NCBI GenBank assembly: GCA_019385495.1
Contig: GCA_019385495.1_4102.1
Reading direction: 5' to 3' (one strand)
Length of the DNA stretch: 64,000 nt
Source: a phage
Shown here: positions 1 through 64,000 of the stretch, one piece after another
Layout: each line of letters starts with the position of its first letter
Position numbering within the stretch: the first letter of the stretch is position 1
The notes under the pieces: generated by a model
Told to the model about the DNA's origin: nothing
The model's input: the letters and a program-made list of their open reading frames with translations, nothing else
The model's database searches: none
Translations under genes and position numbers: made by a program

Positions 1-1
1 G

Positions 2-271
2 CATTATTATCGAAATAAAGAACCACGTACATTAAAGAATCGTTATGGTTTTGACCCAACTAACACTGAAGTTGAACTCTGTGATCTGTTTGGGGAAGTA
101 ATGGTGGTGTTGAAACGAGATATTCATCTTTTCCATACATACAAACTTAATCAGTACTTTATGGAAACACTGTCTATACGTTCCCATGCTCCGATGATTA
201 AAGTTGATTTGAATTATGTTGATGATAAATTGAAATATGATTTCATAAATTCACTTGTTTATTTGGAGTAA
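2..271 (+). CDS. hypothetical protein, 3' fragment of a gene starting upstream of the window
   Basis: Frame open from position 2 to a TAA at 269-271; next gene starts 2 nt later. Confidence 0.35.
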   Translation, partial: HYYRNKEPRTLKNRYGFDPTNTEVELCDLFGEVMVVLKRDIHLFHTYKLNQYFMETLSIRSHAPMIKVDLNYVDDKLKYDFINSLVYLE

Positions 272-272
272 T

Positions 273-677
273 ATGAATATACGTTCAGTACGAATATTTT
301 CATTTGTTGATATGAATGAAAAACACTCTTATGTGTTTGAAACTGTCAATAAGTTAAATCCTCATACGGCAAAAATGATTGAAACCATGAAGAACTTGAG
401 TTTGCATATAGAAGTTTACTATCTTCATGACGATTCTGTTTTTGTATATGATGATGGATGGTATGACGGTGTGTTTTATGATGACATTAGCACTACTGCT
501 GATTACTACTTTCTAGTGAGTAACCCACTATTCAGTACTAAAACTTTGTTTGACATTACCGATACAAGCGTGTATGATACAAGTCATGTTGAGTTACTTA
601 AGTTTGATCCAGTATTATTCAACAAAGAAACGGCGTATTGGATGACTGATTTCTTTTCAAATATTCCAGTAAAATAG
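273..677 (+). CDS. hypothetical protein
   Basis: ORF 255..677 (TTG); in-frame ATG at 273 preceded by GGAG. Confidence 0.5.
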   Translation: MNIRSVRIFSFVDMNEKHSYVFETVNKLNPHTAKMIETMKNLSLHIEVYYLHDDSVFVYDDGWYDGVFYDDISTTADYYFLVSNPLFSTKTLFDITDTSVYDTSHVELLKFDPVLFNKETAYWMTDFFSNIPVK

Positions 678-741
678 TTTGGACATTTTAAATCTTAGTG
701 ATATAATACTCACAACAACGAAATAATAGAGGAAATTAACA

Positions 742-1437
742 ATGGTTGAACAATTCATGTTTGGTGGTTATGCTAATGGCGAAGTACGTAACATTTCTAT
801 TCCTTACGTAGTTGAGAAAGTTAATGGTTCAGAACGTACATATGATCTAGCATCTCGTATGATGCAAGACCGTATCATTTTCCTTGATACTGATTTCAAT
901 GATCAAATGGCACATATCATCAAACAACAATTGGTATGGTTAGACTCACAAGGTGATTCCCCTATTACATTCTACATTAGTTCACCGGGTGGTTCAGTAC
1001 ACGCAGGTTTGGGTATTGCAGATGTTGCTAAGTCTTGTATTTCTCCAATTCGCACTGTAGTAATGGGCTATGCAGCATCAATGGGTTGCTATACACAATC
1101 TGTAATTGGTACTAAAGGTTTCCGTTTAGGTGGTAAGCGTTCTTATTTCATGTGTCACCAAGTAAGTTCTGGTACACAAGGTCTAATTACTGACCAGAAG
1201 ATTTCACTTAAACATTCTGATGCCCTAAACACTCTATTGACTAAAGAAATTGCAGAAGCAGTTGGTGTATCACACGAACAACTACTGAAAGATGCGGATC
1301 GTGACCTGTGGTTGAACGCTGAAGAAGCACTCGAATACGGTGAACATGGTTTCATTGATGGTATCATCCTCGGACCACGCAACGAAGAAGGTAAGTATCT
1401 CGTCAAACGTCGCGGTGGCGTTGAAGAGTGGGTCTAA
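742..1437 (+). CDS. clpP: ClpP-family serine peptidase (S14)
   Basis: ISSPGGSV, catalytic Ser in GYAASMG and His in MCHQV, collinear with bacterial ClpP; RBS AGAGGAAA upstream. Confidence 0.85.
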   Translation: MVEQFMFGGYANGEVRNISIPYVVEKVNGSERTYDLASRMMQDRIIFLDTDFNDQMAHIIKQQLVWLDSQGDSPITFYISSPGGSVHAGLGIADVAKSCISPIRTVVMGYAASMGCYTQSVIGTKGFRLGGKRSYFMCHQVSSGTQGLITDQKISLKHSDALNTLLTKEIAEAVGVSHEQLLKDADRDLWLNAEEALEYGEHGFIDGIILGPRNEEGKYLVKRRGGVEEWV

Positions 1438-1488
1438 TTTGAATTTCATTTGATGCCTCATTTGGGGCATCTTATTTCTGGAGATTTT

Positions 1489-1779
1489 ATGAAAGTTCTT
1501 GTACGTAATAATACTGAAGTCAATGATGTGTTAGATGATTCAGAGTTTATTAATACCGCATTAGATCAGATTAGTGCAGTGGCTATTGAATTGAAAGGTG
1601 TTGACGAGGCAGAACGAGTACTCAATGGTTTTTCTATTGTTCTCGAATTAATGCAAGAAGTTCTTATTAAAAAGAACATTAATCCAATTAACGCAGTTCA
1701 ACACGCAGAAGCTATGCGTCAAGAACATGGCACATTCTCAGATAAAAAATTCATCAGTACTGACGAGGGGAAAGAATAA
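1489..1779 (+). CDS. hypothetical protein
   Basis: ORF 1450..1779; internal ATG (M14) preceded by GGAG. Confidence 0.45.
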   Translation: MKVLVRNNTEVNDVLDDSEFINTALDQISAVAIELKGVDEAERVLNGFSIVLELMQEVLIKKNINPINAVQHAEAMRQEHGTFSDKKFISTDEGKE

Positions 1780-1780
1780 T

Positions 1781-2227
1781 ATGTCTAATGCACAATACAA
1801 AGAAGGTTCTGCCGCGTTTAAAAACAAAGTAGTTTTTAACAATGAACAGCTAAAATCACAGCACCCATTATTCCGTCAAGGATATCGTGCTGCACAAGCT
1901 GAAGCTATGAAGAAAAATAACGTAACCTTCCCAACAACTCTGTATGATATTCCCAAACGTCCTTCAGTGTTTAAAGCAGAATGGACTGACATTATGGCAG
2001 CAACTAAACGTCCTCGTTTTGCTAAACTTCACACTGATGAAGGTCGCTGGATGTTGATGGGTATTATGAAAGCAGTTGAGAATCAGGCACATACTATTGT
2101 TCGTTACAAAGACGTTGTAGCTATGGTTGATAAAGCATTTGATCTTATTCTCCAGTACGGTTATGATGAAGGTGTACTAACTGTTTCCGATTGTGAGCAG
2201 TACCAGTACACTCCATTCCAGAAATAA
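1781..2227 (+). CDS. hypothetical protein
   Basis: ORF 1727..2227; ATG at M19 directly after the upstream stop, GAGGGG upstream. Confidence 0.55.
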   Translation: MSNAQYKEGSAAFKNKVVFNNEQLKSQHPLFRQGYRAAQAEAMKKNNVTFPTTLYDIPKRPSVFKAEWTDIMAATKRPRFAKLHTDEGRWMLMGIMKAVENQAHTIVRYKDVVAMVDKAFDLILQYGYDEGVLTVSDCEQYQYTPFQK

Positions 2228-2346
2228 TTACTTAGGGAATCTTTCATGATTCCCATTTTATTTGCTGCATATCAAAAATTATTGATCAAAAATTGATCCA
2301 TACAAGGTAAATACCCAAGGTGTAATTGTTAATAGGGTAGGTGGAT

Positions 2347-2895
2347 ATGCAGCAATATAATTTAACTGAAGAACAAAGTGATATTTTTTATCATCATATG
2401 TTTTTAATTGATGAGTTTGCTTTGAAAATTAATTCTGAAGCAATTGATATATTGAAGAAATGGTATTCATATTATAATAAAAACAAAAAGTGGTATTGGT
2501 TTAATAGAAATTTAAAGTCATTTTTAAAAACAATAACACAAGTTGATAGTGTAGAAATGATACATAGTTCAATTGGATATAGTTATTTGACTAAACACAA
2601 TAATACTATGATGTTATCCGGTTTTAAAGTTGAAAGAATTTCAAAGCTTACAGGTTTATCATTAAAAACAATTTTATATGATATAGAAAAGATTTGGAAA
2701 ACTATAGAATTCATGCACAAAAATATGTCATTCATATATAGAAATTATGATATATTCACTGAGGTACGTCAATATCATAATAAACCTTATGTATTGAATG
2801 AAAAGTACTATAATCATATGGAAGTTTGTTCTAAACTCGTTGATGATTGGAATCTAGAGGGACATAATGAAATACACACACCTAAGTATAGATGA
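2347..2895 (+). CDS. hypothetical protein
   Basis: ORF 2341..2895 (GTG); ATG at codon 3. Confidence 0.5.
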   Translation: MQQYNLTEEQSDIFYHHMFLIDEFALKINSEAIDILKKWYSYYNKNKKWYWFNRNLKSFLKTITQVDSVEMIHSSIGYSYLTKHNNTMMLSGFKVERISKLTGLSLKTILYDIEKIWKTIEFMHKNMSFIYRNYDIFTEVRQYHNKPYVLNEKYYNHMEVCSKLVDDWNLEGHNEIHTPKYR

Positions 2896-3391
2896 TACTA
2901 ATATCTGGTTAGATAACATAATCAAGACATTAGAATTAATTAAACTTACATTACAAAAAACTACTGATATTGAAATTAATATTAAACAAGAAATATTAAA
3001 CTATTATCATAGAAACAAATATAGCACGTTTATCTCTAAATTAATTTATGGATTATATGATATTGAAGATATTTGCATCGGTTACAGTACTGGTATTTGC
3101 TTCACTGTTAATGGTTTAAAAAATGATTTAAATTTCAGACTTTCCGATGAAGAGCAAGATTTTCGTAGATTTTGTGATAATATTATGGATACAGACAAAA
3201 TTACATTTGTGATTGAATTAAATCAAACATGGTCTACATATGCAGATAAACCATTTGAAATTAATGAAACAGATGTGTTAAACTATATTCGAGTTATGAA
3301 AATTCATGATTTGTGTAAAAACGCATTGTTAAGTATTGGAGCTTATAATGAAACATACGACTTGGTTGAAGATAGCAGAAGTAGTTGCTGA
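2867..3391 (+). CDS. hypothetical protein
   Basis: 174 aa ORF, overlaps upstream gene by 29 nt, GAGGGA upstream. Confidence 0.45.
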   Translation: MKYTHLSIDDTNIWLDNIIKTLELIKLTLQKTTDIEINIKQEILNYYHRNKYSTFISKLIYGLYDIEDICIGYSTGICFTVNGLKNDLNFRLSDEEQDFRRFCDNIMDTDKITFVIELNQTWSTYADKPFEINETDVLNYIRVMKIHDLCKNALLSIGAYNETYDLVEDSRSSC

Positions 3392-3827
3392 GGAAAGTAA
3401 ATGTATTTCACAAAAAGTTGGTTGTGTTATTGTTAAAAATAATAGAGTATTGAGTACTGGATACAATGGAACGCCATCTAAGCAGCCAAACTGTTGTGAT
3501 GTAAATCAACATTTAGTGAACGATGGTCGTTTTCAAGACTGGGTTGATGATGCAGCAAAACATGAACATCATGAGTGGAGTAATATTCATGAGATCCATG
3601 CAGAGATGAACGCTTTACTGTATAGTTCTCCGACTGAACGCCAAGGAGCAACTCTTTACACAACTCTACAACCATGCTATACTTGTTCTAAGTTAATCGC
3701 AGGTAGTGGGATTACCCGTGTAATTTATCACAAAAGTTATCCACGAACACCACCTGAAGCGATTAAAGTACTGGAAGATGCTGGGATTATTGTTAACTGC
3801 ATTTATGACAAGGGTATGAATCAATGA
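3348..3827 (+). CDS. cd: dCMP deaminase
   Basis: Zinc-deaminase motifs HAEMNA and PCYTCSKLI; N-terminus resembles T4 Cd (from memory); ATG at M5 of ORF 3336. Confidence 0.8.
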   Translation: MKHTTWLKIAEVVAEESKCISQKVGCVIVKNNRVLSTGYNGTPSKQPNCCDVNQHLVNDGRFQDWVDDAAKHEHHEWSNIHEIHAEMNALLYSSPTERQGATLYTTLQPCYTCSKLIAGSGITRVIYHKSYPRTPPEAIKVLEDAGIIVNCIYDKGMNQ

Positions 3828-4078
3828 CATTTATGATTGTTGGATTTCTATCAATATTAGTATTATTTTTTATAACAGTAATGTTTGTTATTGATGATAA
3901 TGACATTTCTCAACGAAACTATGAAGTGCGTTTTTCTGCACAAAATAATAAGTACTATATTGTAAACTGTATACACCGTAGTGAGAAAAGGGTAACAAGT
4001 AGATTTGGATTTACCATTTATTATAAAGACCGAGTAGAAGCTGACATGATTTGTCAGAAGCTTAATACTGTAGAATAA
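3824..4078 (+). CDS. small membrane protein
   Basis: Hydrophobic N-terminal helix; ATGA overlap with upstream stop. Confidence 0.45.
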   Translation: MTFMIVGFLSILVLFFITVMFVIDDNDISQRNYEVRFSAQNNKYYIVNCIHRSEKRVTSRFGFTIYYKDRVEADMICQKLNTVE

Positions 4079-4106
4079 AAAAAGGAGCCACAAGGCTCCT
4101 TTTTTG
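4079..4106. terminator. bidirectional intrinsic terminator
   Basis: GGAGCC-ACAA-GGCTCC hairpin flanked by A-run and T-run, between convergent gene ends. Confidence 0.6.
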
Positions 4107-4484
4107 TTAACCAGGGATGTTACAATAATACAAATCCCAAGGGTGATATTTCATTTCTCCAGTACTCAATTTAATTTTATGAAACTGGAATGATTCGGCA
4201 AATGCACTATCATCAATCTTAATACAAAAAGTATTTTTTGCTAAAGTTGGTGCAATCTCTAGTGCAGTTTTAGATGCATCTAATCTGATTTTATCTTTAT
4301 CAAAACTTGTTATAGTTACAAAACGATAAACATTAAAATCAGTGTCGATAAGATCGTAAACACAACTAGAACGTTGATTAAAGATGTTCAAGTTATATTT
4401 CAATTCACCGTTTATATTAGCGGCGGTTACACAAAAGCCGCCGATATTGAATGGTAATTTACCTTGTGCTGCTATAGCTTTCAT
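4107..4484 (-). CDS. hypothetical protein (only minus-strand gene in window)
   Basis: 125 aa ORF with AAGAGGA RBS on minus strand; ends at the bidirectional terminator. Confidence 0.45.
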   Translation of the reverse strand: MKAIAAQGKLPFNIGGFCVTAANINGELKYNLNIFNQRSSCVYDLIDTDFNVYRFVTITSFDKDKIRLDASKTALEIAPTLAKNTFCIKIDDSAFAESFQFHKIKLSTGEMKYHPWDLYYCNIPG

Positions 4485-4793
4485 ATTTTATTTCCTCTTA
4501 TTAATAAACAACTACTTTTACAGATTGTTGTACCTTTTATATTTACACCGTCAACTAAATATCCACCTAAAGTGAATGGAAATTGGTCTTGTCCTGCGAT
4601 TGGTTTTCCCATTAAGGGCACTCCTTATAAAAAAGCTTTACATTTGGTATGTGTTTGTGATAGAATCTTCACAGTGATTGTACTAAGGGGATTATCAGAT
4701 GAGGGAAATTTGAGTTAAGTACAGAAAAAGTTTGACTTAAGTGTTTAAGTACTATATTATTTATATCTTCCTAACCAAAATTAAGGATTTGTT

Positions 4794-5402
4794 ATGAAAA
4801 GACTATGGCTTGAGGTAGTACAAGCAGTAATGCTTCTGATGTTGATAAATTTTCCAGCCAGTGCTGGTATTGAAAGTAAAAATGTGATAAAGTACAATCC
4901 TGAAACACGTAATGTATATTTCATCTCAGATATTACGGATGGGTCACTAAAGCGTATGATGGAGTTGTATGATAAAGAACACTATGATACCATTACCATC
5001 ACATCGCCAGGTGGTGATTTTGATGCTGGGATTAAAATGGCAAACTTCGTTAGAGACAATGGTATAAATTTAATTGTTTCTAGGTATTGCAACTCAGCAT
5101 GTACTGTGGTATTCTTCAGTGTAGCTTTTGAAAAGCGATACATGATAAATCGCTCAGTACTGGGTCTTCATAACATTTCGATTAAAAGTAATGTTACTGA
5201 TGGTGATAATTCATTTGTGTCTGTAAGACAGCTATCAACTTTTACCGAAGAAATGGCAACAAAGGTAGGTTTCCTTTTTTCACTATATGCAGCAAATGGA
5301 ATCCCACCAGAAGTTCTATTTAGAGTTAGTCGTTCTCGTGGTGAAGATGTTGTAATATTAACAAAACCAGAACTGGTTTTTTACGGTTCAGTCAAACAAT
5401 AA
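4794..5402 (+). CDS. secreted ClpP/S49-like peptidase-fold protein
   Basis: N-terminal signal peptide (MKRLWLEVVQAVMLLMLINFPASA); ITSPGGD and NSAC segments resemble the ClpP/crotonase fold. Confidence 0.5.
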   Translation: MKRLWLEVVQAVMLLMLINFPASAGIESKNVIKYNPETRNVYFISDITDGSLKRMMELYDKEHYDTITITSPGGDFDAGIKMANFVRDNGINLIVSRYCNSACTVVFFSVAFEKRYMINRSVLGLHNISIKSNVTDGDNSFVSVRQLSTFTEEMATKVGFLFSLYAANGIPPEVLFRVSRSRGEDVVILTKPELVFYGSVKQ

Positions 5403-5472
5403 AAATAATTAAAATAACAGGATGATTATGATGTACTTCCTTTGTTATTAATTATATTGAGATTATATAACT

Positions 5473-5733
5473 ATGACAAACATCCAAAACTTGACATCTA
5501 TTATTTTTTATGCTACTGTAGTAATGTATGCTACAGTTATTTTTCTAACAGTTTTCATTTACAAAGATTATCGTAATGGCTTTATTGATCCAACTACAAT
5601 GAAGTTCAATTCAAAATTCGAAGCAATAATTTATTATGTACTATCAACTTCATACTTGGTGTGCCTAATGTTGTTAGGAGCACTAATTTATATCTTATAC
5701 ACAACATTATTTGCAATTGGAGCTATTTTATGA
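5473..5733 (+). CDS. membrane protein
   Basis: 86 aa with two predicted TM helices. Confidence 0.5.
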   Translation: MTNIQNLTSIIFYATVVMYATVIFLTVFIYKDYRNGFIDPTTMKFNSKFEAIIYYVLSTSYLVCLMLLGALIYILYTTLFAIGAIL

Positions 5734-6323
5734 CCTGTATTATTGCACACACTGACGGAGTAAGTTCTTTTATTGCTGGGGATAAGTTAGGAAGCAATGG
5801 ATTTACAAAAACTGTTCAAACTGAGCCAAAGGTATTCGAGAAAGAATTTATCAAGTTACATGATGATGGACTAACTAGAACTAAAGAAGTAATGGCATTG
5901 GGTTATACTACATCATTTCGTATGGGTCAGTTGTTAAATTATAACCTTAATTTACCTGAACAAGATGCTAGTCAAACATTTTCACAATATTTGGTTCTTA
6001 AAGTTATTCCAATCATTCGTCAAATGTTTAAAGAAGAATGGGGTGCACGAGATGCATCACAAGATGTAGGTGGTGGACAATTTATCATTCTCCACAATCA
6101 TACAATCTATGAAGTTCAAGAAGACTTTTCAGTACTACAACCTAAAACAAGAATTACCGCAGTAGGTAGTGGGACATATCATGCAATTGCAGCAATGCAA
6201 GCATATATTGAAGTTGAGAACGAATCTAAAAAACCACTACACGAACGTATCAAATCAATTTTTAAAATTGTTAGTGATAATGTAACAAGCGTAAGCGAAG
6301 AGTTTGATGTTTTAAAATATTAA
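5730..6323 (+). CDS. HslV/proteasome-like Ntn-hydrolase
   Basis: MTCIIAHTDG...IAGD N-terminus and TAVGSGTYHAIAAMQAY resemble HslV TTIVSV...IAGDG and IAIGSGGPYAQAAARAL; start at M24 of ORF 5661, ATGA overlap. Confidence 0.6.
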   Translation: MTCIIAHTDGVSSFIAGDKLGSNGFTKTVQTEPKVFEKEFIKLHDDGLTRTKEVMALGYTTSFRMGQLLNYNLNLPEQDASQTFSQYLVLKVIPIIRQMFKEEWGARDASQDVGGGQFIILHNHTIYEVQEDFSVLQPKTRITAVGSGTYHAIAAMQAYIEVENESKKPLHERIKSIFKIVSDNVTSVSEEFDVLKY

Positions 6324-6350
6324 AAGTACTAATATTATAAGAGAGAATAG

Positions 6351-6545
6351 ATGATGGCATACACAATTTATGAATGGGTTTTGAGTTTTTTTATAGTTTT
6401 TTCTATTGTTGTAATTTATAACAATGCTAAATGCTTATATAGAGACTTGAAATCCAATGGTTATCACAAAGATAATAATTTTATGTATGCCTATCATATT
6501 GGAATCATTCTGTTATTATCAATATATTTAATTGTTTTTTTATAA
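6351..6545 (+). CDS. small membrane protein
   Basis: 64 aa hydrophobic ORF. Confidence 0.4.
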   Translation: MMAYTIYEWVLSFFIVFSIVVIYNNAKCLYRDLKSNGYHKDNNFMYAYHIGIILLLSIYLIVFL

Positions 6546-6554
6546 GGATTGAAT

Positions 6555-7307
6555 ATGATATCAGAAAAATTTATAAGCAATGAAGGTAAAAAGCGATTAC
6601 TGATTATATCAGGTGCAGGACTTTCTGTTGAAAGTGGTATGGAACCTTTTCGATTTGATGATGGTTTGTGGGATACATTTAAAATTAATGATGTATGTAA
6701 CATTGCTAGTTTAACTACGAAATATCACGTTGTTCATTCCTTCTATAATACATTACGTGTAAAATTGGGACAATGCGAACCCAATGCAATGCATTATTTT
6801 ATAAAATCGTTAGAAGATCAATATGGTGATTGCTTCCTTCATATGACTTCTAACATGGACGATCTTTATACTCGTATTGGTGGTCATGAGCTTAAACTTC
6901 ATGGAAACTTGTGCGAAGTTATTGAAAATTATAGTATCAATTCCGATGATTATAATGTTATTAACTGCGGATACGAACCATACATACCAAAACATGATGT
7001 TTTTGCTAAACCAAATGTAGTAATGATTGGAGAATATCATCGTTATGTTGATGGTATTCGCTTACCAATTTACGAAGAACGAAATAATGTGTTGAAATCT
7101 CTTAATGAAAATGATACAGTTATTGTAATTGGTAGTAGCGATACAGTACTGGTATGGTCGAGATTAGCAGCAGCATTACCATGTTATAGTGTTAATGTTA
7201 ACATTCGTAAAAATGATAATGATTTTTTGTTTAATGAAAAAGTTATCAAGCCAGCAACCAAAGCAATACCGCATCTAGAGACTATAATTAAGGAACGTAT
7301 GAAATGA
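6555..7307 (+). CDS. Sir2-family (sirtuin-like) NAD-dependent enzyme
   Basis: ISGAGLSVESGMEPFRFDDGLW matches sirtuin GAGISxESGIxTFR; later blocks collinear with CobB; Zn-ribbon cysteines not evident. Confidence 0.75.
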   Translation: MISEKFISNEGKKRLLIISGAGLSVESGMEPFRFDDGLWDTFKINDVCNIASLTTKYHVVHSFYNTLRVKLGQCEPNAMHYFIKSLEDQYGDCFLHMTSNMDDLYTRIGGHELKLHGNLCEVIENYSINSDDYNVINCGYEPYIPKHDVFAKPNVVMIGEYHRYVDGIRLPIYEERNNVLKSLNENDTVIVIGSSDTVLVWSRLAAALPCYSVNVNIRKNDNDFLFNEKVIKPATKAIPHLETIIKERMK

Positions 7308-7855
7308 GTGTTAAAGAAGTTCCCTTTGGTGAATATGGCACACGTGCAAATTTTGTATTTTGTTATTTCTTTGCAAGAAAATGCAACCCTTACAAAAACT
7401 ATGAGTTGAATGATATACCAGAAGTAAATTTAGTATTACTGCAATTACGATGGGATGGTCTTCTTGGTGGATGTGGTGGAACCGTAGAAAGTACTGATAT
7501 CTCACTAGAAGATGCGTTGCGTCGTGAAGTTCAAGAAGAAATGGATTACAATATTTTTGTTTCCCATCTTCGACCACTCAAAACTTTTGAAATTTACCCA
7601 GGTGCAAACAGTCACAGTTTTAGCTATGAAGTAACCTATGACGAGTTGAAACACATTAGAGATGGATACACTAATGCTAAACATGCAAGTGCAGAAGTTG
7701 CTGGTGTAAATTTATGTCATATTTCTCGTTATTCTAAGGGACAAAATCGAGAAGCGGGATATAATAATCTTATGACACAGAACTTCATCGGTACAGCAAA
7801 ACAAGAATTGGAGTATCTGGTTCAAAAAGAAAACTTACTAATTAGTTATCTATAG
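7304..7855 (+). CDS. Nudix hydrolase
   Basis: Nudix box GGTVESTDISLEDALRREVQEEM; ATGA overlap with the Sir2 gene. Confidence 0.6.
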   Translation: MSVKEVPFGEYGTRANFVFCYFFARKCNPYKNYELNDIPEVNLVLLQLRWDGLLGGCGGTVESTDISLEDALRREVQEEMDYNIFVSHLRPLKTFEIYPGANSHSFSYEVTYDELKHIRDGYTNAKHASAEVAGVNLCHISRYSKGQNREAGYNNLMTQNFIGTAKQELEYLVQKENLLISYL

Positions 7856-7864
7856 GAGTTTAAC

Positions 7865-8185
7865 ATGTCTTACTCAATGTTTTTGGATGATATTCGTGAT
7901 GCAAATCTATATTATCCAAACCAAGATATGGTGGTATGTCGTGACTTTAAAAGTGCATGTGAATATGTTATTGAAAATGGAATTCCAGCATTTGTATCAT
8001 TCGACCATGACTTGGGTGATGTGAGCGAAGACGAAAAGACTGGATATTCTTTTGCTAAGTTTCTTATTGATTATATGTTTGATAATAATATTAAAGAACC
8101 GTTTGAGTACTTTGTTCACAGTAGTAATCCTGTTGGTAAAATTAATATTGAAACATACTTAAACAATGGATTTAACTCATTATGA
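7865..8185 (+). CDS. hypothetical acidic protein
   Basis: 106 aa ORF. Confidence 0.5.
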   Translation: MSYSMFLDDIRDANLYYPNQDMVVCRDFKSACEYVIENGIPAFVSFDHDLGDVSEDEKTGYSFAKFLIDYMFDNNIKEPFEYFVHSSNPVGKINIETYLNNGFNSL

Positions 8186-8484
8186 TTCAAACACACATCA
8201 AAAGTCTTATTTGTACTGTTCTGTTAGGTGCAGGAGTTCTTTGGTTCGGACAGTATCACGAGAACACTAAGCGTACCAACATTCACTACAATACCGCAGA
8301 AGTTGTTAGTTTAGGACAATGTAGCGAGTCCAAATGTTCATTTATGTATAAAACCCAAAGTGGTGAAGTACGTAATGGACTATCAAGAGAACCAGTTTCA
8401 ATTGGTCAACTTGTTTACCAGGAGTGCTGGGAAGAAAAGGTTCGAGGTTCACGTTGCTATGTTGAATACGAACCAAATATGTAA
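8182..8484 (+). CDS. membrane-anchored Cys-rich protein
   Basis: N-terminal TM helix; ATGA overlap. Confidence 0.45.
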   Translation: MIQTHIKSLICTVLLGAGVLWFGQYHENTKRTNIHYNTAEVVSLGQCSESKCSFMYKTQSGEVRNGLSREPVSIGQLVYQECWEEKVRGSRCYVEYEPNM

Positions 8485-8544
8485 TAATCCGAGTCAATAA
8501 CATTAGTCGAGTACAAGGATGTACTCATAACTCAAGGATGTTTT

Positions 8545-9984
8545 ATGAAAAAATATACAATTGACACAAACGTACTACTATCTGACCCTAATGCATCTAT
8601 TGCTTTTGATGGTGCTGCAATCATTCTACCATTTACAGTACTGGAAGAATTGGATTCAATTAAGAGTCGTAATGTAGATGTTTCACGCGATGCTCGTGTT
8701 GCTATTCGTAACATTGAAGCAATTATTGCAGATGCATCACATGATGAGATTAGTAGTACTGGTGTTAATATTGCTGATGTTCATACCAATATGAATCCTG
8801 ATAGCAAATTGTTTGTTATTACAAACGAAGAAGCTGAAGCACTAATTCGTACTAAAGGTTCAGAAGAGAAAGTTCAAACCCTTCTCAAAAGCACAGTACC
8901 TGATGATAAAATCATTCTGGTAGCTTTAGCAACAGAATCAGTACTGGTAACTCGTGATATCAACATGCGTATCAAAGCACTAAGTTATGGTGTCGAGGTA
9001 CAAGATTATCGCCATGATATTGTTATTGGTGATAGTGATTTGATTCACATTGGTCAACACCATTTGGAAATCAATTTTTGGGAAGTATATAGCAACTTAA
9101 CCAATACTAATATTCAATCCGAACAAGTTGGTCGTCGTTTGTATCATTACATTTCCAAAAGCTTGATTGAGCATTTGCTCCCACAAAATCTATGCATCGG
9201 GGATTATCTATATGATGATGCAGACGTATTATTTGTGTACGAAGGTCAATCAGCAATTGAGGAAGATGATGGAACACTAACACCAGAAGATATTTTGGTA
9301 TTCCAAGATATTGGACAATCAGTAGCTTTACGTGCTAAAGTATGGGATATTAAAGCAAAGAATATCCAACAAGCACTCGCCATCAACAGTATTCTCGATC
9401 CTGATGTACATCTAACAGTACTGCTAGGTTCTGCTGGTACTGGTAAAACACTAATTACGATTGCGACTGCATTAGAATTAGTACTGGAAAAACGTAAATA
9501 CGACCGAATCATCTTCTCTAAAACTCAAGACTCACAGTTTGAAGATATTGGTTTCTTGCCAGGTTCAGAAGCAGAAAAAGTGATTCCATTCTGTGGAGCC
9601 GCAATTGACGCGTTAGAGTTTCTTCATAAAGATGATGCTAACCCTCAAGGTAGTATTGAAGAGATTATGAAACGTAATGTTATTCAATTTAAAGCACTAA
9701 ACTTTGTACGTGGACGTTCATTCACCAACACTATTCTAGTAGTTGATGAATTCCAAAACATTACACCTGCACAAGCCAAAACAATCTTGACACGAGCAGG
9801 ATTAAACTGTAAAGTAGTAATTATGGGTAACTTGAGTCAGATTGACAGTAAGTTTATTAGTCCTGTTAACAGTGGTTTGACATATGTAACTGAGAAGTTT
9901 AAAGATTGGGCAGGTTGTCGTGTCATCGAACTTGAAGGTGTTGTTCGCTCACCACTAGCTGAATTTGCTGAAGAAAATATGTAA
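8545..9984 (+). CDS. phoH: PhoH-like ATPase with N-terminal PIN domain
   Basis: Acidic PIN-like N-terminus (TNVLLSD...LEELD); Walker A GSAGTGKT, Walker B VVDEFQN. Confidence 0.8.
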   Translation: MKKYTIDTNVLLSDPNASIAFDGAAIILPFTVLEELDSIKSRNVDVSRDARVAIRNIEAIIADASHDEISSTGVNIADVHTNMNPDSKLFVITNEEAEALIRTKGSEEKVQTLLKSTVPDDKIILVALATESVLVTRDINMRIKALSYGVEVQDYRHDIVIGDSDLIHIGQHHLEINFWEVYSNLTNTNIQSEQVGRRLYHYISKSLIEHLLPQNLCIGDYLYDDADVLFVYEGQSAIEEDDGTLTPEDILVFQDIGQSVALRAKVWDIKAKNIQQALAINSILDPDVHLTVLLGSAGTGKTLITIATALELVLEKRKYDRIIFSKTQDSQFEDIGFLPGSEAEKVIPFCGAAIDALEFLHKDDANPQGSIEEIMKRNVIQFKALNFVRGRSFTNTILVVDEFQNITPAQAKTILTRAGLNCKVVIMGNLSQIDSKFISPVNSGLTYVTEKFKDWAGCRVIELEGVVRSPLAEFAEENM

Positions 9985-9987
9985 TAT

Positions 9988-10021
9988 TGTATGGGACATA
10001 ATGTCCCATACATGATATAAT
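9988..10021 (+). promoter_or_regulatory. inverted repeat overlapping an extended -10 promoter
   Basis: TGTATGGGACAT-A-ATGTCCCATACA (12-bp arms) then TGaTATAAT about 30 nt before the next ATG. Confidence 0.35.
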
Positions 10022-10052
10022 GTTGTTATCATAATACAGAAGGAGATATAAA

Positions 10053-10241
10053 ATGGCTAAACAACCTAAGAAAAAAGAACCAGTAGCAAAAGTTAAGAAA
10101 GAGAAAGTTATTCAATCTAAAGAACAACGTATGTACGAACAACGTAAGAGTGAAACCCTATCCGGTCTACAAGCTCTACGCAAACAAGGTGTACTAACTC
10201 GTGCACAGTACCGTGAACTAGTAGCTCAGAAAGGTTTTTGA
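10053..10241 (+). CDS. small Lys-rich basic protein
   Basis: 62 aa; AAGGAGA RBS. Confidence 0.5.
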   Translation: MAKQPKKKEPVAKVKKEKVIQSKEQRMYEQRKSETLSGLQALRKQGVLTRAQYRELVAQKGF

Positions 10242-10346
10242 TTCATTTGAAGACATATTGTGGAGTTCTTAATAAATACTTTTATAAGAATAATAATACT
10301 TTTTATTAAATTAAAAAGAACTCCATGTGTTATTTCAGTTTTTCGT

Positions 10347-10372
10347 CCCTGTCTTTTGGCAGGGATTTTTTA
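10347..10372 (+). terminator. intrinsic terminator
   Basis: CCCTG-TCTTTTGG-CAGGG then T-run. Confidence 0.5.
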
Positions 10373-10467
10373 TATCTATATCTTGACAAAAGGAACAAAT
10401 CATGAGAACATGTATTAAAGGAAGAATGACTTTCCATTAGGTTATTTTAACTTAAAGGAGATTTCAT

Positions 10468-11025
10468 ATGTTTTTTGACCAAACATTTACGTTGTATCAC
10501 GATTCTGGTAAAGTTGAGATTATTGATAATCTGTTAGAGTACATTGCGGAACATGACGGTATAGACCGTTTCCACAGTAAGATGAAATTCGATTTAGCTG
10601 AATTCAACAAAAAGAATCGTGAAACATTTTGGAAGAACCGTTTCTATTACGAAATGTTTCCAGAAAAGTTTGTGGGTTATTATCTTTGTACTGAAAAAGG
10701 ATTACTTGTATCTCCTGATTTACTTATGGGTGAATACATGACACTCTATAATGAGTACTGGGAACATAAACGTAAAGCTCGTGATACGGAATGGCGACAT
10801 AAGCGTTCGTATATGTACAAACATAACCACTCCCGATACAAGCGTCCTAAGACACAACAAGAGCGTCGTATGGCTTGTGCAGTACTGAAGGATGAGGGGG
10901 AACCTGATATACGTGGAAGACGTAAGATGCGTTCATTACCATCGTATTGGGACGATATCAGAACAAGACATAGTACTGGCTGGAAATACAGTACTAAACG
11001 TAAACATCAATACAAAGGGAGCTAA
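10468..11025 (+). CDS. hypothetical protein, basic C-terminus
   Basis: 185 aa; AAAGGAG RBS. Confidence 0.55.
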   Translation: MFFDQTFTLYHDSGKVEIIDNLLEYIAEHDGIDRFHSKMKFDLAEFNKKNRETFWKNRFYYEMFPEKFVGYYLCTEKGLLVSPDLLMGEYMTLYNEYWEHKRKARDTEWRHKRSYMYKHNHSRYKRPKTQQERRMACAVLKDEGEPDIRGRRKMRSLPSYWDDIRTRHSTGWKYSTKRKHQYKGS

Positions 11026-11052
11026 TGCTCCCTAATTTTATAGGTGAACTTT

Positions 11053-11382
11053 ATGAACAAAATTGACGTTACTGTAGTGATTGGTTATATTGAAATTGAA
11101 CCGTGTGGCATTGATACCTTTATTGACACTCTTAATAAGTATCGTGCTGAATATAACGGTCACATTAGTCTTTCACCAGACGGTGGTTACGGCGGGTTCG
11201 ATGGATACAATGTAATTTGGACCAGAGAAGAAACTGACGAAGAATATAATACACGAATTGAAGCTGAATCTAAAAGATGTGAAGAAATTGAACGTCAAGA
11301 AATGAAACACTTAATGAACAAGAAATCATTAAGTACCGAAGAGAAATCTAAACTGCTAAAATACATCAAGGATTACATGTAA
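11053..11382 (+). CDS. hypothetical protein
   Basis: ORF 11044 (GTG); ATG at codon 4, AGGTGA upstream. Confidence 0.5.
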   Translation: MNKIDVTVVIGYIEIEPCGIDTFIDTLNKYRAEYNGHISLSPDGGYGGFDGYNVIWTREETDEEYNTRIEAESKRCEEIERQEMKHLMNKKSLSTEEKSKLLKYIKDYM

Positions 11383-12032
11383 TGAAAAATGTAACTCAAG
11401 AAAAGATTCTGTACCTTGCAAAGTACAATGGTGGTTTCAATATCATTAGCCGTGAGTACAGTGGTAATTTGGCTAAGTTGATTGACAGTTTGTTAGAATT
11501 TGATTTCATTAAATGGGAAACTAATGAACTTTGGTACGAATATGCTGGTCAGAAATGGGAAAGTGATTATGATAATGCAATACATTCATACACTATCACC
11601 AAAGCAGGTGAAGTTCGATTAGCCATTATGCGTTGTGCATATACTTACAAAAATCATAAAGGTGAAGAAAAACATATTCGCAGAAATGAAGAGCTATTAC
11701 TTCTCATGGAAGCAGCAAAAGTTACAATGCATGATTTGTTCCACCACCCACGTTGGTATGAAAATCTAACAAAAGCAGAGTACAAAGCTTTACGTTACAT
11801 TGATGAACAAAACAACAACCCAGTTGAAGTTGATGATGTTAGTGATGATGAACTAAGCCTCAAAAATGTATTTGAAAGTACCAGTACTGAAAGTATTACA
11901 GACATTTCTGTACAGATGGCACTAAAAGCAATGGAACTTTTCAAGACACAATATGAAGGACACAGTGCTGAAGAAGTAGAGCGTGAGTTCATTACACGCG
12001 TACAGATTGCATTGTTCCAATCGAAAAAGTAG
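11382..12032 (+). CDS. hypothetical protein
   Basis: 216 aa; TAATG overlap. Confidence 0.55.
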   Translation: MKNVTQEKILYLAKYNGGFNIISREYSGNLAKLIDSLLEFDFIKWETNELWYEYAGQKWESDYDNAIHSYTITKAGEVRLAIMRCAYTYKNHKGEEKHIRRNEELLLLMEAAKVTMHDLFHHPRWYENLTKAEYKALRYIDEQNNNPVEVDDVSDDELSLKNVFESTSTESITDISVQMALKAMELFKTQYEGHSAEEVEREFITRVQIALFQSKK

Positions 12033-12038
12033 GATGAT

Positions 12039-12218
12039 ATGAAATTTTTACTTGTACTAATCGCAGTTCTTATGGTATTATCTTGTTCAGTTAGTAATGG
12101 TTCATACATTTACGTATCAGTATTTGAAGAAGCTCCCGACAACTGTGTATTAACTCACACTGGAATTGTGTTAGTTAATGGTAAACCATCAATCGAGTAC
12201 TTATGTATAGGTGATTAA
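12039..12218 (+). CDS. small putative lipoprotein (59 aa)
   Basis: Below ORF-track cutoff; MKFLLVLIAVLMVLSC signal peptide with lipobox-like Cys. Confidence 0.4.
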   Translation: MKFLLVLIAVLMVLSCSVSNGSYIYVSVFEEAPDNCVLTHTGIVLVNGKPSIEYLCIGD

Positions 12219-12221
12219 ATT

Positions 12222-12452
12222 ATGAAATTATTATATATTTTTATTATTTCTTCTATTGTATTTCTGAGTGGATGTGCTCCTAAAGTTGATGAGATGGATG
12301 CTGAAATCATCCGTCAAGGTTTAACAAAACTAAATCACCAAGGAACACTATACGCATGTCATACTATGCGTCATGGGCAAGATCTTAATCTCATGTGCAG
12401 GAAGATTGTGAATCGCAAACGTCTTAATACTGTTCCGAAGGATGCACAATGA
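12222..12452 (+). CDS. putative lipoprotein
   Basis: Signal peptide with lipobox FLSGC. Confidence 0.5.
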   Translation: MKLLYIFIISSIVFLSGCAPKVDEMDAEIIRQGLTKLNHQGTLYACHTMRHGQDLNLMCRKIVNRKRLNTVPKDAQ

Positions 12453-12619
12453 AAGAAGTAATTGACTACAAATGTAAAAATTGTGGCAAAGATAAGGGTA
12501 AGCATTCAGTACAAGGGATGGCTTGCCCGAATCCAGGTCGTGGTAATTTCAGAGGGTTCAGTACTGAAAAGTCTTACGAACCGGATCATACCAAACCTGT
12601 AATGGGTTATAAATTATGA
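12449..12619 (+). CDS. small Cys-rich (zinc-ribbon-like) protein, 56 aa
   Basis: CKNCG...ACPNPG; ATGA overlaps at both ends. Confidence 0.35.
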   Translation: MKEVIDYKCKNCGKDKGKHSVQGMACPNPGRGNFRGFSTEKSYEPDHTKPVMGYKL

Positions 12620-12975
12620 GTGATTATGTAGCATTTCTTCATCGCTTTGGAGAAGCTAAAGAAAAACATATTATCCGTATGCCATTATATGGTGAAAAAG
12701 ACTGGTACAAAAGTACTATCAGTGTAGGTGCATTTCGTGACCGTGAAGCTGGATTCTTTCTGGGTAAGAAACATGAACGAGAGGTACTTTGCTCACTGTG
12801 GCGTTTGGATGAATGGGATAGTGAGAACGTAAGAACTGCTGAATCAATGCTGGCTATTGTTGGTATTGCGAACTATCAGCATCCATATGACCTATTACCT
12901 ACATTTGAACATGCTTCTTTGTTTGACTTTTACAAAGCAGTAGGGTATGATTATAAAAAGAAACGTTACATTTAA
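12616..12975 (+). CDS. hypothetical protein
   Basis: 119 aa ORF. Confidence 0.5.
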   Translation: MSDYVAFLHRFGEAKEKHIIRMPLYGEKDWYKSTISVGAFRDREAGFFLGKKHEREVLCSLWRLDEWDSENVRTAESMLAIVGIANYQHPYDLLPTFEHASLFDFYKAVGYDYKKKRYI

Positions 12976-12978
12976 TAT

Positions 12979-13006
12979 CAGTACTGTCATAATGGCAGTA
13001 CTTTTT
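12979..13006 (+). terminator. intrinsic terminator
   Basis: CAGTACTG-loop-CAGTACT stem then T-run. Confidence 0.45.
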
Positions 13007-13020
13007 AATTGGAGATTACT

Positions 13021-13635
13021 ATGACTACATCGGAAAAGTACTGGTGGATTTTGGCTCATCCTAAATTCATAAACAAAGATATGGTTCCAGCTAGGATTGA
13101 TATAGAACCTCATGATGTGTGTCCAATGACAAATCGAATTGAAGATTTCAAAGCATTGAATACAAAGACTCAATTTTGGGTAGAATTTCTTTCACCAATG
13201 TATATTGAGCAAGACGACGAATGGGTACAAGCACATGATTATCAATTGGATTGTGGTGGTGATACGTATGAAGAGGCGATTGATAAATTATACAAAAATG
13301 TGCTAAACACATATGGTGATTACACCCAACAAGAAGCAGATAACACATTTAATAAGATCCATGCATTCAAATCTACTCCATCAATTTTTAATCCCACTAA
13401 AACTGTTTGGGAGGAACGACACAGTTGGAGTTCATGTGTAATCGATGAAGAAACCAAAGAAAAAATCATCGATGATATAAAAAATTTAAAAAATACGATA
13501 GAAGCCTTGCGTGAATTCATAATGTCTTGTACAATAGAACAACAGAAAGAGGCAAAGATACATTTGGAGAGTGAAGAATGTAAACTTTGGGTTCTAGAGA
13601 AATCTATTGAAAAGGGTATAGACTTAGACTTATGA
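13021..13635 (+). CDS. hypothetical protein
   Basis: ORF 13009 (TTG); ATG at M5 after GGAG. Confidence 0.55.
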   Translation: MTTSEKYWWILAHPKFINKDMVPARIDIEPHDVCPMTNRIEDFKALNTKTQFWVEFLSPMYIEQDDEWVQAHDYQLDCGGDTYEEAIDKLYKNVLNTYGDYTQQEADNTFNKIHAFKSTPSIFNPTKTVWEERHSWSSCVIDEETKEKIIDDIKNLKNTIEALREFIMSCTIEQQKEAKIHLESEECKLWVLEKSIEKGIDLDL

Positions 13636-14000
13636 ATAGTAAATTGGAGAAACTAATCGAAGAATTACGCCAGATGCCACCTATTGAACAAGTAGGAAAT
13701 TACAAACGGTATCGTGTTATTGCTCGTGCACTTGATAAAAAAGGTAGAGTACTGGCAACTCGCACAAATTCTTATACACAGACTCACCCAGTACAGAAGG
13801 GTTTCGCCATTCGTGCTGGGCGACCGCAAGGTGAGTTTCTTCATGCTGAAATTTCATGTTTACTGGCTGCTCGTGCTGATGTTCATACTTTACTGATTGC
13901 ACGGATAAGTAAAGATGGAATTCCTGTTCCGGCTAAACCATGTGAAATTTGCTCATTAGCAATAAAAGAATATGGGGTGAAAGAGATTATCCACACATGA
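13632..14000 (+). CDS. small CDA-fold zinc deaminase (TadA/CDA-like)
   Basis: HAEISCL and PCEICSL zinc-binding motifs; 122 aa. Confidence 0.6.
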   Translation: MNSKLEKLIEELRQMPPIEQVGNYKRYRVIARALDKKGRVLATRTNSYTQTHPVQKGFAIRAGRPQGEFLHAEISCLLAARADVHTLLIARISKDGIPVPAKPCEICSLAIKEYGVKEIIHT

Positions 14001-14218
14001 AAATTGAAAGATATGCTAAGCATACTGTTGGGTGTGTAAATGATATATTCTATTATTATATTTTTGCACCTGAACTACGTTTTCAAATCACAACATACAA
14101 TGATGGCAGATTTAAAGATACAAACTTCCTCATAACCGACTTAGCAAAGTATGCGAATACAGAACATTTTAATCATTTAGTATTTGTGTACTGTATACCA
14201 AACCCAAATAAAAAGTAG
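13997..14218 (+). CDS. hypothetical protein
   Basis: Start at M17 of ORF 13949, ATGA overlap. Confidence 0.4.
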   Translation: MKIERYAKHTVGCVNDIFYYYIFAPELRFQITTYNDGRFKDTNFLITDLAKYANTEHFNHLVFVYCIPNPNKK

Positions 14219-14228
14219 GAGATTAAAA

Positions 14229-14588
14229 ATGGCTAAAACAATTTCTTTAAAAAATGAAAATGTAGGACAACGCAAAGATGGTTTCTTTGGTTTTTCTTGG
14301 ACAACATTATTCTTTGGACCGTTCCCTGCATTGTTTCGTGGTGACTTTATTACGTTCATCGGTGCATTCGTAATTTACTTCATCCTCAACGCAGTGTCAT
14401 TTTGGATTGTGGGTACAATTGCAATGGTTGTATGGGCATTTCTTTATAATAAGTACTACACCGTGAATCTCATCAAGAATGGGTATAAATTCAATGGCAC
14501 ACATGAAGAAAATGCTGAAGCTGCAATGGCTTTGCAAATTGATTTGAATAAAAACAACACAGTTGATAAAAATAAAGATCCTGAATAA
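14229..14588 (+). CDS. membrane protein
   Basis: Start at M16 of ORF 14184 after GTAGGAG; two TM helices. Confidence 0.5.
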   Translation: MAKTISLKNENVGQRKDGFFGFSWTTLFFGPFPALFRGDFITFIGAFVIYFILNAVSFWIVGTIAMVVWAFLYNKYYTVNLIKNGYKFNGTHEENAEAAMALQIDLNKNNTVDKNKDPE

Positions 14589-14807
14589 ATGGAAAAATAT
14601 GACATAATTTACGATTATTATGGTAAGGCTTATATGAAGTGTGGGCGTTATGTTGAACTCTCTAATAGAGAATCAATAGATCCCCACACTCTTATAACAA
14701 TTCATAATTCGTACTATAAAAAAGTTACAATAGCTAATTTCGCTACATACGTGAATAATCCATTATTTCCTTACATTATTCAGTACTACTGTAGAGTTAT
14801 CAAATAA
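14589..14807 (+). CDS. hypothetical protein
   Basis: 72 aa ORF. Confidence 0.45.
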   Translation: MEKYDIIYDYYGKAYMKCGRYVELSNRESIDPHTLITIHNSYYKKVTIANFATYVNNPLFPYIIQYYCRVIK

Positions 14808-14818
14808 GGTAAAAAGAA

Positions 14819-15229
14819 ATGTTAGCTGATGAATTTATGTCACTAAGTATCAAGATATTTGATATACTAGGTGATGAAACAGATTTCAATCTAAGCGACA
14901 AAGATATTCCATTGGAAGATGGTGGATACTTTTTTGCGATTGGAACTACGTATAATCTGGATCTTTCAAAGCCTATCAGTGATGATAGTGATTATAATGC
15001 AACAACATATTTTGATTTCCAGCTTGATGGACATAAAGAGCGTTTACTAACGTACAGACGTAAAGGTAGTTTCAATAGAACCGAGATTACAATAATGGAT
15101 TTTGAAAAACGCATTGAACTAGCTAAGAAACATCCATTCATCAGTACTCATACATTTAATAGACTAATCGATCTATTAGATAATTATCCATATACAATCC
15201 GAGGGTCGTTACGTTTAAATGCAGAATGA
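14819..15229 (+). CDS. hypothetical protein
   Basis: 136 aa ORF. Confidence 0.5.
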   Translation: MLADEFMSLSIKIFDILGDETDFNLSDKDIPLEDGGYFFAIGTTYNLDLSKPISDDSDYNATTYFDFQLDGHKERLLTYRRKGSFNRTEITIMDFEKRIELAKKHPFISTHTFNRLIDLLDNYPYTIRGSLRLNAE

Positions 15230-15404
15230 AATCTTCAAAAAAGAATACGATGGTGAAAGTCTCTATGATATTCAAAGAGACGTACATGAAGCATTCGATT
15301 CAAGATTTAACCCATTAGCTGAACAAATCCCACAAGATGAGTTTGGTTTTCAGGAAGGCACTTTCACAGTGACTATTACATGGAGTCCAGATGAGACTAG
15401 CTAA
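15219..15404 (+). CDS. hypothetical protein
   Basis: 61 aa ORF overlapping upstream gene by 11 nt. Confidence 0.35.
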   Translation: MQNEIFKKEYDGESLYDIQRDVHEAFDSRFNPLAEQIPQDEFGFQEGTFTVTITWSPDETS

Positions 15405-15507
15405 ACTTGTCATAGGTTGTAGTGCAATTGCTGCATATATGCTTTTTTCAGCCCCAACCAATGTATTACTGTTAATTTGGGCAGTTGTTATATTAGCAGT
15501 ACTTTAA

Positions 15508-15532
15508 AGCACCCTAGTGGTGCTTTTTCTAT
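15508..15532 (+). terminator. intrinsic terminator
   Basis: AGCACC-CTAGT-GGTGCT then T-run. Confidence 0.45.
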
Positions 15533-15666
15533 TTGTGCAAATAAAAACCAATGTGACTTTTCCTTGATATAGGTCAAGAGAAATAACCTGTTTTGACGCT
15601 ATAATGTTGTCTGGTGATATTAAATATCTTCACCCCCAGATGATTTCAAAATACAAGGAATGTACA

Positions 15667-17472
15667 ATGCAATTAGATAAATTATATACTGACGTAACGA
15701 ATTTCCTCAATCAGAGCAATACTGATCTTACCAACGAAAATGCGAACAAAGATGCGAAATGCGTCAATACACACAGGGATTTACTTGCAGGTATCCTATC
15801 TAAGCATTATTCACAAGATGTTATTCCAAATGAGCTAATGCAGTGGCATAATGATGGTTATGGTCATATTCATGATTTAGACTACTATATCAGCCCATTA
15901 ACCAACTGTTGCTTAGTTAACTACCCAGATATGCTAAAAAATGGATTTACCATTGGTTGTGCCAAAATTGAAGAACCAAAGAGTTTTAGTGTAGCATGTA
16001 CAGTACTGACACAAATTGTTCAGGCTGTTGCTAGTTCCCAGTACGGTGGACAATCGTTGGCTCATATTGACGTTGGTCTTGAACCTTACGTCCAAAAGTC
16101 ATGGGATAAGCTGTTAGAAAAACAAAAGAAATATAATCTAAGTGATGAGTTCATTGAAGAAGAATTACGAAAAGAAGTATACGATGGATGTCAAACATTA
16201 CTTTACCAGACTAATTCAATGATTAGCACTAATGGACAAGCTGCATTCATTTCTCTTAGTTTAGGGCTTAATACTTCTAAATTTGGTAAATTAATCACTG
16301 AACAGTACTTAAAAGTTCATGAGAATGGTTTAGGTAAAGATAAGATTACTCCAGTGTTTCCTAAAGTAATTTTCTTTTTACAAGATGGTATAAACATGAA
16401 TACCAATGATAGTAATTATGACCTTAAACAGTTAGCTATGCGTTGTGCATCAAAACGAATCTACCCAGACTTTGTTTCAGTTCCATTAAATCACAAAGTG
16501 ACTGGAAGTAGTAGTACTGCTGTAACACCGATGGGCTGTCGTTCATTCTTAGGAAAATGGGAAGATTCAAATGGAAATGAACAATACAACGGTCGTTTCA
16601 ATTTAGGCGTAGTTTCTATCAATTTACCTCTAATTGCTCTTGAGTGTGCTTCTGATGGAGAGTTTTTTGATAAGATAGACGAGCACATGAATATTGCATA
16701 TCGTGCTCAGATGAACCGTGTGGAGCGTTTAAAAGGCACTAAAGCGAAGCAGAATCCAATTTTGTTCATGGAAGGTGCATTAGCACGTTTAGGTGCAGAA
16801 GAAACCATTGACAAGCTATTTTACAATGGTTATGCTAGTATTAGTATTGGTTATGTTGGTCTTGTTGAATGTTCAGAAATCCTCACTGGTTCTATCAGTA
16901 AGGAGTTTTGTATGTCAGTACTGAATTATATGAAAGTAAAATGTGATGAGTTCAAAAAAGAAAGTAATATTGCTTTTAGTCTATATGGAACTCCAGCAGA
17001 GTCGCTTTGTTATAAATTTGCACGTTGCATTGAAGCAAAATATCCTTCAGTACTAAAACGTGATTACATCACAAATTCCTTCCATCAACCAGTATGGGTA
17101 GAAAGTTCTCCATTTGATAAATGGAGTTATGAAGAAGGCTTTGCTTACCTAAGTAACGGTGGAAACATCAGTTATGTTGAATCTCCAAACTTAGCAAACA
17201 ACATTCAAGCACTTGAAACATTAGTTAACTATGCGTACACTAAGATACCATATTTTGGTATTAACCAACCAGTTGACCATTGTTATGAATGTGGCTTCCA
17301 GGGTGAGTTCAGTGTAGATAAACATGGTTTCCACTGTCCGGTATGTGATAATCGTAATGAGAAGACAATCTCAGTGATTCGTCGTGTTTCTGGTTACTTG
17401 GGTAATCCTTCTTCGCGTGGATTCAATAAAGGCAAACAACAAGAGTGTTGTGAGCGTATTCAGCACAAATAA
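15667..17472 (+). CDS. nrdD: anaerobic ribonucleoside-triphosphate reductase
   Basis: Glycyl-radical motif RVSGYLG, C-terminal Zn ribbon CYECG...CPVC, N-terminal region matches T4 NrdD pattern; start at M22 after AAGGAA; no intron. Confidence 0.85.
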   Translation: MQLDKLYTDVTNFLNQSNTDLTNENANKDAKCVNTHRDLLAGILSKHYSQDVIPNELMQWHNDGYGHIHDLDYYISPLTNCCLVNYPDMLKNGFTIGCAKIEEPKSFSVACTVLTQIVQAVASSQYGGQSLAHIDVGLEPYVQKSWDKLLEKQKKYNLSDEFIEEELRKEVYDGCQTLLYQTNSMISTNGQAAFISLSLGLNTSKFGKLITEQYLKVHENGLGKDKITPVFPKVIFFLQDGINMNTNDSNYDLKQLAMRCASKRIYPDFVSVPLNHKVTGSSSTAVTPMGCRSFLGKWEDSNGNEQYNGRFNLGVVSINLPLIALECASDGEFFDKIDEHMNIAYRAQMNRVERLKGTKAKQNPILFMEGALARLGAEETIDKLFYNGYASISIGYVGLVECSEILTGSISKEFCMSVLNYMKVKCDEFKKESNIAFSLYGTPAESLCYKFARCIEAKYPSVLKRDYITNSFHQPVWVESSPFDKWSYEEGFAYLSNGGNISYVESPNLANNIQALETLVNYAYTKIPYFGINQPVDHCYECGFQGEFSVDKHGFHCPVCDNRNEKTISVIRRVSGYLGNPSSRGFNKGKQQECCERIQHK

Positions 17473-17480
17473 GGTAAATT

Positions 17481-17813
17481 ATGGATTTAAAGCCAATTGT
17501 GGTTAACAAATACAAAGAACCGTATGATGTGTATATTGGACGTGGGTCTAAATGGGGAAACCCATTTACCCATATTAAAGATAAACAAACCAAAGCCGAG
17601 TTCATTGTTAGTACAAGAGAAGAATCAATTGAAAAATTCAGAGAATACATTATTGAACGTATTTCTTGTGGAGAAGTTAAGATTGATGAATTACTTGAAC
17701 TCGCAGGGAAACGCCTTGGTTGTTTCTGTAAACCAAAATCATGTCACGGCGATGTTCTTGTCGAAATAGTGAGTGCAATATTAGATGAATTACCAGACGA
17801 TAATCAAGGATGA
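17481..17813 (+). CDS. DUF4326-like protein
   Basis: YIGRGSKWGNPF motif recalled as the DUF4326 signature; lies between nrdD and nrdG. Confidence 0.5.
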   Translation: MDLKPIVVNKYKEPYDVYIGRGSKWGNPFTHIKDKQTKAEFIVSTREESIEKFREYIIERISCGEVKIDELLELAGKRLGCFCKPKSCHGDVLVEIVSAILDELPDDNQG

Positions 17814-18255
17814 TTTAGTAAATGGAGAGGGCGTTCGCTGCTCTTTATTTGTTAGTGGGTGTTCGCACGGATGTGATGGTTGCTTCAATGAAGAAGCATG
17901 GGATTACAGAAGTGGTCAATTGTTCAGTACTGAAACAGTTGAGATTATACTACAGGAACTAAAAAAACCATATGTTAGTGGTTTGTCACTTCTAGGTGGT
18001 GATCCATTAATGAAAAAGAATATAGATGAAGTTTTAAATCTATGCAAAGTAGTTAAAGAAACTTATCCTAGTAAAACTATTTGGTGCTGGAGTGGGTATA
18101 CTTTAGATGAGATTATGAAAAATCATTCTAAAGATATACTTCAGTACTTAGATGTATTAGTTGATGGTAAGTTTATCGAGTCCGAAAAGAATTTAAAATT
18201 ACCTTTCCGTGGTTCAAATAATCAAAGAATACTATATAAAAATAAAGATTTTTAG
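17785..18255 (+). CDS. nrdG: anaerobic RNR activating enzyme (radical SAM)
   Basis: CSHGCDGC (CX3CX2C) cluster motif; 156 aa; overlaps upstream gene by 29 nt. Confidence 0.85.
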   Translation: MNYQTIIKDDLVNGEGVRCSLFVSGCSHGCDGCFNEEAWDYRSGQLFSTETVEIILQELKKPYVSGLSLLGGDPLMKKNIDEVLNLCKVVKETYPSKTIWCWSGYTLDEIMKNHSKDILQYLDVLVDGKFIESEKNLKLPFRGSNNQRILYKNKDF

Positions 18256-18260
18256 CATAA

Positions 18261-18284
18261 GCACCCGTTGGGTGCTTTTTTATT
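18261..18284 (+). terminator. intrinsic terminator
   Basis: GCACCC-GTT-GGGTGC then T-run. Confidence 0.55.
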
Positions 18285-18289
18285 ATGTA

Positions 18290-18297
18290 TATAAATA
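18290..18297 (+). promoter_or_regulatory. T4-type late promoter-like TATAAATA
   Basis: Exact TATAAATA about 34 nt before the tail-fibre ATG. Confidence 0.35.
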
Positions 18298-18331
18298 CAT
18301 TAACTAATATCTAATTTATAAGGGATATATA

Positions 18332-21028
18332 ATGTCAAAGAAAATATATGGTGGCTTAGATGTCACACATAATGTGACAGTTAATGGTAAAAGAACAATT
18401 CAAGGAATAAATGAACAAGTTTTTGATTCCAACGGTAACTTGGAATTAGATACTTATTCCAGAGATGAAGTACTAGATATAGTAAGTATGATACCAATCT
18501 CCCATTATGGTTCACAAAACTATCTACCTGCGGGTGTTTCTGGGGATTTCAATGGTGCATCAGAAAACCAGTCACAACGTAGAAATAAAATTTTATTAGA
18601 AAACGATGGTACACTAGTGCTTTTACGTAGTGGGACAAACGGTAGTGTTGAGGGATTATTTTATTCATATTTGGCTAACGCATTATCAGTTGATGACATG
18701 AGCCGTACAATTAACACCAGTCGTCAATACAAGCCTGGGTTTTTTGGTTCAAATAGAGTTGCGATTGGTTTATACAATACTGATCCAAATATTTTACTCG
18801 GTAGATATATTGATACTTCTAACAGTACTAATGGTTTGTTCATATCAATTACCAATGGTACATTAGATGATAAATTGCATACTGGTTTTTTCGTTAACCA
18901 AGCAGATATATCACCGGAAGGTGGTATTGAATATGCTATGATGGCAGAAGATGGTTCTATATATGTTTTTAGCGTACTTAATGAAAATAACCAACTACAA
19001 TTAGTTGTTGTTAAAGTTGTTTATAATATAAGCAATGGTACTTATACTGCAACTCGAATTACTGGATGGACTACTAAAACATTTTATAACACGACATATT
19101 CTGCACAAAATAATATGGTTATTACTAATCAGGTAAGATCAACAAATATTGCTGATAAACCTTATGCTTATGTCCCACAAAATCTACGCGGTATTGGGAT
19201 TTACATGACATCAATTGATTTATATGTTGCACAGCAGCCAGGAACGCAGAATTTCCGCTTTAGAATGAACGGGGACGCTTGGTTTACAATGGCAACATAT
19301 AATACACGTCCACAGCATAGTTACAGTTTTGTGTTCAATATGAGTACTAAACAATGTACATTAGATGCGGGTAACGATATTGGTTCATATCAAGCACCAT
19401 TAGTTATAACTAATACTGGTTCGGCATTAGTTCCTACTGGTAACGTTTTAAATAACGATCCATTGTATAACCATGCAAATGCAAGAAACATTTATAGTTC
19501 ATATTTTTATTTAAATTCAGGTGAAGCATTTTGTACTGCATGTCCAAACTTAGCAGAACCATTACTTATGCAAAAAGCTAAGTTTCCTATTCAAATAGTT
19601 TATAGTATGCTGAATGTCCGTGCTGTACTTTCTACTGACTTCAAAGGTGGTATAGTTCGCCCGTCTTTTGGTTCAGCGGTTGGTTCATTTATTAATGGTG
19701 TAGAATTACTACCAGATAACAGTACTAAACAATATTCACGTGCATCAGGTAGTGGTGGATTTAGACCATCATATGCAGTTCATAAAAGTACTCCTAATTT
19801 TACATTTAAATCATTATCTTTAGGAACAATACAAGGTTATGAACCTACAGTTGAACGTGCTAATGTTGATGATAATGCAAATAATAGAATTTTTATTAGT
19901 AGTATTTCTGGGTCAACTGTCACAACCAATGGTGGTATTTTTATGGTTGGGCAACGTTATTCACAATCATTATCCTATGATAAAAACTTAAATGGCACAG
20001 GAATTATAAGCGTTACACAATCAGTACTGGACAATTTTAGAAATACTGAATATGCCAAAGTTCTAAGTGATTGGAATTTATCAGCACAAGCATACCGTGA
20101 TATGACACTATTTGTTCCACAACAAACAGACATTCCAGCTTTTGTTATGTTGAGTACAATTACTAATGATTATAGAAACTATATTAGAATTGCTGAAGTT
20201 AATGTCAATACTAGAGTTGGTAATATTACATCTATTACATTTAAGCGTTTAGTACTTGAGAATACGTATGGTGATAACTTTACACCAACTGGGAATGGTT
20301 CGATTGCATCTTCTTCTGTTGGTTTGACAATATATGATGGTGGTTCATTCTACTTCATTGGTGGTTCTGATCCATTATCACATCCAACAATAGGTAATAC
20401 TGCAACTCATCAATTTAGAGCATATGTAACTAAATCAACTGCACAATTTACAAGTTTTATAATTACTGGATCTCATGCCAGTTATGAACAAGGAAGTCAA
20501 CCAGCAGCATTACCTGGTATTGGTTTTGGAATTTTTGAACCAATGGATTACTCAAATAAAATGACATTCAAAAAATATGGAACAACGATTGCAGACTATA
20601 ATAACTGGACTGCACAAGGTAGCCCAATTAACGTAGTATCCCAGGACGTTGCTCAAGGGTTTATTGTATATTTTACAGAGGAAACACCAGTTATTCTTTC
20701 AGGTAAGTCATTTTCACTACCAGTTTCAAATATTGATTTGAGAACTATTAAGTCTAATCCAGCAAATACAACATTTTATGTATATGTTAAATTGGAACAA
20801 GGATTGGCAAACTATTACATAACTACTGATGTTATTTCTGAAACAGGAACAACTGCATATAATATTTTTTGGATAGGTACAATTCAAACTAATGCAATTC
20901 AAATCGAAACAATTAATATACAAAAACGTTCCCGTTTAGATATATTTGGTGCTTCACTTGAATCAGCAGGTTCATCGTTCCCAGTTAGCTACGGTCTACC
21001 ATCACAAACAGGAACCATAAACTGGTAA
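18332..21028 (+). CDS. tail fibre protein, paralogue 1 (898 aa)
   Basis: G/S/T/N-rich; N- and C-terminal modules shared with ORF 21644..24373; C-terminal tail ...SSFPVSYGLPSQTGTINW. Confidence 0.6.
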   Translation: MSKKIYGGLDVTHNVTVNGKRTIQGINEQVFDSNGNLELDTYSRDEVLDIVSMIPISHYGSQNYLPAGVSGDFNGASENQSQRRNKILLENDGTLVLLRSGTNGSVEGLFYSYLANALSVDDMSRTINTSRQYKPGFFGSNRVAIGLYNTDPNILLGRYIDTSNSTNGLFISITNGTLDDKLHTGFFVNQADISPEGGIEYAMMAEDGSIYVFSVLNENNQLQLVVVKVVYNISNGTYTATRITGWTTKTFYNTTYSAQNNMVITNQVRSTNIADKPYAYVPQNLRGIGIYMTSIDLYVAQQPGTQNFRFRMNGDAWFTMATYNTRPQHSYSFVFNMSTKQCTLDAGNDIGSYQAPLVITNTGSALVPTGNVLNNDPLYNHANARNIYSSYFYLNSGEAFCTACPNLAEPLLMQKAKFPIQIVYSMLNVRAVLSTDFKGGIVRPSFGSAVGSFINGVELLPDNSTKQYSRASGSGGFRPSYAVHKSTPNFTFKSLSLGTIQGYEPTVERANVDDNANNRIFISSISGSTVTTNGGIFMVGQRYSQSLSYDKNLNGTGIISVTQSVLDNFRNTEYAKVLSDWNLSAQAYRDMTLFVPQQTDIPAFVMLSTITNDYRNYIRIAEVNVNTRVGNITSITFKRLVLENTYGDNFTPTGNGSIASSSVGLTIYDGGSFYFIGGSDPLSHPTIGNTATHQFRAYVTKSTAQFTSFIITGSHASYEQGSQPAALPGIGFGIFEPMDYSNKMTFKKYGTTIADYNNWTAQGSPINVVSQDVAQGFIVYFTEETPVILSGKSFSLPVSNIDLRTIKSNPANTTFYVYVKLEQGLANYYITTDVISETGTTAYNIFWIGTIQTNAIQIETINIQKRSRLDIFGASLESAGSSFPVSYGLPSQTGTINW

Positions 21029-21039
21029 AGGATTACATA

Positions 21040-21627
21040 ATGGCATATAAAATAAGAGCAGACCTTAAGGCAATGCAACAAGTAACAGTTCAGGGTAAAA
21101 GTACTGGTCTTGGTGTATTAGGTAATAATATGACTTATTACCCAACAAATTCAAATGGGGAATGTACATTCCCCTCTATTACCAAAGATGAAGTTAACTT
21201 TATTGTCAATGGATTACCACTTACACAATACGGAGAATTGTATGATGACGCTAGTCTAAATATTACTTCATCAGGCTATAGTCTTACATTTAACAGACAG
21301 ATACCATCATTTATTGGTGGTTATCTTTATAAATTTCCAGCAGTTTCTATTTTTGCTTCAACTGTTTCATCTGGAACACAAACACAATACGTATATGCAA
21401 CGTTAGTTCTCGGTGAACCAATTTATAAAATATCACCAACACAAATACAAGAATCTGAAATTATAATGTTTATTGGAACACTGACCGTTGGTACAAGTGG
21501 TATTACAAATATAAACATTAATAAAGTATCCAGATTTAGTACATATAGACCTAGTGTTACACAAAAAGGTTCTTCATTCCCAGTCAGTACTGGAAAACCA
21601 TCAGAAACTGGTACAATTGGTTGGTAA
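21040..21627 (+). CDS. short tail-fibre-like protein (195 aa)
   Basis: Carries the same C-terminal motif RFSTYRPS...SSFPVSTGKPSETGTIGW. Confidence 0.5.
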   Translation: MAYKIRADLKAMQQVTVQGKSTGLGVLGNNMTYYPTNSNGECTFPSITKDEVNFIVNGLPLTQYGELYDDASLNITSSGYSLTFNRQIPSFIGGYLYKFPAVSIFASTVSSGTQTQYVYATLVLGEPIYKISPTQIQESEIIMFIGTLTVGTSGITNININKVSRFSTYRPSVTQKGSSFPVSTGKPSETGTIGW

Positions 21628-21643
21628 ATTAAGGAAAAGAAAG

Positions 21644-24373
21644 ATGTCATCAAAACGAATTATAGGAAGTGCCGAGATCCTTGGGAACTTGGCAATTGGA
21701 CAAAGGTACGCTATGCGTACTTTTAATGGAACCTCACCGAATGCCAATACTGGAATTGTTCAATATCCAATATATAAGCGTTCAGAAGTTCAAAGTATTT
21801 TAGATATGTTGCCTATATCACGTGTAGGAGAAATGGATTACTTACCATTAAACGTAAGTGGGTCGTATGAAGGTGCTACACCTATGTCAAGTGACCAAGT
21901 AGTTCAGCCAACAATTATTGAAGATGATGGAACCGCCGTTGTTCTGCGTAGCGGAACCAATGGTAGTACTAAAGGTTTTTATTATTCATTTATACGAGAA
22001 CTCCGAAATATAACTATGATTTCACAAGAAAGTGTTATTTCAACCAATTCAATGTATAAACCTTCAATTATGAGTAGTACTGAAAATATTAAGTATTTTA
22101 TTGGCTCTAATGGTTATGAGATGCTTGGATGTTTAAGTACTGAAGATAATTATATTTTTACTATAACCAATGGCACATTTAACGAAATATCACATATTCA
22201 TGCTAAAGTGCCAAGTACTTCTTTTGGTAATGATATGCCAATATATACACATATTGTTGGGACAAAGGTTTATATTTGGTGTAAAGATAAAAGTGTTTCT
22301 AATTTAGGATTAGCACTTTCAATTTATACAGTAGAGCTAAGTGATGTGAAAGCAAGCTCAATGGCATCATTAACAAAAGTTACTGGGTTATCAGGTCAAA
22401 CTGTTCGAAACACAAGTTATTCTGCATCTAATAACATAAGAGTGTTCGATAAATTATATAGTGTTGGTACTAGCTCGGATTCATTATTCGAAGTTACATC
22501 ACCAGTATCACGTGTAGAATTTTCAGACTATACAGACTTTAACATTCAAGCCAACGTTAGTCCTGATTTATCAAAAATACGTGTAACTTTATATCCAACA
22601 CATCGAATGGTTACACCTTTGTATATTTCAACAGTTTATGGTACTGGAATAAGTTTTGTTTATAATATAAACTCAAAATCTATGTCACTAGATGGTAGTG
22701 CTCGTGCACCTGCAACTGTTTCATATAATAATGGATTTCAAGTTTCTAACCCATTTGAAATTAATATGGTCAACTTCACAGGGACAACTGCTGCTGGTGT
22801 ATTAGGAAACGCAGGTGGTTTATGTCAAACTAAAGATGGTTTGGTATTTGCATCTAAATTTAGATGGAGTTCAACTGAATTTTATGGTCTACAACGATAT
22901 AAGGTTAGTGGTACACCGTTTGATTCATGGGTTGCCAGTACTAGAACCGCAAGTAACGTTATAAATGCAAACGTTTTACCAGTTTTTGGTAGTGCTGTTG
23001 GTGCAAACCTTTTAGGTGTACGTTTCATCGATAATAGAAAAATATTATTAGCATGTTCTGGTACGTATGATGATGTAACATATAATTATAATAATACTGT
23101 TTTTTCTGAAATAGGTTCACAACCAACATATCAATATAACTCAGTTCAAAATAATACTACATTAAATGGTTTTGCTCCACAATCTAATCGTAAACAAATA
23201 GGCGATGATTTTACATACACTGCTATGATTTCTCTTGTTGATACCGATGGTAGTGTTAGATGCTATGGAACATCATTCATTGAAGGTGTATATAAAACAA
23301 GTGGTGGATTATTAAATCCAGATACTTTAGAATTTGATGAAACATATACAATAGAACCAACGGTATTAGAATCATTAAAACAAGATATTTTTGCTAATAT
23401 AGGAAACTCTGGCATTGTTGGTACACTATCTGGACAAATTGTATTATATTATGTACCTGATAATACTTTTTCTAAATCCATCGCAGTAGTTTCAGCATAT
23501 AATCTTAACAATAACCAAGGTTATGCAATCTATGCCGAAGTTGATGTTGTATTATCTGGAACTAACATAACTTCAGCTACATTGGTAAGTACTAGATATG
23601 AGACACTTAGTTCTGTTACAGGAATTATTACTGAAGCATATATGAAACGTTGTACTGGTCTAACAGTTGCTAAATATTCAGGATTTGGTTACATTGGTGT
23701 TGATGCCGTTCATCAATTTTCACAACCAGGTAATGCACAATTTAAGATGATGATAGCTAAAACAGTAGATGGTGTCATAACATCAAATCGTTTTTTATCA
23801 TCTAGTTACATCCAACTCGGTGCAGCATATCAACATGGTGTTATTCCTGGTGTTGGTTTTGGATATTACAATTTTCAAGATTCTGACTATCAAACCAAAT
23901 CTGTATTCAGCGTTTTTGGTACAACATCTGCTGAAATGGATGGTTTAATTAGCGGAAATGGTAGCGTTAAAGAAAAGATTGTGGTAGTATCACAAGACGT
24001 TGCACAAGGATTCTCAGTGTACTTTACACGTGAAGTTCCGGTGTTTTTAGGTGGAATTTTCGACAGACTACCTATACAAAGTGTAGATTTAAGTACTGTA
24101 AAAAGTAATCCAGCTAATACTACGTTCTATTTGTATATACAAATGAACAGGAATACTAAGAAAGCTTCATATGTTATTAGTACTGAAACTATTGATGAAT
24201 CTTTAACTAGCACTTACATTGGTAAGATAGTTACTGGAACTTCAGGAATAACTTCAATTGATACAGAAAAAGTAACTCGTTTTTTGACATATCGTCCAAG
24301 TACAACGAAACGTGGTTCAGCGATACCTGCCAGTACTGGTGTACCATCAGGTCCAGGTACACGTTGGAAATAA
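21644..24373 (+). CDS. tail fibre protein, paralogue 2 (909 aa)
   Basis: Start at M31 of ORF 21554 after AAGGAAAAG; shared blocks LRSGTNGS and VVSQDVAQGF...KSNPANTTFY. Confidence 0.6.
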   Translation: MSSKRIIGSAEILGNLAIGQRYAMRTFNGTSPNANTGIVQYPIYKRSEVQSILDMLPISRVGEMDYLPLNVSGSYEGATPMSSDQVVQPTIIEDDGTAVVLRSGTNGSTKGFYYSFIRELRNITMISQESVISTNSMYKPSIMSSTENIKYFIGSNGYEMLGCLSTEDNYIFTITNGTFNEISHIHAKVPSTSFGNDMPIYTHIVGTKVYIWCKDKSVSNLGLALSIYTVELSDVKASSMASLTKVTGLSGQTVRNTSYSASNNIRVFDKLYSVGTSSDSLFEVTSPVSRVEFSDYTDFNIQANVSPDLSKIRVTLYPTHRMVTPLYISTVYGTGISFVYNINSKSMSLDGSARAPATVSYNNGFQVSNPFEINMVNFTGTTAAGVLGNAGGLCQTKDGLVFASKFRWSSTEFYGLQRYKVSGTPFDSWVASTRTASNVINANVLPVFGSAVGANLLGVRFIDNRKILLACSGTYDDVTYNYNNTVFSEIGSQPTYQYNSVQNNTTLNGFAPQSNRKQIGDDFTYTAMISLVDTDGSVRCYGTSFIEGVYKTSGGLLNPDTLEFDETYTIEPTVLESLKQDIFANIGNSGIVGTLSGQIVLYYVPDNTFSKSIAVVSAYNLNNNQGYAIYAEVDVVLSGTNITSATLVSTRYETLSSVTGIITEAYMKRCTGLTVAKYSGFGYIGVDAVHQFSQPGNAQFKMMIAKTVDGVITSNRFLSSSYIQLGAAYQHGVIPGVGFGYYNFQDSDYQTKSVFSVFGTTSAEMDGLISGNGSVKEKIVVVSQDVAQGFSVYFTREVPVFLGGIFDRLPIQSVDLSTVKSNPANTTFYLYIQMNRNTKKASYVISTETIDESLTSTYIGKIVTGTSGITSIDTEKVTRFLTYRPSTTKRGSAIPASTGVPSGPGTRWK

Positions 24374-24440
24374 ATTTAAAGCTCGTCTATTGACGGGCTT
24401 TTCTTTTATGTGTATAATTGAATAAAAATAGGAGGAAATT

Positions 24441-25007
24441 ATGGTCAAATCTTTATTACCGCCACCAAAACGTCACAAAATCAAAGAAATGAAAGAACAA
24501 CGTACATTAAAGATGTACATCAATTTAGTTAAGTTACTGTGTAAAAGTCCATCGCTCAAAGCAGAGTTTAAAACTGATGATGACCGCAAAGCACTAATTG
24601 AGATGAAGTATATGCTCAGTAAAATGTCCTTTTACAAATTTGTAAAAGAATACGCATCTGACCCATTTAGTCCTCGTTGGAGAGCCAAACCAAGAGAGTA
24701 TTTTTACGGTGGTTCATATACGGATCTCATTCAAGACACAGTGATGGGAGTTGAATTTGAAATCGATTATGAGCCGAATGGTGTGGAAAGCTGGCCGATT
24801 GAGAAACGTTTACCAAGTGAAGAAGAAATTTATGTTTATGCAAGAAAACTTTCAAATTTCAGTTCAAGAATTACTCTAGGCAATTTAGATTCATTTATTA
24901 TTTTCTATACACGTGTTGGTGTAGATAAAATGGTAACTAAACTCAATGAACTTTCATTACAACAAAAACAGATTAATGCATACAAAGACATTACTGATTT
25001 ATACTAA
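24441..25007 (+). CDS. paralogue-family protein A (candidate fibre chaperone)
   Basis: One of three tandem paralogues; AGGAGG RBS. Confidence 0.5.
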   Translation: MVKSLLPPPKRHKIKEMKEQRTLKMYINLVKLLCKSPSLKAEFKTDDDRKALIEMKYMLSKMSFYKFVKEYASDPFSPRWRAKPREYFYGGSYTDLIQDTVMGVEFEIDYEPNGVESWPIEKRLPSEEEIYVYARKLSNFSSRITLGNLDSFIIFYTRVGVDKMVTKLNELSLQQKQINAYKDITDLY

Positions 25008-25013
25008 TGAGGA

Positions 25014-25532
25014 ATGGATATGTTTTTTGGATCAGTTGGAAAACAAAACAGTACTTTAATTTGGCATGAAATTATCTTTAAAATTATATCTAAAAGCTAC
25101 TCACTAAAGGATATTATCACCACAGATAATGATAGACGTATCCTGTTAGATGCAAAATATAAATTGAGCAAACACCCTTTACTTTCTTTAATCATTGATT
25201 ACGTTAATGATTATGAATCTAGTCGTTGGAAGTGGGAAGACGGCGGTTTATTTCGTGGAAAAACATTCTACGGTGCGGAACGATATGTTTTCAGTGATAC
25301 ATCAAATGGCGTTAAGTTTGTTATTAGAAACTTTAACTCCAAAGAAAATGATTATCTTGAAAGTGGAGTGAAAGTATATATCGATAATAGCAATGTACTA
25401 ACATATGACGAATCACTAATTATGTTACAAATAATGCGTGGAGTTGAAGGTGTAAGAAACAACCTTACTAAATTGAAAATCCAGCAAAATGATATACATA
25501 ATAGACAGAAAATTAAGGGTTTATATAAATGA
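25014..25532 (+). CDS. paralogue-family protein B
   Basis: Paralogue of 24441 and 25529 (shared K-Y-x-LSK N-terminal block). Confidence 0.5.
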   Translation: MDMFFGSVGKQNSTLIWHEIIFKIISKSYSLKDIITTDNDRRILLDAKYKLSKHPLLSLIIDYVNDYESSRWKWEDGGLFRGKTFYGAERYVFSDTSNGVKFVIRNFNSKENDYLESGVKVYIDNSNVLTYDESLIMLQIMRGVEGVRNNLTKLKIQQNDIHNRQKIKGLYK

Positions 25533-26038
25533 TTTCATTTTTCAAAAAGAAACAAAAAGTTGATGAAACCGGATTAGAATCGTTTCTATGGACTCTTATC
25601 ATCAAAAAAAGTCCATTGATAAAAGAATATGCTATCAATGATGCTAATAGAAAAACTATCATTGAATACAAATACGAATTATCAAAATGTGATCCAATCG
25701 TTTATCACTTTGCGAAGTACTGTTCAAAAAATTTATCGGATATCACAATCGACCACGAGTCAGTCCCGATGAGTTTTCCTTATGGTGATTGGGTAGATAC
25801 TTTTGATATTTTTGATGGGTCAAATGGTTTCAGTTTCTTTTACTCGTCAAATAAAGCAAATGTTCGTATTAAAACAGACATAGGTTGGACACAGCATAGC
25901 TCAAATAAAGAAGATTATAATTTATTAGCTGACGTATACCGAAGTGTGAAGAATTCAAAGGATATTGATGAAAGAATTAAAAAGCAAAATCGTATATCTT
26001 TATCACTTGAAACATACAAGTCAAAGTATGGTGGTTAA
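25529..26038 (+). CDS. paralogue-family protein C
   Basis: Paralogue; ATGA overlap. Confidence 0.5.
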   Translation: MISFFKKKQKVDETGLESFLWTLIIKKSPLIKEYAINDANRKTIIEYKYELSKCDPIVYHFAKYCSKNLSDITIDHESVPMSFPYGDWVDTFDIFDGSNGFSFFYSSNKANVRIKTDIGWTQHSSNKEDYNLLADVYRSVKNSKDIDERIKKQNRISLSLETYKSKYGG

Positions 26039-26040
26039 CT

Positions 26041-26442
26041 ATGACTACAGTTGATGATATCTATAGCACTATACGCAATATGAGTACAGATAGAAAAGTA
26101 TTTGGCGATAAAGAAAAATCTAAGTGTTATGGTATTGATTCTTTTGATATAATTTCTTATGAGTACAATACAAGTGGAAATAGTTCACTGAATATCGTCT
26201 GTCCTCGTGACCCAGAAAATAATTTTATGTATGTTGAAATTAATAATGATGGAATGTTTTTTACAAAAGTTTTCAAAGGTGGAATTAATTACGAACCTAT
26301 TGAATGTATGAATGAAGAAACTTTCTTTCAAGAAGATACAATTATCAATTTAGGTTTTAGTTTTGATGATTATAAAACATTAGAACATGACTTTAATCGT
26401 TATTATAATGGTTTCTTAAAGGAGTTAACAATTTATCTATGA
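26041..26442 (+). CDS. hypothetical protein
   Basis: 133 aa ORF. Confidence 0.5.
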   Translation: MTTVDDIYSTIRNMSTDRKVFGDKEKSKCYGIDSFDIISYEYNTSGNSSLNIVCPRDPENNFMYVEINNDGMFFTKVFKGGINYEPIECMNEETFFQEDTIINLGFSFDDYKTLEHDFNRYYNGFLKELTIYL

Positions 26443-28709
26443 ATAACCAATATATTGAACAAACAATAGTGAAACACTTGGCTGGGTCACAAGCCTACGG
26501 AACCAGTACACCTGAAAGTGATACTGATTATCGTGGTATTTTTCTTGCTAATAAAGAATTTATTCTTACACCCTTCTATAAGGTCAAAGAGGTAGCTGAT
26601 AAAAGCGAAGAAGATACTAAATTCTATGAGTTGAATCAGTATTTAAAATTATACACTGAAGCTAACCCTAATATTCTTGAATCACTTTGGGTTGAACCTG
26701 AACACATTGTTGAAAGTACTGAAATTTATGACTATCTTCGTTCATTTAACCAAAAACTTCTTAGTTCCAAGATTGCATTTTCATATACTGGTTATGCATA
26801 TAATCAGATTAAGCGTATGACAAATCATCACGGTTGGATGGATAAAGAGCGTATTGCTGAAAAACGATTAAATGAGATTTTAGAAGAACACCCTGTCGAT
26901 GAGGTTCTTGCGTGGATGTATGATTCATTCCCACAGTATCTTGTTGAACGTTTAGATACATCGAACTTACATCCATTTAATGCTAAAAAGATTGATTTTG
27001 AAAAATATATGCGTGATACATCATTGCAGTTAGTTTCGAAAAATCCATTAAAGCAATATCATTTCGTAAGATTAGTGCATAACTACACTACTGAAAAAAT
27101 TCTTGATCGTGATTTCAATTTATTGAATTTTAATAATGGTTATGAACTAATTCATTACGGAGAAAACATTTTTGCGATTGTTAAAAATCCGAATGAAAGT
27201 ACTATCAATGGTGATGGTTCATTGCGTTATTTTTCTAAAGAGCGTAGTACTGAAGAGTTGAAAACTAAACCAGAACTAATTGTCAAATTTAACGAAAAAG
27301 AATATCAGGAAAATAGTGAGAATAGGAAAAGTTATCATAAATGGAAAGAAAATCGTAATGCCAAACGTGCTATTTTAGAATCACAACACGGATACGACTG
27401 TTATAGTTTTGATACTGAATTCTTAACTAAAGATGGTTGGAAATTATTTGACGACATCACTGATAAAGATCTATTAGCGACTTTTGATAAAAATCACAAA
27501 ATAGAGTATCAAAAATACACAGAACGTTTTGATAATTTATACAATGGAAATCTTTACCATTTCACTGGTCATCACCAAGATACGTTAGTGACTGCAAATC
27601 ACAGAATGTATGTTAAGAATTATGCACGTAATCAGCAAAAAGATATGTCAGAATGGCAATTTGTTGAAGCAGCACAATTAAAAGAAACTTATAAAATTTT
27701 GAATACATTATCTCCAATAACAAAGGAATATAAAGATAAAAAAAGCCCAATTGACTATATGGATATCAAAGTTTATCTTCAACTGATGGGATGGTTTCTT
27801 TCAGATGGTAGTATAAGTTTTAGAGATGGAAAAGTAAAATCATTATACATTTCACAATCAAAAGCCAGTCCTGGTATGCGTTGTGCTTTATCAAAATACA
27901 AACAATCTGGACAAATGATATTTCAGGAATACATTAACGAAAGAAAAGATTACCAATCAAATGATGAATCAAGATTTGTATTTCCACGTGAAGTGGCTGA
28001 AGCATTATATAATGATTGTGGGCATGGATCATATAATAAAAGAATTCCAAATTGGGCATTTGATTTAACAAAACGAAAAATGGATTTTCTGCTAAAAGGT
28101 TTGTTGCAAGGTGATGGTACAAAACGTAATTTGGTCAATCATGATGACACATATGTATATTATACTGCTAATTCATTATTAGCTGATGATGTTCAAAAAC
28201 TAGCATTACTGTGCGGTTATGAAACATCGAAATGGGGACCATACACAAACGAAACTAATTTTGGTTATATTGAAATGTATCAAGTTCATATCAATATGAA
28301 ACCTAAATCAGAAAAAATAAACATGAAACAAAATCTTGAAAAAATTCCAGTAACTAACTACAGAACTGTTTGTTTTTCAGTTCCGAACGGTACACTGGTT
28401 ACTCGTAGAAATGGTAAAACTGCATTACATGGAAACTGTAAACATGCTATGCACACAATCCGACTTTTGAATAGTGCAGAAGAAGCATTACAAAGTGGAA
28501 TTATTCAAGTTAAACGACCAGATGCACAAATGTTGATGGATATTCGTAATGGTAAATGGAAGTATGAAGAAGTCTTAGAATATTTCGATGATAAAGTACA
28601 ATACATTCGTGATGTTCTATATAAGAAATCAGTACTTCCTAAAAAACCAAACATCAAGTTAGCATCAAAAATTATCATTGATATTAGAGAAATGCAATGG
28701 TATAAGTAA
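26439..28709 (+). CDS. Pol-beta-superfamily nucleotidyltransferase interrupted by an intein
   Basis: N-terminal GSQAYG-x8-SDTDYRG NTase motif; 346-residue insertion with intein and LAGLIDADG hallmarks. Confidence 0.7.
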   Translation: MNNQYIEQTIVKHLAGSQAYGTSTPESDTDYRGIFLANKEFILTPFYKVKEVADKSEEDTKFYELNQYLKLYTEANPNILESLWVEPEHIVESTEIYDYLRSFNQKLLSSKIAFSYTGYAYNQIKRMTNHHGWMDKERIAEKRLNEILEEHPVDEVLAWMYDSFPQYLVERLDTSNLHPFNAKKIDFEKYMRDTSLQLVSKNPLKQYHFVRLVHNYTTEKILDRDFNLLNFNNGYELIHYGENIFAIVKNPNESTINGDGSLRYFSKERSTEELKTKPELIVKFNEKEYQENSENRKSYHKWKENRNAKRAILESQHGYDCYSFDTEFLTKDGWKLFDDITDKDLLATFDKNHKIEYQKYTERFDNLYNGNLYHFTGHHQDTLVTANHRMYVKNYARNQQKDMSEWQFVEAAQLKETYKILNTLSPITKEYKDKKSPIDYMDIKVYLQLMGWFLSDGSISFRDGKVKSLYISQSKASPGMRCALSKYKQSGQMIFQEYINERKDYQSNDESRFVFPREVAEALYNDCGHGSYNKRIPNWAFDLTKRKMDFLLKGLLQGDGTKRNLVNHDDTYVYYTANSLLADDVQKLALLCGYETSKWGPYTNETNFGYIEMYQVHINMKPKSEKINMKQNLEKIPVTNYRTVCFSVPNGTLVTRRNGKTALHGNCKHAMHTIRLLNSAEEALQSGIIQVKRPDAQMLMDIRNGKWKYEEVLEYFDDKVQYIRDVLYKKSVLPKKPNIKLASKIIIDIREMQWYK
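27399..28436 (+). mobile_element. intein with LAGLIDADG homing endonuclease (residues 321-666)
   Basis: Starts CYSFDTEF (block A), TANH (block B), LMGWFLSDGSI and LLKGLLQGDGTK (LAGLIDADG), ends ...ALHGN followed by Cys. Confidence 0.7.
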
Positions 28710-28877
28710 CATATACAAGTGTAATGGTACTAAAAATGCCATTACACTCAATAAATACTCAATATAAATTAACACAAGGATTAAGTATGGCACAACAAAT
28801 TTTCACAGATATCCACACTACCGGAGTTATTAAATTTCAAAATAATTTTTCAGGTGCAACTGGTGTAGACATTAAAA

Positions 28878-29414
28878 ATGATGGTTTTAACATTATCAGT
28901 ACTCGGATCTATTGATGGTGAAGATAGTTCTCTTAGTGATTCTGTGATTGCATCATTCGGAACTAATAAAAACAGTTCTTTTATTATATCTGGATGGACT
29001 GGAATGACTGATTCTGAAAATAATGTTAAGATAAAAGCTAAAGCTACTAACGAGAATCATGAAACAGAATGGGTAACATTATATGATAGTGCAAGTAATA
29101 AGTTATATAATGTACTAAGTTCTAATAATATTTTAATTAATCCACTGTCGGGCAATGCTGTTTTTAATATTAATTTATCTGATAGAAATACTACTATTTC
29201 GATTGGTGCGGCTCCTACTGAAGTTTATTCAATTACCATCCTATTAACACAACAAACAGGTTCAAACCTAGTTAATTGGGGTTCTAATGTTAAATGGTCA
29301 TATAACAGACCAGTTGTTCTTTCTTATGAAATTGGTGAAAAAGATATTATTTCATTAGAAACATATGATAAAGGAGTTACATGGTACGGTGCATTAATTA
29401 GAGCAGGAGTATGA
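28878..29414 (+). CDS. hypothetical protein, possibly joined to a 42-aa upstream ORF
   Basis: 178 aa; upstream ORF (ATG about 28787, AAGGATT RBS) ends inside this ORF in another frame. Confidence 0.45.
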   Translation: MMVLTLSVLGSIDGEDSSLSDSVIASFGTNKNSSFIISGWTGMTDSENNVKIKAKATNENHETEWVTLYDSASNKLYNVLSSNNILINPLSGNAVFNINLSDRNTTISIGAAPTEVYSITILLTQQTGSNLVNWGSNVKWSYNRPVVLSYEIGEKDIISLETYDKGVTWYGALIRAGV

Positions 29415-29415
29415 T

Positions 29416-32205
29416 ATGTTAAACAATAATATTGATAATATTGTACAACTTCTTTATGGGCATCACAAATTTATTGAAAGAAATACTGGTGATACAATAG
29501 ACCCAACAGTACAACATTATGTGGTGAATAATCAGGGTGTTTTGGCGAACAACCGTCATTTTATTAACTATTCTGCAATGGAAGGTCAACCAAACGGTGA
29601 CGGGACAACAGAAGGTCAAAGTCTATTAATTTTAGGATACATTTATGCGTATCTGGCAACAAATGATCCAATGTTTTTAGATAAAGCCAAATGGTACTGG
29701 GATGCATATCATCAGTACTTTTATGCTGGGCGTGAATTACCAGACCCACCAACCCCACTGCAATGTAACTGGATAGTTAATGCCAAAGAACCGATTTTGG
29801 CTAACTGGCCTTTAGCTGATGATGGATGGCCTACACATGGTGGTTTCAAGGGTGTAGAATTTACATTTACAAATGGACAATGTAAAATACCACATGGTGC
29901 ACCTTATTATGGTCAGTTCTTGGATAAAGTAACATTTGCATTCAAAGGTGCTTTAGCATGGAACCAAATAAATGCGTCAGTAAAAGCTTTATTACCAGAT
30001 GGTAGTGTTGATTGGGATACACCAGGTGAACAATATGATGTTGACTGGATTATTGATTTCATGGGTAGAAAAATCGACTGGGATGGTAATATTTTAGCAG
30101 AAGGTTTTGACGAATCTGAAAAAGGAACTGTTCAATTAAAGAATACAACAATTAATGGTGTATATAAATTAAATTTTGCTAATCGTCAACCAGTAGAATA
30201 TGGTGGTGTGATAATTCAACGAAATGAAATGCAACACAACCGCCCTCTTCATGTTCCAATTGATTTGGAATTTGCTGATAACGCATCAGATGCAGAATTA
30301 TGGTTTAGTGATGCTTCTTATTTGTTATATAAAATAACAAAAGAAAGAAAACATTATTTGGGTTGGAAATGTTCACTACTAACGTGTTATGCTTATGGTG
30401 ATATTGACTCCAGAGATAAATTTTTCAGACAAAGTACAATTGTAACCACACCATTCACTGATGGTATTTCCTATGAATATTTTTATCCAAGTGATGCTAT
30501 TGCTAAGTTTGGTAGAAATTCTCTAGGATATATTACTATCAGGCAAGACCAAAGTGCACAAAGTACAATGGAACAACAAGCTATTTGGTTCAGGGTCAAT
30601 GCTGATTCTAAATTACTTGTAGACTATGGTGGTGTATGTGATGATGGTAAGCCGTTATCATTTAAACCAGTACTGGAATTGTCAAAAACAAAAAATGACC
30701 ATGATGTTGTTCGTTATCGTTGTGGCTTACCGGAAAGTAAAGACCAAAATATCACACATTCATTAACACCTTTAAGTGCATTTGTTAGAGAAAAGAAAGC
30801 AGATGGTTCCCCTTATATAATTGCTGATAGTAGAATTGTTGTTCCTTATGGTGCAGCTACGTCCGAAATGATATATAGTACTGATATATTAGTTACACGC
30901 CGCGATACCATTAATCAGTTAGTTTGTGGTGAAGATGATGGTGCTGTTATTGGATTTTGGCTATTAGCAACAAATAAGTCTGAAGTTAAATCTTTTACAT
31001 ATCGTTCATATGAAGATGATTACAATATAAGAATTGTAGATGATAATGGTTGGAGATGGTGGTGGATGATTCCTGCAACACACGGGGAATGGACTACAAT
31101 CACACTAAGTTCCGATACATTACGTTTATCTGGGTATCAGCCAAATCATCCAAGTTCTGACCCAAGACCAGATGCACCAGTTTATAGTGAACTAGAAGAT
31201 ATTACTATTTTACCTGATACAACCCCAGTAGATGGTGTTGCTGCAATAATTGATTGGTATTGTATTAATGACATTCCAGAATTATACACGGATGCTGACG
31301 GTGATGACTATACTATGACATTTTCAATAACAATTGCAGGTGAATCACCATATACTGCACAGTTAGGGGATTGTGTAATCAAGGATTATTTGTTAAACTC
31401 ATTGCATTACACACCAGGAACAATACCATTTTCTAACATCACTGACCCGTATGCGAACCAGTATTCAGGATGGCGTGGTTTACCGTATCCAGGTTATCAA
31501 TATCCTGTGATATATTGTTTTAAAGACCAGCCGGTAGATAACACACGCTTAGGAAACATGTTAAGCTTTATGAAAGATTCCCAAACATGGTTTACTCAAC
31601 AATTCGGTACTGTTGGTCCGTGTGCACAAGCATATGTTTGGAACCGCTGGGATAACTTAAAATATGGTGAACCAGATACATTTACTATGCTACATTGGGG
31701 TGATCAAGCATGGAGTGGGTATGAACCACGTGCGTTCTTTGGGGCTGCCAGAGCATGGCAAGAACTCGCAGAGAGAGGAATTGAACCACCAGCAGATCTT
31801 GTTGAATTTTGTGAGAATTGGATTCACTTTTTAATTCAATTTCAAAAAGATAATGATGGTCGTTCACCAACAATCTTCAATAAAGATGGCACAGTTGAAG
31901 GTCCAGATTGGGACTTTACAGGTCATATGTGTGGGTTGTGGTTAGCTGGGGCTTGTGCTGCTGGATTGGCTGGATGTAAAATAGAAGGTCTAACAACACT
32001 CGCTGATAACTTAGTTCTCGAACTTCAAAAGAATTATGTTATTGTAAATCCAGGTTCACCAATGAATGGTTCATGGAGTCCAGCAGTCAGAGAAGGTACT
32101 GATAATGGTATGTTTTTTGGTTTCTGGGCAGGTGAGATTATGCGTGGATTGGGATTATACTCAATGTACCGCTTAAACACACCAAATCGTTTCCGTGATT
32201 TATAA
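29416..32205 (+). CDS. large protein (929 aa), possible virion-associated glycan-degrading protein
   Basis: Follows fibre cluster; Trp/Tyr/Gly-rich C-terminal half; no motif firmly recognised. Confidence 0.5.
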   Translation: MLNNNIDNIVQLLYGHHKFIERNTGDTIDPTVQHYVVNNQGVLANNRHFINYSAMEGQPNGDGTTEGQSLLILGYIYAYLATNDPMFLDKAKWYWDAYHQYFYAGRELPDPPTPLQCNWIVNAKEPILANWPLADDGWPTHGGFKGVEFTFTNGQCKIPHGAPYYGQFLDKVTFAFKGALAWNQINASVKALLPDGSVDWDTPGEQYDVDWIIDFMGRKIDWDGNILAEGFDESEKGTVQLKNTTINGVYKLNFANRQPVEYGGVIIQRNEMQHNRPLHVPIDLEFADNASDAELWFSDASYLLYKITKERKHYLGWKCSLLTCYAYGDIDSRDKFFRQSTIVTTPFTDGISYEYFYPSDAIAKFGRNSLGYITIRQDQSAQSTMEQQAIWFRVNADSKLLVDYGGVCDDGKPLSFKPVLELSKTKNDHDVVRYRCGLPESKDQNITHSLTPLSAFVREKKADGSPYIIADSRIVVPYGAATSEMIYSTDILVTRRDTINQLVCGEDDGAVIGFWLLATNKSEVKSFTYRSYEDDYNIRIVDDNGWRWWWMIPATHGEWTTITLSSDTLRLSGYQPNHPSSDPRPDAPVYSELEDITILPDTTPVDGVAAIIDWYCINDIPELYTDADGDDYTMTFSITIAGESPYTAQLGDCVIKDYLLNSLHYTPGTIPFSNITDPYANQYSGWRGLPYPGYQYPVIYCFKDQPVDNTRLGNMLSFMKDSQTWFTQQFGTVGPCAQAYVWNRWDNLKYGEPDTFTMLHWGDQAWSGYEPRAFFGAARAWQELAERGIEPPADLVEFCENWIHFLIQFQKDNDGRSPTIFNKDGTVEGPDWDFTGHMCGLWLAGACAAGLAGCKIEGLTTLADNLVLELQKNYVIVNPGSPMNGSWSPAVREGTDNGMFFGFWAGEIMRGLGLYSMYRLNTPNRFRDL

Positions 32206-32206
32206 C

Positions 32207-32235
32207 TTGACATAGAAAAAGTAATTATGTATAAT
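32207..32235 (+). promoter_or_regulatory. sigma70-like promoter
   Basis: TTGACA-17 nt-TATAAT directly after the upstream stop, followed by a hairpin and T-run. Confidence 0.5.
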
Positions 32236-32279
32236 CAGAGAACTTCATATGGAGTTCTCTTTTTTTATAAGGTGATAAA

Positions 32280-32699
32280 ATGTTAAATGAACGTATTAAA
32301 AATGCACTACATGTATTGAACCAAGAAGTAAATTCTATTGATAAAAGTACTGACCGTTATAAAGTAATGCATGAAATCAAACAAGAATTGGAATCTATTA
32401 ATAAGGGAGAATGGTGGTATCTTCAGCCCGAATATCAAACTCGTGAATTAAACGATGTTGAAAAAGAAATTGTCAAATTCATCACTACTCGTTACTGTGA
32501 TACATCAGAGAATGAGGTATCAGCGAACTTCAATCTTACTAAATTGGAAGTCGAAGAAAAATTCAATTTTGATTGGCTTGATTGGATTGAAATGGTCATG
32601 GAACTAGAAGAAAAATTCAATGTTGAAGTTGATGAAAAGTTCGAGAATAATGAAACGAAGCTGTATGAACTAGTAGAACATATTCAAAAAATGTTGTAA
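32280..32699 (+). CDS. hypothetical acidic protein
   Basis: 139 aa; AAGGTGA RBS. Confidence 0.5.
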   Translation: MLNERIKNALHVLNQEVNSIDKSTDRYKVMHEIKQELESINKGEWWYLQPEYQTRELNDVEKEIVKFITTRYCDTSENEVSANFNLTKLEVEEKFNFDWLDWIEMVMELEEKFNVEVDEKFENNETKLYELVEHIQKML

Positions 32700-32752
32700 A
32701 ACTATACAATTGTATACTCTAAATAATATCATCAACTATAGGAGATATTATT

Positions 32753-33127
32753 ATGAGTATGTTAGAAATAATTGTTTCAAAAATTCTTATTCCATTTTGG
32801 AAACCAATTTCTTTTGTATTATTAATTGGCGGTTCAGCTTATGCTGGTTGGGAAGCTAATACTTATTACAGTGGATATCAACAAAGCATAGAGCAACAAA
32901 TAGCTAAAAAAGTTGATACCGCCTTGGATAAAATGCAACAAGAAAATGCAAAAAATTACCTTGAAACTAAAAAAATCATGGAAGATAATGCTAAAGTTAT
33001 TGAAACAAAAGTTCCTTTTATTGTAGAACGTGAAGTTTATAAGAATGTATGTTTAGATGAAGATGGTGTAAAAGTACTGAATGAACTAAAACAAAATTCT
33101 CAAGCTGCGAGGAATAAATTCAAATGA
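32753..33127 (+). CDS. putative i-spanin
   Basis: N-terminal TM helix then coiled-coil-like domain; directly precedes a lipoprotein gene. Confidence 0.55.
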   Translation: MSMLEIIVSKILIPFWKPISFVLLIGGSAYAGWEANTYYSGYQQSIEQQIAKKVDTALDKMQQENAKNYLETKKIMEDNAKVIETKVPFIVEREVYKNVCLDEDGVKVLNELKQNSQAARNKFK

Positions 33128-33432
33128 AAAAATTATTAGTTCCGTTTATTTCTTTTTTAATTATAAGTGGATGTGCAGAACAAGTAAAACTACAATCCCC
33201 TGCACCAATTAAACAAGAAATTCTGTTAGAAAGATGTGATGATGATACACCTCTACCACAAAAAATTATGATTGACAAAAATGGTTTTAAAGGTTATGAT
33301 GGTGCAGAAATTCTTAAAGTACTTACTCGTTGGGATGCAGTATACAACGAATGTGCTTTAAAACATGATGCATTAATTAAAACTATTCGTGATTTACAAG
33401 GTAAAGATATTAAAATCAATATCAAGGAATAA
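33124..33432 (+). CDS. putative o-spanin (lipoprotein)
   Basis: Signal peptide with lipobox LIISGC; ATGA overlap with the i-spanin gene. Confidence 0.6.
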   Translation: MKKLLVPFISFLIISGCAEQVKLQSPAPIKQEILLERCDDDTPLPQKIMIDKNGFKGYDGAEILKVLTRWDAVYNECALKHDALIKTIRDLQGKDIKINIKE

Positions 33433-33433
33433 A

Positions 33434-33904
33434 ATGAACAAATATCATGTTTACTATACGACCAAATTATCACTTCTTGACGAATTAAATCAACGAAGTA
33501 CTAAGATGAAACGCTACACTTTAAATGGTATTACTTTTCGATATTTCCCACAAAAAGTTCTTACATTTATTAAGAATCCAAAATGCGTGGCATGTGGGAT
33601 TGAAGCTACTGAAGTACGCATTGAACGTTCATTATGTTCTGATCCAGTATATGGTAAACCACATTTAAATGTATATGCTGTATGTGGTCTTTATGAAGTT
33701 TTAATGACAGTTGACCATAATCATCTGGCATCTAAGGGTGGACCTGATTTAGAGTCAAACTTTAATACTATGTGCTCCAGATGTAATCAACTACGTTCGA
33801 ATAAAACTGAAACAGTTGATGAGTTTCTTGAGAAAGTTAAAGGTCGTAATCTTCTCCAAGAACATATGAATAATTTCTTTAATGTACAAAAAAAAGAAAA
33901 ATAA
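33434..33904 (+). CDS. HNH endonuclease
   Basis: CVACG...DHNHLASKGGPDLESNFNTMCSRCN HNH/Zn motif; start at M16 of ORF 33389. Confidence 0.65.
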   Translation: MNKYHVYYTTKLSLLDELNQRSTKMKRYTLNGITFRYFPQKVLTFIKNPKCVACGIEATEVRIERSLCSDPVYGKPHLNVYAVCGLYEVLMTVDHNHLASKGGPDLESNFNTMCSRCNQLRSNKTETVDEFLEKVKGRNLLQEHMNNFFNVQKKEK

Positions 33905-34058
33905 CATTGACAAGTCGAAACTACTAGAAGAACGTAGGTTACGTCAAGAATTATGGGAAACTGATCATCTATGGCATGTTCGAGAGTTTGGTCGTCATAT
34001 GAAAGCTTTGAAAAAAGAACAGAAGAAATTGAATAAACATGATTGATATGATATTATA

Positions 34059-34088
34059 GGGACTTGAGTATTCAAGTCCTTTTTTTTT
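34059..34088 (+). terminator. intrinsic terminator
   Basis: GGGACTTGA-GTAT-TCAAGTCC then nine T. Confidence 0.5.
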
Positions 34089-34099
34089 GGAGAAAATAA

Positions 34100-34456
34100 A
34101 TGAAATCTAAAATCTTTTTACCACAATTAATGTGGCATCTAGCAGAGTTAGATGAAAATGATGAATATACTGACTATGGTGCATGGGATGACAGTACTGA
34201 AACTTTTAAACCAGATGTAAAATATAAAATCATCTGCAATGAAAGCAAAGGACACAAAAGGTGGACTGAAGAATTTGATCTCGTATTTCTTGACATGAGC
34301 ACAAATAAGTTTTATCATTGTAATTATGAACGAGGTTTAACAGAAGATAGACCAGTACAACCATTCAGTACTGAAACTGATGGTGTTAAGTGCAATGAAG
34401 TTTCTGTTACCAGAGAAGAAATTATCACTTATCGAACTTTGTGGAAATATTTGTAA
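34100..34456 (+). CDS. hypothetical protein
   Basis: 118 aa; GGAGAAAA RBS. Confidence 0.5.
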   Translation: MKSKIFLPQLMWHLAELDENDEYTDYGAWDDSTETFKPDVKYKIICNESKGHKRWTEEFDLVFLDMSTNKFYHCNYERGLTEDRPVQPFSTETDGVKCNEVSVTREEIITYRTLWKYL

Positions 34457-34457
34457 A

Positions 34458-34856
34458 ATGCTTAAAGAATTAGATTTTTCAAACTTAGAAATTATCAGTG
34501 CTGTAAAAAACATTTCCGATATGGGAGATGAGAAAGCAGTTCTTGTTACTATTACTTTTGTAAAAGAAAAAGATAGCTATAGCTATTTAACTGGCATTGA
34601 AGAACTAATTCATAAAACCAATCTTGAGAATGATGGTAAACTCATCAAGCTTCAGGCTTCCTATACGCAAAAAACGTCAAATTTTATAGACCTAAATAAT
34701 GTAGTCAAGGTGGTATACAATCATCCTGAACACACATATAGGAATACGACAAGAAATGAAAATGTTGCTAACGATTCGAATATTATCGAAGATGTTGAAT
34801 TCATAAACACAATTTTTGATCGTTGTTCTAAGGATTTAAAAAAAGTATACATGTAA
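34458..34856 (+). CDS. hypothetical protein
   Basis: Start at M27 of ORF 34380, one nt after the upstream stop. Confidence 0.45.
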   Translation: MLKELDFSNLEIISAVKNISDMGDEKAVLVTITFVKEKDSYSYLTGIEELIHKTNLENDGKLIKLQASYTQKTSNFIDLNNVVKVVYNHPEHTYRNTTRNENVANDSNIIEDVEFINTIFDRCSKDLKKVYM

Positions 34857-35162
34857 TGGGACATTATATGTTCCAATGATATAATGTATATAGAAAATGA
34901 CAACGGACATTGAAAAATGGACACTGAGAACCTACTTCTCTTGAAAATGTAAAGGATAGATGAGCTTTACCGTTGTAGCGAACAGCAGAAGAAACCTGTT
35001 AGAGTACTGGCATTCAAACAAACACGATGTAAGACCACGAATCACGGCGACACGGCTGTATAAAGAACTCCGATAAGCATACAGAGAGTTCCTAGATAGA
35101 TGTATAAGGTTCGCACCTTACCAGATTTGCTAAGGGAGTTTAAGAATAGCGGACGCAATTTT

Positions 35163-35191
35163 ACAAGAAAGTTGCGTCCAAAATTTGAGAA
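35163..35191 (+). repeat. direct repeat copy 1 (ACAAGAAAG-NNN-CGTCCAAAATTTGAGAA)
   Basis: 29-nt unit; conserved segment sits in a hairpin loop. Confidence 0.45.
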
Positions 35192-35315
35192 CAGGTACTT
35201 ACTTTGATCGAATAGAGTTAGTACTGAGTGCTGTTGATGAAAAGACCAGCGACCGTTGCATATGACTGCGATAGAGAGAAACCGAGCAACCCGCTTTCGC
35301 TCTCTAAATTTTGGT

Positions 35316-35344
35316 ACAAGAAAGATCCGTCCAAAATTTGAGAA
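35316..35344 (+). repeat. direct repeat copy 2
   Basis: Second copy about 150 nt downstream, also within a hairpin. Confidence 0.45.
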
Positions 35345-35382
35345 ATTCGCAATTCGATAATATCCGATGCCATCATCGTCAA

Positions 35383-35406
35383 GAGAGACTTAATTGTCTC
35401 TTTTTT
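35383..35406 (+). terminator. intrinsic terminator
   Basis: GAGAGAC-TTAATT-GTCTCTC then six T. Confidence 0.5.
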
Positions 35407-35546
35407 ATTACCTTCATTCCCCTGCGGGGGGATGTAATAGTCCTCAACAAATCCCGTCAAGTTTTTAAAGTACATTATCATTTTCAGAAGGAACAAGTTT
35501 ACGAAGTAAACGCAGTGACTTCTTGAGTTACGAGAGAACGAAGTGA

Positions 35547-35975
35547 ATGAGTAACACAACGAAAATATCCGATAAATCCGAATTAACACAAATGTTATTC
35601 AAAGAATATTTTGAGTTTCAGATAAAAGACGAACATCAATTACCACAGCAATATTTGAAAAGAATTAAAGATCCGTCAGTAATTACTAAAGAAACTAATT
35701 TTTATAATAGTATTTTGGATTTCGTTAAATCAGTTCATACAACAAGACCTATTGTAGTTTTGTTTTTTGATAAATCTATTCCTTTAGTAGTTCCTGAAAA
35801 TGTATTTTTTATTTCAGAAACTGATTTAAATAATCAAAGTACTGTAAGTAGATTAAGAAATTGCTTACTTGTAGTATGTGATTCTTCTTTGTATAATAAC
35901 AGAATACTATGGGATAGAAGTAAACGCAATGCAGTTTCTGAAATGAATCCTGAAATTACCTTTATTATTAACTAA
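35547..35975 (+). CDS. hypothetical protein
   Basis: 142 aa ORF. Confidence 0.5.
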   Translation: MSNTTKISDKSELTQMLFKEYFEFQIKDEHQLPQQYLKRIKDPSVITKETNFYNSILDFVKSVHTTRPIVVLFFDKSIPLVVPENVFFISETDLNNQSTVSRLRNCLLVVCDSSLYNNRILWDRSKRNAVSEMNPEITFIIN

Positions 35976-36007
35976 ATAATAAGAGAATAACTCTAAGGAG
36001 AGATATT

Positions 36008-36448
36008 ATGGAAGATATTAATGATTTACGACACGTAATGGACTTTATCGGAAGTACTGAAGAAGATAATTCGTATGATGAAGTACTATTAACTTTTATT
36101 GAAAATAGTTTGTTTTTAAGTTCTGCTGCACATAACTGGCACTTACAATGTCATTTTTATACAAAGCATTTACAATTAGATGAACTATATAAAGAATTAC
36201 CAGAATATGTAGACGCATTTGTTGAAGGTATTATGAATAATCGTGGTGCTTTGCAAGTTGGGACTGGTAATAGTTATCGTTTTACACCAATTGAAGATTG
36301 TGTACCAATTCTTGAAGAATATGTTGAGCAATGCAGAGCAATTCATGATATGCTTGAAGAATCGGGTGATTACGGCAGTGTAAACACATTAGAAGATATT
36401 ATGAGTTTTGTTGAAGGAACACTTTACAAACTTAAAGTTTTACAATAA
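36008..36448 (+). CDS. hypothetical protein, possibly ferritin/Dps-like
   Basis: AHNWHLQCHFYTKHLQLDELYKE loosely resembles Dps ferroxidase region; low confidence. Confidence 0.45.
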   Translation: MEDINDLRHVMDFIGSTEEDNSYDEVLLTFIENSLFLSSAAHNWHLQCHFYTKHLQLDELYKELPEYVDAFVEGIMNNRGALQVGTGNSYRFTPIEDCVPILEEYVEQCRAIHDMLEESGDYGSVNTLEDIMSFVEGTLYKLKVLQ

Positions 36449-36455
36449 ACTATAT

Positions 36456-36485
36456 GGAGAGTCGCTATGACTCTCCTTTTCTTTT
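36456..36485 (+). terminator. intrinsic terminator
   Basis: GGAGAGTC-GCTAT-GACTCTCC then T-run. Confidence 0.5.
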
Positions 36486-36496
36486 GGAGAAATAAT

Positions 36497-37114
36497 ATGA
36501 AATCGCATGAGTTAGCAAAATTACTACTATCTCAACCAAATCTAGAAATTTATCATTATGATGCAGAGAGTGACTTGCATTATCAGAATTTTGATAATAG
36601 ATTAATGGTTACACCATCTGGTATTTTCACAACGGTAAAACCTACATCAGTTTCTGAAAATGTACTTACACCATACGAAACCCCCCTCTTGGGTCATGTG
36701 CAAATTTTCTTTAAGGATGGTACTATTACTCCAAAATTGGAGGGTTCACATATTCAAACTGTTCTTAGCTTAGAATATGGGTTGGTATTTAACATTCCTT
36801 ATGAAAAGCCAATTGTTTTATTAGGTAAAAATAAATCAACACAATTCTCTAATCAACATGCTGTTTGTTATACATCTGATGATATTGATTTCATTTCAGT
36901 ACTGACAGAATATGATCCTAATACTTGGCATGAAACATGGGAAAATATGTCATATGATGAAGCAATTGAATGTGGTAAAAATTTAGCCAAAATGTTATTT
37001 CCACCGAAAAAAGAACTTTCACAAGAACAAAATGAATCATTTTCTAAAGATTTTCCTGATTCTGAATTCAATGTAAAAGTATCACCTTCTATGATTGATA
37101 AAATTGAAAAATAA
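36497..37114 (+). CDS. hypothetical protein (paralogue of 37850..38434)
   Basis: Start at M11 of ORF 36467 after GGAG; N-terminus similar to the ORF at 37850. Confidence 0.5.
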   Translation: MKSHELAKLLLSQPNLEIYHYDAESDLHYQNFDNRLMVTPSGIFTTVKPTSVSENVLTPYETPLLGHVQIFFKDGTITPKLEGSHIQTVLSLEYGLVFNIPYEKPIVLLGKNKSTQFSNQHAVCYTSDDIDFISVLTEYDPNTWHETWENMSYDEAIECGKNLAKMLFPPKKELSQEQNESFSKDFPDSEFNVKVSPSMIDKIEK

Positions 37115-37120
37115 AAGAGG

Positions 37121-37480
37121 TTGAACATGAGTGATTACCGCGTAACATCTGGACTAATGGCACGTCTTATTGAAGCAGTTCCTGAAGATGATTATGAAGC
37201 TATTTCAGATCGTCTTTTTGACGCAGATTCTAAACTCCATATTACATATGATGGTGCATTGATTTACAGTACTGATATTGATATGTCTAGTTATGAATTT
37301 GAGATTTCTTTTGGTAACAAACTAACTACTGAAGAATTCGCTCGAAAATGTGAGCGTGAAGGATTCTGTATTGATATTAGTTCAGTTCAGCCATATACAT
37401 CACTGTGGTATGATGGTGCTGATAGTCCAATGTCTACTACATCTTTACAGGATTTTCTAAATGCAAATCAAAAAGATTAA
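37121..37480 (+). CDS. hypothetical protein
   Basis: 119 aa ORF. Confidence 0.5.
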   Translation: MNMSDYRVTSGLMARLIEAVPEDDYEAISDRLFDADSKLHITYDGALIYSTDIDMSSYEFEISFGNKLTTEEFARKCEREGFCIDISSVQPYTSLWYDGADSPMSTTSLQDFLNANQKD

Positions 37481-37853
37481 ATTCCACCAGCATTGTTCTA
37501 TACATGAATGTGATGATTGTGGTATACAAATGAGTGATATTTATACAGTTTCCTGTAAAGGTTTCAAATTCACTCATGGTGAACCTGCTTACTGTTATGG
37601 CACAGAAGAAGGTGATATCGAGATAGTACTGAAAGAATTGTTCCAGTACTTGCAAAGTGTCGGTCATGATGTTACAATACCCACATATTATGAAGATGAT
37701 TATGATGTACATGTAGAAGAAAATACATATTATAATCAATTCGTTTATGGTAATGGTTTTATCACATACCTACATGAGAATGGTATTGAGGTAAAAACTA
37801 AGTACACCAGTGATGATTATGATGATGATAATTCTATGGAGATTGAAGATTGA
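37461..37853 (+). CDS. hypothetical protein
   Basis: 130 aa; start uncertain. Confidence 0.4.
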   Translation: MQIKKIKFHQHCSIHECDDCGIQMSDIYTVSCKGFKFTHGEPAYCYGTEEGDIEIVLKELFQYLQSVGHDVTIPTYYEDDYDVHVEENTYYNQFVYGNGFITYLHENGIEVKTKYTSDDYDDDNSMEIED

Positions 37854-38434
37854 AAGCAAAAGACTTGGCAGCACTGTTGATGCAGAATCCTGAAATGGAA
37901 GTGTATCATGAGCACATGCACATTGATGACATGTGTGACGCTTACTATTCACCAGAAAATGTGTCTGGTATTGAAATCACCCCTAGTGGAGTATTCATCA
38001 GTACTGAACGTATTGATTTGAATTCCCAGCAAGAAATCAAAACTCCACATAATAAACCTCGCATTGGTGCTATTGACCTAGTATTTCATCAGGACCGTTT
38101 GGTGGAATATGATGAAGACGATGGTACTACTCAAACTGATGTTGAGAATGTTGTTTTTCGTTTTTATAATGCATACGAAGACCCAACTACTGGAGAAGAT
38201 TTCTTCCGTGAGCTATTAGAGGATGGGGAAGTTTATGGTCAGGATGGTACGGTTTTTGTACTAGACCCTAACTATGAGCCAGATCACAATACATGGCAAT
38301 TCTATACACCAGAAGATGTAATGGAAGTTAAAGTACTTATCGATATTGACGATAAATGGAATCCTATGTATACTTCAATGACATATGAAGAAGCCAAAGA
38401 ATACTTCGTTTCTAAACTAAACATTACAAAATAA
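37850..38434 (+). CDS. hypothetical protein (paralogue of 36497..37114)
   Basis: ATGA overlap; shared N-terminal block. Confidence 0.5.
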   Translation: MKAKDLAALLMQNPEMEVYHEHMHIDDMCDAYYSPENVSGIEITPSGVFISTERIDLNSQQEIKTPHNKPRIGAIDLVFHQDRLVEYDEDDGTTQTDVENVVFRFYNAYEDPTTGEDFFRELLEDGEVYGQDGTVFVLDPNYEPDHNTWQFYTPEDVMEVKVLIDIDDKWNPMYTSMTYEEAKEYFVSKLNITK

Positions 38435-38451
38435 TAAGGATTCACAAATTT

Positions 38452-38733
38452 ATGAAAATTGTTGCAAGTGCATGGATGAAACTACCAGATGGTACAACTG
38501 CTTTTGAAGAATATGGCTTTGTTGAAAGTGTCGATGAATTAAAGCGTTTCAAGAGTGAAAATGATGATGATGTTTTTGATATTGTATTTGTATATCATCA
38601 TATTCCTAATGATACTGATTATGAACATTATTATTATCATCCTGATTTGTTGGAAACACTTGTATGCGACAACTATCATGAAATTGATGAAAATACAGCT
38701 TTACTAATGTTGAGTACCGTATCTCCGGTATAA
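38452..38733 (+). CDS. hypothetical protein
   Basis: 93 aa ORF. Confidence 0.45.
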   Translation: MKIVASAWMKLPDGTTAFEEYGFVESVDELKRFKSENDDDVFDIVFVYHHIPNDTDYEHYYYHPDLLETLVCDNYHEIDENTALLMLSTVSPV

Positions 38734-38741
38734 GGAGTAAT

Positions 38742-47880: not shown

Positions 47881-47910
47881 AAGGACTCTGTAAAAGAGTC
47901 CTTTCTTTTC
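47881..47910 (+). terminator. intrinsic terminator
   Basis: AAGGACTCT-GTAAA-AGAGTCCTT then T-run. Confidence 0.5.
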
Positions 47911-47920
47911 GGAGAATATA

Positions 47921-48397
47921 ATGATACATGAACACAGAGGTAATCTGTTTGAATTGTTCAGTACTGTTACCGATGATCAAAATGCATTACATATTATTGC
48001 TCACGGATGTAATGCTCAAGGTAAGATGGGTTCTGGTTTCGCAAAGGAACTAAGGAATCGCTACCCAATGGCATACGACGATTATAAAGAATATGAAAAG
48101 AAAATGGGTTTTCTAAGAACCGGACAAATTGCATATTCAGCAATTAATGATGATTTGATTGTCGCAAACTGTATCACTCAAAAATGGTACGGAACAGATG
48201 GTGCAAAATACGTAAGTTATGATGCAATCGACGATGTGTTCATACATCTAAATTATTTTTGTAAAGTTGATCGAGATGTTCATGTACACTTTCCGAAAAT
48301 TGGAGCCGATTTGGGCGGTGGTAACTGGAACGTTATCAAAGAAATCATTGATCACCGTCTGGTCAATGCAGAAAAACACTTATATATTCTAAAATAA
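47921..48397 (+). CDS. macro-domain protein (Poa1p-like ADP-ribose phosphate phosphatase family)
   Basis: HGCNAQGKMGSGFA resembles the Poa1p-type macro signature H-x-C-N-x-x-G-x-M-G-x-G-I-A. Confidence 0.55.
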   Translation: MIHEHRGNLFELFSTVTDDQNALHIIAHGCNAQGKMGSGFAKELRNRYPMAYDDYKEYEKKMGFLRTGQIAYSAINDDLIVANCITQKWYGTDGAKYVSYDAIDDVFIHLNYFCKVDRDVHVHFPKIGADLGGGNWNVIKEIIDHRLVNAEKHLYILK

Positions 48398-48407
48398 ACA
48401 AAAGGAC

Positions 48408-48725
48408 TTGACAAAAATGACTATGACCGTTAAACTACTAAACATCAATAACATTGGCCCAGTACTAGCAGTTCTTCAAACCGATTCTGCTGAAGCTGTT
48501 GTAGTTAACTACCCAGCACAACTAGGGACTGACGAAAATGGTGAAATCATTCTTCGTGATTATCTAGAGTTTGTTAGTATGGAGAAAAATGTTATTTTTT
48601 ATAAATCCAACATTATTAGTGTTAGTGATGCAAACCCTGCATTAGTTGATGCTTATGTTGATGCTATTAAAGCAATCGAAAACACTCCAAAAGTTTTCGT
48701 TCCTGAGAATAAAATCATTCTATAA
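48408..48725 (+). CDS. hypothetical protein
   Basis: 105 aa ORF. Confidence 0.5.
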   Translation: MTKMTMTVKLLNINNIGPVLAVLQTDSAEAVVVNYPAQLGTDENGEIILRDYLEFVSMEKNVIFYKSNIISVSDANPALVDAYVDAIKAIENTPKVFVPENKIIL

Positions 48726-48737
48726 TAGAGGTATATA

Positions 48738-49115
48738 ATGGCTGCTAATGACGTTAAAGTAAAAACTATCCAAGCTATCGTAGTACTGAAAGATTCTACA
48801 CCATCCCCTAAAGAATTAGTAATGGCTGGGATGACTATGTTACATCAATACAACCCTGAATCACCTAACTATGTTCAAGAATACGAAGCTAAGAAGTTTA
48901 AAGAACATTGGCAGTCATGGATTAAAGATAATGAAATGGAGCAGGTAGTATATGCTGCTGATGACATTTTCGAACTGGAACAAATTGAATATCTAGCTGG
49001 TCAACAATCAGTGCCATTGAGCATTTTCGGTAATGGTGAAGAAGTTCTGGTATTGGGACCATTCACTGCTGATGATATCATTCACTTACTGAGTAATTGT
49101 AAGAAAATTGAATAA
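48738..49115 (+). CDS. hypothetical protein
   Basis: 125 aa ORF. Confidence 0.5.
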   Translation: MAANDVKVKTIQAIVVLKDSTPSPKELVMAGMTMLHQYNPESPNYVQEYEAKKFKEHWQSWIKDNEMEQVVYAADDIFELEQIEYLAGQQSVPLSIFGNGEEVLVLGPFTADDIIHLLSNCKKIE

Positions 49116-49376
49116 AAATTCAAAACTATCAGGTTACCGTAACAACACGTTGAAGTACAATGATATTAAGTACTGGGTTGATCCTTACTTAAATAAATCA
49201 TTGTTAATGTACAGAGATAAATCACGAGATCTATATGGAATATATGTTACTCAGTTAATATATATAATAGATTCCGAACATTTTACTCCATTGGTATACC
49301 TGTACTGCTTGTATAATTCAAAATAACTATTAGCACCTCTAAATAATGTATATAAACATTAATGAGGTGCTTTTTT

Positions 49377-50168
49377 ATGTCTTACGATTATATGGGTGGA
49401 AACCCTGATGCTCCTAACTTTGACCATCGTGAAAAACTGAAAGATGTTATCACTCAAATGTTGGGTGCTGGGGCCGTTGAGGTAGAAATTACTGATGGTC
49501 AATTAGAAATTGCAATTGATAATGCGGTATCGAATTACAGAGCGTGGAGTTCTGCTTCTAAAGAAGAAGCATTTTTAAATATGAAATTTTATGATTCACA
49601 ATCTGTATATATGCTACCAACTGAAGTTGAAATTGTTAAAAAGATTTATCGTTATGGTAATGGTTACTTAAGTTCTGGTAGTGGGAACTCAGTAGACCCG
49701 TTCTCTCTAGCATTCACCAACACTTACTTATTGACTTCAGCACGAAATGCTGGTGGATATGATCTAACTACATATGATTTTAGTTTTCAGTTCCAAGAAC
49801 TGGTAGGTCGTATGTTTGGTCGTGATATTATATTTCAATTTAACCCAATGACCAAAAAATTAATTATAGATCGTGATATTCGTGGTACTGAAGAAGTACT
49901 ATTACACGTCTATCATAATATTCCTGAACCATTGTTGTTCCAAAGGCAGCAAAGTTATCCTTGGTTGCGTGATTGGGCTTTATCCGAAGCAATGATTATG
50001 TTGGGTCGTAACCGTGCTAAATTTGCATCGCTTCCTGGACCACAGGGAACGTTTTCTATGGATGGTGATACCTTACGCAATGAAGGTTTACAGCTTCAAG
50101 AACAGCTTAAAGAGCGTTTGAAACGTTATCAAGATGGTGCTGAACCACTCGGTATGATTATTGGTTAA
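49377..50168 (+). CDS. hypothetical protein (possibly virion-associated)
   Basis: Start at M6 of ORF 49362; start uncertain, no clear RBS. Confidence 0.45.
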   Translation: MSYDYMGGNPDAPNFDHREKLKDVITQMLGAGAVEVEITDGQLEIAIDNAVSNYRAWSSASKEEAFLNMKFYDSQSVYMLPTEVEIVKKIYRYGNGYLSSGSGNSVDPFSLAFTNTYLLTSARNAGGYDLTTYDFSFQFQELVGRMFGRDIIFQFNPMTKKLIIDRDIRGTEEVLLHVYHNIPEPLLFQRQQSYPWLRDWALSEAMIMLGRNRAKFASLPGPQGTFSMDGDTLRNEGLQLQEQLKERLKRYQDGAEPLGMIIG

Positions 50169-50173
50169 ATTAA

Positions 50174-50200
50174 AAGGACTCCTATATGGAGTCTTTTTTC
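50174..50200 (+). terminator. intrinsic terminator
   Basis: AAGGACTCC-TATAT-GGAGTCTT then T-run. Confidence 0.5.
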
Positions 50201-50244
50201 ATATTATGTGATATAATGATAATATTAATCTAAAGGAACTTGTC

Positions 50245-50514
50245 ATGAATAATAACATAAATGTAACGTATAACAGATATCGTTGTGGTAGACCAACGCT
50301 TGATTATGAATCAACTGAAAAGTACTGGAAATTTATCAAAGATTCAATCATTGATGTTATCGGTAGAGATCGAATAAATGCATGGGCGAGTATATATCGT
50401 GATGATGATGGGGAAACATTTTTTATTACTTATGTTTCTATATATTATGGTAATGAGTCAATTCTTGGATTACTTGAAAGTTTAGTAGGAAAGGATTTAA
50501 TAGAAATTATATAA
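50245..50514 (+). CDS. hypothetical protein
   Basis: 89 aa ORF. Confidence 0.45.
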   Translation: MNNNINVTYNRYRCGRPTLDYESTEKYWKFIKDSIIDVIGRDRINAWASIYRDDDGETFFITYVSIYYGNESILGLLESLVGKDLIEII

Positions 50515-50532
50515 AATACATGGAGTAGTATA

Positions 50533-51159
50533 ATGGGAAGACAAATAATTGCAATTAACGGAACTATTGGAAGTGGTAAAGATACATTTGGTGAATCTTT
50601 TATTAATAATGGTTACACACGAATGTCATTCGCAACCAATCTAAAAGATTCAGTTGCTGCTATCTTTGGATGGGACCGTGAAATGCTTGAGGGGTCAACT
50701 AAGGAAAGTCGTAAGATTCGTGAAGAACCGGATCAGTACTGGTGTGATAAGTTAGGTCGTAATGATGTATCCCCTCGATGGGTATTGCAGAATTATGGTA
50801 CTAATATTTTGCGTAAGTATTTTCATAATGATATTTGGGTATTCAGTTTAGAAAAATCAATGCAAGACATAGATGGAAATATCATCATCACTGATTGCCG
50901 TTTTCCAAATGAATTAAAAATGATTAGATCAAATAATGGGACTATTATTGAAGTTCAACGTGTTCTACCACATTGGTATGGTTTGGCTGCCTCTTATAAT
51001 AAAGGGGATATTAATATTAAACCAGTTGAACTAGAATCAGTGCACGAATCTGAGTGGGCTTGGATTGGAATAAACAACCCTGATATAATTGTACAGAATA
51101 ACAGTACTATTGATGATTTACATAAAAAAGCAATGGACATTATTTATTCTAATACATAA
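50533..51159 (+). CDS. deoxynucleoside monophosphate kinase (T4 gp1-like)
   Basis: P-loop IAINGTIGSGKDT resembles T4 dNMP kinase N-terminus (from memory). Confidence 0.65.
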   Translation: MGRQIIAINGTIGSGKDTFGESFINNGYTRMSFATNLKDSVAAIFGWDREMLEGSTKESRKIREEPDQYWCDKLGRNDVSPRWVLQNYGTNILRKYFHNDIWVFSLEKSMQDIDGNIIITDCRFPNELKMIRSNNGTIIEVQRVLPHWYGLAASYNKGDINIKPVELESVHESEWAWIGINNPDIIVQNNSTIDDLHKKAMDIIYSNT

Positions 51160-51253
51160 ATTATAAACAATAAGGACTGGACAATTAAATCCTTCAATAA
51201 ATAAGACTATACGAATATATTTCGAATAACCAATTATTTTTGGAGGATTTAAT

Positions 51254-53917
51254 ATGGCAGGAGATCTACTCTCACCTGGCGTTTCCATTTCAGTAACTGA
51301 TGAAAGTATGAGTACCGCTGCTGCTCCTGGCACTGTACCACTATTTGTAATCGCTACTGCTGAAGACAAACTTGTCCCAGGAAGCAGTGCAATAGCTGCG
51401 GGAACTACTAAAGCAAACGCTGGAAAACTACAGCTTCTAACATCACAAAAAAGTTCACTTGATACCTATGGTACACCAATTTTTCAAATGAATAACGGTT
51501 CTGTTGTTCAAGGTGATGAACTAAACGAATATGGCCTACATGCAGTATATTCTTATCTAGGCATTACTAACCGTGCATATGTAATTCGTGCTGATATCGA
51601 TCTAGCACAACTAGCACCAAGTGCTGAAGCACCAACTGGCCCAGTATCCAATGGTACTTTGTGGTTTGATACCGCACAATCACAAGTAGAAGCGTATGTA
51701 GCGAAGAAAGATAGTCCAAGCAGTTTTTATGATTGGCAACTTAAGCCAGTAACTATTGTAAGTGCTGAAGAAGTTGAAGATGTAAGTCTAGTAGGTTTAA
51801 ATGTTGATGATTTAGTTCTACGTTACAAACCAAGCAATGGTCAGATGCTAATGTATAAACGTTCTGCTTCTGGGCTAGTGCAAATGGAAACTTACCTATC
51901 ACCAATTAACAAAGTTCCAGTTGGCTCAACTGTAGAAAAAGGTAACATTTGGATTCGTGATGGTTACACCCAAAATGGTTCAAACTATTTTGGTACTCGT
52001 TTTGTTATTAAACGTTATGCATCCCTAACTCAAGTTTGGAATATTGTACCAGCATATACTGGTAATTCATTCCAAGAAATTGAAGCGAAAAGTGGTGTAC
52101 TAAACAATAGTTATATCGCATCTCGTTTTGATGAAGATAGTAAGAGTTTCTCTTTCTATATTCAAAGTGCAAAACTAACAACAATTAGTGCTCCTGCTTT
52201 GCCACTTGGTGAAACTATTATTGAACAAGCAGGTGCTGATAGTTATATGACTTTTGTTTATTTGAATAAATCAGTTAAAGTACTAGCAGTTCCACAAGGC
52301 GGTGTTATTAATACCCAAACTATCATCAATAATCTAAATGCAAATGCTGAAATTATTAACGATGGTTTTAAATTTAAACGTGAAACTAATGGTGGTTTAG
52401 TTGTTTCCAATACAAAAGGTTACAGTTTCAAAATCACACAAAGTGGTGATGATATTTTTGCTGAATCTGAACTACAAAAACTAACAGTAGATAGTAACAA
52501 CTACTCTCTAATTAACGTGAATAACTTCCGTGTTAGTTATTCAGTACCACGTAGTGTAGCAAAAGAAGGAACTCTCTGGTATGATTTCGGGAACTCCGAT
52601 AATTTAACTGTAACTATGTATGTTGCTGATGTTGCTAATGATGAATGGGATCTAGTACAAGAAGAAAACAAATATGTACAAGTTGATGAACCAGCGGCTG
52701 ACCGTTTAATTTGGGTTTGTCCTTTGTCTCAAGGCATTGATGGTTATGATTTCTATCGCAACGTTGATGGTGAATGGGTTAAACTTGACAGTACTGACCA
52801 AAGTACACTAAATGGTATGATTTTCCAAGACTTTAATTTCCCAAGCCAAGTTCCTGCGGCGGCATTGTATCAAAATGGTATGCTTGCAGTTGACCTAGGT
52901 AACACTGAAGGTGTTGTTAAGAAAATGGTTAATGGTCAATGGGAAGTTGTTAGTGGTGTAAGTCTTGATGGTGCTGGCCTATTTGGTCGTGCTGCACAAC
53001 GTCAACTAGTAGTTGAAGCACTAGCTGCTGTTATTATTGGTAATGATGACATTCGTTCTGAATTTATTGATTTTAACCTAATTTGTGTACCTGGTTACGT
53101 TGAAACACTTGATGAATGTGTAACTTTAAACACTGATCGTAAAGAAACTGCATTTATTGTTACTGACGTTCCAGCACGTTTGAATCCAACCGGAAACGGT
53201 AGTGCTGTACAACAATGGGCTACTAATGCTAACAATGCACCAAGTAACGGTTCAGTTGGTCGTACAACTGCTTATGATTATGCTGCTCAGTATATGGGTT
53301 GGTGTCTAAGTACTAACGTTGATGGTGAAGAAGTTGCAGTTCCTGGTAGTACTATTGCAATGCGTACATATGCATATAGTGATAGTGTTAGTTATGTATG
53401 GTATCCACCTGCTGGTACAACTCGTGGTGTTGTAACAAACGCTGCAAGTACTGGTTTTATCAACAGCGAAGGTGAATATCAACCAGTAGTATATAACCAA
53501 GGTCAACGTGACGTTATGTATACTAACAACATTAACCCAATTGCAATGCGTCCTAACCGTGGTTTGCTTGTTTATGGAGATAAAACTCTATCTGCTAATC
53601 AAACTTCTGCACTAAGTCGTGTTAACGTTGCTCGTTTAGTTGTTTATATTCGTCGTCAACTAGAAATTATTTCCGAACCATTCCTATTCCGTTTGAATAC
53701 TCCAAGTACTCGTCAGGAATTTAGTGGTGTAGTTAATAGTTTCTTGGCTGAAATTGTTCAACAACAGGGTCTTTATAACTTCGCAGTAGTTTGTGATGAA
53801 AGTAACAATACCGCAGAGCGTATTGACCGTAATGAACTTTGGATGGATATTGCAATCCAACCAACTAAGAGTATTAACTTCATTTACGTACCAATCCGTA
53901 TAGAAAAAACTCAATAA
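51254..53917 (+). CDS. contractile tail sheath protein (gp18-like)
   Basis: N-terminal LLSPGV; C-terminal VYGDKT...VNVARL...VVCDESNNT...IDRNE...IQP..SINFIY matches T4 gp18 C-terminal domain (from memory). Confidence 0.85.
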   Translation: MAGDLLSPGVSISVTDESMSTAAAPGTVPLFVIATAEDKLVPGSSAIAAGTTKANAGKLQLLTSQKSSLDTYGTPIFQMNNGSVVQGDELNEYGLHAVYSYLGITNRAYVIRADIDLAQLAPSAEAPTGPVSNGTLWFDTAQSQVEAYVAKKDSPSSFYDWQLKPVTIVSAEEVEDVSLVGLNVDDLVLRYKPSNGQMLMYKRSASGLVQMETYLSPINKVPVGSTVEKGNIWIRDGYTQNGSNYFGTRFVIKRYASLTQVWNIVPAYTGNSFQEIEAKSGVLNNSYIASRFDEDSKSFSFYIQSAKLTTISAPALPLGETIIEQAGADSYMTFVYLNKSVKVLAVPQGGVINTQTIINNLNANAEIINDGFKFKRETNGGLVVSNTKGYSFKITQSGDDIFAESELQKLTVDSNNYSLINVNNFRVSYSVPRSVAKEGTLWYDFGNSDNLTVTMYVADVANDEWDLVQEENKYVQVDEPAADRLIWVCPLSQGIDGYDFYRNVDGEWVKLDSTDQSTLNGMIFQDFNFPSQVPAAALYQNGMLAVDLGNTEGVVKKMVNGQWEVVSGVSLDGAGLFGRAAQRQLVVEALAAVIIGNDDIRSEFIDFNLICVPGYVETLDECVTLNTDRKETAFIVTDVPARLNPTGNGSAVQQWATNANNAPSNGSVGRTTAYDYAAQYMGWCLSTNVDGEEVAVPGSTIAMRTYAYSDSVSYVWYPPAGTTRGVVTNAASTGFINSEGEYQPVVYNQGQRDVMYTNNINPIAMRPNRGLLVYGDKTLSANQTSALSRVNVARLVVYIRRQLEIISEPFLFRLNTPSTRQEFSGVVNSFLAEIVQQQGLYNFAVVCDESNNTAERIDRNELWMDIAIQPTKSINFIYVPIRIEKTQ

Positions 53918-53925
53918 AACACTAA

Positions 53926-53950
53926 GGGAACCTTTTGGTTCCCTTTTTTA
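53926..53950 (+). terminator. intrinsic terminator
   Basis: GGGAACC-TTTT-GGTTCCC then six T. Confidence 0.6.
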
Positions 53951-54312
53951 TTGTTTAAAATTAAATACCTTTATATTGATGTTATAAGGGGACATTATGG
54001 ATATGGAAGAAATACTAAAAAGAACAATACAAGATGTCAGTAAAATAGTTTTAACTCAGTTAGAATCAATACACATACTAAATATATTTTTAAAAAATTT
54101 AGAAGATTGTCGGTATAATTGAAAAATACGAAGTATACACAAATGGAAAATGGTCTATATCAGTAAACTATATTGACCACACTAAACGAAAAAGATACTT
54201 ATATTGTGTTAATATTAATTGGTTCCCTGTTGATGACACTTTAGTTAATTAAAAATATACTTCCAGATAGATAAATAATATAAAGATGTCATTCCATAAT
54301 AGGAGAATATAA

Positions 54313-54999
54313 ATGGCTACAATGCTTGATCGATATGGCGTACCGCTCGCTGGCGGTGGTCGTATCTCTATGAAACAACCAAAAGCAAAATACAAATTTC
54401 GTGTTATTTTCTTTGGTTTTGGTACTAATGATGATGGTAATATGATTACACTAGACACCAATACAGTTGGGGCAGTATCTGTATCACATGAAAACGTCAC
54501 TGTTCATAGTTACAACAGTTCTGCACACTACAAAGGGAAATACACTTGGGATACAATTGATGTTGCTTTCCGTGACTCAGTAGGTAATGCTTCTGCTAAA
54601 GCACTATACAACCAAATGCGTAAAGAATTTAACTACTACAGTCAAGAATCTCGCATGACAGATTCACAATTTAAATTTGAAATGTGGATTCAAGAGCTTG
54701 ATGGTTCTAATAGTGAAAATACAACAAACTTGTTTGAAGGAACATTGAGTACTTGGGTATGTCAAGGTTGCTTTATTGAATCCAGCAACTTTGGTGATTG
54801 GGATTATTCCTCAAGTGAAGCACAAGTTATTTCAATGACTGTTCAACCAGATGGTTGTGCTAAATTGGGTCCAAATGGCGAAGCGTTCGGTGATGAAGTT
54901 AGTGGCTTCGGTAATCCATCAACTGCTACCTCTATTTCTGGTGCACAAACTAATATTAGTAGTACTACTCTACCAGATAGTAACTTCTACGAAAATTAA
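54313..54999 (+). CDS. putative tail tube protein (paralogue 1)
   Basis: Directly downstream of sheath; N-terminus YGVPL...QPKAKYKFRVI shared with next gene; position-based call. Confidence 0.45.
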   Translation: MATMLDRYGVPLAGGGRISMKQPKAKYKFRVIFFGFGTNDDGNMITLDTNTVGAVSVSHENVTVHSYNSSAHYKGKYTWDTIDVAFRDSVGNASAKALYNQMRKEFNYYSQESRMTDSQFKFEMWIQELDGSNSENTTNLFEGTLSTWVCQGCFIESSNFGDWDYSSSEAQVISMTVQPDGCAKLGPNGEAFGDEVSGFGNPSTATSISGAQTNISSTTLPDSNFYEN

Positions 55000-55021
55000 T
55001 TTTATTTAAACTTAATATATA

Positions 55022-55050
55022 GCCTCGAATCTATTCGGGGCTTTTTTTAT
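55022..55050 (+). terminator. intrinsic terminator
   Basis: GCCTCGAAT...ATTCGGGGC then seven T. Confidence 0.45.
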
Positions 55051-55093
55051 GCTAAATAAAGTATAATGCCTTATAAAATAAAAAGAGGTTGCT

Positions 55094-55870
55094 ATGGCAA
55101 ATAACATGATTAATAAATATGGCGTTCCTTTACCATCGGGGCGTAATCGTTCAATGCTACAACCGAAAGCAAAATACAAGTTTCGTGTTATTGTGTATAA
55201 TTTCGGTACTGATATAGATGAACGTGATCACATCGCATTAGATGTTGATAAAATAGATAGACCTACTGTAACATTTAGTACTCATAAACTATATCAATTT
55301 ACTACTAATACTTCCTATATAGGTAGTCATGATTGGGAACCAATTACTATATCTATACGTGATTCAGTTGGAAATGCATCAGCAAAAGCATTATCACGCC
55401 AACTACAAAAACAACTTGACTTTCAACGCAGAATAACTTCAAGAAATGACCAAGATTATGGTTCTTATAAATTTGGTTTAGTTATACAGATGTTGAGTGG
55501 TCGTAACTCAGATGATACGCTAGAAAATCTAGGAAGAGATACACTAGTAGATGCTGCAACTGCTGCAACAAATAATGCTGGCTTAGTAAATGCAGTAGAT
55601 CAATTTATTGGTGGTTCTTCTTATAACAGTGCTGGTGTTATGGAATACTTTGTTTTAACCGGATGTGTTATTCAAAACATATCATACGATTCATTAGACT
55701 ATAGTTCAAGTTCTCCAGTTGAAATGGTAGTGACTATCAAACCAGATAATTGTATACAATTTGATAACATTGAAGAAATGTATAGTACCAGAATTAATTC
55801 ACTTTTACCTGAAAATGTCAATCAAGGTTTAGATATCATTGATCGTGTTTTTGGTAGTGTAGGATTTTAA
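55094..55870 (+). CDS. putative tail tube protein (paralogue 2)
   Basis: Paralogue of 54313..54999. Confidence 0.45.
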   Translation: MANNMINKYGVPLPSGRNRSMLQPKAKYKFRVIVYNFGTDIDERDHIALDVDKIDRPTVTFSTHKLYQFTTNTSYIGSHDWEPITISIRDSVGNASAKALSRQLQKQLDFQRRITSRNDQDYGSYKFGLVIQMLSGRNSDDTLENLGRDTLVDAATAATNNAGLVNAVDQFIGGSSYNSAGVMEYFVLTGCVIQNISYDSLDYSSSSPVEMVVTIKPDNCIQFDNIEEMYSTRINSLLPENVNQGLDIIDRVFGSVGF

Positions 55871-55881
55871 GGAGATAATGA

Positions 55882-57989
<2,108 letters not shown>

Positions 57990-58016
57990 CTTAAACGACC
58001 TTATGGAGTTATTAAA

Positions 58017-58553
58017 ATGAATAGATTACAACAAATCCTAACTGAAAAGAAACCAGTTTATGAATACCGAGTTAAGTTTGCAGTTGAACCAACACCTGAG
58101 CAACTTAGTAAAGTAACACAGCGACTAATGGATCGCTATGATGCGTTTGAAATTGGAGCACTAAAGAAAACAATTTTTATGGAAAAACCATTAGATTTCT
58201 ATGAATTAGATTGTGGTGAAATTTGGATGTTTGACTTTAAATGTCATCGTGGCGTTCAATCAAATGTACTAATGTATGAAATTGGCAATTTACTAAGCAT
58301 GACAGAAGCATTGATTCGTGTTCGTAGTAAAGATGAACCTCGTCAAATTGAAATGACTGATTTGGAAGATGATATCGATTTTGATGATGTTGATGAACCA
58401 GTTATTGGCGTGGATTTTGGTAAACCAGAAGACAGTTATGACTTAGCTGGACAACAACGTGCAAACACTGCCGTTGATGATGCAATTGAAGCATCGAAAA
58501 AAGACAATAAATACTCTCAATATATGAGTGCTGGTTTTGGTAAAAAGGATTAA
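58017..58553 (+). CDS. hypothetical protein
   Basis: 178 aa ORF. Confidence 0.5.
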   Translation: MNRLQQILTEKKPVYEYRVKFAVEPTPEQLSKVTQRLMDRYDAFEIGALKKTIFMEKPLDFYELDCGEIWMFDFKCHRGVQSNVLMYEIGNLLSMTEALIRVRSKDEPRQIEMTDLEDDIDFDDVDEPVIGVDFGKPEDSYDLAGQQRANTAVDDAIEASKKDNKYSQYMSAGFGKKD

Positions 58554-58556
58554 CAC

Positions 58557-59099
58557 ATGAGTATACTTAATGAAATGTTAGATTATGAAGACAATGAGTT
58601 AAATGAAGCTCGTCCTTATAGTCGTTCACAAAGTGCAGTTGATAGTGCAAAAGGAAAAGTAAAAGGCTTTTTTGGTAGTGGACAGATTGAACAAGGTGCA
58701 CAAGAAGTTGGTGCTGAAGCCAACCGCTTATGGGCAGAGTTTAAACGTTATGTTGGACGTAAATATGGTAAAGCTCAACCATCAGTACCTTACGCTGATG
58801 TGGCACAGTTTTTTAAAGGTAACAATCTTGATATTAAACATTTAGGGAACAATCCTCGTCGTTCTTTTACACCAAAAGATGTAGGTACTGCTCTATTAAA
58901 TGCTGCTCGTGATATAATGAATGACTACCGTGACCAACAAGGTGGCGAAGAAAGTTCAGAATCACAACCATCACAATCGACCTCAACTGAGCAACCAGCA
59001 CAACAAGAACAACCAAAAGCACAAGGTTCCAGTATCCCTGATGCTCTACAAAAATTAAGTCCAGAGCAACGCGACCAACTGTTACGTATGCTTTCTTAA
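58557..59099 (+). CDS. hypothetical protein
   Basis: 180 aa ORF. Confidence 0.5.
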   Translation: MSILNEMLDYEDNELNEARPYSRSQSAVDSAKGKVKGFFGSGQIEQGAQEVGAEANRLWAEFKRYVGRKYGKAQPSVPYADVAQFFKGNNLDIKHLGNNPRRSFTPKDVGTALLNAARDIMNDYRDQQGGEESSESQPSQSTSTEQPAQQEQPKAQGSSIPDALQKLSPEQRDQLLRMLS

Positions 59100-59112
59100 G
59101 GAGAATCAACAC

Positions 59113-64000: not shown

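Follow-up and report, generated by a model that had tools for sequence, protein, structure and literature searches.

The 64,000-nucleotide stretch of phage DNA analysed here (the window) carries, on its plus strand, three intact protease-type genes that sit in the auxiliary region for nucleotide and NAD metabolism of a jumbo phage like 121Q (Asteriusvirus) and are probably separately expressed, non-structural peptidase genes, not parts of one machine. The folds, catalytic residues, gene contexts, partner genes in 121Q and phylogenetic distributions on which this reading draws are shown by the analysis. The window belongs to Asteriusvirus, with 92.7% DNA identity to phage 121Q over the whole region, and the three ORFs lie exactly where a first-pass annotation of the sequence had placed them (742–1437, 4794–5402 and 5730–6323), each with a Shine-Dalgarno-like motif 7–10 nt upstream of its start. 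Their 121Q orthologues are gp464 (ClpP), gp473 (an exported ClpP-fold protein) and gp475 (an HslV-like protein), of which the 121Q record annotates the first two as 'protease (ClpP-like)' and the third as 'protease (ClpYQ-like)'; many 121Q genes are flagged as structural in that record, and these three are without the flag. The gene identities are already known from the 121Q annotation, and the genes are real and mostly ordinary constituents of a giant coliphage with annotated close relatives. Profile searches and alignments bore out the folds and catalytic residues that had been described. By contrast, the suggestion that such genes are unusual for a phage did not hold, since, besides being annotated in 121Q, they recur in 161 (ClpP), 198 (HslV-like) and 50 (exported ClpP-like) phage records; for ClpA-like genes the count is 178. 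Phage homologues of ClpP, ClpS and the proteasome have already been treated in the literature (PMC7824862, PMC8665760, PMC6102473).

The gene at 742–1437 encodes a phage ClpP of 231 residues, an S14 serine peptidase by Pfam and NCBIfam profiles and by alignment to E. coli ClpP, with which it shares 37% identity. Its match to Pfam CLP_protease (PF00574) has an E-value of 3.3e-41 and a score of 141.6 bits (cut-off 20.2 bits), and Ser113 (in GYAASMG; codon 1078–1080), His139 (in MCHQ; 1156–1158) and Asp188 (1303–1305) align with Ser97, His122 and Asp171 of the E. coli enzyme. Its scores stay below the stricter NCBIfam equivalog cut-offs (152 versus 308.6 and 155 versus 249), so the protein is to be regarded as diverged; judged by these profiles and alignments, it is a true ClpP, and its triad is intact. 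It is also the most conserved gene product of the region, with 99.6% identity to gp464 of 121Q, 96% to its counterpart in phage Turkey5 and 71% to that in RaK2. The gene is flanked by a sigma-70-like promoter sequence just upstream (680–707, plus strand; TGGACA, 16 nt, TATAAT, with an extended -10 TG), which is a consensus match only (11/12) in a region where the number of promoter-like sites is not above shuffled expectation, and by a terminator-like hairpin with a T-run immediately downstream of the stop codon (1452–1471, plus strand; 8-bp stem with five GC pairs).

The first-pass annotation had stated that no AAA+ partner is nearby. This is true locally, but not across the genome of 121Q, where gp581 is ClpA-like and gp48 is ClpS-like; both genes were observed in 121Q and relatives, at positions at least 20 kb past the end of the window. 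Over its full length gp581 shares 44% identity with E. coli ClpA; it has two AAA+ modules and both Walker sites, and it matches the ClpA model TIGR02639 (755 bits) in one continuous alignment across the whole model. As ClpB models align to it in two pieces only, gp581 has no M-domain. At the position of the ClpP-docking IGL loop of ClpA it carries IGM. The ClpA-like gene is kept throughout the same RaK2-like clade as ClpP, and its conservation there has likewise been remarked upon (PMC6102473). The match of gp48 to ClpS is weak (24.7 bits in Pfam, cut-off 23 bits; 31% identity over 100 aligned residues), which leaves its role as an adaptor uncertain.

As to the assembly, localisation, activity and substrates of the three proteins, all of which we infer, ClpP would be the proteolytic core of a phage-encoded ATP-dependent ClpA-ClpP(-ClpS) protease whose partner genes lie elsewhere in the genome; a ClpA-like hexamer would use its IGM loop to dock on ClpP and would pass unfolded cytoplasmic proteins into it. 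Such a complex would resemble E. coli ClpAPS in the Ser-His-Asp triad of its peptidase, in the two AAA+ modules and hydrophobic IG(L/M) docking tripeptide of its unfoldase, and in the presence of a phage-encoded ClpS-domain protein. It differs from ClpAPS in that the phage genes are scattered over more than 260 kb and do not form a single operon, and in that the ClpP, ClpA-like and ClpS-like proteins all fall under the NCBI equivalog cut-offs. His66 of E. coli ClpS binds the N-degron; the residue aligned to it is not conserved in the phage ClpS-like protein, which also carries long extensions at both its N- and C-termini. Earlier discussions of ClpP and ClpS in jumbo phages (Iyer et al. 2021, PMC7824862) and of Clp genes in RaK2-like phages (PMC6102473) concern the same family and the same clade and reached the same conclusion, namely that ClpP may target host proteins and is not the peptidase that matures virions; they left out the exported ClpP-fold paralogue and the HslV-like gene of this locus.

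The second gene (4794–5402, plus strand) encodes a protein of 202 residues, 96.5% identical to gp473 of 121Q, which has the signature SxGG...CxSxC...H and is predicted to be exported. Its score against Pfam CLP_protease (16.6 bits) is under the 20.2-bit cut-off. Nonetheless, its AlphaFold2 model (pLDDT 90.5) matches ClpP structures best in Foldseek (E=1e-8, TM 0.66/0.72), and Ser101 (nt 5094–5096) and His126 (nt 5169–5171) fall on the catalytic Ser and His when its profile is aligned to solved ClpP structures, so that the product, as modelled, has a ClpP fold. The N-terminus (residues 1–24, nt 4794–4865) looks like a putative signal peptide, as the first-pass annotation had described it, with MKR, a hydrophobic core at residues 4–22 (Kyte-Doolittle 1.75) and ASA|G. 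A sigma-70-like promoter sequence lies upstream of the gene (4732–4760, plus strand; TTGACT, 17 nt, TATTAT), again as a consensus match only. If the signal is used, the Sec pathway would export the protein, which would then act as a Ser101/His126 hydrolase in the periplasm.

Among close homologues S71, G73, G74, C99, S101, C103 and H126 are invariant, and among 149 remote representatives the signature residues are kept in 135–149 (S71 in 149, C103 in 147, C99 and S101 in 145 each, H126 in 135), with an N-terminal hydrophobic segment in 119. By these residues, the protein belongs to a large, uncharacterised and mostly exported (as predicted) family comprising phrog_26024 and bacterial relatives. 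The CxSxC cysteines themselves are no proof of export, since a cytoplasmic relative, L020, also carries them (CGSMC). In the close family, Glu7 and Gln10 of the N-terminal helix are invariant, an unusual trait in a simple signal peptide. The likeness to S49 peptidases that had been proposed for this product was rejected: the family conserves Ser101 and His126, which align with the Ser and His of ClpP, and not a Ser-Lys dyad, and no S49 or NfeD model was matched, two relatives giving sub-threshold NfeD1b_N matches only. The family does have in common with SppA (S49) and NfeD a ClpP/crotonase fold and a predicted extracytoplasmic placement, but it differs from their Ser-Lys dyad in its ClpP-type Ser-His pair and its two conserved cysteines (CxSxC).

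The third gene (5730–6323, plus strand) encodes a protein of 197 residues, 90.9% identical to gp475 of 121Q, which profile and structural alignments place among HslV/BPH-like hydrolases with an N-terminal threonine nucleophile. Its start codon overlaps (ATGA) the stop codon of a gene for a small protein of 86 residues with two predicted transmembrane segments (5473–5733, plus strand), which is conserved in 121Q and Turkey5 and absent from distant phages carrying the HslV-like gene. The key residues of the HslV-like protein are Thr2 (nt 5733–5735), Asp18, Lys34, Gly58 and Gly146-Ser147-Gly148, and M1, T2, C3, D18, K34, G146 and G148 are invariant across 42 homologues with identities down to 26%. 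A profile of the family aligns end to end with E. coli HslV (E=5.7e-8), with T2, D18, K34 and the Gly-Ser-Gly loop aligned, and the protein has the catalytic features of T1B enzymes: an N-terminal Thr nucleophile, counterparts of Asp17 and Lys33, and the Gly-Ser-Gly loop. It matches no Pfam family above threshold and scores 19.9 bits against the NCBIfam HslV equivalog cut-off of 137 bits. When E. coli HslU and ClpX were used in tblastn searches of the whole of 121Q and the window, gp581 alone was hit, and only in its second ATPase domain, and the 121Q annotation lists no HslU gene.

These alignments and searches indicate that the product is a proteasome-beta/HslV/BPH-like hydrolase, an orphan without a phage HslU. 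It is 16–17% identical to either HslV (T1B) or BPH, and the phage family differs from both in an invariant Cys3, a GYTTSFRMGQ motif of its own and an acidic loop of greater length following helix 2, to which the Asteriusvirus proteins add an extra hairpin; from HslV it differs further in that neither 121Q nor the window was found to encode an HslU partner. The PPH, AAH and CPH proteins (Fuchs, Alva and Lupas 2021, PMC8665760) are likewise compact, group I proteasome-like proteins of tailed phages with no propeptide. Identity with PPH was rejected, as PPH has about 140 residues and no helix 2, whereas the window protein has 197 residues and its model contains helices H1 (63–72) and H2 (84–104). 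The protein would be a cytoplasmic hydrolase whose Thr2 is exposed once the initiator methionine is removed, drawn from a proteasome-homologue family widespread in phages and acting with no HslU supplied by the phage.

Two other roles for the cytoplasmic proteins have to be weighed. The label that RefSeq derives from PHROG for gp464 of 121Q and ORF489 of RaK2 would make ClpP the head-maturation (prohead) protease, and the best PHROG match of the window ClpP is indeed phrog_94, 'head maturation protease' (E=3.9e-44). We regard this as highly improbable, given that 121Q has a T4 gp21-like protease, gp601 (Peptidase_S77, E=1e-20), between its portal, scaffold and capsid genes, 120 kb from the ClpP gene, while the clpP gene of the window is surrounded by nucleotide-metabolism genes and not by a head-morphogenesis module. 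The view in the first-pass annotation that ClpP is not the prohead protease is upheld by the same arrangement. Moreover, a 'prohead core protein protease' equivalent to gp601 has been reported in Sharanji (PMC11895373), the NCBIfam model for ClpP-related head-maturation proteases (NF045542) scores 51.2 bits against a cut-off of 120 bits whereas the protein reaches 155 bits with cellular ClpP models, ClpP and a ClpA-like unfoldase are conserved together, and phage ClpP, whose distribution is patchy, has been treated as a candidate for acting against the host (PMC7824862). T4 gp21 resembles ClpP in being a phage-encoded serine protease, but its fold is unrelated. Head maturation would be left to this separate T4 gp21-like protease, gp601 being the likely capsid-maturation enzyme of 121Q. 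For the HslV-like protein, the alternative is that it captures the HslU of the host, forming a chimeric HslUV that redirects ATP-dependent proteolysis. E. coli encodes HslU, the phage protein keeps the full HslV catalytic set and has HslV as its best sequence match among solved structures, no HslU/ClpX homologue of its own was found by tblastn in 121Q or the window, and another jumbo phage has been described with orphan HslV genes and no HslU (PMC7823757). We nevertheless consider such capture unlikely. Identity to HslV is only about 17% in structural alignments, and BPH, which is equally close, is thought to work without an unfoldase (PMC8665760). In addition, an acidic loop of roughly 13 residues (KEEWGARDASQDVGGG) follows helix 2 where the pore loop of HslV is very short, the extra hairpin of the Asteriusvirus proteins lies close to the active site, at S3/S4, and the family is found in phages of diverse hosts.

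A further possibility, implied by the first-pass annotation, is that the three genes form one protease module jointly targeting host envelope or defence proteins, or at least that the exported ClpP-fold and HslV-like genes are a conserved pair. The three starts fall within 5.6 kb, and this clustering is nominally non-random in a post hoc test (P=0.008–0.04 for 5–8 peptidase-fold genes placed randomly in a 348.5-kb genome; about 0.014 for six). Neighbouring Sir2, Nudix and cREC genes, with NAMPT and Acb1 in relatives, resemble counter-defence genes; PADLOC, however, returned no hits. Furthermore, in four distant phage contigs a ClpP-fold gene (phrog_1827) lies directly upstream of an HslV-like gene, with at most one small ORF between, and the HslV-like proteins encoded there are 31–33% identical to that of the window. 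The phrog_1827 neighbours share with the exported protein a Cys two residues ahead of the catalytic Ser, and the two profiles match in hhalign (93%, E=2.5e-7). Against a joint module, the three genes do not form an operon, being interleaved with unrelated genes and evolving at very different rates (identity to Turkey5 of 96% for ClpP, 54% for the exported protein and 64% for the HslV-like protein). Promoter-like and terminator-like sites of its own bracket the clpP gene, and six unrelated genes lie between it and the other two; one of the six, a virion gene, is on the minus strand. The predicted compartments also differ, the exported protein being assigned to the periplasm and the HslV-like protein to the cytoplasm. 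RaK2 keeps ClpP and the exported protein and has no HslV-like gene, while EPS7 and Aeromonas phage 2L372X, as well as L013, L022 and L023, have an HslV-like gene without a ClpP-fold neighbour. Adjacency could also arise, without a functional link, from a gene order (PhoH ... dCMP deaminase) that is deeply conserved. On balance, we give a joint module, or a conserved pair, only a small chance.

Three separately expressed peptidase genes are therefore the reading we prefer, with one modest lead to the contrary: because a ClpP-fold gene recurs upstream of an HslV-like gene in four distant lineages, the exported ClpP-fold and HslV-like genes may be less independent than this reading implies. Since phrog_1827 adjoins phrog_1040 in four distant lineages, it is conceivable, though quite improbable, that a ClpP-fold and an HslV-like protein constitute a conserved two-gene proteolytic module of virulent phages, whose ClpP-fold partner gained a signal peptide and became periplasmic in Asteriusvirus and RaK2-like phages. 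If this were true, such phages would bring one cytoplasmic and one envelope-directed protease to bear on proteins of the host such as receptors or defence components.

Open reading frames for three protease-fold genes, each preceded by a Shine-Dalgarno-like motif, are present on the plus strand at 742-1437 (ClpP), 4794-5402 (a ClpP-fold protein with a predicted export signal) and 5730-6323 (an HslV-like protein), and the cluster at 742-6323 was confirmed with the coordinates and catalytic residues claimed in the first-pass annotation. Bases 700-6400 match 58 records from RaK2/121Q-like jumbo phages and, aligned from end to end, show 92.7% DNA identity to Escherichia phage 121Q (Asteriusvirus, 348.5 kb). 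The 121Q orthologues are gp464 (ClpP), gp473 (the exported protein) and gp475 (HslV-like), noted in the 121Q record as 'protease (ClpP-like)', 'protease (ClpP-like)' and 'protease (ClpYQ-like)', respectively, so that the observation of the three genes is a rediscovery of existing annotation. All three belong to known families, near-identical copies of which are annotated already. The literature searched contained no experimentally shown substrate for any of the three proteins, and no tested function of a phage HslV-like or phage ClpP protein.

The 742-1437 product matched Pfam CLP_protease (E=3.3e-41) and shares 37% identity with E. coli ClpP, with Ser113, His139 and Asp188 aligned on the E. 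coli catalytic triad. It scored 155 bits on cellular ClpP models, and only 51 bits on the ClpP-related head-maturation model, for which the cut-off is 120 bits. When the entire 121Q annotation was read, the head module was found to contain a T4 gp21-like protease, gp601 (Peptidase_S77, E=1e-20), between the genes for portal (gp598), scaffold (gp602) and major capsid (gp603). Given this S77 protease and the poor score on the head-maturation model, a role for the window ClpP as prohead protease was rejected, and the PHROG/RefSeq label 'head maturation protease' is most likely a mis-annotation. Iyer et al. (PMC7824862) had set ClpP apart from the S77 head peptidase before the present analysis, and proposed that host proteins are the targets of phage ClpP and ClpS. 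ClpP is 99.6% identical to its counterpart in 121Q, 96% in Turkey5 and 71% in RaK2.

Candidate partners of ClpP are encoded in 121Q beyond the bounds of the window. The 762-aa gp581 scored 755 bits against TIGR02639, the ClpA model, in one uninterrupted match; its alignment to ClpB models fell into two pieces, which indicates that it lacks the M-domain. It shares 44% identity with E. coli ClpA, possesses the Walker A and the Walker B motifs, and reads SIGM at the place of the ClpP-docking SIGL of ClpA. A weak ClpS domain was identified in gp48. ClpA-like genes (178 phage records) co-occur with ClpP genes (161 records) across the RaK2-like clade, in agreement with PMC6102473, and the relatives suggest that the window's phage also carries the ClpA-like and ClpS-like genes. 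The first-pass annotation was right that this ClpP is not the prohead protease. Its view that no AAA+ unfoldase partner is nearby holds only locally, given gp581 of 121Q, and its view that such genes are unusual for a phage is contradicted by the number of records for ClpP, ClpA-like and HslV-like genes (198 for the last, as family phrog_1040).

No ClpX or HslU partner was found in the window or in the whole of 121Q, either in the annotation or by tblastn, where E. coli ClpX and HslU matched nothing but the second ATPase domain of gp581. Four large unannotated ORFs, at 18332-21028, 21554-24373, 59113-60630 and 60653-61633, had no Pfam domains, and no hidden unfoldase was found among them. An AAA+ gene at 62730-64000, which continues past the window end, gave only a borderline match to the generic Pfam AAA model (21.5 bits versus a cut-off of 21.2) and is probably not a Clp or HslU partner. 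This gene is the orthologue of 121Q gp563, whose next gene, gp564, is annotated 'Zn-dependent hydrolase'; by analogy with the MoxR-vWA-metallopeptidase chaperone pair described by Iyer et al. 2021 (PMC7824862), it may encode the MoxR partner of such a pair.

The 4794-5402 product matched Pfam ClpP below threshold (16.6 bits versus 20.2). In the family profile, Ser101 and His126 align to the ClpP Ser and His, and ClpP structures were the best match to an AlphaFold2 model with pLDDT 90.5 (Foldseek E=1e-8, TM about 0.66/0.72). An S49/SppA assignment, initially suggested for this protein, was rejected: no S49 model matched, and the family has the ClpP-type Ser-His pair, whereas S49 peptidases have a Ser-Lys dyad. 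The N-terminus, in which MKR is followed by a hydrophobic stretch and ASA|G, together with the aligned residues, suggests that the product is exported and active.

When 1.84 billion representative proteins were searched with a profile, 1,867 relatives of this protein were recovered. Among the best 149 of these 1,867, Ser71 (SxGG), Cys99, Ser101, Cys103 and His126 are each kept in 135-149, and a hydrophobic N-terminal segment is present in 119, with lipoprotein-type signals in some. Since the relatives share this signature and almost none of them is recognised by Pfam, the phage protein is a member of a large uncharacterised CxSxC...H ClpP-fold family, most members of which look exported. Among phages, the protein was seen only in 50 RaK2/121Q-like records, and it evolves fast (96.5% identity to 121Q, 54% to Turkey5 and 37% to RaK2). 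A small protein of 84-90 aa with an N-terminal transmembrane segment is conserved beside the exported ClpP-like gene, both in the window (3824-4078) and in L008, a related phage contig (575-847); the exported proteins of the two are 31-34% identical.

The HslV-like protein (5730-6323) has 197 residues. M1, T2, C3, D18, K34, G146 and G148 are invariant in 42 homologues, down to 26% identity, and the invariance of M1 places the start codon at ATG 5730 rather than at an upstream GTG. Its profile matched the whole length of E. coli HslV (E=5.7e-8), and Thr1, Asp17, Lys33 and the Gly-Ser-Gly are aligned. Carriers of phrog_1040 include T5-like Epseptimavirus, Aeromonas, Vibrio and Xanthomonas phages and SCTP-2, and the genes often lie amid nucleotide-metabolism genes. 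Orphan HslV genes were noted earlier in another jumbo phage (PMC7823757). Fuchs, Alva and Lupas (PMC8665760) described the phage-carried proteasome homologues PPH, AAH and CPH, in a study whose supplement holds no identifiers for the phages considered here. Assignment to PPH was rejected on account of the length of 197 residues and the presence of helix H2. An acidic loop of ~13 residues follows H2. According to Fuchs et al. (PMC8665760), this loop is very short in HslU-gated HslV, whereas it is long and acidic in BPH, which needs no unfoldase; by this comparison, the loop is a weak hint against HslU dependence.

A small membrane protein at 5473-5733 was considered as a conserved partner for the HslV-like protein and rejected, since the small ORFs that take its place in distant phages bear no relation to it and lack hydrophobic character. 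Elsewhere, Aeromonas phage 2L372X has tandem annotated HslV-family genes (2L372X_210 and 2L372X_211, at 3001-3963 of contig L025) with PhoH upstream, and the metagenomic phage contig L022 carries, at 529-2343, an FtsH-like gene (604 aa, Peptidase_M41 and a weak Torsin/AAA match) ~1 kb upstream of an HslV-like gene 37% identical to that of the window.

Directly downstream of the HslV-like gene lie Sir2 (6549-7307), a Nudt16-like Nudix (7304-7855), a cREC receiver-domain protein (7865-8185) and a PIN-PhoH fusion (8545-9984), and the region 6549-9984 looks like an NAD/nucleotide-signal counter-defence island. PADLOC recognised neither the three proteins nor their Sir2, Nudix and cREC neighbours. 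In L008, Nudix and cREC form one fused protein, with NMNAT/Nudix, NAMPT and Acb1 genes inserted nearby, and RaK2 has NMNAT and NAMPT at the equivalent place. Further along the window, a 756-aa ORF (26439-28709) combines an RlaP-type nucleotidyltransferase N-terminus with LAGLIDADG_3 at residues 551-610; its 121Q orthologue gp506 has only 410 aa, and the ORF may hold an intein or a fused homing endonuclease.

The placement of three of 5-8 peptidase-fold genes within 5.6 kb had P=0.008-0.04 in a random-placement simulation, a post hoc test. Several features speak against a single unit. clpP has a promoter-like site before it (680-707) and a terminator-like hairpin after it (1452-1471), and another promoter-like site (4732-4760) lies upstream of the exported gene. 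Six unrelated genes separate these two, among them one for a dCMP deaminase and one, on the minus strand, for a virion protein. In RaK2, ClpP and the exported protein are retained, but NAD-salvage genes occupy the place expected for the HslV-like gene. The proteins are also predicted to occupy different compartments.

An argument for a functional pairing of ClpP-fold and HslV-like genes comes from four distant phage contigs, in which a cytoplasmic ClpP-fold gene of family phrog_1827 lies directly upstream of a phrog_1040 gene (L009 6020-7564; L011 6107-7549; L020 2603-4055; L021 2638-4064). These phrog_1827 neighbours are labelled 'ATP-dependent protease', have 216-276 aa and carry a C-x-S motif at the nucleophile; the HslV-like proteins beside them are only 31-33% identical to that of the window. 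However, at five other loci (L013, L022, L023, EPS7 and Aeromonas 2L372X), the HslV-like gene has no ClpP-fold neighbour, and we consider such a pairing improbable. All four loci with the adjacency also have PhoH upstream and dCMP deaminase downstream, and the adjacency could reflect deep gene-order conservation alone.

While the genes themselves were already present in databases, this analysis corrects the annotation of ClpP, which is not a head-maturation protease, identifies candidate partner genes for it, and defines the SxGG...CxSxC...H signature of a large uncharacterised family predicted to be mostly exported. Giant RaK2/121Q-like phages encode a predicted ATP-dependent protease of their own (ClpP, ClpA-like, ClpS-like), along with two additional peptidases. 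Their interest lies in the biology of a phage-encoded ClpAPS, in the exported CxSxC ClpP-fold family and in the recurrent ClpP-fold/HslV-like adjacency. If the targets of ClpAP or of the orphan HslV-like enzyme include defence or regulatory proteins of the host, this would constitute a proteolytic takeover strategy, and the exported ClpP-fold enzyme might modify the envelope of the host cell.

What the first reader, a model, noticed from the sequence alone, without database searches (positions are those of the whole stretch)
13632..14000. Second, minimal CDA-fold deaminase distinct from dCMP deaminase
Besides the dCMP deaminase at 3348..3827, a 122-aa protein carries HAEISCL and PCEICSL zinc-ligand motifs but shares no other blocks with it. 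Small TadA/CDA-like deaminases in phages may edit nucleotides, tRNA or DNA, or deplete a nucleotide pool.
Basis: partly seen in the sequence, partly recalled or inferred. Interest (0 to 1): 0.45.

Follow-up and report, generated by a model that had tools for sequence, protein, structure and literature searches.

The report
Minimal second cytosine deaminase in jumbo phage
This jumbo E. coli phage really does carry a second, very small zinc deaminase: it belongs to a large, virus-only and untested branch of the cytidine/dCMP deaminase family, most likely helps make thymine nucleotides, and was already annotated in related phages.

Summary
ORF 13632..14000 (+) encodes 122 aa with HAEISCL and PCEICSL. 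Only two such zinc-motif pairs occur in the six frames of the 64 kb window; the other is the canonical dCMP deaminase at 3348..3827.

It belongs to a large, essentially viral family: 1,074 clusters (at 50% identity) score E<=1e-10, including phiKZ gp260, Rak2-like phages, cyanophages and Aeromonas phages. Family features:
- an extra helix carrying an [ST]-H-P-x-Q motif;
- a near-invariant Arg91;
- uniformly basic pI (median 9.6);
- a chain that ends after strand beta4, so beta5 is absent. About half the family keeps a short beta4-beta5 hairpin.

The nearest characterised relatives all act on cytosine: dCMP deaminase, dCTP deaminase and cytidine deaminase.

My best guess (about 0.4) is an unregulated deoxycytidine-nucleotide deaminase, possibly accepting dCTP, that feeds dTTP synthesis in a 34% GC phage. 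It sits just upstream of NrdD/NrdG. No experiment exists for this clade.

The gene is already annotated "dCMP deaminase" in 121Q, CBB and other phages, so interest is modest.

The parts
13632..14000 (+). Mini CDA-fold deaminase ORF (122 aa, 13.7 kDa, pI 9.67)
13842..13862 (+). HAEISCL: Zn-ligand His71 and catalytic Glu73 at the start of helix alpha2
   Evidence: H71 is conserved in 198/199, A72 in 193/199 and E73 in 199/199 family members. The helix spans residues 72-80 in the model.
13938..13958 (+). PCEICSL: Zn-ligand Cys104 and Cys107 at the start of helix alpha3
   Evidence: P103 is conserved in 198/199, C104 in 199/199 and C107 in 199/199. The helix spans residues 105-114.
13764..13796 (+). 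Family-specific block T-N-S-Y-T-Q-T-H-P-V-Q (residues 45-55): Asn46 plus the extra helix with the [ST]-H-P-x-Q motif, inserted between beta2 and the HAE helix
   Evidence: N46 196/199, H52 187/199, P53 190/199, Q55 178/199. The extra helix spans residues 53-61. The motif is also present in the phiKZ, Aeromonas-phage and cyanophage homologs.
13902..13904 (+). Arg91 at the end of beta3, a near-invariant basic residue of the family in the beta3-alpha3 loop
   Evidence: R in 196/199 members; K or R in 99%.
13021..13635 (+). Upstream partner gene of unknown function (204 aa from the ATG; a TTG at 13009 gives 208 aa), translationally coupled to the deaminase
3348..3827 (+). Canonical dCMP deaminase (159 aa), the 'first' deaminase of the finding
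   Evidence: Pfam PF00383 5.6e-22. PHROG_174 7.5e-62. PADLOC dCTPase-domain model 1.7e-24. pI 6.69.
15667..17472 (+). NrdD, anaerobic ribonucleoside-triphosphate reductase, 1.7 kb downstream
   Evidence: Pfam NRDD 4.4e-166. The same neighbourhood is seen in 121Q, CBB and KP13-7.
17785..18255 (+). NrdG activase
   Evidence: Pfam Fer4_12 2.1e-53 and Radical_SAM.
12980..13002 (+). Terminator-like hairpin (10-bp stem plus T-run) just upstream of the partner gene. Together with the hairpin at 15506..15526 it may bracket the transcription unit.
   Evidence: This is a consensus scan only. The overall terminator count (3 found against 1.9 expected) is not significant.

Best explanation
The ORF encodes an active zinc-dependent hydrolytic deaminase of the CDA superfamily. 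His71, Cys104 and Cys107 hold the zinc and Glu73 shuttles the proton. It belongs to a large, phage-specific 'mini' clade whose members are only about 100-130 aa long.

The fold is pared down to alpha1-beta1-beta2-[extra helix]-alpha2-beta3-alpha3-beta4. The usual C-terminal elements that close the pocket are missing (beta5, or alpha4-beta5). In their place the clade has its own conserved residues in the two remaining substrate loops: Asn46, Lys/Gln50, Thr51, His52, Pro53 and Gln55 before the HAE helix, and Arg91, Gly96 and Lys102 before PCxxC.

I infer that it deaminates cytosine in a phosphorylated deoxycytidine substrate. The open, strongly basic pocket may accept dCDP or dCTP as well as dCMP. 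On this reading it is a small, allosterically unregulated second source of dU nucleotides for the phage's dUMP-specific thymidylate synthase. That would help a 34% GC genome replicate in a host that is about 51% GC (host value from general knowledge). It would complement the canonical dCMP deaminase, and the neighbouring class III reductase NrdD makes dCTP directly.

What is shown: the ORF, selection on it, the fold, the intact catalytic site, the family's distribution, and its clade-specific features. What is inferred: the substrate (cytosine; nucleotide rather than nucleoside or polynucleotide; tolerance of the triphosphate) and the physiological role.
For: Fold and catalysis:
- Pfam PF00383 is above its cut-off, and all 119 diverse members pass it.
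- E73, C104 and C107 are invariant, and H71 is conserved in 198/199.
- dN/dS is 0.03-0.05.

Cytosine specificity:
- By my sequence alignment, the residues that contact the dC moiety in T4 dCMP deaminase (Val24, Asn40, Ala105, Glu106, Pro131; PMC12697855) correspond to V29, N46, A72, E73 and P103, all conserved.
- The best profile-to-PDB matches are dCMP deaminases: S-TIM5 4.6e-10, S. mutans 3.4e-7, T4 6.5e-6, human 1.3e-5.
- The weak NCBIfam matches, counted over members, are the anti-phage dCTP deaminase (71/119), tetrameric CDA (45) and ComEB (32), against only 13 for TadA.

Phosphorylated or bulky substrate:
- Family pI has a median of 9.63, with 97% of members above 8.5. The canonical copy has pI 6.69. 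Position 91 is Arg in 196/199 members and K or R in 99%.
- PBS1 Dcd, which lacks only 14 C-terminal residues, is a dCTP deaminase with a more open pocket (PMC12697855). Here the chain stops right after beta4.

Role:
- The window is 33.9% GC.
- The thymidylate synthase of the close relative 121Q has Asn at the E. coli N177-equivalent position, so it is dUMP-specific.
- NrdD/NrdG lie 0.45-2 kb downstream in 121Q, CBB and KP13-7.
- Neighbours in 24 other viral lineages are replication and nucleotide-metabolism genes such as RNR, ThyX, PolB, ligase and gp32.
- In phage KLEP7 the family member is the only CDA-type deaminase in a 35% GC genome that has a thymidylate synthase and RNRs.
Against: - No biochemical data exist for any member of this clade. 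None turned up in the literature searches.
- The phage already has a canonical dCMP deaminase, so a second dC-nucleotide deaminase is not obviously needed.
- The C-terminal region that binds the 5'-phosphate in dCMP deaminases is absent, and I could not inspect model coordinates to confirm that Arg91, Lys102 and His52 line the pocket.
- A uniformly high pI and an open pocket fit a nucleic-acid substrate equally well.
- Outside the Rak2-like phages no metabolic partner gene is conserved.
- The NrdD linkage is lineage-specific. In KLEP7 NrdD is about 40 kb away.
- A dCTP deaminase would produce dUTP, and I did not look for a phage dUTPase.
Confidence: 0.4

Rival explanations
1. It is a polynucleotide cytosine deaminase. 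The open four-stranded pocket and basic surface bind ssDNA or RNA (host or phage transcripts, tRNA, or replication or repair intermediates), and it edits or damages C to U as a host-takeover, anti-defence or regulatory function.
For: Family pI has a median of 9.6 and 97% of members exceed 8.5. The pocket-closing C-terminal elements are missing. 69/119 members also match the MafB19-like toxin-deaminase model, although canonical dCMP deaminases match it too. Phage PF00383 'dCMP deaminases' have been shown to deaminate ssDNA in vitro (bioRxiv 10.1101/2024.12.05.627091). The upstream partner, translationally coupled and conserved in Rak2-like phages, could be an inhibitor or a targeting subunit.
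Against: There is no immunity-like or inhibitor gene conserved across the family, and neighbours differ in 24 lineages. The nearest characterised relatives by sequence act on mononucleotides or nucleosides. The beta4-alpha4 loop, which sets DNA specificity in APOBEC enzymes (general knowledge), is absent. An unregulated DNA deaminase would also mutate the phage's own genome.
Confidence: 0.2
2. It is a nucleoside-level cytidine/deoxycytidine deaminase like tetrameric CDA. It would salvage (deoxy)cytidine released by host nucleic-acid breakdown into (deoxy)uridine.
Against: The TIGR01354 score is 13.7 bits against a cut-off of 113.65. The first zinc ligand is His, whereas tetrameric CDA uses Cys (general knowledge). 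The near-invariant Arg91, other conserved basic residues and pI of about 9.6 suggest an anionic substrate. The CDA C-terminal segment that completes the neighbouring active site is missing from this protein.
Confidence: 0.12
3. It is a deaminase specific for 5-modified dC nucleotides (5-methyl or 5-hydroxymethyl dCMP/dCTP), as in the phage mSCD enzymes. It would either make dTMP or 5hmdUMP, or remove modified cytosine from the pool.
For: Phage PF00383 proteins with this preference exist and are polyphyletic (bioRxiv 10.1101/2024.12.05.627091).
Against: Those enzymes lie within 3 kb of a thymidylate-synthase homolog predicted to act on dCMP. Here the thymidylate synthase of the close relative 121Q is about 52 kb away and carries Asn (GVPFNISSY) at the N177-equivalent position, so it is dUMP-specific. 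ThyA/ThyX was adjacent in only 1 of 24 other lineages.
Confidence: 0.05
4. It is a TadA-like tRNA adenosine(34) deaminase, or another purine deaminase such as guanine deaminase, serving phage-encoded tRNAs or purine salvage.
Confidence: 0.05
5. It is a non-catalytic CDA-fold protein, for example a decoy or dominant-negative binder of a host deaminase-type defence enzyme, or a nucleotide-binding regulator.
For: The fold is truncated to four strands. 71/119 members show weak similarity to the deaminase domain of anti-phage dCTP deaminases.
Against: The catalytic Glu and both Cys are invariant in 199/199 members, and His in 198/199. Pseudo-enzymes normally lose these residues. The window protein does not match the PADLOC defence dCTP-deaminase model.
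Confidence: 0.03

Closest known systems
dCMP deaminase clade (T4 Cd, cyanophage S-TIM5 dCD, S. mutans/ComEB, human DCTD; IPR016473)
   Same: Same superfamily and Pfam family, with the same HAE/PCxxC zinc site. By my alignment the residues contacting the dC moiety are conserved (V29, N46, A72, E73, P103, corresponding to T4 V24, N40, A105, E106, P131). The insert between beta2 and the HAE helix is of similar length. These are the best profile matches among solved structures (S-TIM5 4.6e-10). The setting is also the same: phage nucleotide metabolism.
   Different: The chain ends after beta4, so the alpha4-beta5 unit is missing, along with the C-terminal residues that close the pocket and bind the 5'-phosphate. 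There is no second structural Zn or allosteric dCTP/dTTP site. The protein has only three Cys (C76, C104, C107) and nothing equivalent to T4 C19, C49 and H94. It carries a clade-specific [ST]HPxQ helix and Arg91. It is basic (pI 9.7 against 6.7). There is no ComEB match, and it has only 25% local identity to the canonical copy in the same genome.
PBS1 Dcd and related CDA-fold dCTP deaminases, including the deaminase domain of anti-phage dCTP deaminases (NF041025)
   Same: These are CDA-fold enzymes in which loss of C-terminal residues opens the pocket for a triphosphate (PMC12697855). NF041025 is the NCBIfam model hit, weakly, by the most family members (71/119).
   Different: PBS1 Dcd keeps the full dCMP-deaminase fold and the second metal site and lacks only 14 residues. 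Defence enzymes carry an N-terminal kinase-like domain. The window protein itself matches neither NF041025 nor the PADLOC model. dCTP activity is only inferred here.
Tetrameric cytidine deaminase and blasticidin-S deaminase (the C-terminal-hairpin division of the CDA superfamily)
   Different: The first zinc ligand is His rather than Cys. TIGR01354 scores 13.7 bits against a cut-off of 113.65. This protein has no beta5 and no C-terminal tail. It has an extra helix, and its basic character suggests an anionic substrate.
Phage 5mC/5hmC-selective 'dCMP deaminase' homologs (mSCD-B5 and relatives)
   Same: They are phage PF00383 proteins whose annotation as dCMP deaminase hides a different substrate range, including ssDNA.
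   Different: Those enzymes are linked to a dCMP-methylating or hydroxymethylating ThyA homolog. Here the ThyA of the close relative 121Q is dUMP-type and lies far from the gene.

Membership tests
CDA superfamily / Pfam PF00383 (dCMP_cyt_deam_1) | H(A/S)E ... PCxxC zinc-binding and catalytic motifs | tested here: met
   HAE at residues 71-73 and PCEIC at residues 103-107. E, C and C are invariant in 199/199 relatives and H in 198/199.
CDA superfamily / Pfam PF00383 (dCMP_cyt_deam_1) | Score at or above Pfam's gathering threshold | tested here: met
   29.0 bits against a cut-off of 25, E=1e-6. 119/119 diverse family members match at E<=0.01.
CDA superfamily / Pfam PF00383 (dCMP_cyt_deam_1) | Three-layer alpha/beta/alpha fold with a five-stranded sheet (beta2-beta1-beta3-beta4-beta5) | tested here: inconclusive
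   [not shown]
dCMP deaminase (T4 Cd / ComEB / DCTD; IPR016473, TIGR02571) | Conserved residues contacting the dC moiety (T4 V24, N40, A105, E106, P131) | tested here: met
   By my sequence alignment these correspond to V29, N46, A72, E73 and P103, all conserved. The T4 residue list is from PMC12697855.
dCMP deaminase (T4 Cd / ComEB / DCTD; IPR016473, TIGR02571) | C-terminal alpha4-beta5 unit that closes the pocket and binds the 5'-phosphate | tested here: not met
   The protein ends at the position where S-TIM5, S. mutans and T4 enzymes continue (alignments; secondary structure).
dCMP deaminase (T4 Cd / ComEB / DCTD; IPR016473, TIGR02571) | Allosteric dCTP/dTTP site and, in T4-type enzymes, a second structural zinc (C19, C49, H94, E102) | tested here: not met
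   The only Cys residues are C76, C104 and C107, with no Cys or His at the equivalent positions (sequence). The T4 ligand list is from PMC12697855.
dCMP deaminase (T4 Cd / ComEB / DCTD; IPR016473, TIGR02571) | Match to the curated equivalog model | tested here: not met
   The window protein has no ComEB hit. Only 32/119 relatives hit it, and weakly.
Tetrameric cytidine deaminase (TIGR01354) | Curated model score at or above 113.65 bits | tested here: not met
   13.7 bits, E=0.056, covering only the HAE-PCxxC segment.
Tetrameric cytidine deaminase (TIGR01354) | Cys-Cys-Cys zinc site and a beta4-beta5 hairpin with a C-terminal tail that completes the neighbouring active site | tested here: not met
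   The first ligand is His71 and the chain ends after beta4. The CDA features listed are from general knowledge.
TadA / ADAT2 tRNA adenosine deaminase (NF008113) | Match to the curated model, and C-terminal helices that bind the anticodon arm | tested here: not met
   The window protein has no hit, and 13/119 relatives hit only weakly. There is no C-terminal helix. The role of those helices is general knowledge.
Anti-phage dCTP deaminase (NF041025 / PADLOC dCTPase) | Match to the defence-system models, and an N-terminal kinase-like domain | tested here: not met
   No PADLOC hit for the window protein or for phiKZ gp260, whereas the canonical copy at 3348..3827 hits at 1.7e-24. This is a single-domain 122-aa protein.
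5mC/5hmC-selective phage deaminases (mSCD) | Location within about 3 kb of a ThyA homolog predicted to act on dCMP (Asp at the E. coli N177 position) | tested here: not met
   There is no ThyA in the neighbourhood. The 121Q ThyA lies about 52 kb downstream and has Asn in GVPFNISSY.
Any deaminase family | Demonstrated catalytic activity and substrate | not testable with these tools
   This needs purified protein and nucleoside, nucleotide and oligonucleotide assays.

The most novel reading that the evidence does not exclude
The mini clade could be a natural four-stranded CDA-fold enzyme of 100-125 aa that deaminates cytosine in polynucleotides (ssDNA, RNA or tRNA) rather than in free nucleotides. 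Many unrelated phages, including phiKZ-like, Rak2-like and cyanophages, would use it for host takeover, counter-defence or regulation. In Rak2-like phages it might be controlled by the translationally coupled upstream His/Cys-rich protein. That would make it among the smallest natural nucleic-acid deaminase scaffolds.
Probability: 0.15. Interest if true: 0.75.

Novelty: new variant of a known kind. Interest (0 to 1): 0.3.

Why it matters
If the best explanation is right, this is ordinary phage nucleotide economy with one twist: a second, tiny and probably unregulated deaminase alongside the classical allosteric dCMP deaminase.

What deserves attention is the clade rather than this single gene:
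- It has more than a thousand sequence clusters (at 50% identity), appears to be confined to viruses, and is present in model phages such as phiKZ (gp260). Databases label it 'dCMP deaminase', 'TadA' or 'hypothetical' interchangeably.
- No member has been tested.
- It shows that the CDA fold tolerates repeated loss of its fifth strand while keeping an intact catalytic site under strong selection.

Defining its substrate would correct a widespread annotation. It would also clarify why jumbo phages keep two deaminases. If the enzyme acts on polynucleotides, it could provide a very compact deaminase scaffold for base editing.

Tried and rejected
- Single-sequence phmmer against PDB sequences found nothing meaningful. 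Only the family profile worked.
- The afdb50 fold library was unavailable.
- BFVD returned only viral 'dCMP deaminase' or unnamed models and gave no functional information.
Its peptide patterns are narrow, which means the near-absence from cellular genomes (2 MAG hits) is suggestive rather than proof.
- Neighbourhood analysis over 30 lineages and 203 neighbouring ORFs found no conserved partner outside the Rak2-like phages.
- Stop-codon readthrough restoring a beta5-like tail is rejected. Stop codons vary and the sequences after them are unrelated.
- A split gene with the downstream 73-aa ORF is rejected. That ORF is not conserved in size or presence across lineages.
- A defence-type dCTP deaminase is rejected.
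- The 5-modified-cytosine pathway is disfavoured by the ThyA Asn test.
- The TadA idea is disfavoured.
- Literature searches for phiKZ gp260 returned papers that, judging by their titles, concern SPN3US gp260.
- A collection-wide cross-tabulation of mini against canonical deaminases was not possible with the tools. I scanned one whole genome, KLEP7, instead.
- The promoter scan was not above the shuffled expectation.
Full report
**1. Observation**

HAEISCL is residues 71-77 and PCEICSL is residues 103-109. A six-frame scan of the whole 64-kb window for an open [HC][AS]E-x15-70-PCxxC pattern finds exactly two matches. One is this ORF. The other is at 3597, inside the canonical dCMP deaminase (3348..3827; Pfam PF00383 5.6e-22; PHROG_174 7.5e-62). 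The two proteins are only remotely similar: 25% identity over a partly misaligned 99 aa, pairwise E=0.005.

The gene's start overlaps the stop of the upstream gene (ATGA), and its stop overlaps the start of the next gene. Against its orthologs in phages 121Q and vB_Ec-M-J, dN/dS is 0.030 and 0.050, with dS of 0.54 and 0.90. It is therefore a functional, constrained gene.

**2. Where the window comes from**

The region is 99.7% identical to Escherichia phage vB_Eco_slurp01 and 91% identical to phage 121Q. These are jumbo myoviruses of about 350 kb in the genus Asteriusvirus, part of the Rak2-like group. The ortholog is already annotated 'dCMP deaminase' in 121Q (gp490, alongside gp469 'CMP/dCMP deaminase'), in CBB (gp135), in K64-1, in GAP32 and in others. 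In many records it is 'hypothetical'. [quoted passage not shown] So the presence of a second deaminase in this phage group is already on record at the annotation level.

**3. Fold and catalytic site**

Pfam PF00383 is passed, narrowly (29 bits against a cut-off of 25). No other curated model is passed: TIGR01354 scores 13.7 bits against 113.65, and PHROGs lumps the protein into the broad dCMP-deaminase family.

An AlphaFold2 model built on 25 homologs has mean pLDDT 93.2. Its topology is:
- alpha1 (residues 3-13)
- beta1 (28-34)
- beta2 (40-45)
- an extra helix (53-61)
- alpha2 carrying HAE (72-80)
- beta3 (86-92)
- alpha3 carrying PCxxC (105-114)
- beta4 (118-121), after which the chain ends

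**4. The family**

An exhaustive profile search of 1.84 billion representative proteins finds 4,423 clusters (at 50% identity) at E<=1e-3 and 1,074 at E<=1e-10. All 150 best hits are 96-166 aa long.

Across 199 sequences, conservation is as follows:

| Residue | Conserved in |
|---|---|
| Glu73, Cys104, Cys107 | 199/199 |
| His71 | 198/199 |
| Asn46 | 196/199 |
| Arg91 | 196/199 |
| Pro53 | 190/199 |
| His52 | 187/199 |
| Gln55 | 178/199 |

The [ST]-H-P-x-Q block lies in the extra helix. It is shared by the homologs in phiKZ (PHIKZ260, which has HSE in place of HAE), in Aeromonas-type phages and in cyanophage ACG-2014f. Among 50,697 phage records, tblastn finds homologs in 196, covering Rak2-like phages, phiKZ-like phages, Salicola SCTP-2, Aeromonas phages of about 115 kb, and T4-like cyanophages.

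Narrow family peptide patterns gave 169 confirmed relatives in IMG/VR contigs. A related pattern gave only 2 in one genome each of 185,579 bacterial and archaeal species, and both of those are metagenome-assembled bins. The family therefore looks essentially viral, with the caveat that the patterns are narrow.

All 119 diverse members tested match PF00383.

**5. The truncated fold**

The number of residues after the second Cys falls into two groups:
- 15-17 residues in about 100 of 190 members, including this protein. These end right after beta4.
- 23-30 residues in about 75 members.

The extra tails are 8-15 residues long and follow the pattern [T/D/N]-x-x-G followed by alternating hydrophobic residues. 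That is long enough for a tight turn and one strand, which would form a beta4-beta5 hairpin as in cytidine deaminase and blasticidin-S deaminase. It is too short for the alpha4+beta5 unit of dCMP deaminases and TadA. This reading is inferred from length and pattern, not from a model.

On a neighbour-joining tree the short and long forms are interleaved, with at least 34 state changes. The tree is crude because the proteins are so short, but it suggests that beta5 has been lost or gained many times and is dispensable. Readthrough of the stop codon does not restore a tail: stop codons vary (TAA, TAG, TGA) and the sequences after them are unrelated.

**6. Which known enzymes it is closest to**

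A 119-sequence family profile searched against PDB sequences gives these matches:

| Solved structure | E-value |
|---|---|
| Cyanophage S-TIM5 dCMP deaminase | 4.6e-10 |
| Mycoplasma tRNA deaminase | 2e-8 |
| S. mutans dCMP deaminase | 3.4e-7 |
| T4 dCMP deaminase | 6.5e-6 |
| Human DCTD | 1.3e-5 |
| TadA enzymes | from 7e-5 |
| B. subtilis CDA | 5e-3 |

In these alignments the family ends where dCMP deaminases continue into alpha4-beta5.

Scanning each of the 119 members against NCBIfam, the weak matches by member count are the anti-phage dCTP deaminase (71), tetrameric CDA (45), ComEB (32), PRK08298 CDA (28) and TadA (13). None approaches a curated cut-off. The window protein and phiKZ gp260 do not match the PADLOC defence dCTP-deaminase model, whereas the canonical copy does at 1.7e-24.

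PMC12697855 lists the residues that contact the dC moiety in T4 dCMP deaminase as Val24, Asn40, Ala105, Glu106 and Pro131. By my alignment these correspond to V29, N46, A72, E73 and P103, all conserved. The T4 second-zinc/allosteric ligands have no counterpart, since the protein has only three Cys. The same paper shows that PBS1 Dcd, which lacks just 14 C-terminal residues, has a more open pocket and is a dCTP deaminase.

**7. Context**

The window is 33.9% GC. The gene sits in a long co-directional array of small early- or middle-type genes.

The upstream 204-aa gene (13021..13635) overlaps the deaminase start by 4 nt and is at position -1 in all six Rak2-like lineages sampled. It has a conserved N-terminal domain with invariant His, Cys, Asp and Glu residues and a C-terminal helical hairpin. 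It has no assignable family or fold.

NrdD (15667..17472) and NrdG (17785..18255) follow 1.7 kb downstream. The same linkage is present in 121Q, CBB and Klebsiella phage KP13-7, where nrdD starts 455 bp after the deaminase. Class III reductase makes dNTPs, so dCTP directly (general knowledge).

In 24 other viral lineages the neighbours differ: UvsW-like helicase, PolB, class I and II RNR, ThyX, ligase, gp32, RegA, a radical-SAM enzyme and a homing endonuclease. Together they describe a replication and nucleotide-metabolism module with no obligate partner.

The thymidylate synthase of the close relative 121Q lies about 52 kb downstream. It has Asn at the E. coli N177-equivalent position (GVPFNISSY), so it is a normal dUMP-to-dTMP enzyme. 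This argues against a 5-methyl or 5-hydroxymethyl cytosine pathway of the kind linked to the phage mSCD deaminases (bioRxiv 10.1101/2024.12.05.627091).

In Pseudaeromonas phage KLEP7 (117 kb, 35% GC) a whole-genome six-frame and tblastn scan shows the mini-family gene is the only CDA-type deaminase. That genome also carries a thymidylate synthase and ribonucleotide reductases.

The family is uniformly basic, with median pI 9.63 and 97% of members above 8.5. The canonical deaminase in this window has pI 6.69.

**8. Interpretation**

What is shown:
- a real, selected gene;
- a CDA fold;
- an intact catalytic site that is invariant across a very large viral family;
- clade-specific conserved residues lying in the two loops that contact substrate in CDA-fold enzymes (beta2-alpha2 and beta3-alpha3);
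- absence of the C-terminal pocket-closing elements.

What is inferred:
- The substrate is cytosine, because every nearest characterised relative acts on cytosine and the dC-contact residues are kept.
- The substrate is anionic, because of the basic family pI and the near-invariant Arg91.
- The pocket can take a bulkier group than dCMP, because of the truncation and by analogy with PBS1 Dcd.

My preferred reading, with confidence of about 0.4, is an unregulated dC-nucleotide deaminase (dCMP/dCDP/dCTP) that boosts dU and dT nucleotide supply for an AT-rich jumbo phage. It would complement the allosteric canonical enzyme and be linked functionally to NrdD.

The main rival, at about 0.2, is a polynucleotide cytosine deaminase. 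The same basic, open architecture fits that equally well. Nucleoside CDA (0.12), 5-modified dC (0.05), TadA or purine deaminase (0.05) and a non-catalytic role (0.03) are less likely, for the reasons given under each rival.

**9. Novelty and verdict**

The gene's existence and its generic annotation are already known. Neither its fold nor its chemistry is new. I did not find any description of the clade itself, that is, a phage-restricted, basic deaminase of about 100-130 aa with an [ST]HPxQ helix, a near-invariant Arg and a dispensable fifth strand. I also found no experimental work on any member.

I rate it a new variant of a known kind, with modest interest (0.3). The function remains an inference that a straightforward enzyme assay would settle.

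Noticed in passing
[not shown]
   Followed up: partly
window 12980..13002 and 15506..15526 (+): Two terminator-like hairpins (10-bp and 8-bp stems followed by T-runs) bracket a run of eight small co-directional ORFs that includes the partner gene and the deaminase. This may be one transcription unit. Promoter-like matches were not above the shuffled expectation.
   Followed up: no
window 15667..17472 and 17785..18255 (+): The anaerobic ribonucleotide reductase NrdD (Pfam 4.4e-166) and its activase NrdG lie just downstream of the deaminase. The linkage is conserved in 121Q, CBB and Klebsiella phage KP13-7.
   Followed up: partly
window 6549..7307 and 8545..9984 (+): A phage-encoded Sir2-family protein (Pfam SIR2, 3.6e-20) and a PIN-PhoH fusion protein (PIN_4 plus PhoH) lie a few kb upstream. 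Sir2 domains are better known from bacterial anti-phage defence, so a phage copy is worth a separate look.
   Followed up: no
window 18332..21028 (+): An 898-aa ORF directly after NrdG has no Pfam match at E<=1e-4. It is annotated hypothetical in 121Q (gp499).
   Followed up: no
L088 3759..4118 (phiKZ PHIKZ260); L003 3917..4336 (KLEP7 gp40): Some family members vary the middle residue of the catalytic triplet while keeping His and Glu. phiKZ-like phages have HSE and KLEP7 has HVE. phiKZ gp260 is a member of this mini-deaminase family but is unannotated in the phiKZ reference record.
   Followed up: partly
L094-L096 (Pseudaeromonas phage KLEP7, whole genome): The mini-family gene is the only CDA-type deaminase in this 117-kb, 35% GC genome, which also encodes a thymidylate synthase, NrdD/NrdG and other reductases. 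This is consistent with the mini enzyme being able to act as a phage's sole dC-to-dU converter.
   Followed up: yes
L091 2176..2460 and L092 2090..2374: The only two 'cellular' hits for the family are contigs in metagenome-assembled bins, one Candidatus Saccharibacteria and one Synechococcus sp. These may be phage contigs that were binned with the genomes.
   Followed up: no
L093 1263..2192 (121Q gp568 thymidylate synthase): This ThyA has Asn at the E. coli N177-equivalent position, so it is dUMP-specific. The phAPEC6 paper (PMC7247149) lists the orthologous thymidylate synthase among virion-associated proteins found by mass spectrometry, which is unusual for a metabolic enzyme.
   Followed up: partly

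Follow-up and report, generated by a model that had tools for sequence, protein, structure and literature searches.

A total of 23 inteins in the nucleotidyltransferases (NTases) of cluster C1 mycobacteriophages were reported by Kelley et al. 2016 (PMC5050341). These NT inteins were analyzed again in 2025, and incongruence between their intein and extein trees has been documented (bioRxiv 10.1101/2025.01.02.630785). Another phage intein, the class 1 Bethlehem gp51 RDF intein, has a penultimate Gly; it splices completely, and a G-to-H change at this position slows splicing (PMC5050341). Class 3 inteins are devoid of an N-terminal nucleophile and carry a WCT triplet, which consists of Trp at B:12, Cys at F:4, and Thr at G:5 (PMC2807308, PMC7891396). 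As for the host enzyme family, RlaP adds one or two NMPs to damaged RNA 3' ends (3'-OH), as reported for Pseudomonas RlaP enzymes only, and the residues that are best conserved in this enzyme line its interdomain cleft (PMC12776372). In the literature, no paper was found on the intein described below in Asteriusvirus or other coliphages.

The window, i.e., the whole 64,000-nt stretch of DNA analyzed here, belongs to Asteriusvirus and represents a 121Q/PBECO4-like coliphage (E. coli jumbo phage). It contains an insert that was confirmed as an intein with a LAGLIDADG homing endonuclease within an NTase gene, an observation far beyond chance (Table 1). The 756-aa open reading frame (ORF), its Pol-beta NTase motif, the intein itself, and the Cys1, TANH, two LAGLIDADG motifs, terminal Asn, and next Cys that delimit or characterize it are all located where the initial annotation of this DNA had placed them. 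It is very likely that the insert represents a complete, mobile, and probably functional intein, in which a Hint domain is split by a two-motif LAGLIDADG endonuclease, in the RlaP gene of a 121Q-like phage; its splicing and cleavage are inferred from the features described below.

Table 1. Features of the intein-containing nucleotidyltransferase gene (nucleotide positions refer to the window)
Feature	Position (nt)	Strand	Details
Precursor ORF, RlaP-family nucleotidyltransferase split by the intein	26439..28709	+	756 aa plus stop; from Pfam and an identical protein elsewhere
N-extein, aa 1-320	26439..27398	+	Pol-beta NTase domain (G16 S17 ... D28 x D30) and middle region; ends ...QHGYD
Intein, 346 aa (Cys1 ... 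Asn346)	27399..28436	+	1038-nt insertion absent from intein-free alleles; first residues CYSFDTEF at aa 321 (nt 27399); HGN end at aa 666 (nt 28436), followed by Cys
N-terminal splicing region, intein aa 1 to ~110	27399..27728	+	Block A (CYSFDTEFLTKDGW); block B LVTANHRMYV with T65 (B:7), H68 (B:10), M70 (B:12); TANH (TxxH) at ORF aa 385-388, intein T65-A-N-H68
LAGLIDADG homing-endonuclease domain, intein aa ~115-300	27741..28298	+
LAGLIDADG motif 1, LMGWFLSDGSI	27783-27815	+	ORF aa 449; acidic residue D136 (intein numbering)
LAGLIDADG motif 2, LLKGLLQGDGTK	28089-28124	+	ORF aa 551; acidic residue D239; reads LLKGLLQGD239G
C-terminal splicing region, intein aa 301-346	28299..28436	+	Block F RTVCFSVP (Cys325, nt 28371-28373); block G ALHGN with His344, Gly345, and Asn346 (nt 28434-28436)
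C-extein, aa 667-756 plus stop	28437..28709	+	Motif CKHAMHTIRL; first residue is the +1 nucleophile Cys (nt 28437-28439)

The ATG of the precursor ORF overlaps the stop codon of the upstream ORF (26041..26442). A Pfam search of the 756-aa product detected RlaP (PF10127) with an E value of 9.9e-15 and 55.3 bits against a cut-off of 23, and the joined exteins match phrog_388 'nucleotidyltransferase' (E 2.1e-76). The NTase motifs GSQAYG and SDTDYRG were found at aa 16 and aa 27, respectively. Judged by its sequence, the host gene is a member of the RlaP family, with the Pol-beta NTase motif hG[GS]...[DE]x[DE], a C-terminal helical domain, and the above-threshold Pfam match; by family membership it is a putative RNA-repair nucleotidyltransferase, for which 3'-end addition is predicted here. 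Across 36 extein homologues, G16, S17, D28, D30, and D320, as well as K322, A324, H326, and R329 (extein numbering), do not vary, and the +1 position is occupied by T (26 sequences), C (7), S (1), R (1), or A (1). GYD-CKHAMH is the best-conserved motif of the C-terminal helical domain of the NTase. The invariance of D320, K322, A324, H326, and R329, along with the published conservation of the RlaP cleft, supports the view that the intein is inserted into a probable functional motif of the enzyme.

The boundaries of the insert are defined by comparison with intein-free alleles. In 121Q gp506 (410 aa) and approximately 23 other Asteriusvirus records, both flanks are matched at 94-99% nucleotide identity and exactly 1038 nt are missing, so that these alleles read ...HGYD-CKHAMH...; the site is likewise empty in PBECO4, BF17, ph0011, vB_Ec-M-J, A4, and Turkey5. 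Relative to 121Q gp506, the insert is an exact in-frame 1038-nt indel with flanks 98.7% and 99.6% identical (98.65% for the N-extein against the first 960 nt and 99.63% for the C-extein against the last 273 nt), and the joined 410-aa exteins align end to end, which bears out the clean junction between GYD and CKHAMH that had been predicted in the initial annotation. The DNA sequence by itself leaves an uncertainty of about 5 nt in the boundary, as ACTGT is present at both junctions, and the intein limits given in Table 1 are those set by protein hallmarks, as read from the translated sequence. An identical 756-aa protein was found on two independent contigs, one of them the Logan assembly of run SRR15249489, and the insert is therefore not an assembly artefact of the window. 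Three other explanations, namely a BIL-type Hint domain, a simple insertion of a domain in frame, and a chimeric assembly, were rejected in view of the terminal Asn and +1 nucleophile, the alleles with an exactly empty site, and the occurrence of the insert in independent assemblies.

All expected splice-junction residues (Cys1, T65-A-N-H68, Asn346, and Cys+1) are present in the intein and conserved in sets of 30 and 55 homologues. Among the 30 family members, H68, R336, and N346 are invariant, and C1, T6, E7, G13, W14, N67, and M70 in the N-terminal splicing region, along with N338, G339, and G345 in the C-terminal one, are at least 90% conserved. Searching Pfam and NCBIfam for a Hint or intein-splicing domain gave no match above threshold, and only LAGLIDADG_3 passed; assignment of the splicing domain hence rests on PHROG and NCBIfam sub-hits, in which both splicing halves match intein-bearing families, on profile and PDB matches, and on the predicted fold. 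By sequence, the family profile matches PI-PkoII (6e-16), the AceL NrdHF intein (1e-9), and the TliVMA intein (6.5e-7), and aa 6-73 match the AceL NrdHF intein 6zgq in both phmmer and profile searches. An AF2 model of the intein was obtained with a pLDDT of 94.9 and a pTM of 0.92, in which the N-terminal splicing region is composed entirely of beta-strands. The best Foldseek matches of this model are the TliVMA intein (E 2.3e-15), PI-SceI, PI-PfuI, and PI-TkoII, with Hedgehog Hint domains and mini-inteins also detected, and the modelled structure has a Hint fold.

The endonuclease domain matches Pfam LAGLIDADG_3 (PF14528) with 27.3 bits against a cut-off of 22.5, and in the family profile both LAGLIDADG motifs align with those of PI-PkoII. 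Foldseek analysis of this part of the model retrieved I-DmoI, I-SceI, and I-AniI. G131 and G137 are invariant, and G238, D239, and G240 nearly so, across the 30 family members. With its two helices, acidic residues, and profile match, the domain has the sequence features of a monomeric two-motif LAGLIDADG homing endonuclease, the cleavage itself being predicted, with indirect support from purifying selection (dN/dS 0.13) and from a distribution among related phages that fits homing. The same Hint plus double-motif LAGLIDADG architecture is found in TliVMA/PhoVMA (7qsu, 7qss, 7qst), PI-SceI (1vde), PI-PfuI (1dq3), and PI-TkoII/PI-PkoII (2cw7). The model matches these solved endonuclease-containing inteins with Foldseek E values of 2e-15 to 4e-10 and TM-scores of approximately 0.5-0.6 over its whole length, whereas sequence identity to the archaeal and yeast proteins is only about 10%. 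The window intein, at 346 aa, is also more compact than these inteins (361-537 residues), and it has H-G-N in block G and Cys at F:4 where they have H-N and Asp.

Full-length homologues of the intein were detected at the same GYD-[C/S/T]K site in approximately 90 cluster C1 mycobacteriophages (Bixzunavirus gp3 nucleotidyltransferase), and likewise in Lak megaphages, dozens of metagenomic clusters, and the Pectobacterium phages DU_PP_I and DU_PP_IV. The tblastn search against Bixzunavirus NTase inteins gave 100% coverage at 33-34% identity with E values around 1e-48, indicating homology throughout, LAGLIDADG domain included; the DU_PP_I and Lak-B9 inteins are also homologous. In a six-way alignment, the junctions and the insertion site are identical. 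The cluster C1 NT inteins (such as those of Ava3, Alice, and Cali) reside in the same host family (PF10127/IPR018775), at the same site (G[Y/W]D, then C ... HGN, then [C/T]K.[A/G].H..RL), and share with the window intein Cys1, TxxH, the block F VCF, and the HGN ending. They also show the same population signature, namely patchy presence and inteins more alike than their exteins. Unlike these phages of actinobacteria, the host phage here (Asteriusvirus) is a jumbo myovirus of 350 kb that infects the Gram-negative E. coli, its exteins are highly diverged from and about 120 aa longer than the mycobacteriophage NTase, which lacks the middle region, and the +1 residue is Cys instead of the Thr in Ava3. 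Based on the host family, the insertion point, and the full-length homology to published mycobacteriophage inteins, the window intein can be assigned by sequence to the NT-intein allelic family. The claim in the initial annotation that an NTase host is unusual for an intein does not hold, as the same PF10127/IPR018775 family is already a documented host (PMC5050341; bioRxiv 10.1101/2025.01.02.630785). Neither the type of element nor the class of host gene is new, and the intein is a clean further example of a described family.

All 55 diverse (metagenomic) NTase inteins examined use the same site and have Cys1, the block F Cys, and an xGN or xSN end. Their endings are HGN (33 sequences), QGN (21), and HSN (1), i.e., [H/Q]GN in 54 of 55. 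Gly345 occupies block G:6, where the penultimate His, a typical but non-obligatory intein residue, is absent; the initial annotation had pointed out this Gly, and such variation is already known in phage inteins (PMC5050341). The penultimate Gly is a trait of the family.

The conserved residues suggest the following splicing route. After translation of the 756-aa precursor, Cys1 would carry out an N-S acyl shift at the junction between Asp(-1) and Cys1, aided by Thr65 and His68 of block B. The N-extein would then be passed to Cys+1 by trans-thioesterification, and cyclization of Asn346 would free the 346-aa intein and restore the 410-aa nucleotidyltransferase with a native GYD-CKHAMH peptide bond. 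During co-infection, the freed intein would presumably cut intein-free alleles site-specifically, at about the junction of CACGGATACGAT and TGTAAACATGCTATGCAC, and the cut allele would gain the intein through recombinational repair.

The class 1 features Cys1, Cys+1, and Asn346 are all present, but F:4 is an invariant Cys and not the Asp that is usual in standard class 1 inteins (PMC2807308). Given Gly345 and this Cys, the chemistry may deviate from the canonical class 1 path. One way in which it might do so, which we consider rather unlikely, is that a genuine intein follows a class 3-like or hybrid route, where Cys325 attacks the N-terminal junction instead of or besides Cys1 and the block F branched thioester is passed on to Cys+1, or where a regulatory disulfide links Cys325 to either Cys1 or Cys+1. 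No family member lacks Cys325 (30 of 30 and 55 of 55 sequences have it), and this residue sits 21 residues before the terminal Asn, a spacing that is kept in all 55 NTase inteins and resembles that of Cys320 and Asn341 in the class 3 prototype MP-Be DnaB (PMC2807308). Moreover, the AceL NrdHF split intein (6zgq), which among solved structures comes nearest in sequence to the N-terminal splicing half (E 1e-9), is experimentally class 3, with an atypical M-C-T triplet (M70, C124, and T144) and no penultimate His (PMC7891396). It shares with the window intein His68 (B:10) and Met70 (B:12), which are numbered identically, Cys at F:4, and the lack of a penultimate His. It differs in having Ala1 and Thr at G:5, and in being naturally split and devoid of an endonuclease, whereas the window intein is contiguous, with an invariant Cys1, a LAGLIDADG domain, and His at G:5. 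Only the F:4 Cys agrees with the class 3 definition: Cys1 is retained in 55 of 55 members, while class 3 inteins are without an N-terminal nucleophile; Trp at B:12 is replaced by Met70; and Thr at G:5 is replaced by His (His344 here) or Gln. In addition, the inteins to which Kelley et al. compared the NT intein are mycobacterial ones of class 1, and their class 1 inteins use a position-1 nucleophile (PMC5050341). When the 44-aa C-terminal splicing segment was searched against PDB sequences with phmmer, no match was obtained, and the designation of Cys325 as F:4 is based on spacing and family conservation.

A broader and equally tentative proposal, to which we give a low probability, is that the NT-intein clade, with hundreds to thousands of members having an invariant Cys1 and F:4 Cys, Met at B:12, and an [H/Q]-G-N ending, is a mechanistic hybrid of class 1 and class 3, in which the F:4 Cys would be an obligatory second branch point or a redox switch gating maturation of the RNA-repair enzyme. 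If true, this would provide an evolutionary link to the atypical 'MCT' class 3 AceL NrdHF intein. The combination of Cys1, F:4 Cys, and an xGN end poses a concrete, testable question for intein mechanism and engineering.

With regard to mobility, only 2 of about 34 related phage records carry the intein, and TH47 is the only other Asteriusvirus carrier. The exteins of the two carriers are 77% identical and their inteins 88.4% identical at the nucleotide level, while the window exteins are 98.9% identical to those of intein-free 121Q and the TH47 exteins 97.9% identical to those of intein-free vB_Ec-M-J. Between the window and TH47, dS is 0.56 for the intein and about 1.95 for the N-extein, with the C-extein saturated; the dN/dS ratio of the intein is 0.09 overall, with values of 0.13 in its endonuclease part and 0.04-0.05 in its splicing parts. 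The gap between intein and extein divergence, together with the intein-free nearest relatives, supports a spread of the intein that was probably driven by homing. The comparative data (empty alleles, intein/extein divergence, and dS) also support a site that is used for homing now or was so recently; in this respect the initial annotation is supported, and its argument from an unusual host is not.

Vertical inheritance of an intein ancestral in Asteriusvirus, with the patchy distribution reflecting many independent precise losses, appears very unlikely. Such an origin would be compatible with the occurrence of both carriers in one genus, with inteins that are not near-identical, and with the lack of an unambiguous co-conversion tract. 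Strict descent, however, predicts that the intein has diverged at least as much as its host gene, whereas the N-extein has a dS about 3.5 times as high as the intein. Furthermore, the nearest relative of each carrier (98-99% identical exteins) has a perfect empty site, so that repeated exact deletions would be needed, and similar incongruence of intein and extein trees is documented in mycobacteriophage NT inteins. The flanks of the window differ from those of 121Q only at base -1 and in a patch at -214..-133, and the 132 nt beside the junction are identical to 121Q; a comparison of these flanks with 121Q and TH47 revealed no clear donor tract of co-conversion, with 7 of 13 variants matching TH47. 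Since the inteins are 88% identical and not near-identical, any transfer between the window and TH47 lineages would not be very recent and may have proceeded via unsampled donors.

Alternatively, the intein could be a decayed or domesticated element, inactive in cleavage or splicing and carried as a fixed passenger of its lineage, which we regard as highly improbable. The homing cycle does predict endonuclease decay following fixation, and the missing penultimate His would fit this idea. On the other hand, the reading frame is uninterrupted, the acidic residues of both LAGLIDADG motifs and every splice-junction residue are retained, and the dN/dS ratios are low in the endonuclease domain as well as in the splicing parts. 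The intein is far from fixed among the related records, which is when the endonuclease would be expected to be active. Efficient splicing with a penultimate Gly is known from another phage intein (PMC5050341): the Bethlehem gp51 RDF intein provides a precedent for activity with Gly345, although it resides in a metallophosphoesterase host at another insertion site and is only distantly related (a Switzer-type match with 21.8% identity).

The surroundings of the gene were also inspected. The two 'anaerobic ribonucleotide reductase' CDS of BF17 had raised the suspicion of a split nrdD associated with an intron or a homing-endonuclease gene. This was rejected, as NrdD is intact in the window (622 aa, full profile) and is accompanied by a DUF4326 ORF and an NrdG activase. 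No RNA family was detected by Rfam across the whole window, and a promoter and terminator scan of positions 24000-29500 gave background levels except for one terminator-promoter pair. This pair lies at 24378-24418, upstream of the gene cluster.

The importance of the finding is modest. With it, the range of an intein family published from actinobacteriophages comes to include E. coli jumbo phages, and the same searches add Pectobacterium Certrevirus and Prevotella Lak megaphages. Two diverged intein-plus phages, each with a near-identical intein-minus sibling able to grow on laboratory E. coli, represent a tractable setting for the measurement of homing and co-conversion. A single intein lineage thus follows one conserved RNA-repair NTase motif through phages of three bacterial phyla, which makes the NT-intein family a useful natural system for the long-range dissemination of inteins.

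By megablast, the window falls in Asteriusvirus, whose members, 121Q and PBECO4 among them, are jumbo myoviruses of E. coli with genomes of 350 kb; flanking DNA identity is 97-99%. Both flanks of the nucleotidyltransferase (NTase) gene (query 26000-29000) were matched by approximately 23 records, which span 1963 nt compared with 3001 nt in the window. In 121Q, gp506 is a 410-aa protein annotated as 'nucleotidyltransferase', and its DNA matches the 960-nt N-extein at 98.65% and the 273-nt C-extein at 99.63% identity. Its uninterrupted junction, ...GGATACGAT followed directly by TGTAAACAT... (...HGYD-CKHAMH...), is exactly the clean GYD-CKHAMH junction that the initial annotation had set as a test, and the same site is found in PBECO4, BF17, ph0011, vB_Ec-M-J, A4, and Turkey5. 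The insert is 346 aa long (1038 nt), and its removal leaves joined exteins of 410 aa; the precursor ORF and every motif previously reported were located at the expected positions. An identical 756-aa protein occurs in two independent contigs of the collection, the one shown being a Logan assembly (run SRR15249489). The insert is not marked by composition, since its G+C content (30.5%) is close to that of the exteins (32.0% and 30.8%) and the whole window (33.9%).

Coordinates of the NTase precursor, its motifs, and other features of the window
Feature	Nucleotides	Strand	Residue of 756-aa ORF	Remark
NTase precursor ORF	26439..28709	+		756 aa encoded
GSQAYG			16	
SDTDYRG			27	
Intein start, CYSFDTEF	27399		321	
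TANH			385	
LAGLIDADG motif 1, LMGWFLSDGSI			449	
LAGLIDADG motif 2, LLKGLLQGDGTK			551	
Intein end, ...LHGN	28436		666	Cys next
NrdD-NrdG region	15604..18255			contiguous NrdD, DUF4326 ORF, NrdG
NrdD				622 aa; complete profile
DUF4326 ORF	17481..17813			
NrdG activase	17785..18255			
Tandem ORF 1	24441..25007	+		188 aa
Tandem ORF 2	25014..25532	+		172 aa
Tandem ORF 3	25529..26038	+		169 aa
HNH ORF	44838..45464	+		208 aa; in 44835-45469
CCA-adding tRNA nucleotidyltransferase gene	45470..46582			

The host protein belongs to the RlaP family of Pol-beta NTases (PF10127, E 9.9e-15 over aa 13-131); over their whole length, the joined exteins align with phrog_388 'nucleotidyltransferase' (E 2.1e-76). 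For the insert alone, Pfam LAGLIDADG_3 scored above its cut-off (27.3 versus 22.5 bits); NCBIfam returned only sub-threshold matches to intein-containing PolII, DnaB, and GyrA models. The N-terminal part resembles an intein-bearing thymidylate-synthase PHROG and the last 54 residues an intein-bearing PhoH PHROG. A family profile built from 30 homologues and run against solved-structure sequences matched PI-PkoII (6e-16), the AceL NrdHF intein (1e-9), and the TliVMA intein (6.5e-7), with both LAGLIDADG motifs aligned to those of PI-PkoII. The best PDB matches to the AlphaFold2 model (pLDDT 94.9, pTM 0.92) are whole endonuclease-containing inteins, namely TliVMA (7qsu, E 2.3e-15), PI-SceI, PI-PfuI, and PI-TkoII. 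Next in rank, the free LAGLIDADG enzymes I-DmoI, I-SceI, and I-AniI match the middle domain of the model, and Hedgehog Hint domains and mini-inteins match its splicing domain. The insert is thus securely a Hint-fold intein with a monomeric double-motif LAGLIDADG endonuclease, and we infer that it is active in both splicing and cleavage. Profile matches, model, and empty alleles together bear out the original proposal of such an intein inside an NTase gene.

The further suggestion that an NTase host is unusual was not upheld. In tblastn searches with the insert alone, full-length homologues were detected in about 90 mycobacteriophages of cluster C1 (Bixzunavirus), within the gp3 nucleotidyltransferase (100% coverage, 33-34% identity, E ~1e-48), in the Certrevirus phages DU_PP_I and DU_PP_IV of Pectobacterium, within a 700-aa protein annotated as 'putative nucleotidyltransferase', and in megaphages Lak-B8 and Lak-B9. 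Precursor alignment shows homology through the endonuclease and both splicing halves and a single insertion point (G[Y/W]D, then C...HGN, then [C/T/S]K.[A/G].H..RL). Such inteins are already on record: 23 were listed in the cluster C1 'NT' (Nuc-transf domain) protein by Kelley et al. 2016, who described insertion adjoining conserved motifs (PMC5050341), and a 2025 actinobacteriophage survey includes the IPR018775 nucleotidyltransferase as a known host, with cluster-C1 NT inteins exemplifying near-identical inteins in divergent exteins (bioRxiv 10.1101/2025.01.02.630785). A profile search of 1.84 billion representatives yielded 40,406 hits at E<=1e-3; the nearest intein matches in these large, partly metagenomic collections are RlaP proteins cut at the same site, and dozens of single-intein RlaP proteins of 620-770 aa stand among the best 150 hits. 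In all 55 such proteins examined, the junction is of the GYD type, the intein begins with Cys1, and another Cys precedes the terminal Asn by 21 residues; position +1 is Ser (24), Cys (20), or Thr (11). Their inteins end in HGN (33/55), QGN (21/55), or HSN (1/55), so that the penultimate Gly, correctly noted at first, is no oddity. Given these homologues, the published record, and the 55 proteins, the NTase host is ordinary for this lineage and the Gly is a lineage trait; the Bethlehem RDF intein, another phage intein, splices efficiently with a penultimate Gly (PMC5050341).

The DU_PP_I CDS (locus 2932-5034) contains its intein at this shared site without annotation, and the paper on Certrevirus CB7 lists inteins of that phage only in helicase, NrdA, and NrdB (PMC7344957). 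More distant clade members, in Lak-A1 (a Prevotella phage; locus 1715-3820) and entries P0023, P0024, and P0026-P0039, keep Cys1, the block F Cys, and the xGN end in other host proteins (among them a Lak-A1 protein, thymidylate synthases of the ThyX type, and a polymerase-like protein), which indicates extein switching within the clade.

By spacing, Cys325 occupies block F position 4 (F:4), 21 residues before the terminal Asn, as does Cys320 relative to Asn341 in MP-Be DnaB; class 1 inteins usually carry Asp here, and class 3 inteins Cys (PMC2807308). Among solved inteins, the N-terminal half is closest to AceL NrdHF, which is experimentally class 3 (M70, C124, T144, Ala1; PMC7891396); the window intein likewise has Met70 (at B:12), a block F Cys, and no penultimate His. 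The NT-intein family differs from class 3 in its invariant Cys1, in lacking Trp at B:12, and in carrying His/Gln rather than Thr at G:5, and is therefore not assigned to that class. The default reading is a class 1 mechanism in which block F/G departs from the canonical form. That Cys1 and the F:4 Cys are both invariant is the sole aspect with real potential for novelty.

Among the matching Asteriusvirus records, only TH47, which is unannotated, also carries the intein. Nucleotide identity of the exteins is 98.9% between the window and intein-free 121Q, 97.9% between TH47 and intein-free vB_Ec-M-J, and 77.2% between the window and TH47, whose inteins are 88.4% identical. For the same pair, dS is 0.56 in the intein, 1.95 in the N-extein, and saturated in the C-extein. 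The intein lineages therefore split much later than the host genes, and perfect empty sites stand beside each of them, which points to horizontal gain through homing and speaks against vertical inheritance with recurrent exact loss. The low dN/dS (0.09 for the whole intein, 0.13 for the endonuclease domain, and 0.04-0.05 for the splicing parts) argues for maintenance of both activities. Between the two Asteriusvirus sublineages, the empty sites show four wobble differences no further than 12 nt from the junction on either side, so the endonuclease would have to tolerate synonymous variation, as LAGLIDADG enzymes are known to do. P0139, another RaK2-like RlaP, holds a third, DU_PP_I-like intein at this site. 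No clean co-conversion tract was found among the window, 121Q, TH47, and empty-site relatives.

Inteins typically sit in conserved motifs, and this one interrupts the C-terminal domain within its most conserved motif: D320, K322, A324, H326, and R329 are invariant in 36 intein-free homologues, as are G16, S17, D28, and D30 of the NTase motif (36/36). D320 is followed by Thr in 26 of them, by Cys in 7, and by Ser, Arg, and Ala in 1 each. In the extein model (pLDDT 90.9), which resembles NTase-like proteins, HalB, KNTase, and HEPN domains weakly in fold, residues 318-320 form a short loop capping helix 321-340 of the C-terminal helical domain. RlaP enzymes are RNA-ligase-associated; two from Pseudomonas extend damaged RNA 3' ends by one or two NMPs and are required to restore function of heavily damaged tRNA, and the most conserved residues line a cleft between the NTase and helical domains (PMC12776372). 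The motif at the insertion site may line this catalytic cleft. In jumbo phages, RlaP is the most prevalent RNA-end-restoring NTase (PMC7824862).

Several other features were observed. The HNH ORF, directly upstream of the CCA-adding enzyme gene, matches PHROG 953 'HNH endonuclease' (E 2.5e-66; profile positions 198-402 of 420 only) and has no Pfam match. The surrounding ~636-bp segment is absent from 121Q, the only genome in which the gap was mapped, and probably from G17, Sharanji, and slurp01, given their 97% coverage of the 25-kb query. This second strain-specific mobile-element candidate is probably a free-standing homing endonuclease gene, possibly truncated. Around 12045-12262, BF17 is longer by ~1.4 kb (a WGR-domain protein gene and a small ORF); phAPEC6 and UB share the longer span (~1.3 kb, WGR-domain protein annotated), and it is missing from the window, E9.1, and JP4. 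Three adjacent ORFs without Pfam matches, diverged tandem paralogues that share a KYxLSK-type motif, directly precede the NTase operon partner; the first two are 27% identical over 183 aa (E 9e-15). On the 5' side of the cluster, 24378-24418 holds a terminator-like hairpin together with a strong sigma-70-like promoter. A split gene was considered from the two 'anaerobic ribonucleotide reductase' CDS of BF17 and rejected, these being NrdD and NrdG. No Rfam family exceeded threshold anywhere in the 64-kb window.

Taken together, the intein is a further case of a known, widespread allelic family; neither its host-gene class is unusual nor its biology novel. It is worth an annotation note, since no report of this intein in Asteriusvirus or other coliphages was found in the literature, and as a convenient E. 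coli-phage system it lends itself to homing experiments.

Follow-up and report, generated by a model that had tools for sequence, protein, structure and literature searches.

Comparative analysis of a large, pseudoknotted non-coding RNA carried in several copies by Rak2-like jumbo phages

Between position 34857 and the gene at 35547 of a 64,000-nucleotide stretch of phage DNA (hereafter the window), no credible open reading frame can be recognized, which raises the question of what this stretch of about 0.7 kb encodes. The window originates from an Asteriusvirus, i.e., a jumbo phage of the PBECO4/121Q/slurp01 type. The original prediction, made on the window alone, described the region as ORF-free, devoid of tRNA and richer in G+C than its surroundings, and all three traits were confirmed. 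G+C amounts to 0.41-0.425 over 34900-35399 and to 0.29-0.33 on either side, ARAGORN identifies neither a tRNA nor a tmRNA, and the open stretches vary in strand and length among relatives. The probability that a small protein gene went unannotated in this region is negligible. Several records do annotate one to four "hypothetical proteins" across it, some of them by automated procedures, and stop-free stretches of up to 115 codons exist on the minus strand of the window. However, the longest open stretch differs in strand, frame and length from one relative to another, most indels separating the window from close relatives have lengths not divisible by three (1, 2, and 4 nt against relatives of 81-88% identity), and substitutions follow base-pair covariation rather than a codon-like pattern. 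Comparison with relatives revealed no conserved small ORF, and the "hypothetical proteins" crossing the element in several database records are spurious annotations. A small ORF following GGGGGGAUG was also considered and dropped, the window reading AUG-UAA there.

Comparative evidence shows that the region is a self-contained transcription unit predicted to produce one large, highly structured non-coding RNA. The distance from the promoter to an internal terminator is about 515 nt, the conserved sequence extends over about 570 nt (to CGUCAAG motif 2) and the RNA family measures about 0.55 kb. Both the conservation in relatives and the compensatory base changes proposed initially as checks are present. 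Structural statistics were computed on 56 non-redundant homologues, in which 18 helices, three of them pseudoknots, have covariation support. Cells are paired in 92.0% of cases, compared to 75.0% after shuffling and 37-45% when partners are slid, and 59 of the 80 pairs have changed on both sides. Doubly changed cells number 730, against 216 in shuffles, a value reached by 0 of 500 shuffles, and the covariation score is 0.456 versus 0.161 in shuffles. Since G-U pairs predominate at several positions, e.g., columns 508/529 and 668/682, the plus strand is the folded strand. This covariation shows a predicted compact architecture with at least 18 helices, GNRA-capped arms and near-invariant junctions, and three predicted pseudoknots, each formed between the loop of a hairpin and a remote strand (Table 1). 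RNAalifold applied to raw MAFFT alignments gave unstable long-range pairs, and an explicit covariation scan with manual modelling was used instead. In alignment A4, the 3' end of copies without module 2 is out of register, and the covariance model R1 therefore covers, in effect, P11, P12, and the conserved strand only.

Table 1. Predicted features of the RNA element, in window coordinates.
Feature	Position	Strand	Description
Promoter	34858..34885	+	GGGACA, 16-nt spacer, TG-extended TATAAT
Conserved RNA core	34900..35461	+	P1 5' strand to second CGUCAAG motif
Pseudoknot 1 domain	34900..34979	+	34900-34906 pairs with 34970-34976, the loop of P4
P2	34908-34919	+	GAAA loop; enclosed by pseudoknot 1
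P3	34932-34959	+	Conserved loop GAAAAUGUA; enclosed by pseudoknot 1
P4 hairpin	34964-34966 / 34977-34979	+	100% paired; UA, AU, CG variants
P5	34982-86 / 35055-59	+	100% paired; domain 34982..35091
P6	34996-99 / 35044-47	+	100% paired; carries variable insert
Invariant junction CACGGCAAUGCGGC...AUAAAG	Within 34982..35091	+	
P7 hairpin	35065-70 / 35086-91	+	6/6 pairs doubly changed, up to 4 pair types
Site 1 peripheral arm	35138..35192	+	Closed by P9, 35138-41 / 35189-92; holds unit 1
Site 1 arm inner stem	35151-35162 / 35168-35179	+	
3' core	35207..35358	+	Pseudoknots 2 and 3, P11, P12, P13
Pseudoknot 3	35207-13 with 35352-58	+	35207-13 is a hairpin loop
P11	35230-33 / 35247-50	+	
Pseudoknot 2	35255-59 with 35286-90	+	35286-90 is the loop of P12
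P13	35267-71 / 35347-51	+	
P12	35274-78 / 35294-98	+	
Site 2 peripheral arm	35301..35343	+	P14, 35301-04 / 35340-43; holds unit 2
Small hairpin	35365..35383 (35365-69 / 35374-78)	+	Ends in CGUCAAG motif 1, 35377-35383
Terminator-like hairpin	35381..35406	+	AAGAGAGAC / GUCUCUUUU, then U run
3' domain	35415..35461	+	Covariation (helices 17 and 18)
C4/G6 hairpin of 3' domain	35418-22 / 35426-30	+	
GAUG...CGUC pairing of 3' domain	35431-34 / 35455-58	+	
CGUCAAG motif 2	35455-35461	+	
Tentative downstream hairpin	35527..35555	+	GUUAC / GUAAC, loop GAACGAAGUGA (35536-35546)

The promoter scores 10/12 plus TG in a consensus scan, with a start expected near 34892, and a TGnTATAAT-like element (extended -10) lies upstream of 54 of the 56 homologues. 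The copies of GAP32 and CBB present TGAAACG as -35. Two minus-strand promoter-like sites (34903-34876 and 34890-34863) overlap the plus-strand promoter, their number being not above that in shuffles, and minus-strand promoters at TTGACG were considered and dropped. The RNA core is recovered by nhmmer with an envelope of 34928-35461 (E = 2.8e-145). All seven pairs of helix 1, which forms pseudoknot 1, change on both sides. The 3' core holds the near-invariant CGACCGUUG and GAAAC...CAACCCGC; in its helices 11, 13, 14, and 15, pairing reaches 98-100% and 3-7 pairs per helix have changed on both sides, and AUCGAAU/AUUCGAU is swapped for CUGAAUU/AAUUCAG in one subgroup. CGUCAAG motifs 1 and 2 change together in lineages that are independent of one another, and a search for a conserved intramolecular complement of the CGUCA motifs found none. 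Although it lies downstream of the terminator-like hairpin, the sequence of the 3' domain is conserved in all 56 copies.

A 29-nt unit, ACAAGAAAG-NNN-CGTCCAAAATTTGAGAA, had been noticed in the region and indeed occurs exactly twice, at 35163-35191 and 35316-35344, 153 nt apart, whereas 0 of 100 shuffles gave even one match. A blastn search of the element against the 64-kb window retrieves an internal 30-nt repeat only, the other copies of the element lying outside the window. The proposal that both units present the same loop in two hairpins holds for the second copy, mostly contained in the loop of a AAAUUUUGG/CCAAAAUUU stem (-12.4 kcal/mol, z = -3.2), but not for the first, which adopts a far more stable fold (-20.7 kcal/mol, z = -5.5). 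There, the 3' half of the unit (AAAGUUGCGUCC) is engaged in a 12-bp stem with the upstream GGACGCAAUUUU, leaving only ACAAG in the loop; by reading of the alignment, this stem appears to undergo compensatory changes in other copies. Judging from its distribution, the unit is a dispensable peripheral module, which can be inserted in one or the other of two helices or in both, and not a part of the core, being present at site 1 in 31 homologues, at site 2 in 20, at both in 11 and at neither in 16. In GAP32-type copies, the site 1 arm is a plain GCCA-GAAA-UGGC hairpin.

The first alternatives put forward, namely independent small RNAs with 29-nt hairpins or a DNA element with 29-bp protein-binding repeats (iterons), would account for the highly non-random exact repeat and for the stable local hairpin around each of its copies. 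They are nevertheless very improbable, since covarying long-range helices unite the whole region in one fold and, together with the three pseudoknots, join about 34900 to 35461. Moreover, the units belong to RNA arms whose closing helices covary, they occupy one or the other of two sites and are missing from 16 of the 56 homologues, they are only two compared to the three or more regularly spaced direct repeats of an iteron array, and the G-U wobble pairs reflect selection on one strand at the RNA level. Thus, of the original prediction, the functional structured non-coding element, probably RNA and possibly with an origin-like role, is retained, but not the set of several small RNAs. Similarly, the announced strong intrinsic terminator exists as a hairpin followed by U6, but its strength was not confirmed, the stem having three G-C pairs only and the consensus scan not calling it. 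This hairpin is internal to the conserved element, not at its end, and the segment 35360-35410 folds with z = -5.1. A hairpin followed by at least five Ts is present in 34 of the 56 copies, the remaining 22 exhibiting a variable hairpin or nothing.

The covariance-model scan suggested initially matched no family. At the gathering threshold of Rfam 15, neither the 64 kb window nor sixteen homologous loci gave a match, and searches relaxed to E up to 5-10 yielded only chance snoRNA- or sRNA-like matches, none over the core; both modes taken together, the scan covered the window plus 20 loci. Families without match include RNase P, group I and II introns, tmRNA, 6S, GOLLD, ROOL, OLE, HEARO, and riboswitches. 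Literature searches likewise retrieved no description of this RNA. Given the absence of both an Rfam match and a published description, this RNA is a new family, outside the catalogued ones. Among candidates, the ncRNAs 001, 002, and 004 detected by RNA-seq in PA5oct were compared as possible homologues; the best nhmmer hit had E = 0.12 (3' hairpin of ncRNA004) and covariance model R1 matched none of the three, which does not establish homology. A resemblance to RNase P CR-IV and a boxA/nut-like sequence were considered from the sequence and dropped.

The element was found in 72 phage records, all Rak2-like. Exactly four copies were identified in slurp01 and the window using the covariance model and nhmmer, the element described here being one of the four paralogues of its genome, and five copies each in GAP32, Yen9-04, CBB, and two metagenomic genomes. 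In GAP32, they are located at about 35.2, 98.8, 177.5, 261.5, and 340.7 kb. Gaps between copies range from about 53 to 86 kb when GAP32, CBB, and the metagenomic genomes are taken together (56-85 kb in the two metagenomic ones) and from 44 to 86 kb in Yen9-04; the Asteriusvirus copies are less even, with gaps of 106, 53, 79, and 111 kb. For five random points on a circle, the probability that no gap is shorter than 0.148 of the circumference equals (1 - 5 x 0.148)^4, about 0.005 by our own arithmetic on the GAP32 and metagenomic coordinates, but because the genomes are syntenic this evidence amounts effectively to a single observation. All copies are co-oriented within each of nine genomes, including a "baseplate-type" copy that keeps the common orientation, its neighbour genes being on the opposite strand. 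Copies of this type (slurp01 at 266.8 kb, Munch, Hallingskeid, L040) retain the whole element even though the genes ahead of them are on the minus strand and converge with it. Copies cluster by paralogue type across genera and not by genome; as judged from these comparisons, Rak2-like jumbo phages carry four to five ancient paralogues, syntenic across genera. Such ancient, co-oriented and regularly spaced paralogues, together with their capture by islands, are unprecedented for a structured RNA.

Indeed, intact copies also occur in 2 of 5,426 complete E. coli genomes and in nine GTDB species genomes. These bacterial copies reside on small integrase-bearing islands of E. coli, Citrobacter, Serratia, Enterobacter and relatives, whose proteins have no counterpart in the phage genome except for a DUF4326 domain encoded elsewhere in the window. 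The island RNA often runs into a convergent cI-like gene. In E. coli LR-29-1, the island is adjacent to ffs. Island copies group with particular phage paralogue types, suggesting that the element may have been exchanged repeatedly between phages and islands. By contrast with this presence in islands and phages, it is absent from the 72,556 plasmids of PLSDB (blastn, distant mode).

The function that we favor, with a probability of about 40%, is that of an origin or primer element acting in cis. The host RNA polymerase would start at the sigma-70-type or middle-type promoter, and the folded transcript would, with the conserved 3' domain, define a 3' end or an RNA-DNA hybrid priming rightward DNA synthesis; in this origin model, the 3' domain would comprise the terminator-like hairpin, the C4/G6 hairpin and the duplicated CGUCA motifs. 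The outcome would be four to five co-oriented initiation sites, about 55-85 kb apart, around a 350 kb genome, and chromosomal islands bearing a copy might be amplified by the infecting jumbo phage or compete with it. A position-dependent action in cis is suggested by the spacing of the copies and the fixed orientation of the baseplate-type copy, as well as by conserved sequence and hairpins extending past the terminator-like hairpin. The TGAAACG -35 of the GAP32 and CBB copies points in the same direction, since this promoter class is tied to DNA-synthesis genes (PMC5259590). Against an origin stand the less even spacing of the Asteriusvirus copies, the position of the terminator-like hairpin upstream of the 3' domain, where it would release the transcript instead of keeping a hybrid, and the makeup of the element, a G+C-enriched RNA whose junctions and pseudoknots are deeply conserved, as is commoner in ribozymes, ribonucleoprotein RNAs and ornate RNAs. 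In slurp01, GC skew follows the orientation of the genes, gives no origin signal at the copies and is uninformative on origins.

Two known systems offer a comparison with the proposed cis-acting origin. Phage T4 has at least five early origins. In two of them, oriF and oriG, a promoter gives rise to a transcript that enters an R-loop and primes one-directional synthesis; the T4 origins have no common sequence and need only about 100 bp, i.e., a promoter and an A+T-rich unwinding element (PMC3016281). Likewise, four to five copies, as putative initiation sites, are dispersed here around the genome of a T4-related myovirus, a promoter with a sigma-70-type -10 drives the transcript in both cases and a phage RNase H is on hand, rnhA being annotated in slurp01. 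However, the T4 origins have neither a common motif nor a conserved RNA structure, whereas the present elements are homologous, about 0.55 kb long and pseudoknotted, and they are G+C-enriched (0.41-0.43 versus about 0.30) in place of the A+T-rich unwinding element, with a short A+T-rich spacer after motif 2 only. RNA II of ColE1/pMB1 is a non-coding pre-primer of about 550 nt, transcribed from a sigma-70 promoter, whose specific fold governs a persistent hybrid near the 3' end, in which a G run interacts with a C run. It is followed by structured hairpins for single-strand initiation, and no element-encoded protein is needed. Both RNAs thus measure about 0.5 kb and start from a sigma-70-type promoter, but the jumbo-phage RNA has no sequence or Rfam relationship to RNA II, no antisense RNA I counterpart was identified for it, and it is conserved far more deeply. 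Its absence from plasmids argues against a ColE1-like origin relying on host factors alone.

Somewhat less probable than this leading cis-origin reading is its main rival, an "ornate" RNA that acts in trans. Set free by the internal terminator, or else by processing at the CGUCA sites, such an RNA would be an independent compact molecule, i.e., a scaffold or ribonucleoprotein, a ROOL/GOLLD-like multimer or a ribozyme, directed at a host component common to Enterobacterales and present in several copies for dosage or expression timing. Junctions and loops that hardly vary, together with three pseudoknots, arms with GNRA caps and swappable peripheral modules, are a signature of RNAs acting through tertiary structure; the extended -10 promoter precedes nearly all copies and a hairpin with a U run follows in 34 of 56; and the family is carried by phages and islands without common protein, as would be expected for a host target. 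Large RNAs of unknown function associated with phages or prophages are already represented by ROOL and GOLLD (PMC12286853). As a descriptive class and not a homology family, ROOL/GOLLD-like ornate RNAs do include an RNA such as this one, which is longer than 400 nt, has numerous covarying helices, pseudoknots and highly conserved junctions, and is associated with phages. Similarly to ROOL, GOLLD, and OLE, it exceeds 500 nt, is rich in conserved helices and pseudoknots, is associated with phages or prophages and was found by comparative analysis. It differs from them in that their Rfam models remain unmatched even at E up to 10, in its occurrence in phages of Enterobacterales instead of Firmicutes or rumen phages, in its four to five syntenic, evenly spaced paralogues per genome and in the lack of tRNA-gene association. 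Moreover, a trans-acting RNA leaves unexplained the regular spacing, the co-orientation and the long retention of four to five diverged syntenic paralogues, the conservation downstream of the terminator, and the repeated uptake by islands of copies resembling particular phage paralogues.

A cis-acting transcription-control leader, in which the folded nascent RNA decides on read-through of the internal terminator as a giant attenuator, a riboswitch or an antiterminator similar to HK022 put, is quite improbable. It would agree with a terminator-like hairpin located inside the conserved unit with conservation beyond, with the lack of a sigma-70-like promoter between this hairpin and the gene at 35547 in the window, and with the GAUG segment that could pair alternatively with either CGUC motif; a need for host RNA polymerase alone would also fit the island copies. 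The put RNA of HK022, about 70 nt with two stem-loops, is a cis-acting nascent antiterminator. The present element resembles it as a folded nascent RNA of an enterobacterial phage, dependent on host RNA polymerase only and upstream of a terminator, but is about seven times larger and is conserved even without downstream co-oriented genes. Indeed, baseplate-type copies remain intact while facing convergent minus-strand genes, several island copies also face convergent genes, often cI-like, the U run is missing in 22 of 56 copies, and, at about 450 nt, it would greatly exceed every known aptamer or leader in size.

Returning to the cis-origin reading, a more elaborate version of it seems doubtful, namely a new class of pseudoknotted "origin RNAs". 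Five homologous, evenly spaced and co-oriented genes would set the replication start sites of Rak2-like phages, the RNA core, possibly self-processing (ribozyme-like) or protein-recruiting, would yield a defined 3' end in ...CGUCA, at one or the other of two sites identical in sequence, from which DNA synthesis is primed, and islands would have repeatedly pirated the element for amplification or as anti-phage decoys. If the cis-origin reading is true, it would show how 350 kb jumbo phage genomes start replication, provide the first homologous structured RNAs defining multiple origins and reveal a new phage-island parasitism or defence through a common RNA. If the element is only a new RNA class, it joins the short list of large ornate RNAs formed by OLE, GOLLD, ROOL, and raiA. 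It is unusual among ornate RNAs for its well-studied hosts (E. coli, Salmonella, Klebsiella) and culturable phages (PBECO4, 121Q, GAP32, CBB), and genetics, RNA-seq and cryo-EM are therefore immediately feasible.

Downstream of the conserved element, the tentative hairpin listed last in Table 1 may be a further part of it. It overlaps the ATG of the next ORF and its fold in the window is no better than that of shuffles; a GAACG(A/U)AGUGA-like loop motif is found 35-105 nt past motif 2 in about 30 of the 56 phage and island copies.

The interval 34857-35546 lies between two plus-strand ORFs (34380-34856 and 35547-35975), with a G+C content of 0.41-0.425 across 34900-35399 vs 0.29-0.33 on both flanks. 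The ORFs inside it are short and mutually inconsistent, none is conserved across the homologues of the element, and a protein gene is unlikely here; the one to four "hypothetical protein" CDSs annotated over the RNA region in several GenBank records (e.g., PQ390715.1, OR699181.1, PV611058.1) are probably annotation artefacts. ARAGORN detected neither a tRNA nor a tmRNA in the window, Rfam 15 gave no match over the element in the window and 20 homologous loci at gathering and permissive thresholds, and no published description of the RNA was found in the literature. The feature is real and, as far as could be found, undescribed. Upstream of it, anchor mapping suggests about 3.4 kb of extra DNA relative to phage slurp01 somewhere within ~28,470-34,860, and an HNH-endonuclease-like ORF is present at 33389-33904, the A4_508 counterpart of which is annotated HNH.

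Over the element, the sequence shares 99.7% identity with Escherichia phage vB_Eco_slurp01 and 98-99% with PBECO4 and 121Q (genus Asteriusvirus). Furthermore, 72 records of Rak2-like jumbo phages, with hosts among Escherichia, Klebsiella, Salmonella, Erwinia, Yersinia, Cronobacter, Pectobacterium, Xanthomonas, and Serratia, match it at 66-71% DNA identity, which is an unusual degree of similarity for non-coding sequence in genera so far apart. The best matches occupy differing genomic contexts from phage to phage, suggesting that they are paralogues. An alignment of 12-14 intergenic regions exhibited near-invariant blocks interspersed with variable hairpins; the blocks read from it are GAAAAUGUAGA..AGAUGAG, GCAnAAGAAACCCGUUAG, CACGGCAAUGCGGC, AUAAAG, GAUAGACAUAUAAGG, UAAGGGAG, CGACCGUUG, GAUAGAGAGAAAC..CAACCCGC, AGAAAUUC, CGUCA, and CCCCUGCGGGGGGAUG...CGUCA. 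A pattern scan of IMG/VR followed by nhmmer collected 62 matches, 55 of them full-length, and 47 phage copies were left once near-duplicates had been dropped.

The element is a structured RNA. A model of 18 helices (including the pseudoknots PK1-PK3) was built from a covariation scan and alignment inspection, and was formally tested on an alignment of 56 sequences (A3). Standard pairs are formed in 92.0% of cells, compared to 75.0% in 500 shuffles and 37-45% when the 3' partners are slid, and 730 cells are changed on both sides, compared to 216 in the shuffles (0/500 reaching 730) and 93-125 with partners slid. Similarly, the covariation score of 0.456 compares with 0.161 and 0.07-0.10, respectively, and changes on both sides were seen in 59 of the 80 pairs. 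In one subgroup both strands of PK3 are entirely different, CUGAAUU/AAUUCAG replacing AUCGAAU/AUUCGAU. Several pairs are mainly G-U, which would read as A-C on the opposite strand, and this predominance designates the plus strand as the folding strand. A promoter similar to that of the window precedes 54 of 56 copies, and the element constitutes a new family of large pseudoknotted RNAs with its own promoter. The original prediction of a small RNA or origin-like element was right on the place and partly on the nature of the feature, which is however larger, more unified and more widely distributed than was supposed.

Coordinates of the RNA, its parts, and compared loci (window positions unless another sequence is named)
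Feature	Position	Strand	Remark
Extended -10 promoter	34858-34885		GGGACA, 16 nt, TG-TATAAT; upstream of element
PK1	34900-06 with 34970-76	+	5' strand with P4 loop
PK2	35255-59 with 35286-90	+	second strand is P12 loop
PK3	35207-13 with 35352-58	+	first strand is a hairpin loop
29-nt unit 1	35163-35191		
29-nt unit 2	35316-35344		
Terminator-like hairpin	35381-35406		followed by U6
Hairpin with loop GAACG(A/U)AGUGA(G)	35536-35555		overlaps start codon at 35547
DUF4326-like domain	17469-17786	+	not near the RNA
slurp01 copy	~29.5 kb	+	after rpoD-like sigma gene
slurp01 copy	135.4 kb	+	before dam
slurp01 copy	188 kb	+	equivalent of window copy
slurp01 copy	266.8 kb	+	between minus-strand genes near baseplate hub
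E. coli LR-29-1 island	NZ_AP027515.1 ~3,473,200-3,483,600 (L140:7900-18300)		next to ffs
PA5oct ncRNA004	MK797984.1 246116-246734 (L179:1117-1735)	+	between minus-strand structural genes

The 29-nt unit (consensus ACAAnAnAGnUnCGUCC(A)AAAUUUGA), noted earlier as present twice in the region, indeed occurs exactly two times, with no match in 100 shuffles. It had been placed in two hairpins with the same loop, which is correct only by half: both local folds are real and unit 2 is mostly the loop of a AAAUUUUGG/CCAAAAUUU stem, but the 3' half of unit 1 is engaged in a 12-bp stem with the upstream GGACGCAAUUUU (-20.7 kcal/mol, z = -5.5). The unit is a module borne by a peripheral arm at either of two sites, namely site 1 (closed by P9) in 31/56 copies and site 2 (closed by P14) in 20/56, with 11 copies, the window's included, having it at both and 16 at neither; the site 1 arm of GAP32-type copies is a plain GCCA-GAAA-UGGC. 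Peripheral elements vary likewise in large ribozymes and ribonucleoprotein RNAs. Such behaviour is unlike that of iterons, and both the iteron and the small-RNA ideas are unlikely for this element.

The strong terminator initially proposed is present as a hairpin followed by U6, but was not called by a simple consensus scan. Conservation extends past it, as 56/56 copies continue with a C4/G6 hairpin and with CGUCA(A/G) for a second time. Each CGUCA motif provides the 3' side of a small hairpin, GAUG...CGUC, and the two change together in lineages independent of one another: a Serratia island has CGACA at both positions, locus L127 has UGUCA, and L090 and L117 have GUGUCA. The A or G that follows is identical at both motifs in ~50/56 copies. 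No conserved intramolecular complement of the motifs was found; they may share a common pairing partner, or an identical 3' terminus may be required in two isoforms. About half of the copies, phage and island alike, carry 35-105 nt 3' of the second motif another hairpin, whose loop reads GAACG(A/U)AGUGA(G), as in loci L144, L153, L171, and L159 and, tentatively, in the window. No sigma-70-like plus-strand promoter was found in 35407-35546, so that ORF 35547 may need read-through from the RNA unit or a phage-specific promoter. GAP32- and Munch-type copies additionally carry AAUUCUU(U/A)GACA(U/A)UCGAAGAAUGG downstream, and in GAP32-type copies a TATAAAT immediately 3' of the second CGUCAG matches the late-promoter motif ATAAATA (PMC5259590).

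In Rak2-like jumbo phages the RNA is multi-copy, syntenic and co-oriented. A 3'-core covariance model retrieved exactly the four slurp01 copies listed and nothing else; slurp01 also harbors 2.2 kb without annotated gene among very short ORFs (76,123-78,315; L003:26123-28315), where covariance model R1 found no copy. GAP32 has copies at ~35.2, 98.8, 177.5, 261.5, and 340.7 kb, with equivalents in Yen9-04 and CBB, and two metagenomic genomes have five each, separated by 56-85 kb. Copies group by paralogue type across genera and not by genome, which implies that the duplications are older than these genera and that every type was retained. By our own arithmetic, five points placed at random on a circle would be spaced as evenly as in GAP32 with a probability of ~0.005, evidence that counts as a single observation since the genomes are syntenic. 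Within each of nine genomes a single strand holds all copies, and the baseplate-type copy is oriented like the rest despite having neighbours on the other strand. Control of transcription in cis by the RNA is improbable, as it is contradicted by copies facing convergent genes.

The RNA was also captured by enterobacterial islands. Among 5,426 complete E. coli genomes, two have an intact copy, which matches 87% of the query at 76% identity and scores 436 bits in nhmmer. It lies in a ~10 kb island adjoining ffs that encodes a tyrosine integrase disrupted by IS3, a resolvase, a DUF2188 protein, a 318-aa protein weakly similar to PDC-M01B, and a candidate defence module of DuOB, DUF488 and mSLOG-DUF4326, a trio that corresponds to the PADLOC candidate system PDC-M45. 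Nine more intact copies came from a pattern search in GTDB species genomes, eight in Enterobacterales (Citrobacter, Silvania, two Serratia, Enterobacter, Buttiauxella, and two other Enterobacteriaceae) and one on a contig of 2.8 kb that was assigned, probably wrongly, to a Clostridium bin; none was found on plasmids. The recurrent order is a tyrosine or large serine integrase, the RNA, an opposite-strand cI-like repressor, a Ner-like protein, a membrane protein, an LprI-like protein, and a resolvase. Island RNAs group with specific paralogue types of the phage copies, implying that transfer between phages and islands has occurred repeatedly. No homologue of the island proteins was found in the phage genome, except a DUF4326-like domain resembling the E. 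coli mSLOG-DUF4326 (tblastn, 41% identity, E = 1e-15), the only protein-level link.

The function of the RNA is inferred, and might be that of a cis-acting origin or primer RNA (probability about 0.4). Such a role would best explain how the copies are spaced and why they share one orientation, why every paralogue was kept, why conservation continues past the terminator, why GAP32 and CBB have a promoter of the DNA-synthesis type, and why the RNA is the sole feature shared by islands and phages. Phage T4 offers a precedent for multiple transcript-primed origins, with at least five early origins, among which oriF and oriG are primed by promoter transcripts forming R-loops (PMC3016281). An origin does not explain the need for such a conserved tertiary fold, and GC skew lent it no support. 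The structure is best accounted for by an ornate RNA acting in trans, a somewhat less likely alternative that leaves the genomic pattern unexplained.

Four ncRNAs were defined by RNA-seq in the related phage PA5oct (PMC7318152). Neither nhmmer nor covariance models gave a significant match between its ncRNA004 and the family. This transcript is nevertheless similar to the baseplate-type copy in position and 3' hairpin, and its end, composed of a hairpin, a U-rich tract and UUCCUUCCCAAACGGGGAGGAAA, resembles the 3' domain of the family.

What the first reader, a model, noticed from the sequence alone, without database searches (positions are those of the whole stretch)
47921..48397. Macro-domain protein near Nudix, CCA enzyme and glutaredoxin
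HGCNAQGKMGSGFA resembles the Poa1p-type macro signature (ADP-ribose 1''-phosphate phosphatase family). Macro domains remove or process ADP-ribose. Sir2, two Nudix genes, a 2H enzyme and a macro domain in one phage genome amount to a full ADP-ribose processing set, spread over 6.5-48 kb.
Basis: partly seen in the sequence, partly recalled or inferred. Interest (0 to 1): 0.55.

Follow-up and report, generated by a model that had tools for sequence, protein, structure and literature searches.

The report
Phage stand-alone macrodomain, likely anti-DarT
This gene of an E. coli jumbo phage encodes a small enzyme that removes ADP-ribose tags; it most likely strips the tags that a bacterial defence toxin (DarT2) puts on phage DNA, as its phage T4 relative appears to do, so it is a real but fairly ordinary member of a recently explained gene family.

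Summary
The ORF at 47921-48397 (+, 158 aa) is real and is a macrodomain (AF2 pLDDT 95.7; best folds BT1257, Poa1p, SCO6735, DarG, TARG1). The window comes from a 121Q/PBECO4-type E. coli jumbo phage, where the orthologue (gp544) is already annotated as a macro domain. The protein belongs to the TARG1/ALC1-like class. Within it, it falls in the H-x-C-N...N-x-x-T-Q clade, shared with S. coelicolor SCO6735 (shown to cleave thymidine-linked ADP-ribose on DNA) and T4 Tk.4/AdfM (needed for T4 to resist DarTG2). The SCO6735 residues His24, Asn27 and Gln85 correspond to H28, N31 and Q87, which are invariant in 79 of 79 viral homologues. It is not a DarG: it has Gln in place of the catalytic Lys, no DarT-binding domain and no DarT neighbour. 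It is only loosely Poa1p-like. Sir2, two Nudix genes and a minimal 2H gene do exist in the window. However, phage distributions are discordant (macro 2400 records, Sir2 987, 2H 77, Nudt16-like Nudix 75), and synteny holds only within the Rak2/121Q lineage (16 of 80 loci). They are therefore not shown to form a functional set. Most likely role: orphan-antitoxin-like eraser of DarT2 DNA ADP-ribosylation, inferred and not tested. New member of a known kind; low-to-moderate interest.

The parts
47921..48397 (+). Macrodomain gene (158 aa), orthologue of 121Q gp544. It is a stand-alone TARG1/ALC1-like macrodomain of the SCO6735 / T4 Tk.4 (AdfM) type.
48002..48043 (+). Motif HGCNAQGKMGSGFA (aa 28-41), the first ADP-ribose-binding/catalytic loop. 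H28 and N31 correspond to SCO6735 His24 and Asn27 and are invariant in the family.
48167..48181 (+). Motif NCITQ (aa 83-87). Q87 occupies the position of the catalytic Lys of TARG1 (K84) and DarG (K80), and of the essential Gln85 of SCO6735. It is invariant in 79 of 79 viral homologues.
48293..48328 (+). Motif PKIGADLGGGNW (aa 125-136), the glycine-rich diphosphate-binding loop shared with BT1257, SCO6735, TARG1 and DarG.
47911..47914 (+). GGAG ribosome-binding site, 6 nt upstream of the ATG.
   Evidence: read directly from the sequence
47881..47909 (+). Terminator-like hairpin (9-bp stem, 5-nt loop) plus a U-tract between the upstream small ORF and the macro gene. It also scores on the minus strand.
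   Evidence: (dG -14.2 kcal/mol, z = -3.2)
47995..48214 (+). Recombination-like divergence patch inside the macro gene. 36 of the gene's 42 mismatches to 121Q fall in this interval, in an 18.5-kb region that is otherwise 99.3% identical. Across the gene, 29 codon changes are synonymous and 9 are not.
45470..47341 (+). Context only, lineage-specific synteny with no functional link shown: CCA-adding enzyme (45470-46582), Nudix (46690-47091) and glutaredoxin (47093-47341).
6549..7855 (+). Context only: Sir2 (6549-7307) and a Nudt16-like Nudix (7304-7855) whose start overlaps the Sir2 stop (ATGA). About 40 kb from the macro gene.
41383..41793 (+). Context only: minimal 2H-SAK-type phosphoesterase candidate (136 aa; H57-x-S and H127-x-T).

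Best explanation
The gene encodes a stand-alone, catalytically competent macrodomain ADP-ribosylhydrolase of the TARG1/ALC1-like class, in the glutamine-type clade (H-x-C-N ... N-x-x-T-Q ... P-x-I-G-x-x-L-G-G-G) that also holds SCO6735 and T4 Tk.4 (AdfM). Most likely it acts as an orphan-antitoxin-like counter-defence enzyme. When a host DarTG2 system releases DarT2, which ADP-ribosylates thymidines in single-stranded phage DNA and blocks replication, the phage macrodomain binds the ADP-ribose moiety and hydrolyses the base-ribose bond, restoring the DNA. By analogy with SCO6735, Q87 (held in place by N31) would position the distal ribose, and a backbone-held water at residue 29 would start the reaction. 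Shown here: the fold, clade membership, conservation of the H/N/Q triad, purifying selection, a stand-alone architecture with no fixed partner gene, and homology to Tk.4. Inferred: the substrate (thymidine-ADP-ribose on DNA) and the biological role (anti-DarTG2).
For: Fold and class: AF2 pLDDT 95.7; Foldseek TM 0.72-0.84 to BT1257, Poa1p, SCO6735, DarG and TARG1. The top hit among viral models is a tk.4 protein (TM 0.82). Clade: family-profile scores are BT1257 97, T4 Tk.4 87, SCO6735 78, Poa1p 57, DarG 54-55 and PhiKZ gp104 50 bits. hhalign against T4 Tk.4 gives probability 99.6% and E 6e-24, BLASTP gives 31% identity, and both fall in PHROG 335. Active site: H28, N31 and Q87 align with SCO6735 His24, Asn27 and Gln85, and all three are invariant in 79 of 79 viral homologues; Q87 was not part of the retrieval pattern. 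In SCO6735, Q85A and Q85E abolish and N27S nearly abolishes cleavage of DarT-modified DNA, and the enzyme rescues E. coli from DarT toxicity (PMC9411070). Genetics in a relative: deleting T4 tk.4 sensitises T4 to DarTG2 (bioRxiv 10.1101/2025.11.20.689424). A DarG-clade phage macrodomain, PhiKZ gp104, removes DarT2 ADP-ribose from DNA (PMC13309987). Host relevance: DarTG systems occur in E. coli (PMC7003065 abstract). Stand-alone accessory behaviour: no conserved partner gene in 64 non-syntenic viral loci, and plasmid or cellular homologues are orphans without DarT. Allelic mosaicism with purifying selection fits an accessory gene that is exchanged but kept functional.
Against: No experiment exists on this protein or on any Asteriusvirus orthologue. 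Identity to both characterised relatives is only about 27-31%. The two lysines that support DNA binding in SCO6735 (K34, K89) are not conserved in position: residue 38 is Ser, although K35 and K88 lie nearby. T4 Tk.4 also has Ser at that position. The evidence for T4 Tk.4 is genetic only and comes from a preprint, so its substrate has not been shown biochemically. SCO6735 also hydrolyses Glu/Asp-linked protein ADP-ribose and uracil-linked RNA ADP-ribose, so homology does not fix the substrate. The gene sits directly behind a terminator-like hairpin and just upstream of neck and tail genes, so early expression is not evident. Whether this phage's natural hosts carry DarTG2 was not examined.
Confidence: 0.55

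Rival explanations
1. Metabolite processing. The macrodomain would act as a Poa1p-like ADP-ribose-1''-phosphate phosphatase and/or an O-acetyl-ADP-ribose deacetylase. It would work downstream of the phage Sir2 and 2H enzymes, with the Nudix enzymes then cleaving free ADP-ribose.
For: The H-x-C-N-x-x-G signature and the fold are shared with Poa1p. Sir2, two Nudix genes and a 2H-SAK candidate are present in the same window. Iyer et al. 2021 proposed such roles for jumbo-phage Macro, 2H and Nudix domains. TARG1-class macrodomains are annotated as O-acetyl-ADP-ribose deacetylases in PDB.
Against: Poa1p scores lower than BT1257, Tk.4 and SCO6735 against the family profile. Poa1p has Ser at the Q87 position, and its S30 and F152 are not conserved here. 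The phage distributions are discordant: macro 2400 records, Sir2 987, 2H 77, Nudt16-like Nudix 75. In the spread listings, T4-like genomes show macro hits but no Sir2 hits, and T5-like genomes show Sir2 hits but no macro hits. There is no neighbourhood link outside one lineage. Sir2 pairs with its own overlapping Nudix. No Tpt1/KptA gene was seen in the annotated stretches of 121Q that were read.
Confidence: 0.15
2. Eraser of other ADP-ribosylation. The enzyme would remove ADP-ribose from proteins (Glu/Asp-linked) or from RNA bases (uracil), countering a host ADP-ribosyltransferase toxin other than DarT2. It might protect tRNA or mRNA together with the nearby RNA-repair genes (CCA-adding enzyme, RlaP, 2H).
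For: SCO6735 hydrolyses Glu/Asp-linked PARP1 ADP-ribose and uracil-linked RNA ADP-ribose. The window carries RNA-repair-type genes: CCA enzyme, RlaP nucleotidyltransferase and 2H-SAK. RNA-targeting ADP-ribosyltransferase defences exist, for example CmdTAC as cited.
Against: The link to the CCA and Nudix genes is lineage-specific synteny only. SCO6735 was reported inactive on 2'-OH-linked and 5'-phosphate-linked RNA ADP-ribose in the results of PMC11833690. CmdT adenine ADP-ribosylation is so far described as irreversible. The only in vivo phenotype known for a clade member is against DarTG2.
Confidence: 0.17
3. Degrader of ADP-ribose-derived immune signals, such as TIR/Thoeris-type cyclic ADP-ribose isomers, as predicted in general terms for jumbo-phage Macro and NADAR domains.
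For: The prediction appears in Iyer et al. 2021. The domain binds ADP-ribose.
Against: No member of the TARG1/SCO6735/Tk.4 clade is known to do this. The conserved triad matches a glycohydrolase acting on ribose-base or ribose-carboxylate bonds. No literature support was found.
Confidence: 0.05
4. Regulator of the phage's own ADP-ribosyltransferases, reversing or limiting self-inflicted ADP-ribosylation as in ART/macro pairs.
For: T4-like phages that carry tk.4 also encode Alt, ModA and ModB.
Against: No homologue of T4 Alt, ModA or ModB, nor of the NADAR AdfN, was detectable in the complete 352-kb genome of a 98%-identical relative (phmmer E <= 1; a weak negative from single-sequence seeds). 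T4 ARTs modify arginine (own knowledge), which TARG1-class macrodomains are not known to reverse.
Confidence: 0.04

Closest known systems
T4 Tk.4 = AdfM (anti-DarT factor macrodomain), bioRxiv 10.1101/2025.11.20.689424
   Same: Stand-alone phage macrodomain of about 155 aa in the same PHROG 335. hhalign probability 99.6%. Same HGCN, N-x-x-T-Q and P-x-IGAG motifs, including Gln at the catalytic position and Ser at position 38.
   Different: Only 27-31% identity. Different genome context: the T4 early tk/vs region against a block between lysis/translation genes and neck/tail genes here. The anti-DarTG2 phenotype is shown for T4 only. In a rough NJ tree the window clade groups with SCO6735 and BT1257, not directly with Tk.4.
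Streptomyces coelicolor SCO6735 (PDB 5E3B), PMC9411070
   Same: TARG1/ALC1-like macrodomain with the essential His24/Asn27/Gln85 arrangement, matching H28/N31/Q87 here. An orphan with no adjacent DarT. Profile E 2.8e-21 and TM 0.76-0.81.
   Different: A cellular, DNA-damage-inducible protein. Its DNA-binding K34 and K89 and its Val25 are Ser38, a gap/Gly91 and Gly29 here. About 27% identity.
Bacteroides thetaiotaomicron BT1257 (PDB 2FG1/2AFC)
   Same: The best sequence and structure match among solved chains (profile E 2.2e-27, TM 0.82), with the same H/N/Q positions.
   Different: A structural-genomics protein of unknown function, so it carries no functional information.
DarG2 antitoxin macrodomain and PhiKZ gp104 AdfM (PMC13309987)
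   Same: Same macrodomain class. The expected reaction, removal of DarT2 ADP-ribose from thymidine, and the counter-defence logic are the same.
   Different: These form a different clade. They have a catalytic Lys (FPTK motif) where this protein has Gln, and N/I where this protein has H28. DarG has an extra DarT-binding domain. The NCBIfam DarG score here is 31.5 bits against a cut-off of 250.
Yeast Poa1p (PDB 6LFQ), ADP-ribose-1''-phosphate phosphatase
   Same: Shares the H-x-C-N-x-x-G signature (H23 = H28) and the fold (TM 0.74).
   Different: Poa1p has Ser at the Q87 position, S30 corresponds to K35, F152 to G132, and it has a long insertion before the last strand. Its profile score is lower at 57 bits.
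Human TARG1/OARD1 (PDB 4J5S)
   Same: Same class and a compact fold (TM 0.76-0.84). TARG1 also reverses thymidine- and uracil-linked ADP-ribose.
   Different: TARG1 uses a Lys84/Asp125 dyad. Position 87 here is Gln, as in SCO6735, whose Gln85 is equivalent to TARG1 Lys84. The Asp125 equivalent was not aligned with a tool; from my own recall of the TARG1 sequence it corresponds to Gly132.

Membership tests
Macrodomain superfamily | Three-layer alpha/beta/alpha macro fold | tested here: met
   AF2 pLDDT 95.7 and pTM 0.91. 213 PDB matches at E <= 1e-3, and the listed top matches are macrodomains or macrodomain-derived designs.
Macrodomain superfamily | Pfam PF01661 at or above the gathering score | tested here: not met
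   17.7 bits against a cut-off of 22 for this sequence. Many homologues at 40-70% identity do carry PF01661, so the shortfall reflects divergence and not absence of the domain.
Macrodomain superfamily | Glycine-rich ADP-ribose/diphosphate-binding loops | tested here: met
   G34, G37 and G39, and I127-G128-x-x-L-G-G-G, are conserved and align with the loops of BT1257, SCO6735, DarG and Poa1p.
SCO6735-like (Gln-type) TARG1/ALC1-class hydrolases | His24/Asn27/Gln85 equivalents, with Gln at the TARG1 K84 / DarG K80 position | tested here: met
   H28, N31 and Q87 align and are invariant in 62 of 62 and 79 of 79 homologues. Their roles are defined in PMC9411070.
SCO6735-like (Gln-type) TARG1/ALC1-class hydrolases | DNA-binding lysines K34 and K89 | tested here: not met
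   Position 38 is Ser and the K89 equivalent is a gap/Gly91. K35 and K88 lie adjacent but are not conserved across the family: position 35 is mostly Val and position 88 mostly Glu.
SCO6735-like (Gln-type) TARG1/ALC1-class hydrolases | Hydrolysis of thymidine-linked ADP-ribose on ssDNA | not testable with these tools
   Requires a biochemical assay.
AdfM (T4 Tk.4 type) | Phage-encoded stand-alone macrodomain homologous to Tk.4 | tested here: met
   hhalign probability 99.6% and E 6e-24, same PHROG 335, top BFVD hit is a tk.4 protein, and the 158-aa protein has no extra domain.
AdfM (T4 Tk.4 type) | Required for phage growth on DarTG2-expressing hosts | not testable with these tools
   The phenotype is known only for T4 and PhiKZ/PhiPA3.
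DarG (type II TA antitoxin) | Catalytic lysine (K80) in the F-P-T-K motif | tested here: not met
   Gln87 in an I-T-Q motif.
DarG (type II TA antitoxin) | C-terminal DarT-binding domain and an adjacent darT gene | tested here: not met
   The protein is 158 aa and consists of the macro domain only. NCBIfam DarG scores 31.5 bits against a cut-off of 250. The neighbours are small ORFs of unknown function, a Nudix and a glutaredoxin.
Poa1p family (ADP-ribose-1''-phosphate phosphatase) | Residues targeted by the deposited Poa1p mutants (H23, S30, F152) | tested here: inconclusive
   H23 corresponds to H28 and is conserved. S30 corresponds to K35 and F152 to G132, which are not conserved. The functional meaning of the mutants was not read from a paper.
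Poa1p family (ADP-ribose-1''-phosphate phosphatase) | Closest relationship by profile score | tested here: not met
   Poa1p scores 57 bits against 97 (BT1257), 87 (Tk.4) and 78 (SCO6735).
Operonic ADP-ribose processing module (Sir2 + Macro + Nudix + 2H) | Co-localisation or co-occurrence of the components across genomes | tested here: not met
   Record counts are 2400, 987, 75 and 77. Sir2 lies within 6 kb of the macro gene in 2 of 80 loci, the Nudt16-like Nudix in 0 of 80, and the 2H gene in 10 of 80, all of these in the Rak2/121Q lineage.

The most novel reading that the evidence does not exclude
The Gln-type phage macrodomain could be a broad eraser of base-linked ADP-ribose on both DNA (thymine) and RNA (uracil), and not a DarT2-specific antidote. 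In the Rak2/121Q lineage it would be kept beside tRNA/RNA maintenance genes (CCA-adding enzyme, Nudix, and RlaP and 2H-SAK further upstream) because it also rescues ADP-ribosylated tRNA or mRNA from a host RNA-targeting ADP-ribosyltransferase that has not yet been described. Its unusual allelic mosaicism would then reflect exchange of alleles tuned to different host toxins.
Probability: 0.1. Interest if true: 0.6.

Novelty: new member of a known kind. Interest (0 to 1): 0.3.

Why it matters
If the inference holds, 121Q/PBECO4-type jumbo coliphages, which are being studied for use against pathogenic E. coli, carry a ready-made antidote to DarTG2. That would help predict their host range on strains armed with this defence. 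The comparison also shows that the two phage proteins both named AdfM belong to mechanistically different macrodomain clades: T4 Tk.4 and this protein are Gln-type like SCO6735, while PhiKZ gp104 is Lys-type like DarG. Phages therefore seem to have recruited ADP-ribose erasers against DarT2 at least twice. About 2400 of 50,697 phage genome records carry a homologue of this protein at tblastn E <= 1e-3. For the scan itself, the result is a caution. Several NAD/ADP-ribose-related domains in one large phage genome do not make a pathway.

Tried and rejected
(1) DarG membership. The PADLOC and NCBIfam DarG profiles hit (E 3.4e-10 and 1e-7), but far below the curated cut-off, with Gln in place of the catalytic Lys and no second domain. 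Rejected.

(2) A Poa1p orthologue. Rejected as the closest family.

(3) A functional set with Sir2, Nudix and 2H. Tested by phage-wide counts and by neighbourhoods in 80 IMG/VR loci. Not supported.

(4) A recurrent partner gene in the non-syntenic loci. Neighbour clustering found none; the largest genuine cluster covers 7 of 64 loci, and the two larger clusters are antisense ORFs overlapping the macro gene.

(5) The downstream ORF 48738-49115 as a peptidyl-tRNA hydrolase, as annotated by HHpred in phage fENko-Kae01. No support from Pfam, PHROGs or phmmer against PDB.

(6) A promoter scan. Sigma-70-like sites are not enriched (26 found against 27.8 expected), so the timing of expression is unresolved.

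(7) Phage-encoded ART, NADAR or a second macro gene. None found with T4 Alt, ModA, ModB and AdfN seeds or the family HMM in the full genome of a 98%-identical relative. This is only a weak negative, and Tpt1/KptA was not searched with a profile.

(8) Reading the 121Q annotation tables for such genes. Abandoned after about 164 of 348 kb, because nearly everything is labelled 'hypothetical protein'.

(9) Positive selection as the cause of the divergence hotspot. Rejected, because 29 of 38 changed codons are synonymous. A recombination patch is preferred.

(10) Rfam and tRNA scans around the locus. Nothing found.

(11) A genome paper on a close relative, fEgEco12. It does not mention macro, Sir2 or ADP-ribose.
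Full report
**What is there.** The ORF at 47921-48397 on the + strand encodes 158 aa. It starts at an ATG, with a GGAG ribosome-binding site 6 nt upstream, and contains HGCNAQGKMGSGFA at residues 28-41. The window is from an Asteriusvirus-type E. coli jumbo phage. The 3 kb around the gene is 98.7% identical to phages slurp01, G17 and Sharanji, and 98.3% identical to 121Q. The orthologue, 121Q gp544, is already annotated 'macro domain-containing protein / Appr-1-p processing domain protein'. The domain call is therefore not new.

**Is it a macrodomain?** Yes.
- PHROG 335 ('phosphatase') matches at E 1.3e-44.
- phmmer against PDB chains finds BT1257 (2e-14), SCO6735 (4.8e-10), Poa1p (1.5e-7) and M. 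tuberculosis DarG (0.01).
- Pfam Macro is sub-threshold for this sequence (17.7 against 22 bits), although many homologues carry PF01661.
- An AlphaFold2 model built on 62 homologues has pLDDT 95.7 and pTM 0.91.
- Foldseek against PDB gives BT1257 (TM 0.82), Poa1p (0.74), SCO6735 (0.76/0.81), T. aquaticus DarG (0.72/0.75) and TARG1 (0.76/0.84), followed by coronavirus and YmdB macrodomains.

All the best matches belong to the TARG1/ALC1-like class.

**Which clade?** A profile of the family scores the reference proteins as follows: BT1257 97 bits, T4 Tk.4 87, SCO6735 78, Poa1p 57, DarG 54-55 and PhiKZ gp104 50. A structure-independent alignment shows three things:
- Position 28 is His in the window protein, T4 Tk.4, BT1257, SCO6735 and Poa1p. 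It is Asn in DarG and Ile in PhiKZ gp104.
- Position 31 is Asn in all of them.
- Position 87 is Gln in the window protein, Tk.4, BT1257 and SCO6735. It is Lys in DarG and PhiKZ gp104, and Ser in Poa1p. This is the position of the catalytic Lys84 of TARG1 and Lys80 of DarG.

H28, N31 and Q87 are invariant in 62 database homologues and in 79 of 79 homologues from viral contigs. The retrieval patterns included HGCN but not Q87, so the invariance of Q87 is independent evidence.

**What is known about that clade.**
- SCO6735 cleaves thymidine-linked ADP-ribose from DarT-modified ssDNA and rescues E. coli from DarT. Q85A and Q85E abolish activity and N27S nearly does; H24Y is inactive but misfolded. 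K34 and K89 help bind DNA. The proposed mechanism is substrate positioning by Gln85 plus a water held by the backbone of Val25 (PMC9411070). SCO6735 also removes Glu/Asp-linked protein ADP-ribose and uracil-linked RNA ADP-ribose (PMC13036486). It was inactive on 2'-OH-linked RNA ADP-ribose (PMC11833690).
- T4 tk.4 encodes a macrodomain named AdfM, and deleting it sensitises T4 to DarTG2 (bioRxiv 10.1101/2025.11.20.689424). I fetched Tk.4. It is 31% identical to the window protein, matches the family profile at hhalign probability 99.6%, falls in the same PHROG 335, and carries the same HGCN, N-x-x-T-Q and P-x-IGAG motifs. The best match to the model among viral predicted structures is a tk.4 protein of Acinetobacter phage 133 (TM 0.82).
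- PhiKZ gp104, also named AdfM, removes DarT2 ADP-ribose from DNA (PMC13309987). It is a DarG-clade protein with the FPTK lysine, and it is only distantly related to the window protein.

**Best explanation.** The protein is a Gln-type, stand-alone ADP-ribosylhydrolase. Its most probable role is that of an orphan-antitoxin-like eraser of DarT2 thymidine ADP-ribosylation on phage DNA.
- Shown: the fold, the clade, the conserved triad, purifying selection and the stand-alone architecture.
- Inferred: the substrate and the role.
- Caveats: identity to the characterised relatives is only about 30%. The DNA-binding lysines of SCO6735 are not conserved in position (S38; K35 and K88 are nearby but variable). 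The Tk.4 evidence is genetic and from a preprint. The gene lies directly behind a stable terminator-like hairpin at 47881-47903 (dG -14.2 kcal/mol, z = -3.2) and upstream of neck and tail genes, so early expression is not evident.

I put 0.55 on this role, and about 0.9 on 'catalytically competent macrodomain hydrolase'.

**The 'ADP-ribose processing set'.** The components exist:
- Sir2, 6549-7307 (73 bits).
- A Nudt16-like Nudix, 7304-7855 (68.6 bits).
- A second Nudix, 46690-47091 (48.5 bits).
- A 136-aa 2H candidate, 41383-41793. Pfam 2H-SAK scores 25.6 bits against a gathering score of 27, and most homologues carry PF22547. H57, H127 and T129 are invariant and S59 is nearly so. The AF2 model has pLDDT 90.2. 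Its top folds are Usb1, LigT and CPDase, but only weakly (TM about 0.45).

Nothing ties them to the macro gene:
- Homologues occur in 2400 (macro), 987 (Sir2), 77 (2H) and 75 (Nudt16-like Nudix) of 50,697 phage records.
- In the spread listings, macro hits include many T4-like genomes of 165-178 kb and no T5-like genomes. Sir2 hits include many T5-like genomes of 106-123 kb and no T4-like genomes.
- In 80 IMG/VR loci, the block CCA-Nudix-Grx-x-x-macro-x-x-neck is present only in the 16 loci of the Rak2/121Q lineage. It is also seen in Klebsiella phage fENko-Kae01. It is absent from the other 64 loci. Sir2 lies within 6 kb in 2 loci and the Nudt16-like Nudix in none.
- No other partner recurs in those loci. 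The neighbours are ligases, thymidylate synthase, topoisomerase II, NMNAT-Nudix and homing endonucleases.
- The Sir2 stop codon overlaps the start of the Nudt16-like Nudix (ATGA), so that pair is the more plausible unit.
- The general notion of Macro, NADAR, Nudix, Sir2 and 2H repertoires in jumbo phages is already published (PMC7824862).

**Other context.**
- Plasmid or cellular homologues are orphans without a DarT neighbour. One sits in a RepA/TraG conjugative-element context.
- The complete genome of a 98%-identical relative has only one macro gene. It has no detectable homologue of T4 Alt, ModA, ModB or the NADAR AdfN (a weak negative).
- No Rfam family or tRNA lies near the locus.

**An unexpected detail.** Against 121Q, the interval 45470-64000 is 99.27% identical, yet 42 of its 135 mismatches fall inside the 477-nt macro gene. 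About 2.5 would be expected (Poisson P about 1e-36). 36 of the 42 fall in the interval 47995-48214, and 29 codon changes are synonymous against 9 non-synonymous. No sequenced phage has this allele: the best DNA identity is 93.3%, with other Asteriusvirus alleles at 91, 90, 85 and 76%. This looks like recombinational allele exchange under purifying selection, not positive selection.

**Verdict.** The gene is a new, untested member of a known kind, the phage AdfM/SCO6735-type macrodomains. Interest is low to moderate.

Noticed in passing
window 47995-48214 (inside the macro gene): A sharp divergence patch. 42 mismatches to 121Q fall in the 477-nt gene, against about 2.5 expected from the 99.3%-identical surroundings, and 29 of 38 changed codons are synonymous. 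No sequenced phage carries this allele (best identity 93.3%). It looks like recombinational allele exchange under purifying selection.
   Followed up: partly
window 44838-45464 (+): A 208-aa HNH homing-endonuclease ORF (PHROG 953, E 2.5e-66; no Pfam hit) that is absent at this site in 121Q. The first 250 nt of the adjacent CCA gene carry 13 mismatches to 121Q, which could be a co-conversion tract.
   Followed up: partly
window 26439-28709 (+): An RlaP-type RNA-repair nucleotidyltransferase (Pfam RlaP, 55 bits) of 756 aa, against 410 aa in 121Q gp506. The roughly 1-kb insertion (about 27401-28437) contains a LAGLIDADG-like domain, so it is probably an intein or an in-frame homing-endonuclease insertion.
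   Followed up: partly
window 6549-7855 (+): The Sir2 stop codon overlaps the start of a Nudt16-like Nudix (ATGA). The Nudix family occurs in only 75 phage records, all listed ones large Rak2-like phages apart from four Aeromonas phages, and several annotated records show a Sir2 gene beside it. This is a possible NAD-consuming/ADP-ribose-cleaving pair of unknown role.
   Followed up: partly
window 41383-41793 (+): A very small (136 aa) 2H-SAK-type phosphoesterase with invariant H57-x-S and H127-x-T, restricted to 77 phage records, mostly Rak2-like jumbo phages plus Bacillus phage G and Agrobacterium phage Atu_ph07. Fold matches to Usb1 and LigT are weak.
   Followed up: yes
window 48738-49115 (+): The orthologue of this ORF, two genes downstream of the macro gene, is annotated in Klebsiella phage fENko-Kae01 as similar to an archaeal peptidyl-tRNA hydrolase (HHpred 97.8%). 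Pfam, PHROGs and phmmer against PDB gave no support here. It was not tested by structure.
   Followed up: partly
window 47881-47909 (both strands): A stable 9-bp hairpin with U-tracts on both strands (a bidirectional terminator-like element) 12 nt upstream of the macro start codon. How the macro gene is transcribed is unclear.
   Followed up: partly
window ~37116-37451: Another insertion relative to 121Q, overlapping an ORF of unknown function (37121-37480; PHROG 10749).
   Followed up: no
loci L098-L100 (gene at 5001-5501): A 41%-identical orphan macrodomain homologue lies in a RepA_C / TraG-TrwB context on contigs of 124 to 823 kb, which suggests conjugative elements. That would fit protection of transferred ssDNA from DarT-type toxins.
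   Followed up: no
T4 tk.4 (L004:6926-7390, minus strand) against PhiKZ gp104 (L003:12518-13003): The two phage proteins both named AdfM in the 2025-2026 literature belong to different macrodomain clades. T4 Tk.4 has Gln at the catalytic position, like SCO6735. PhiKZ gp104 has Lys, like DarG.
   Followed up: yes
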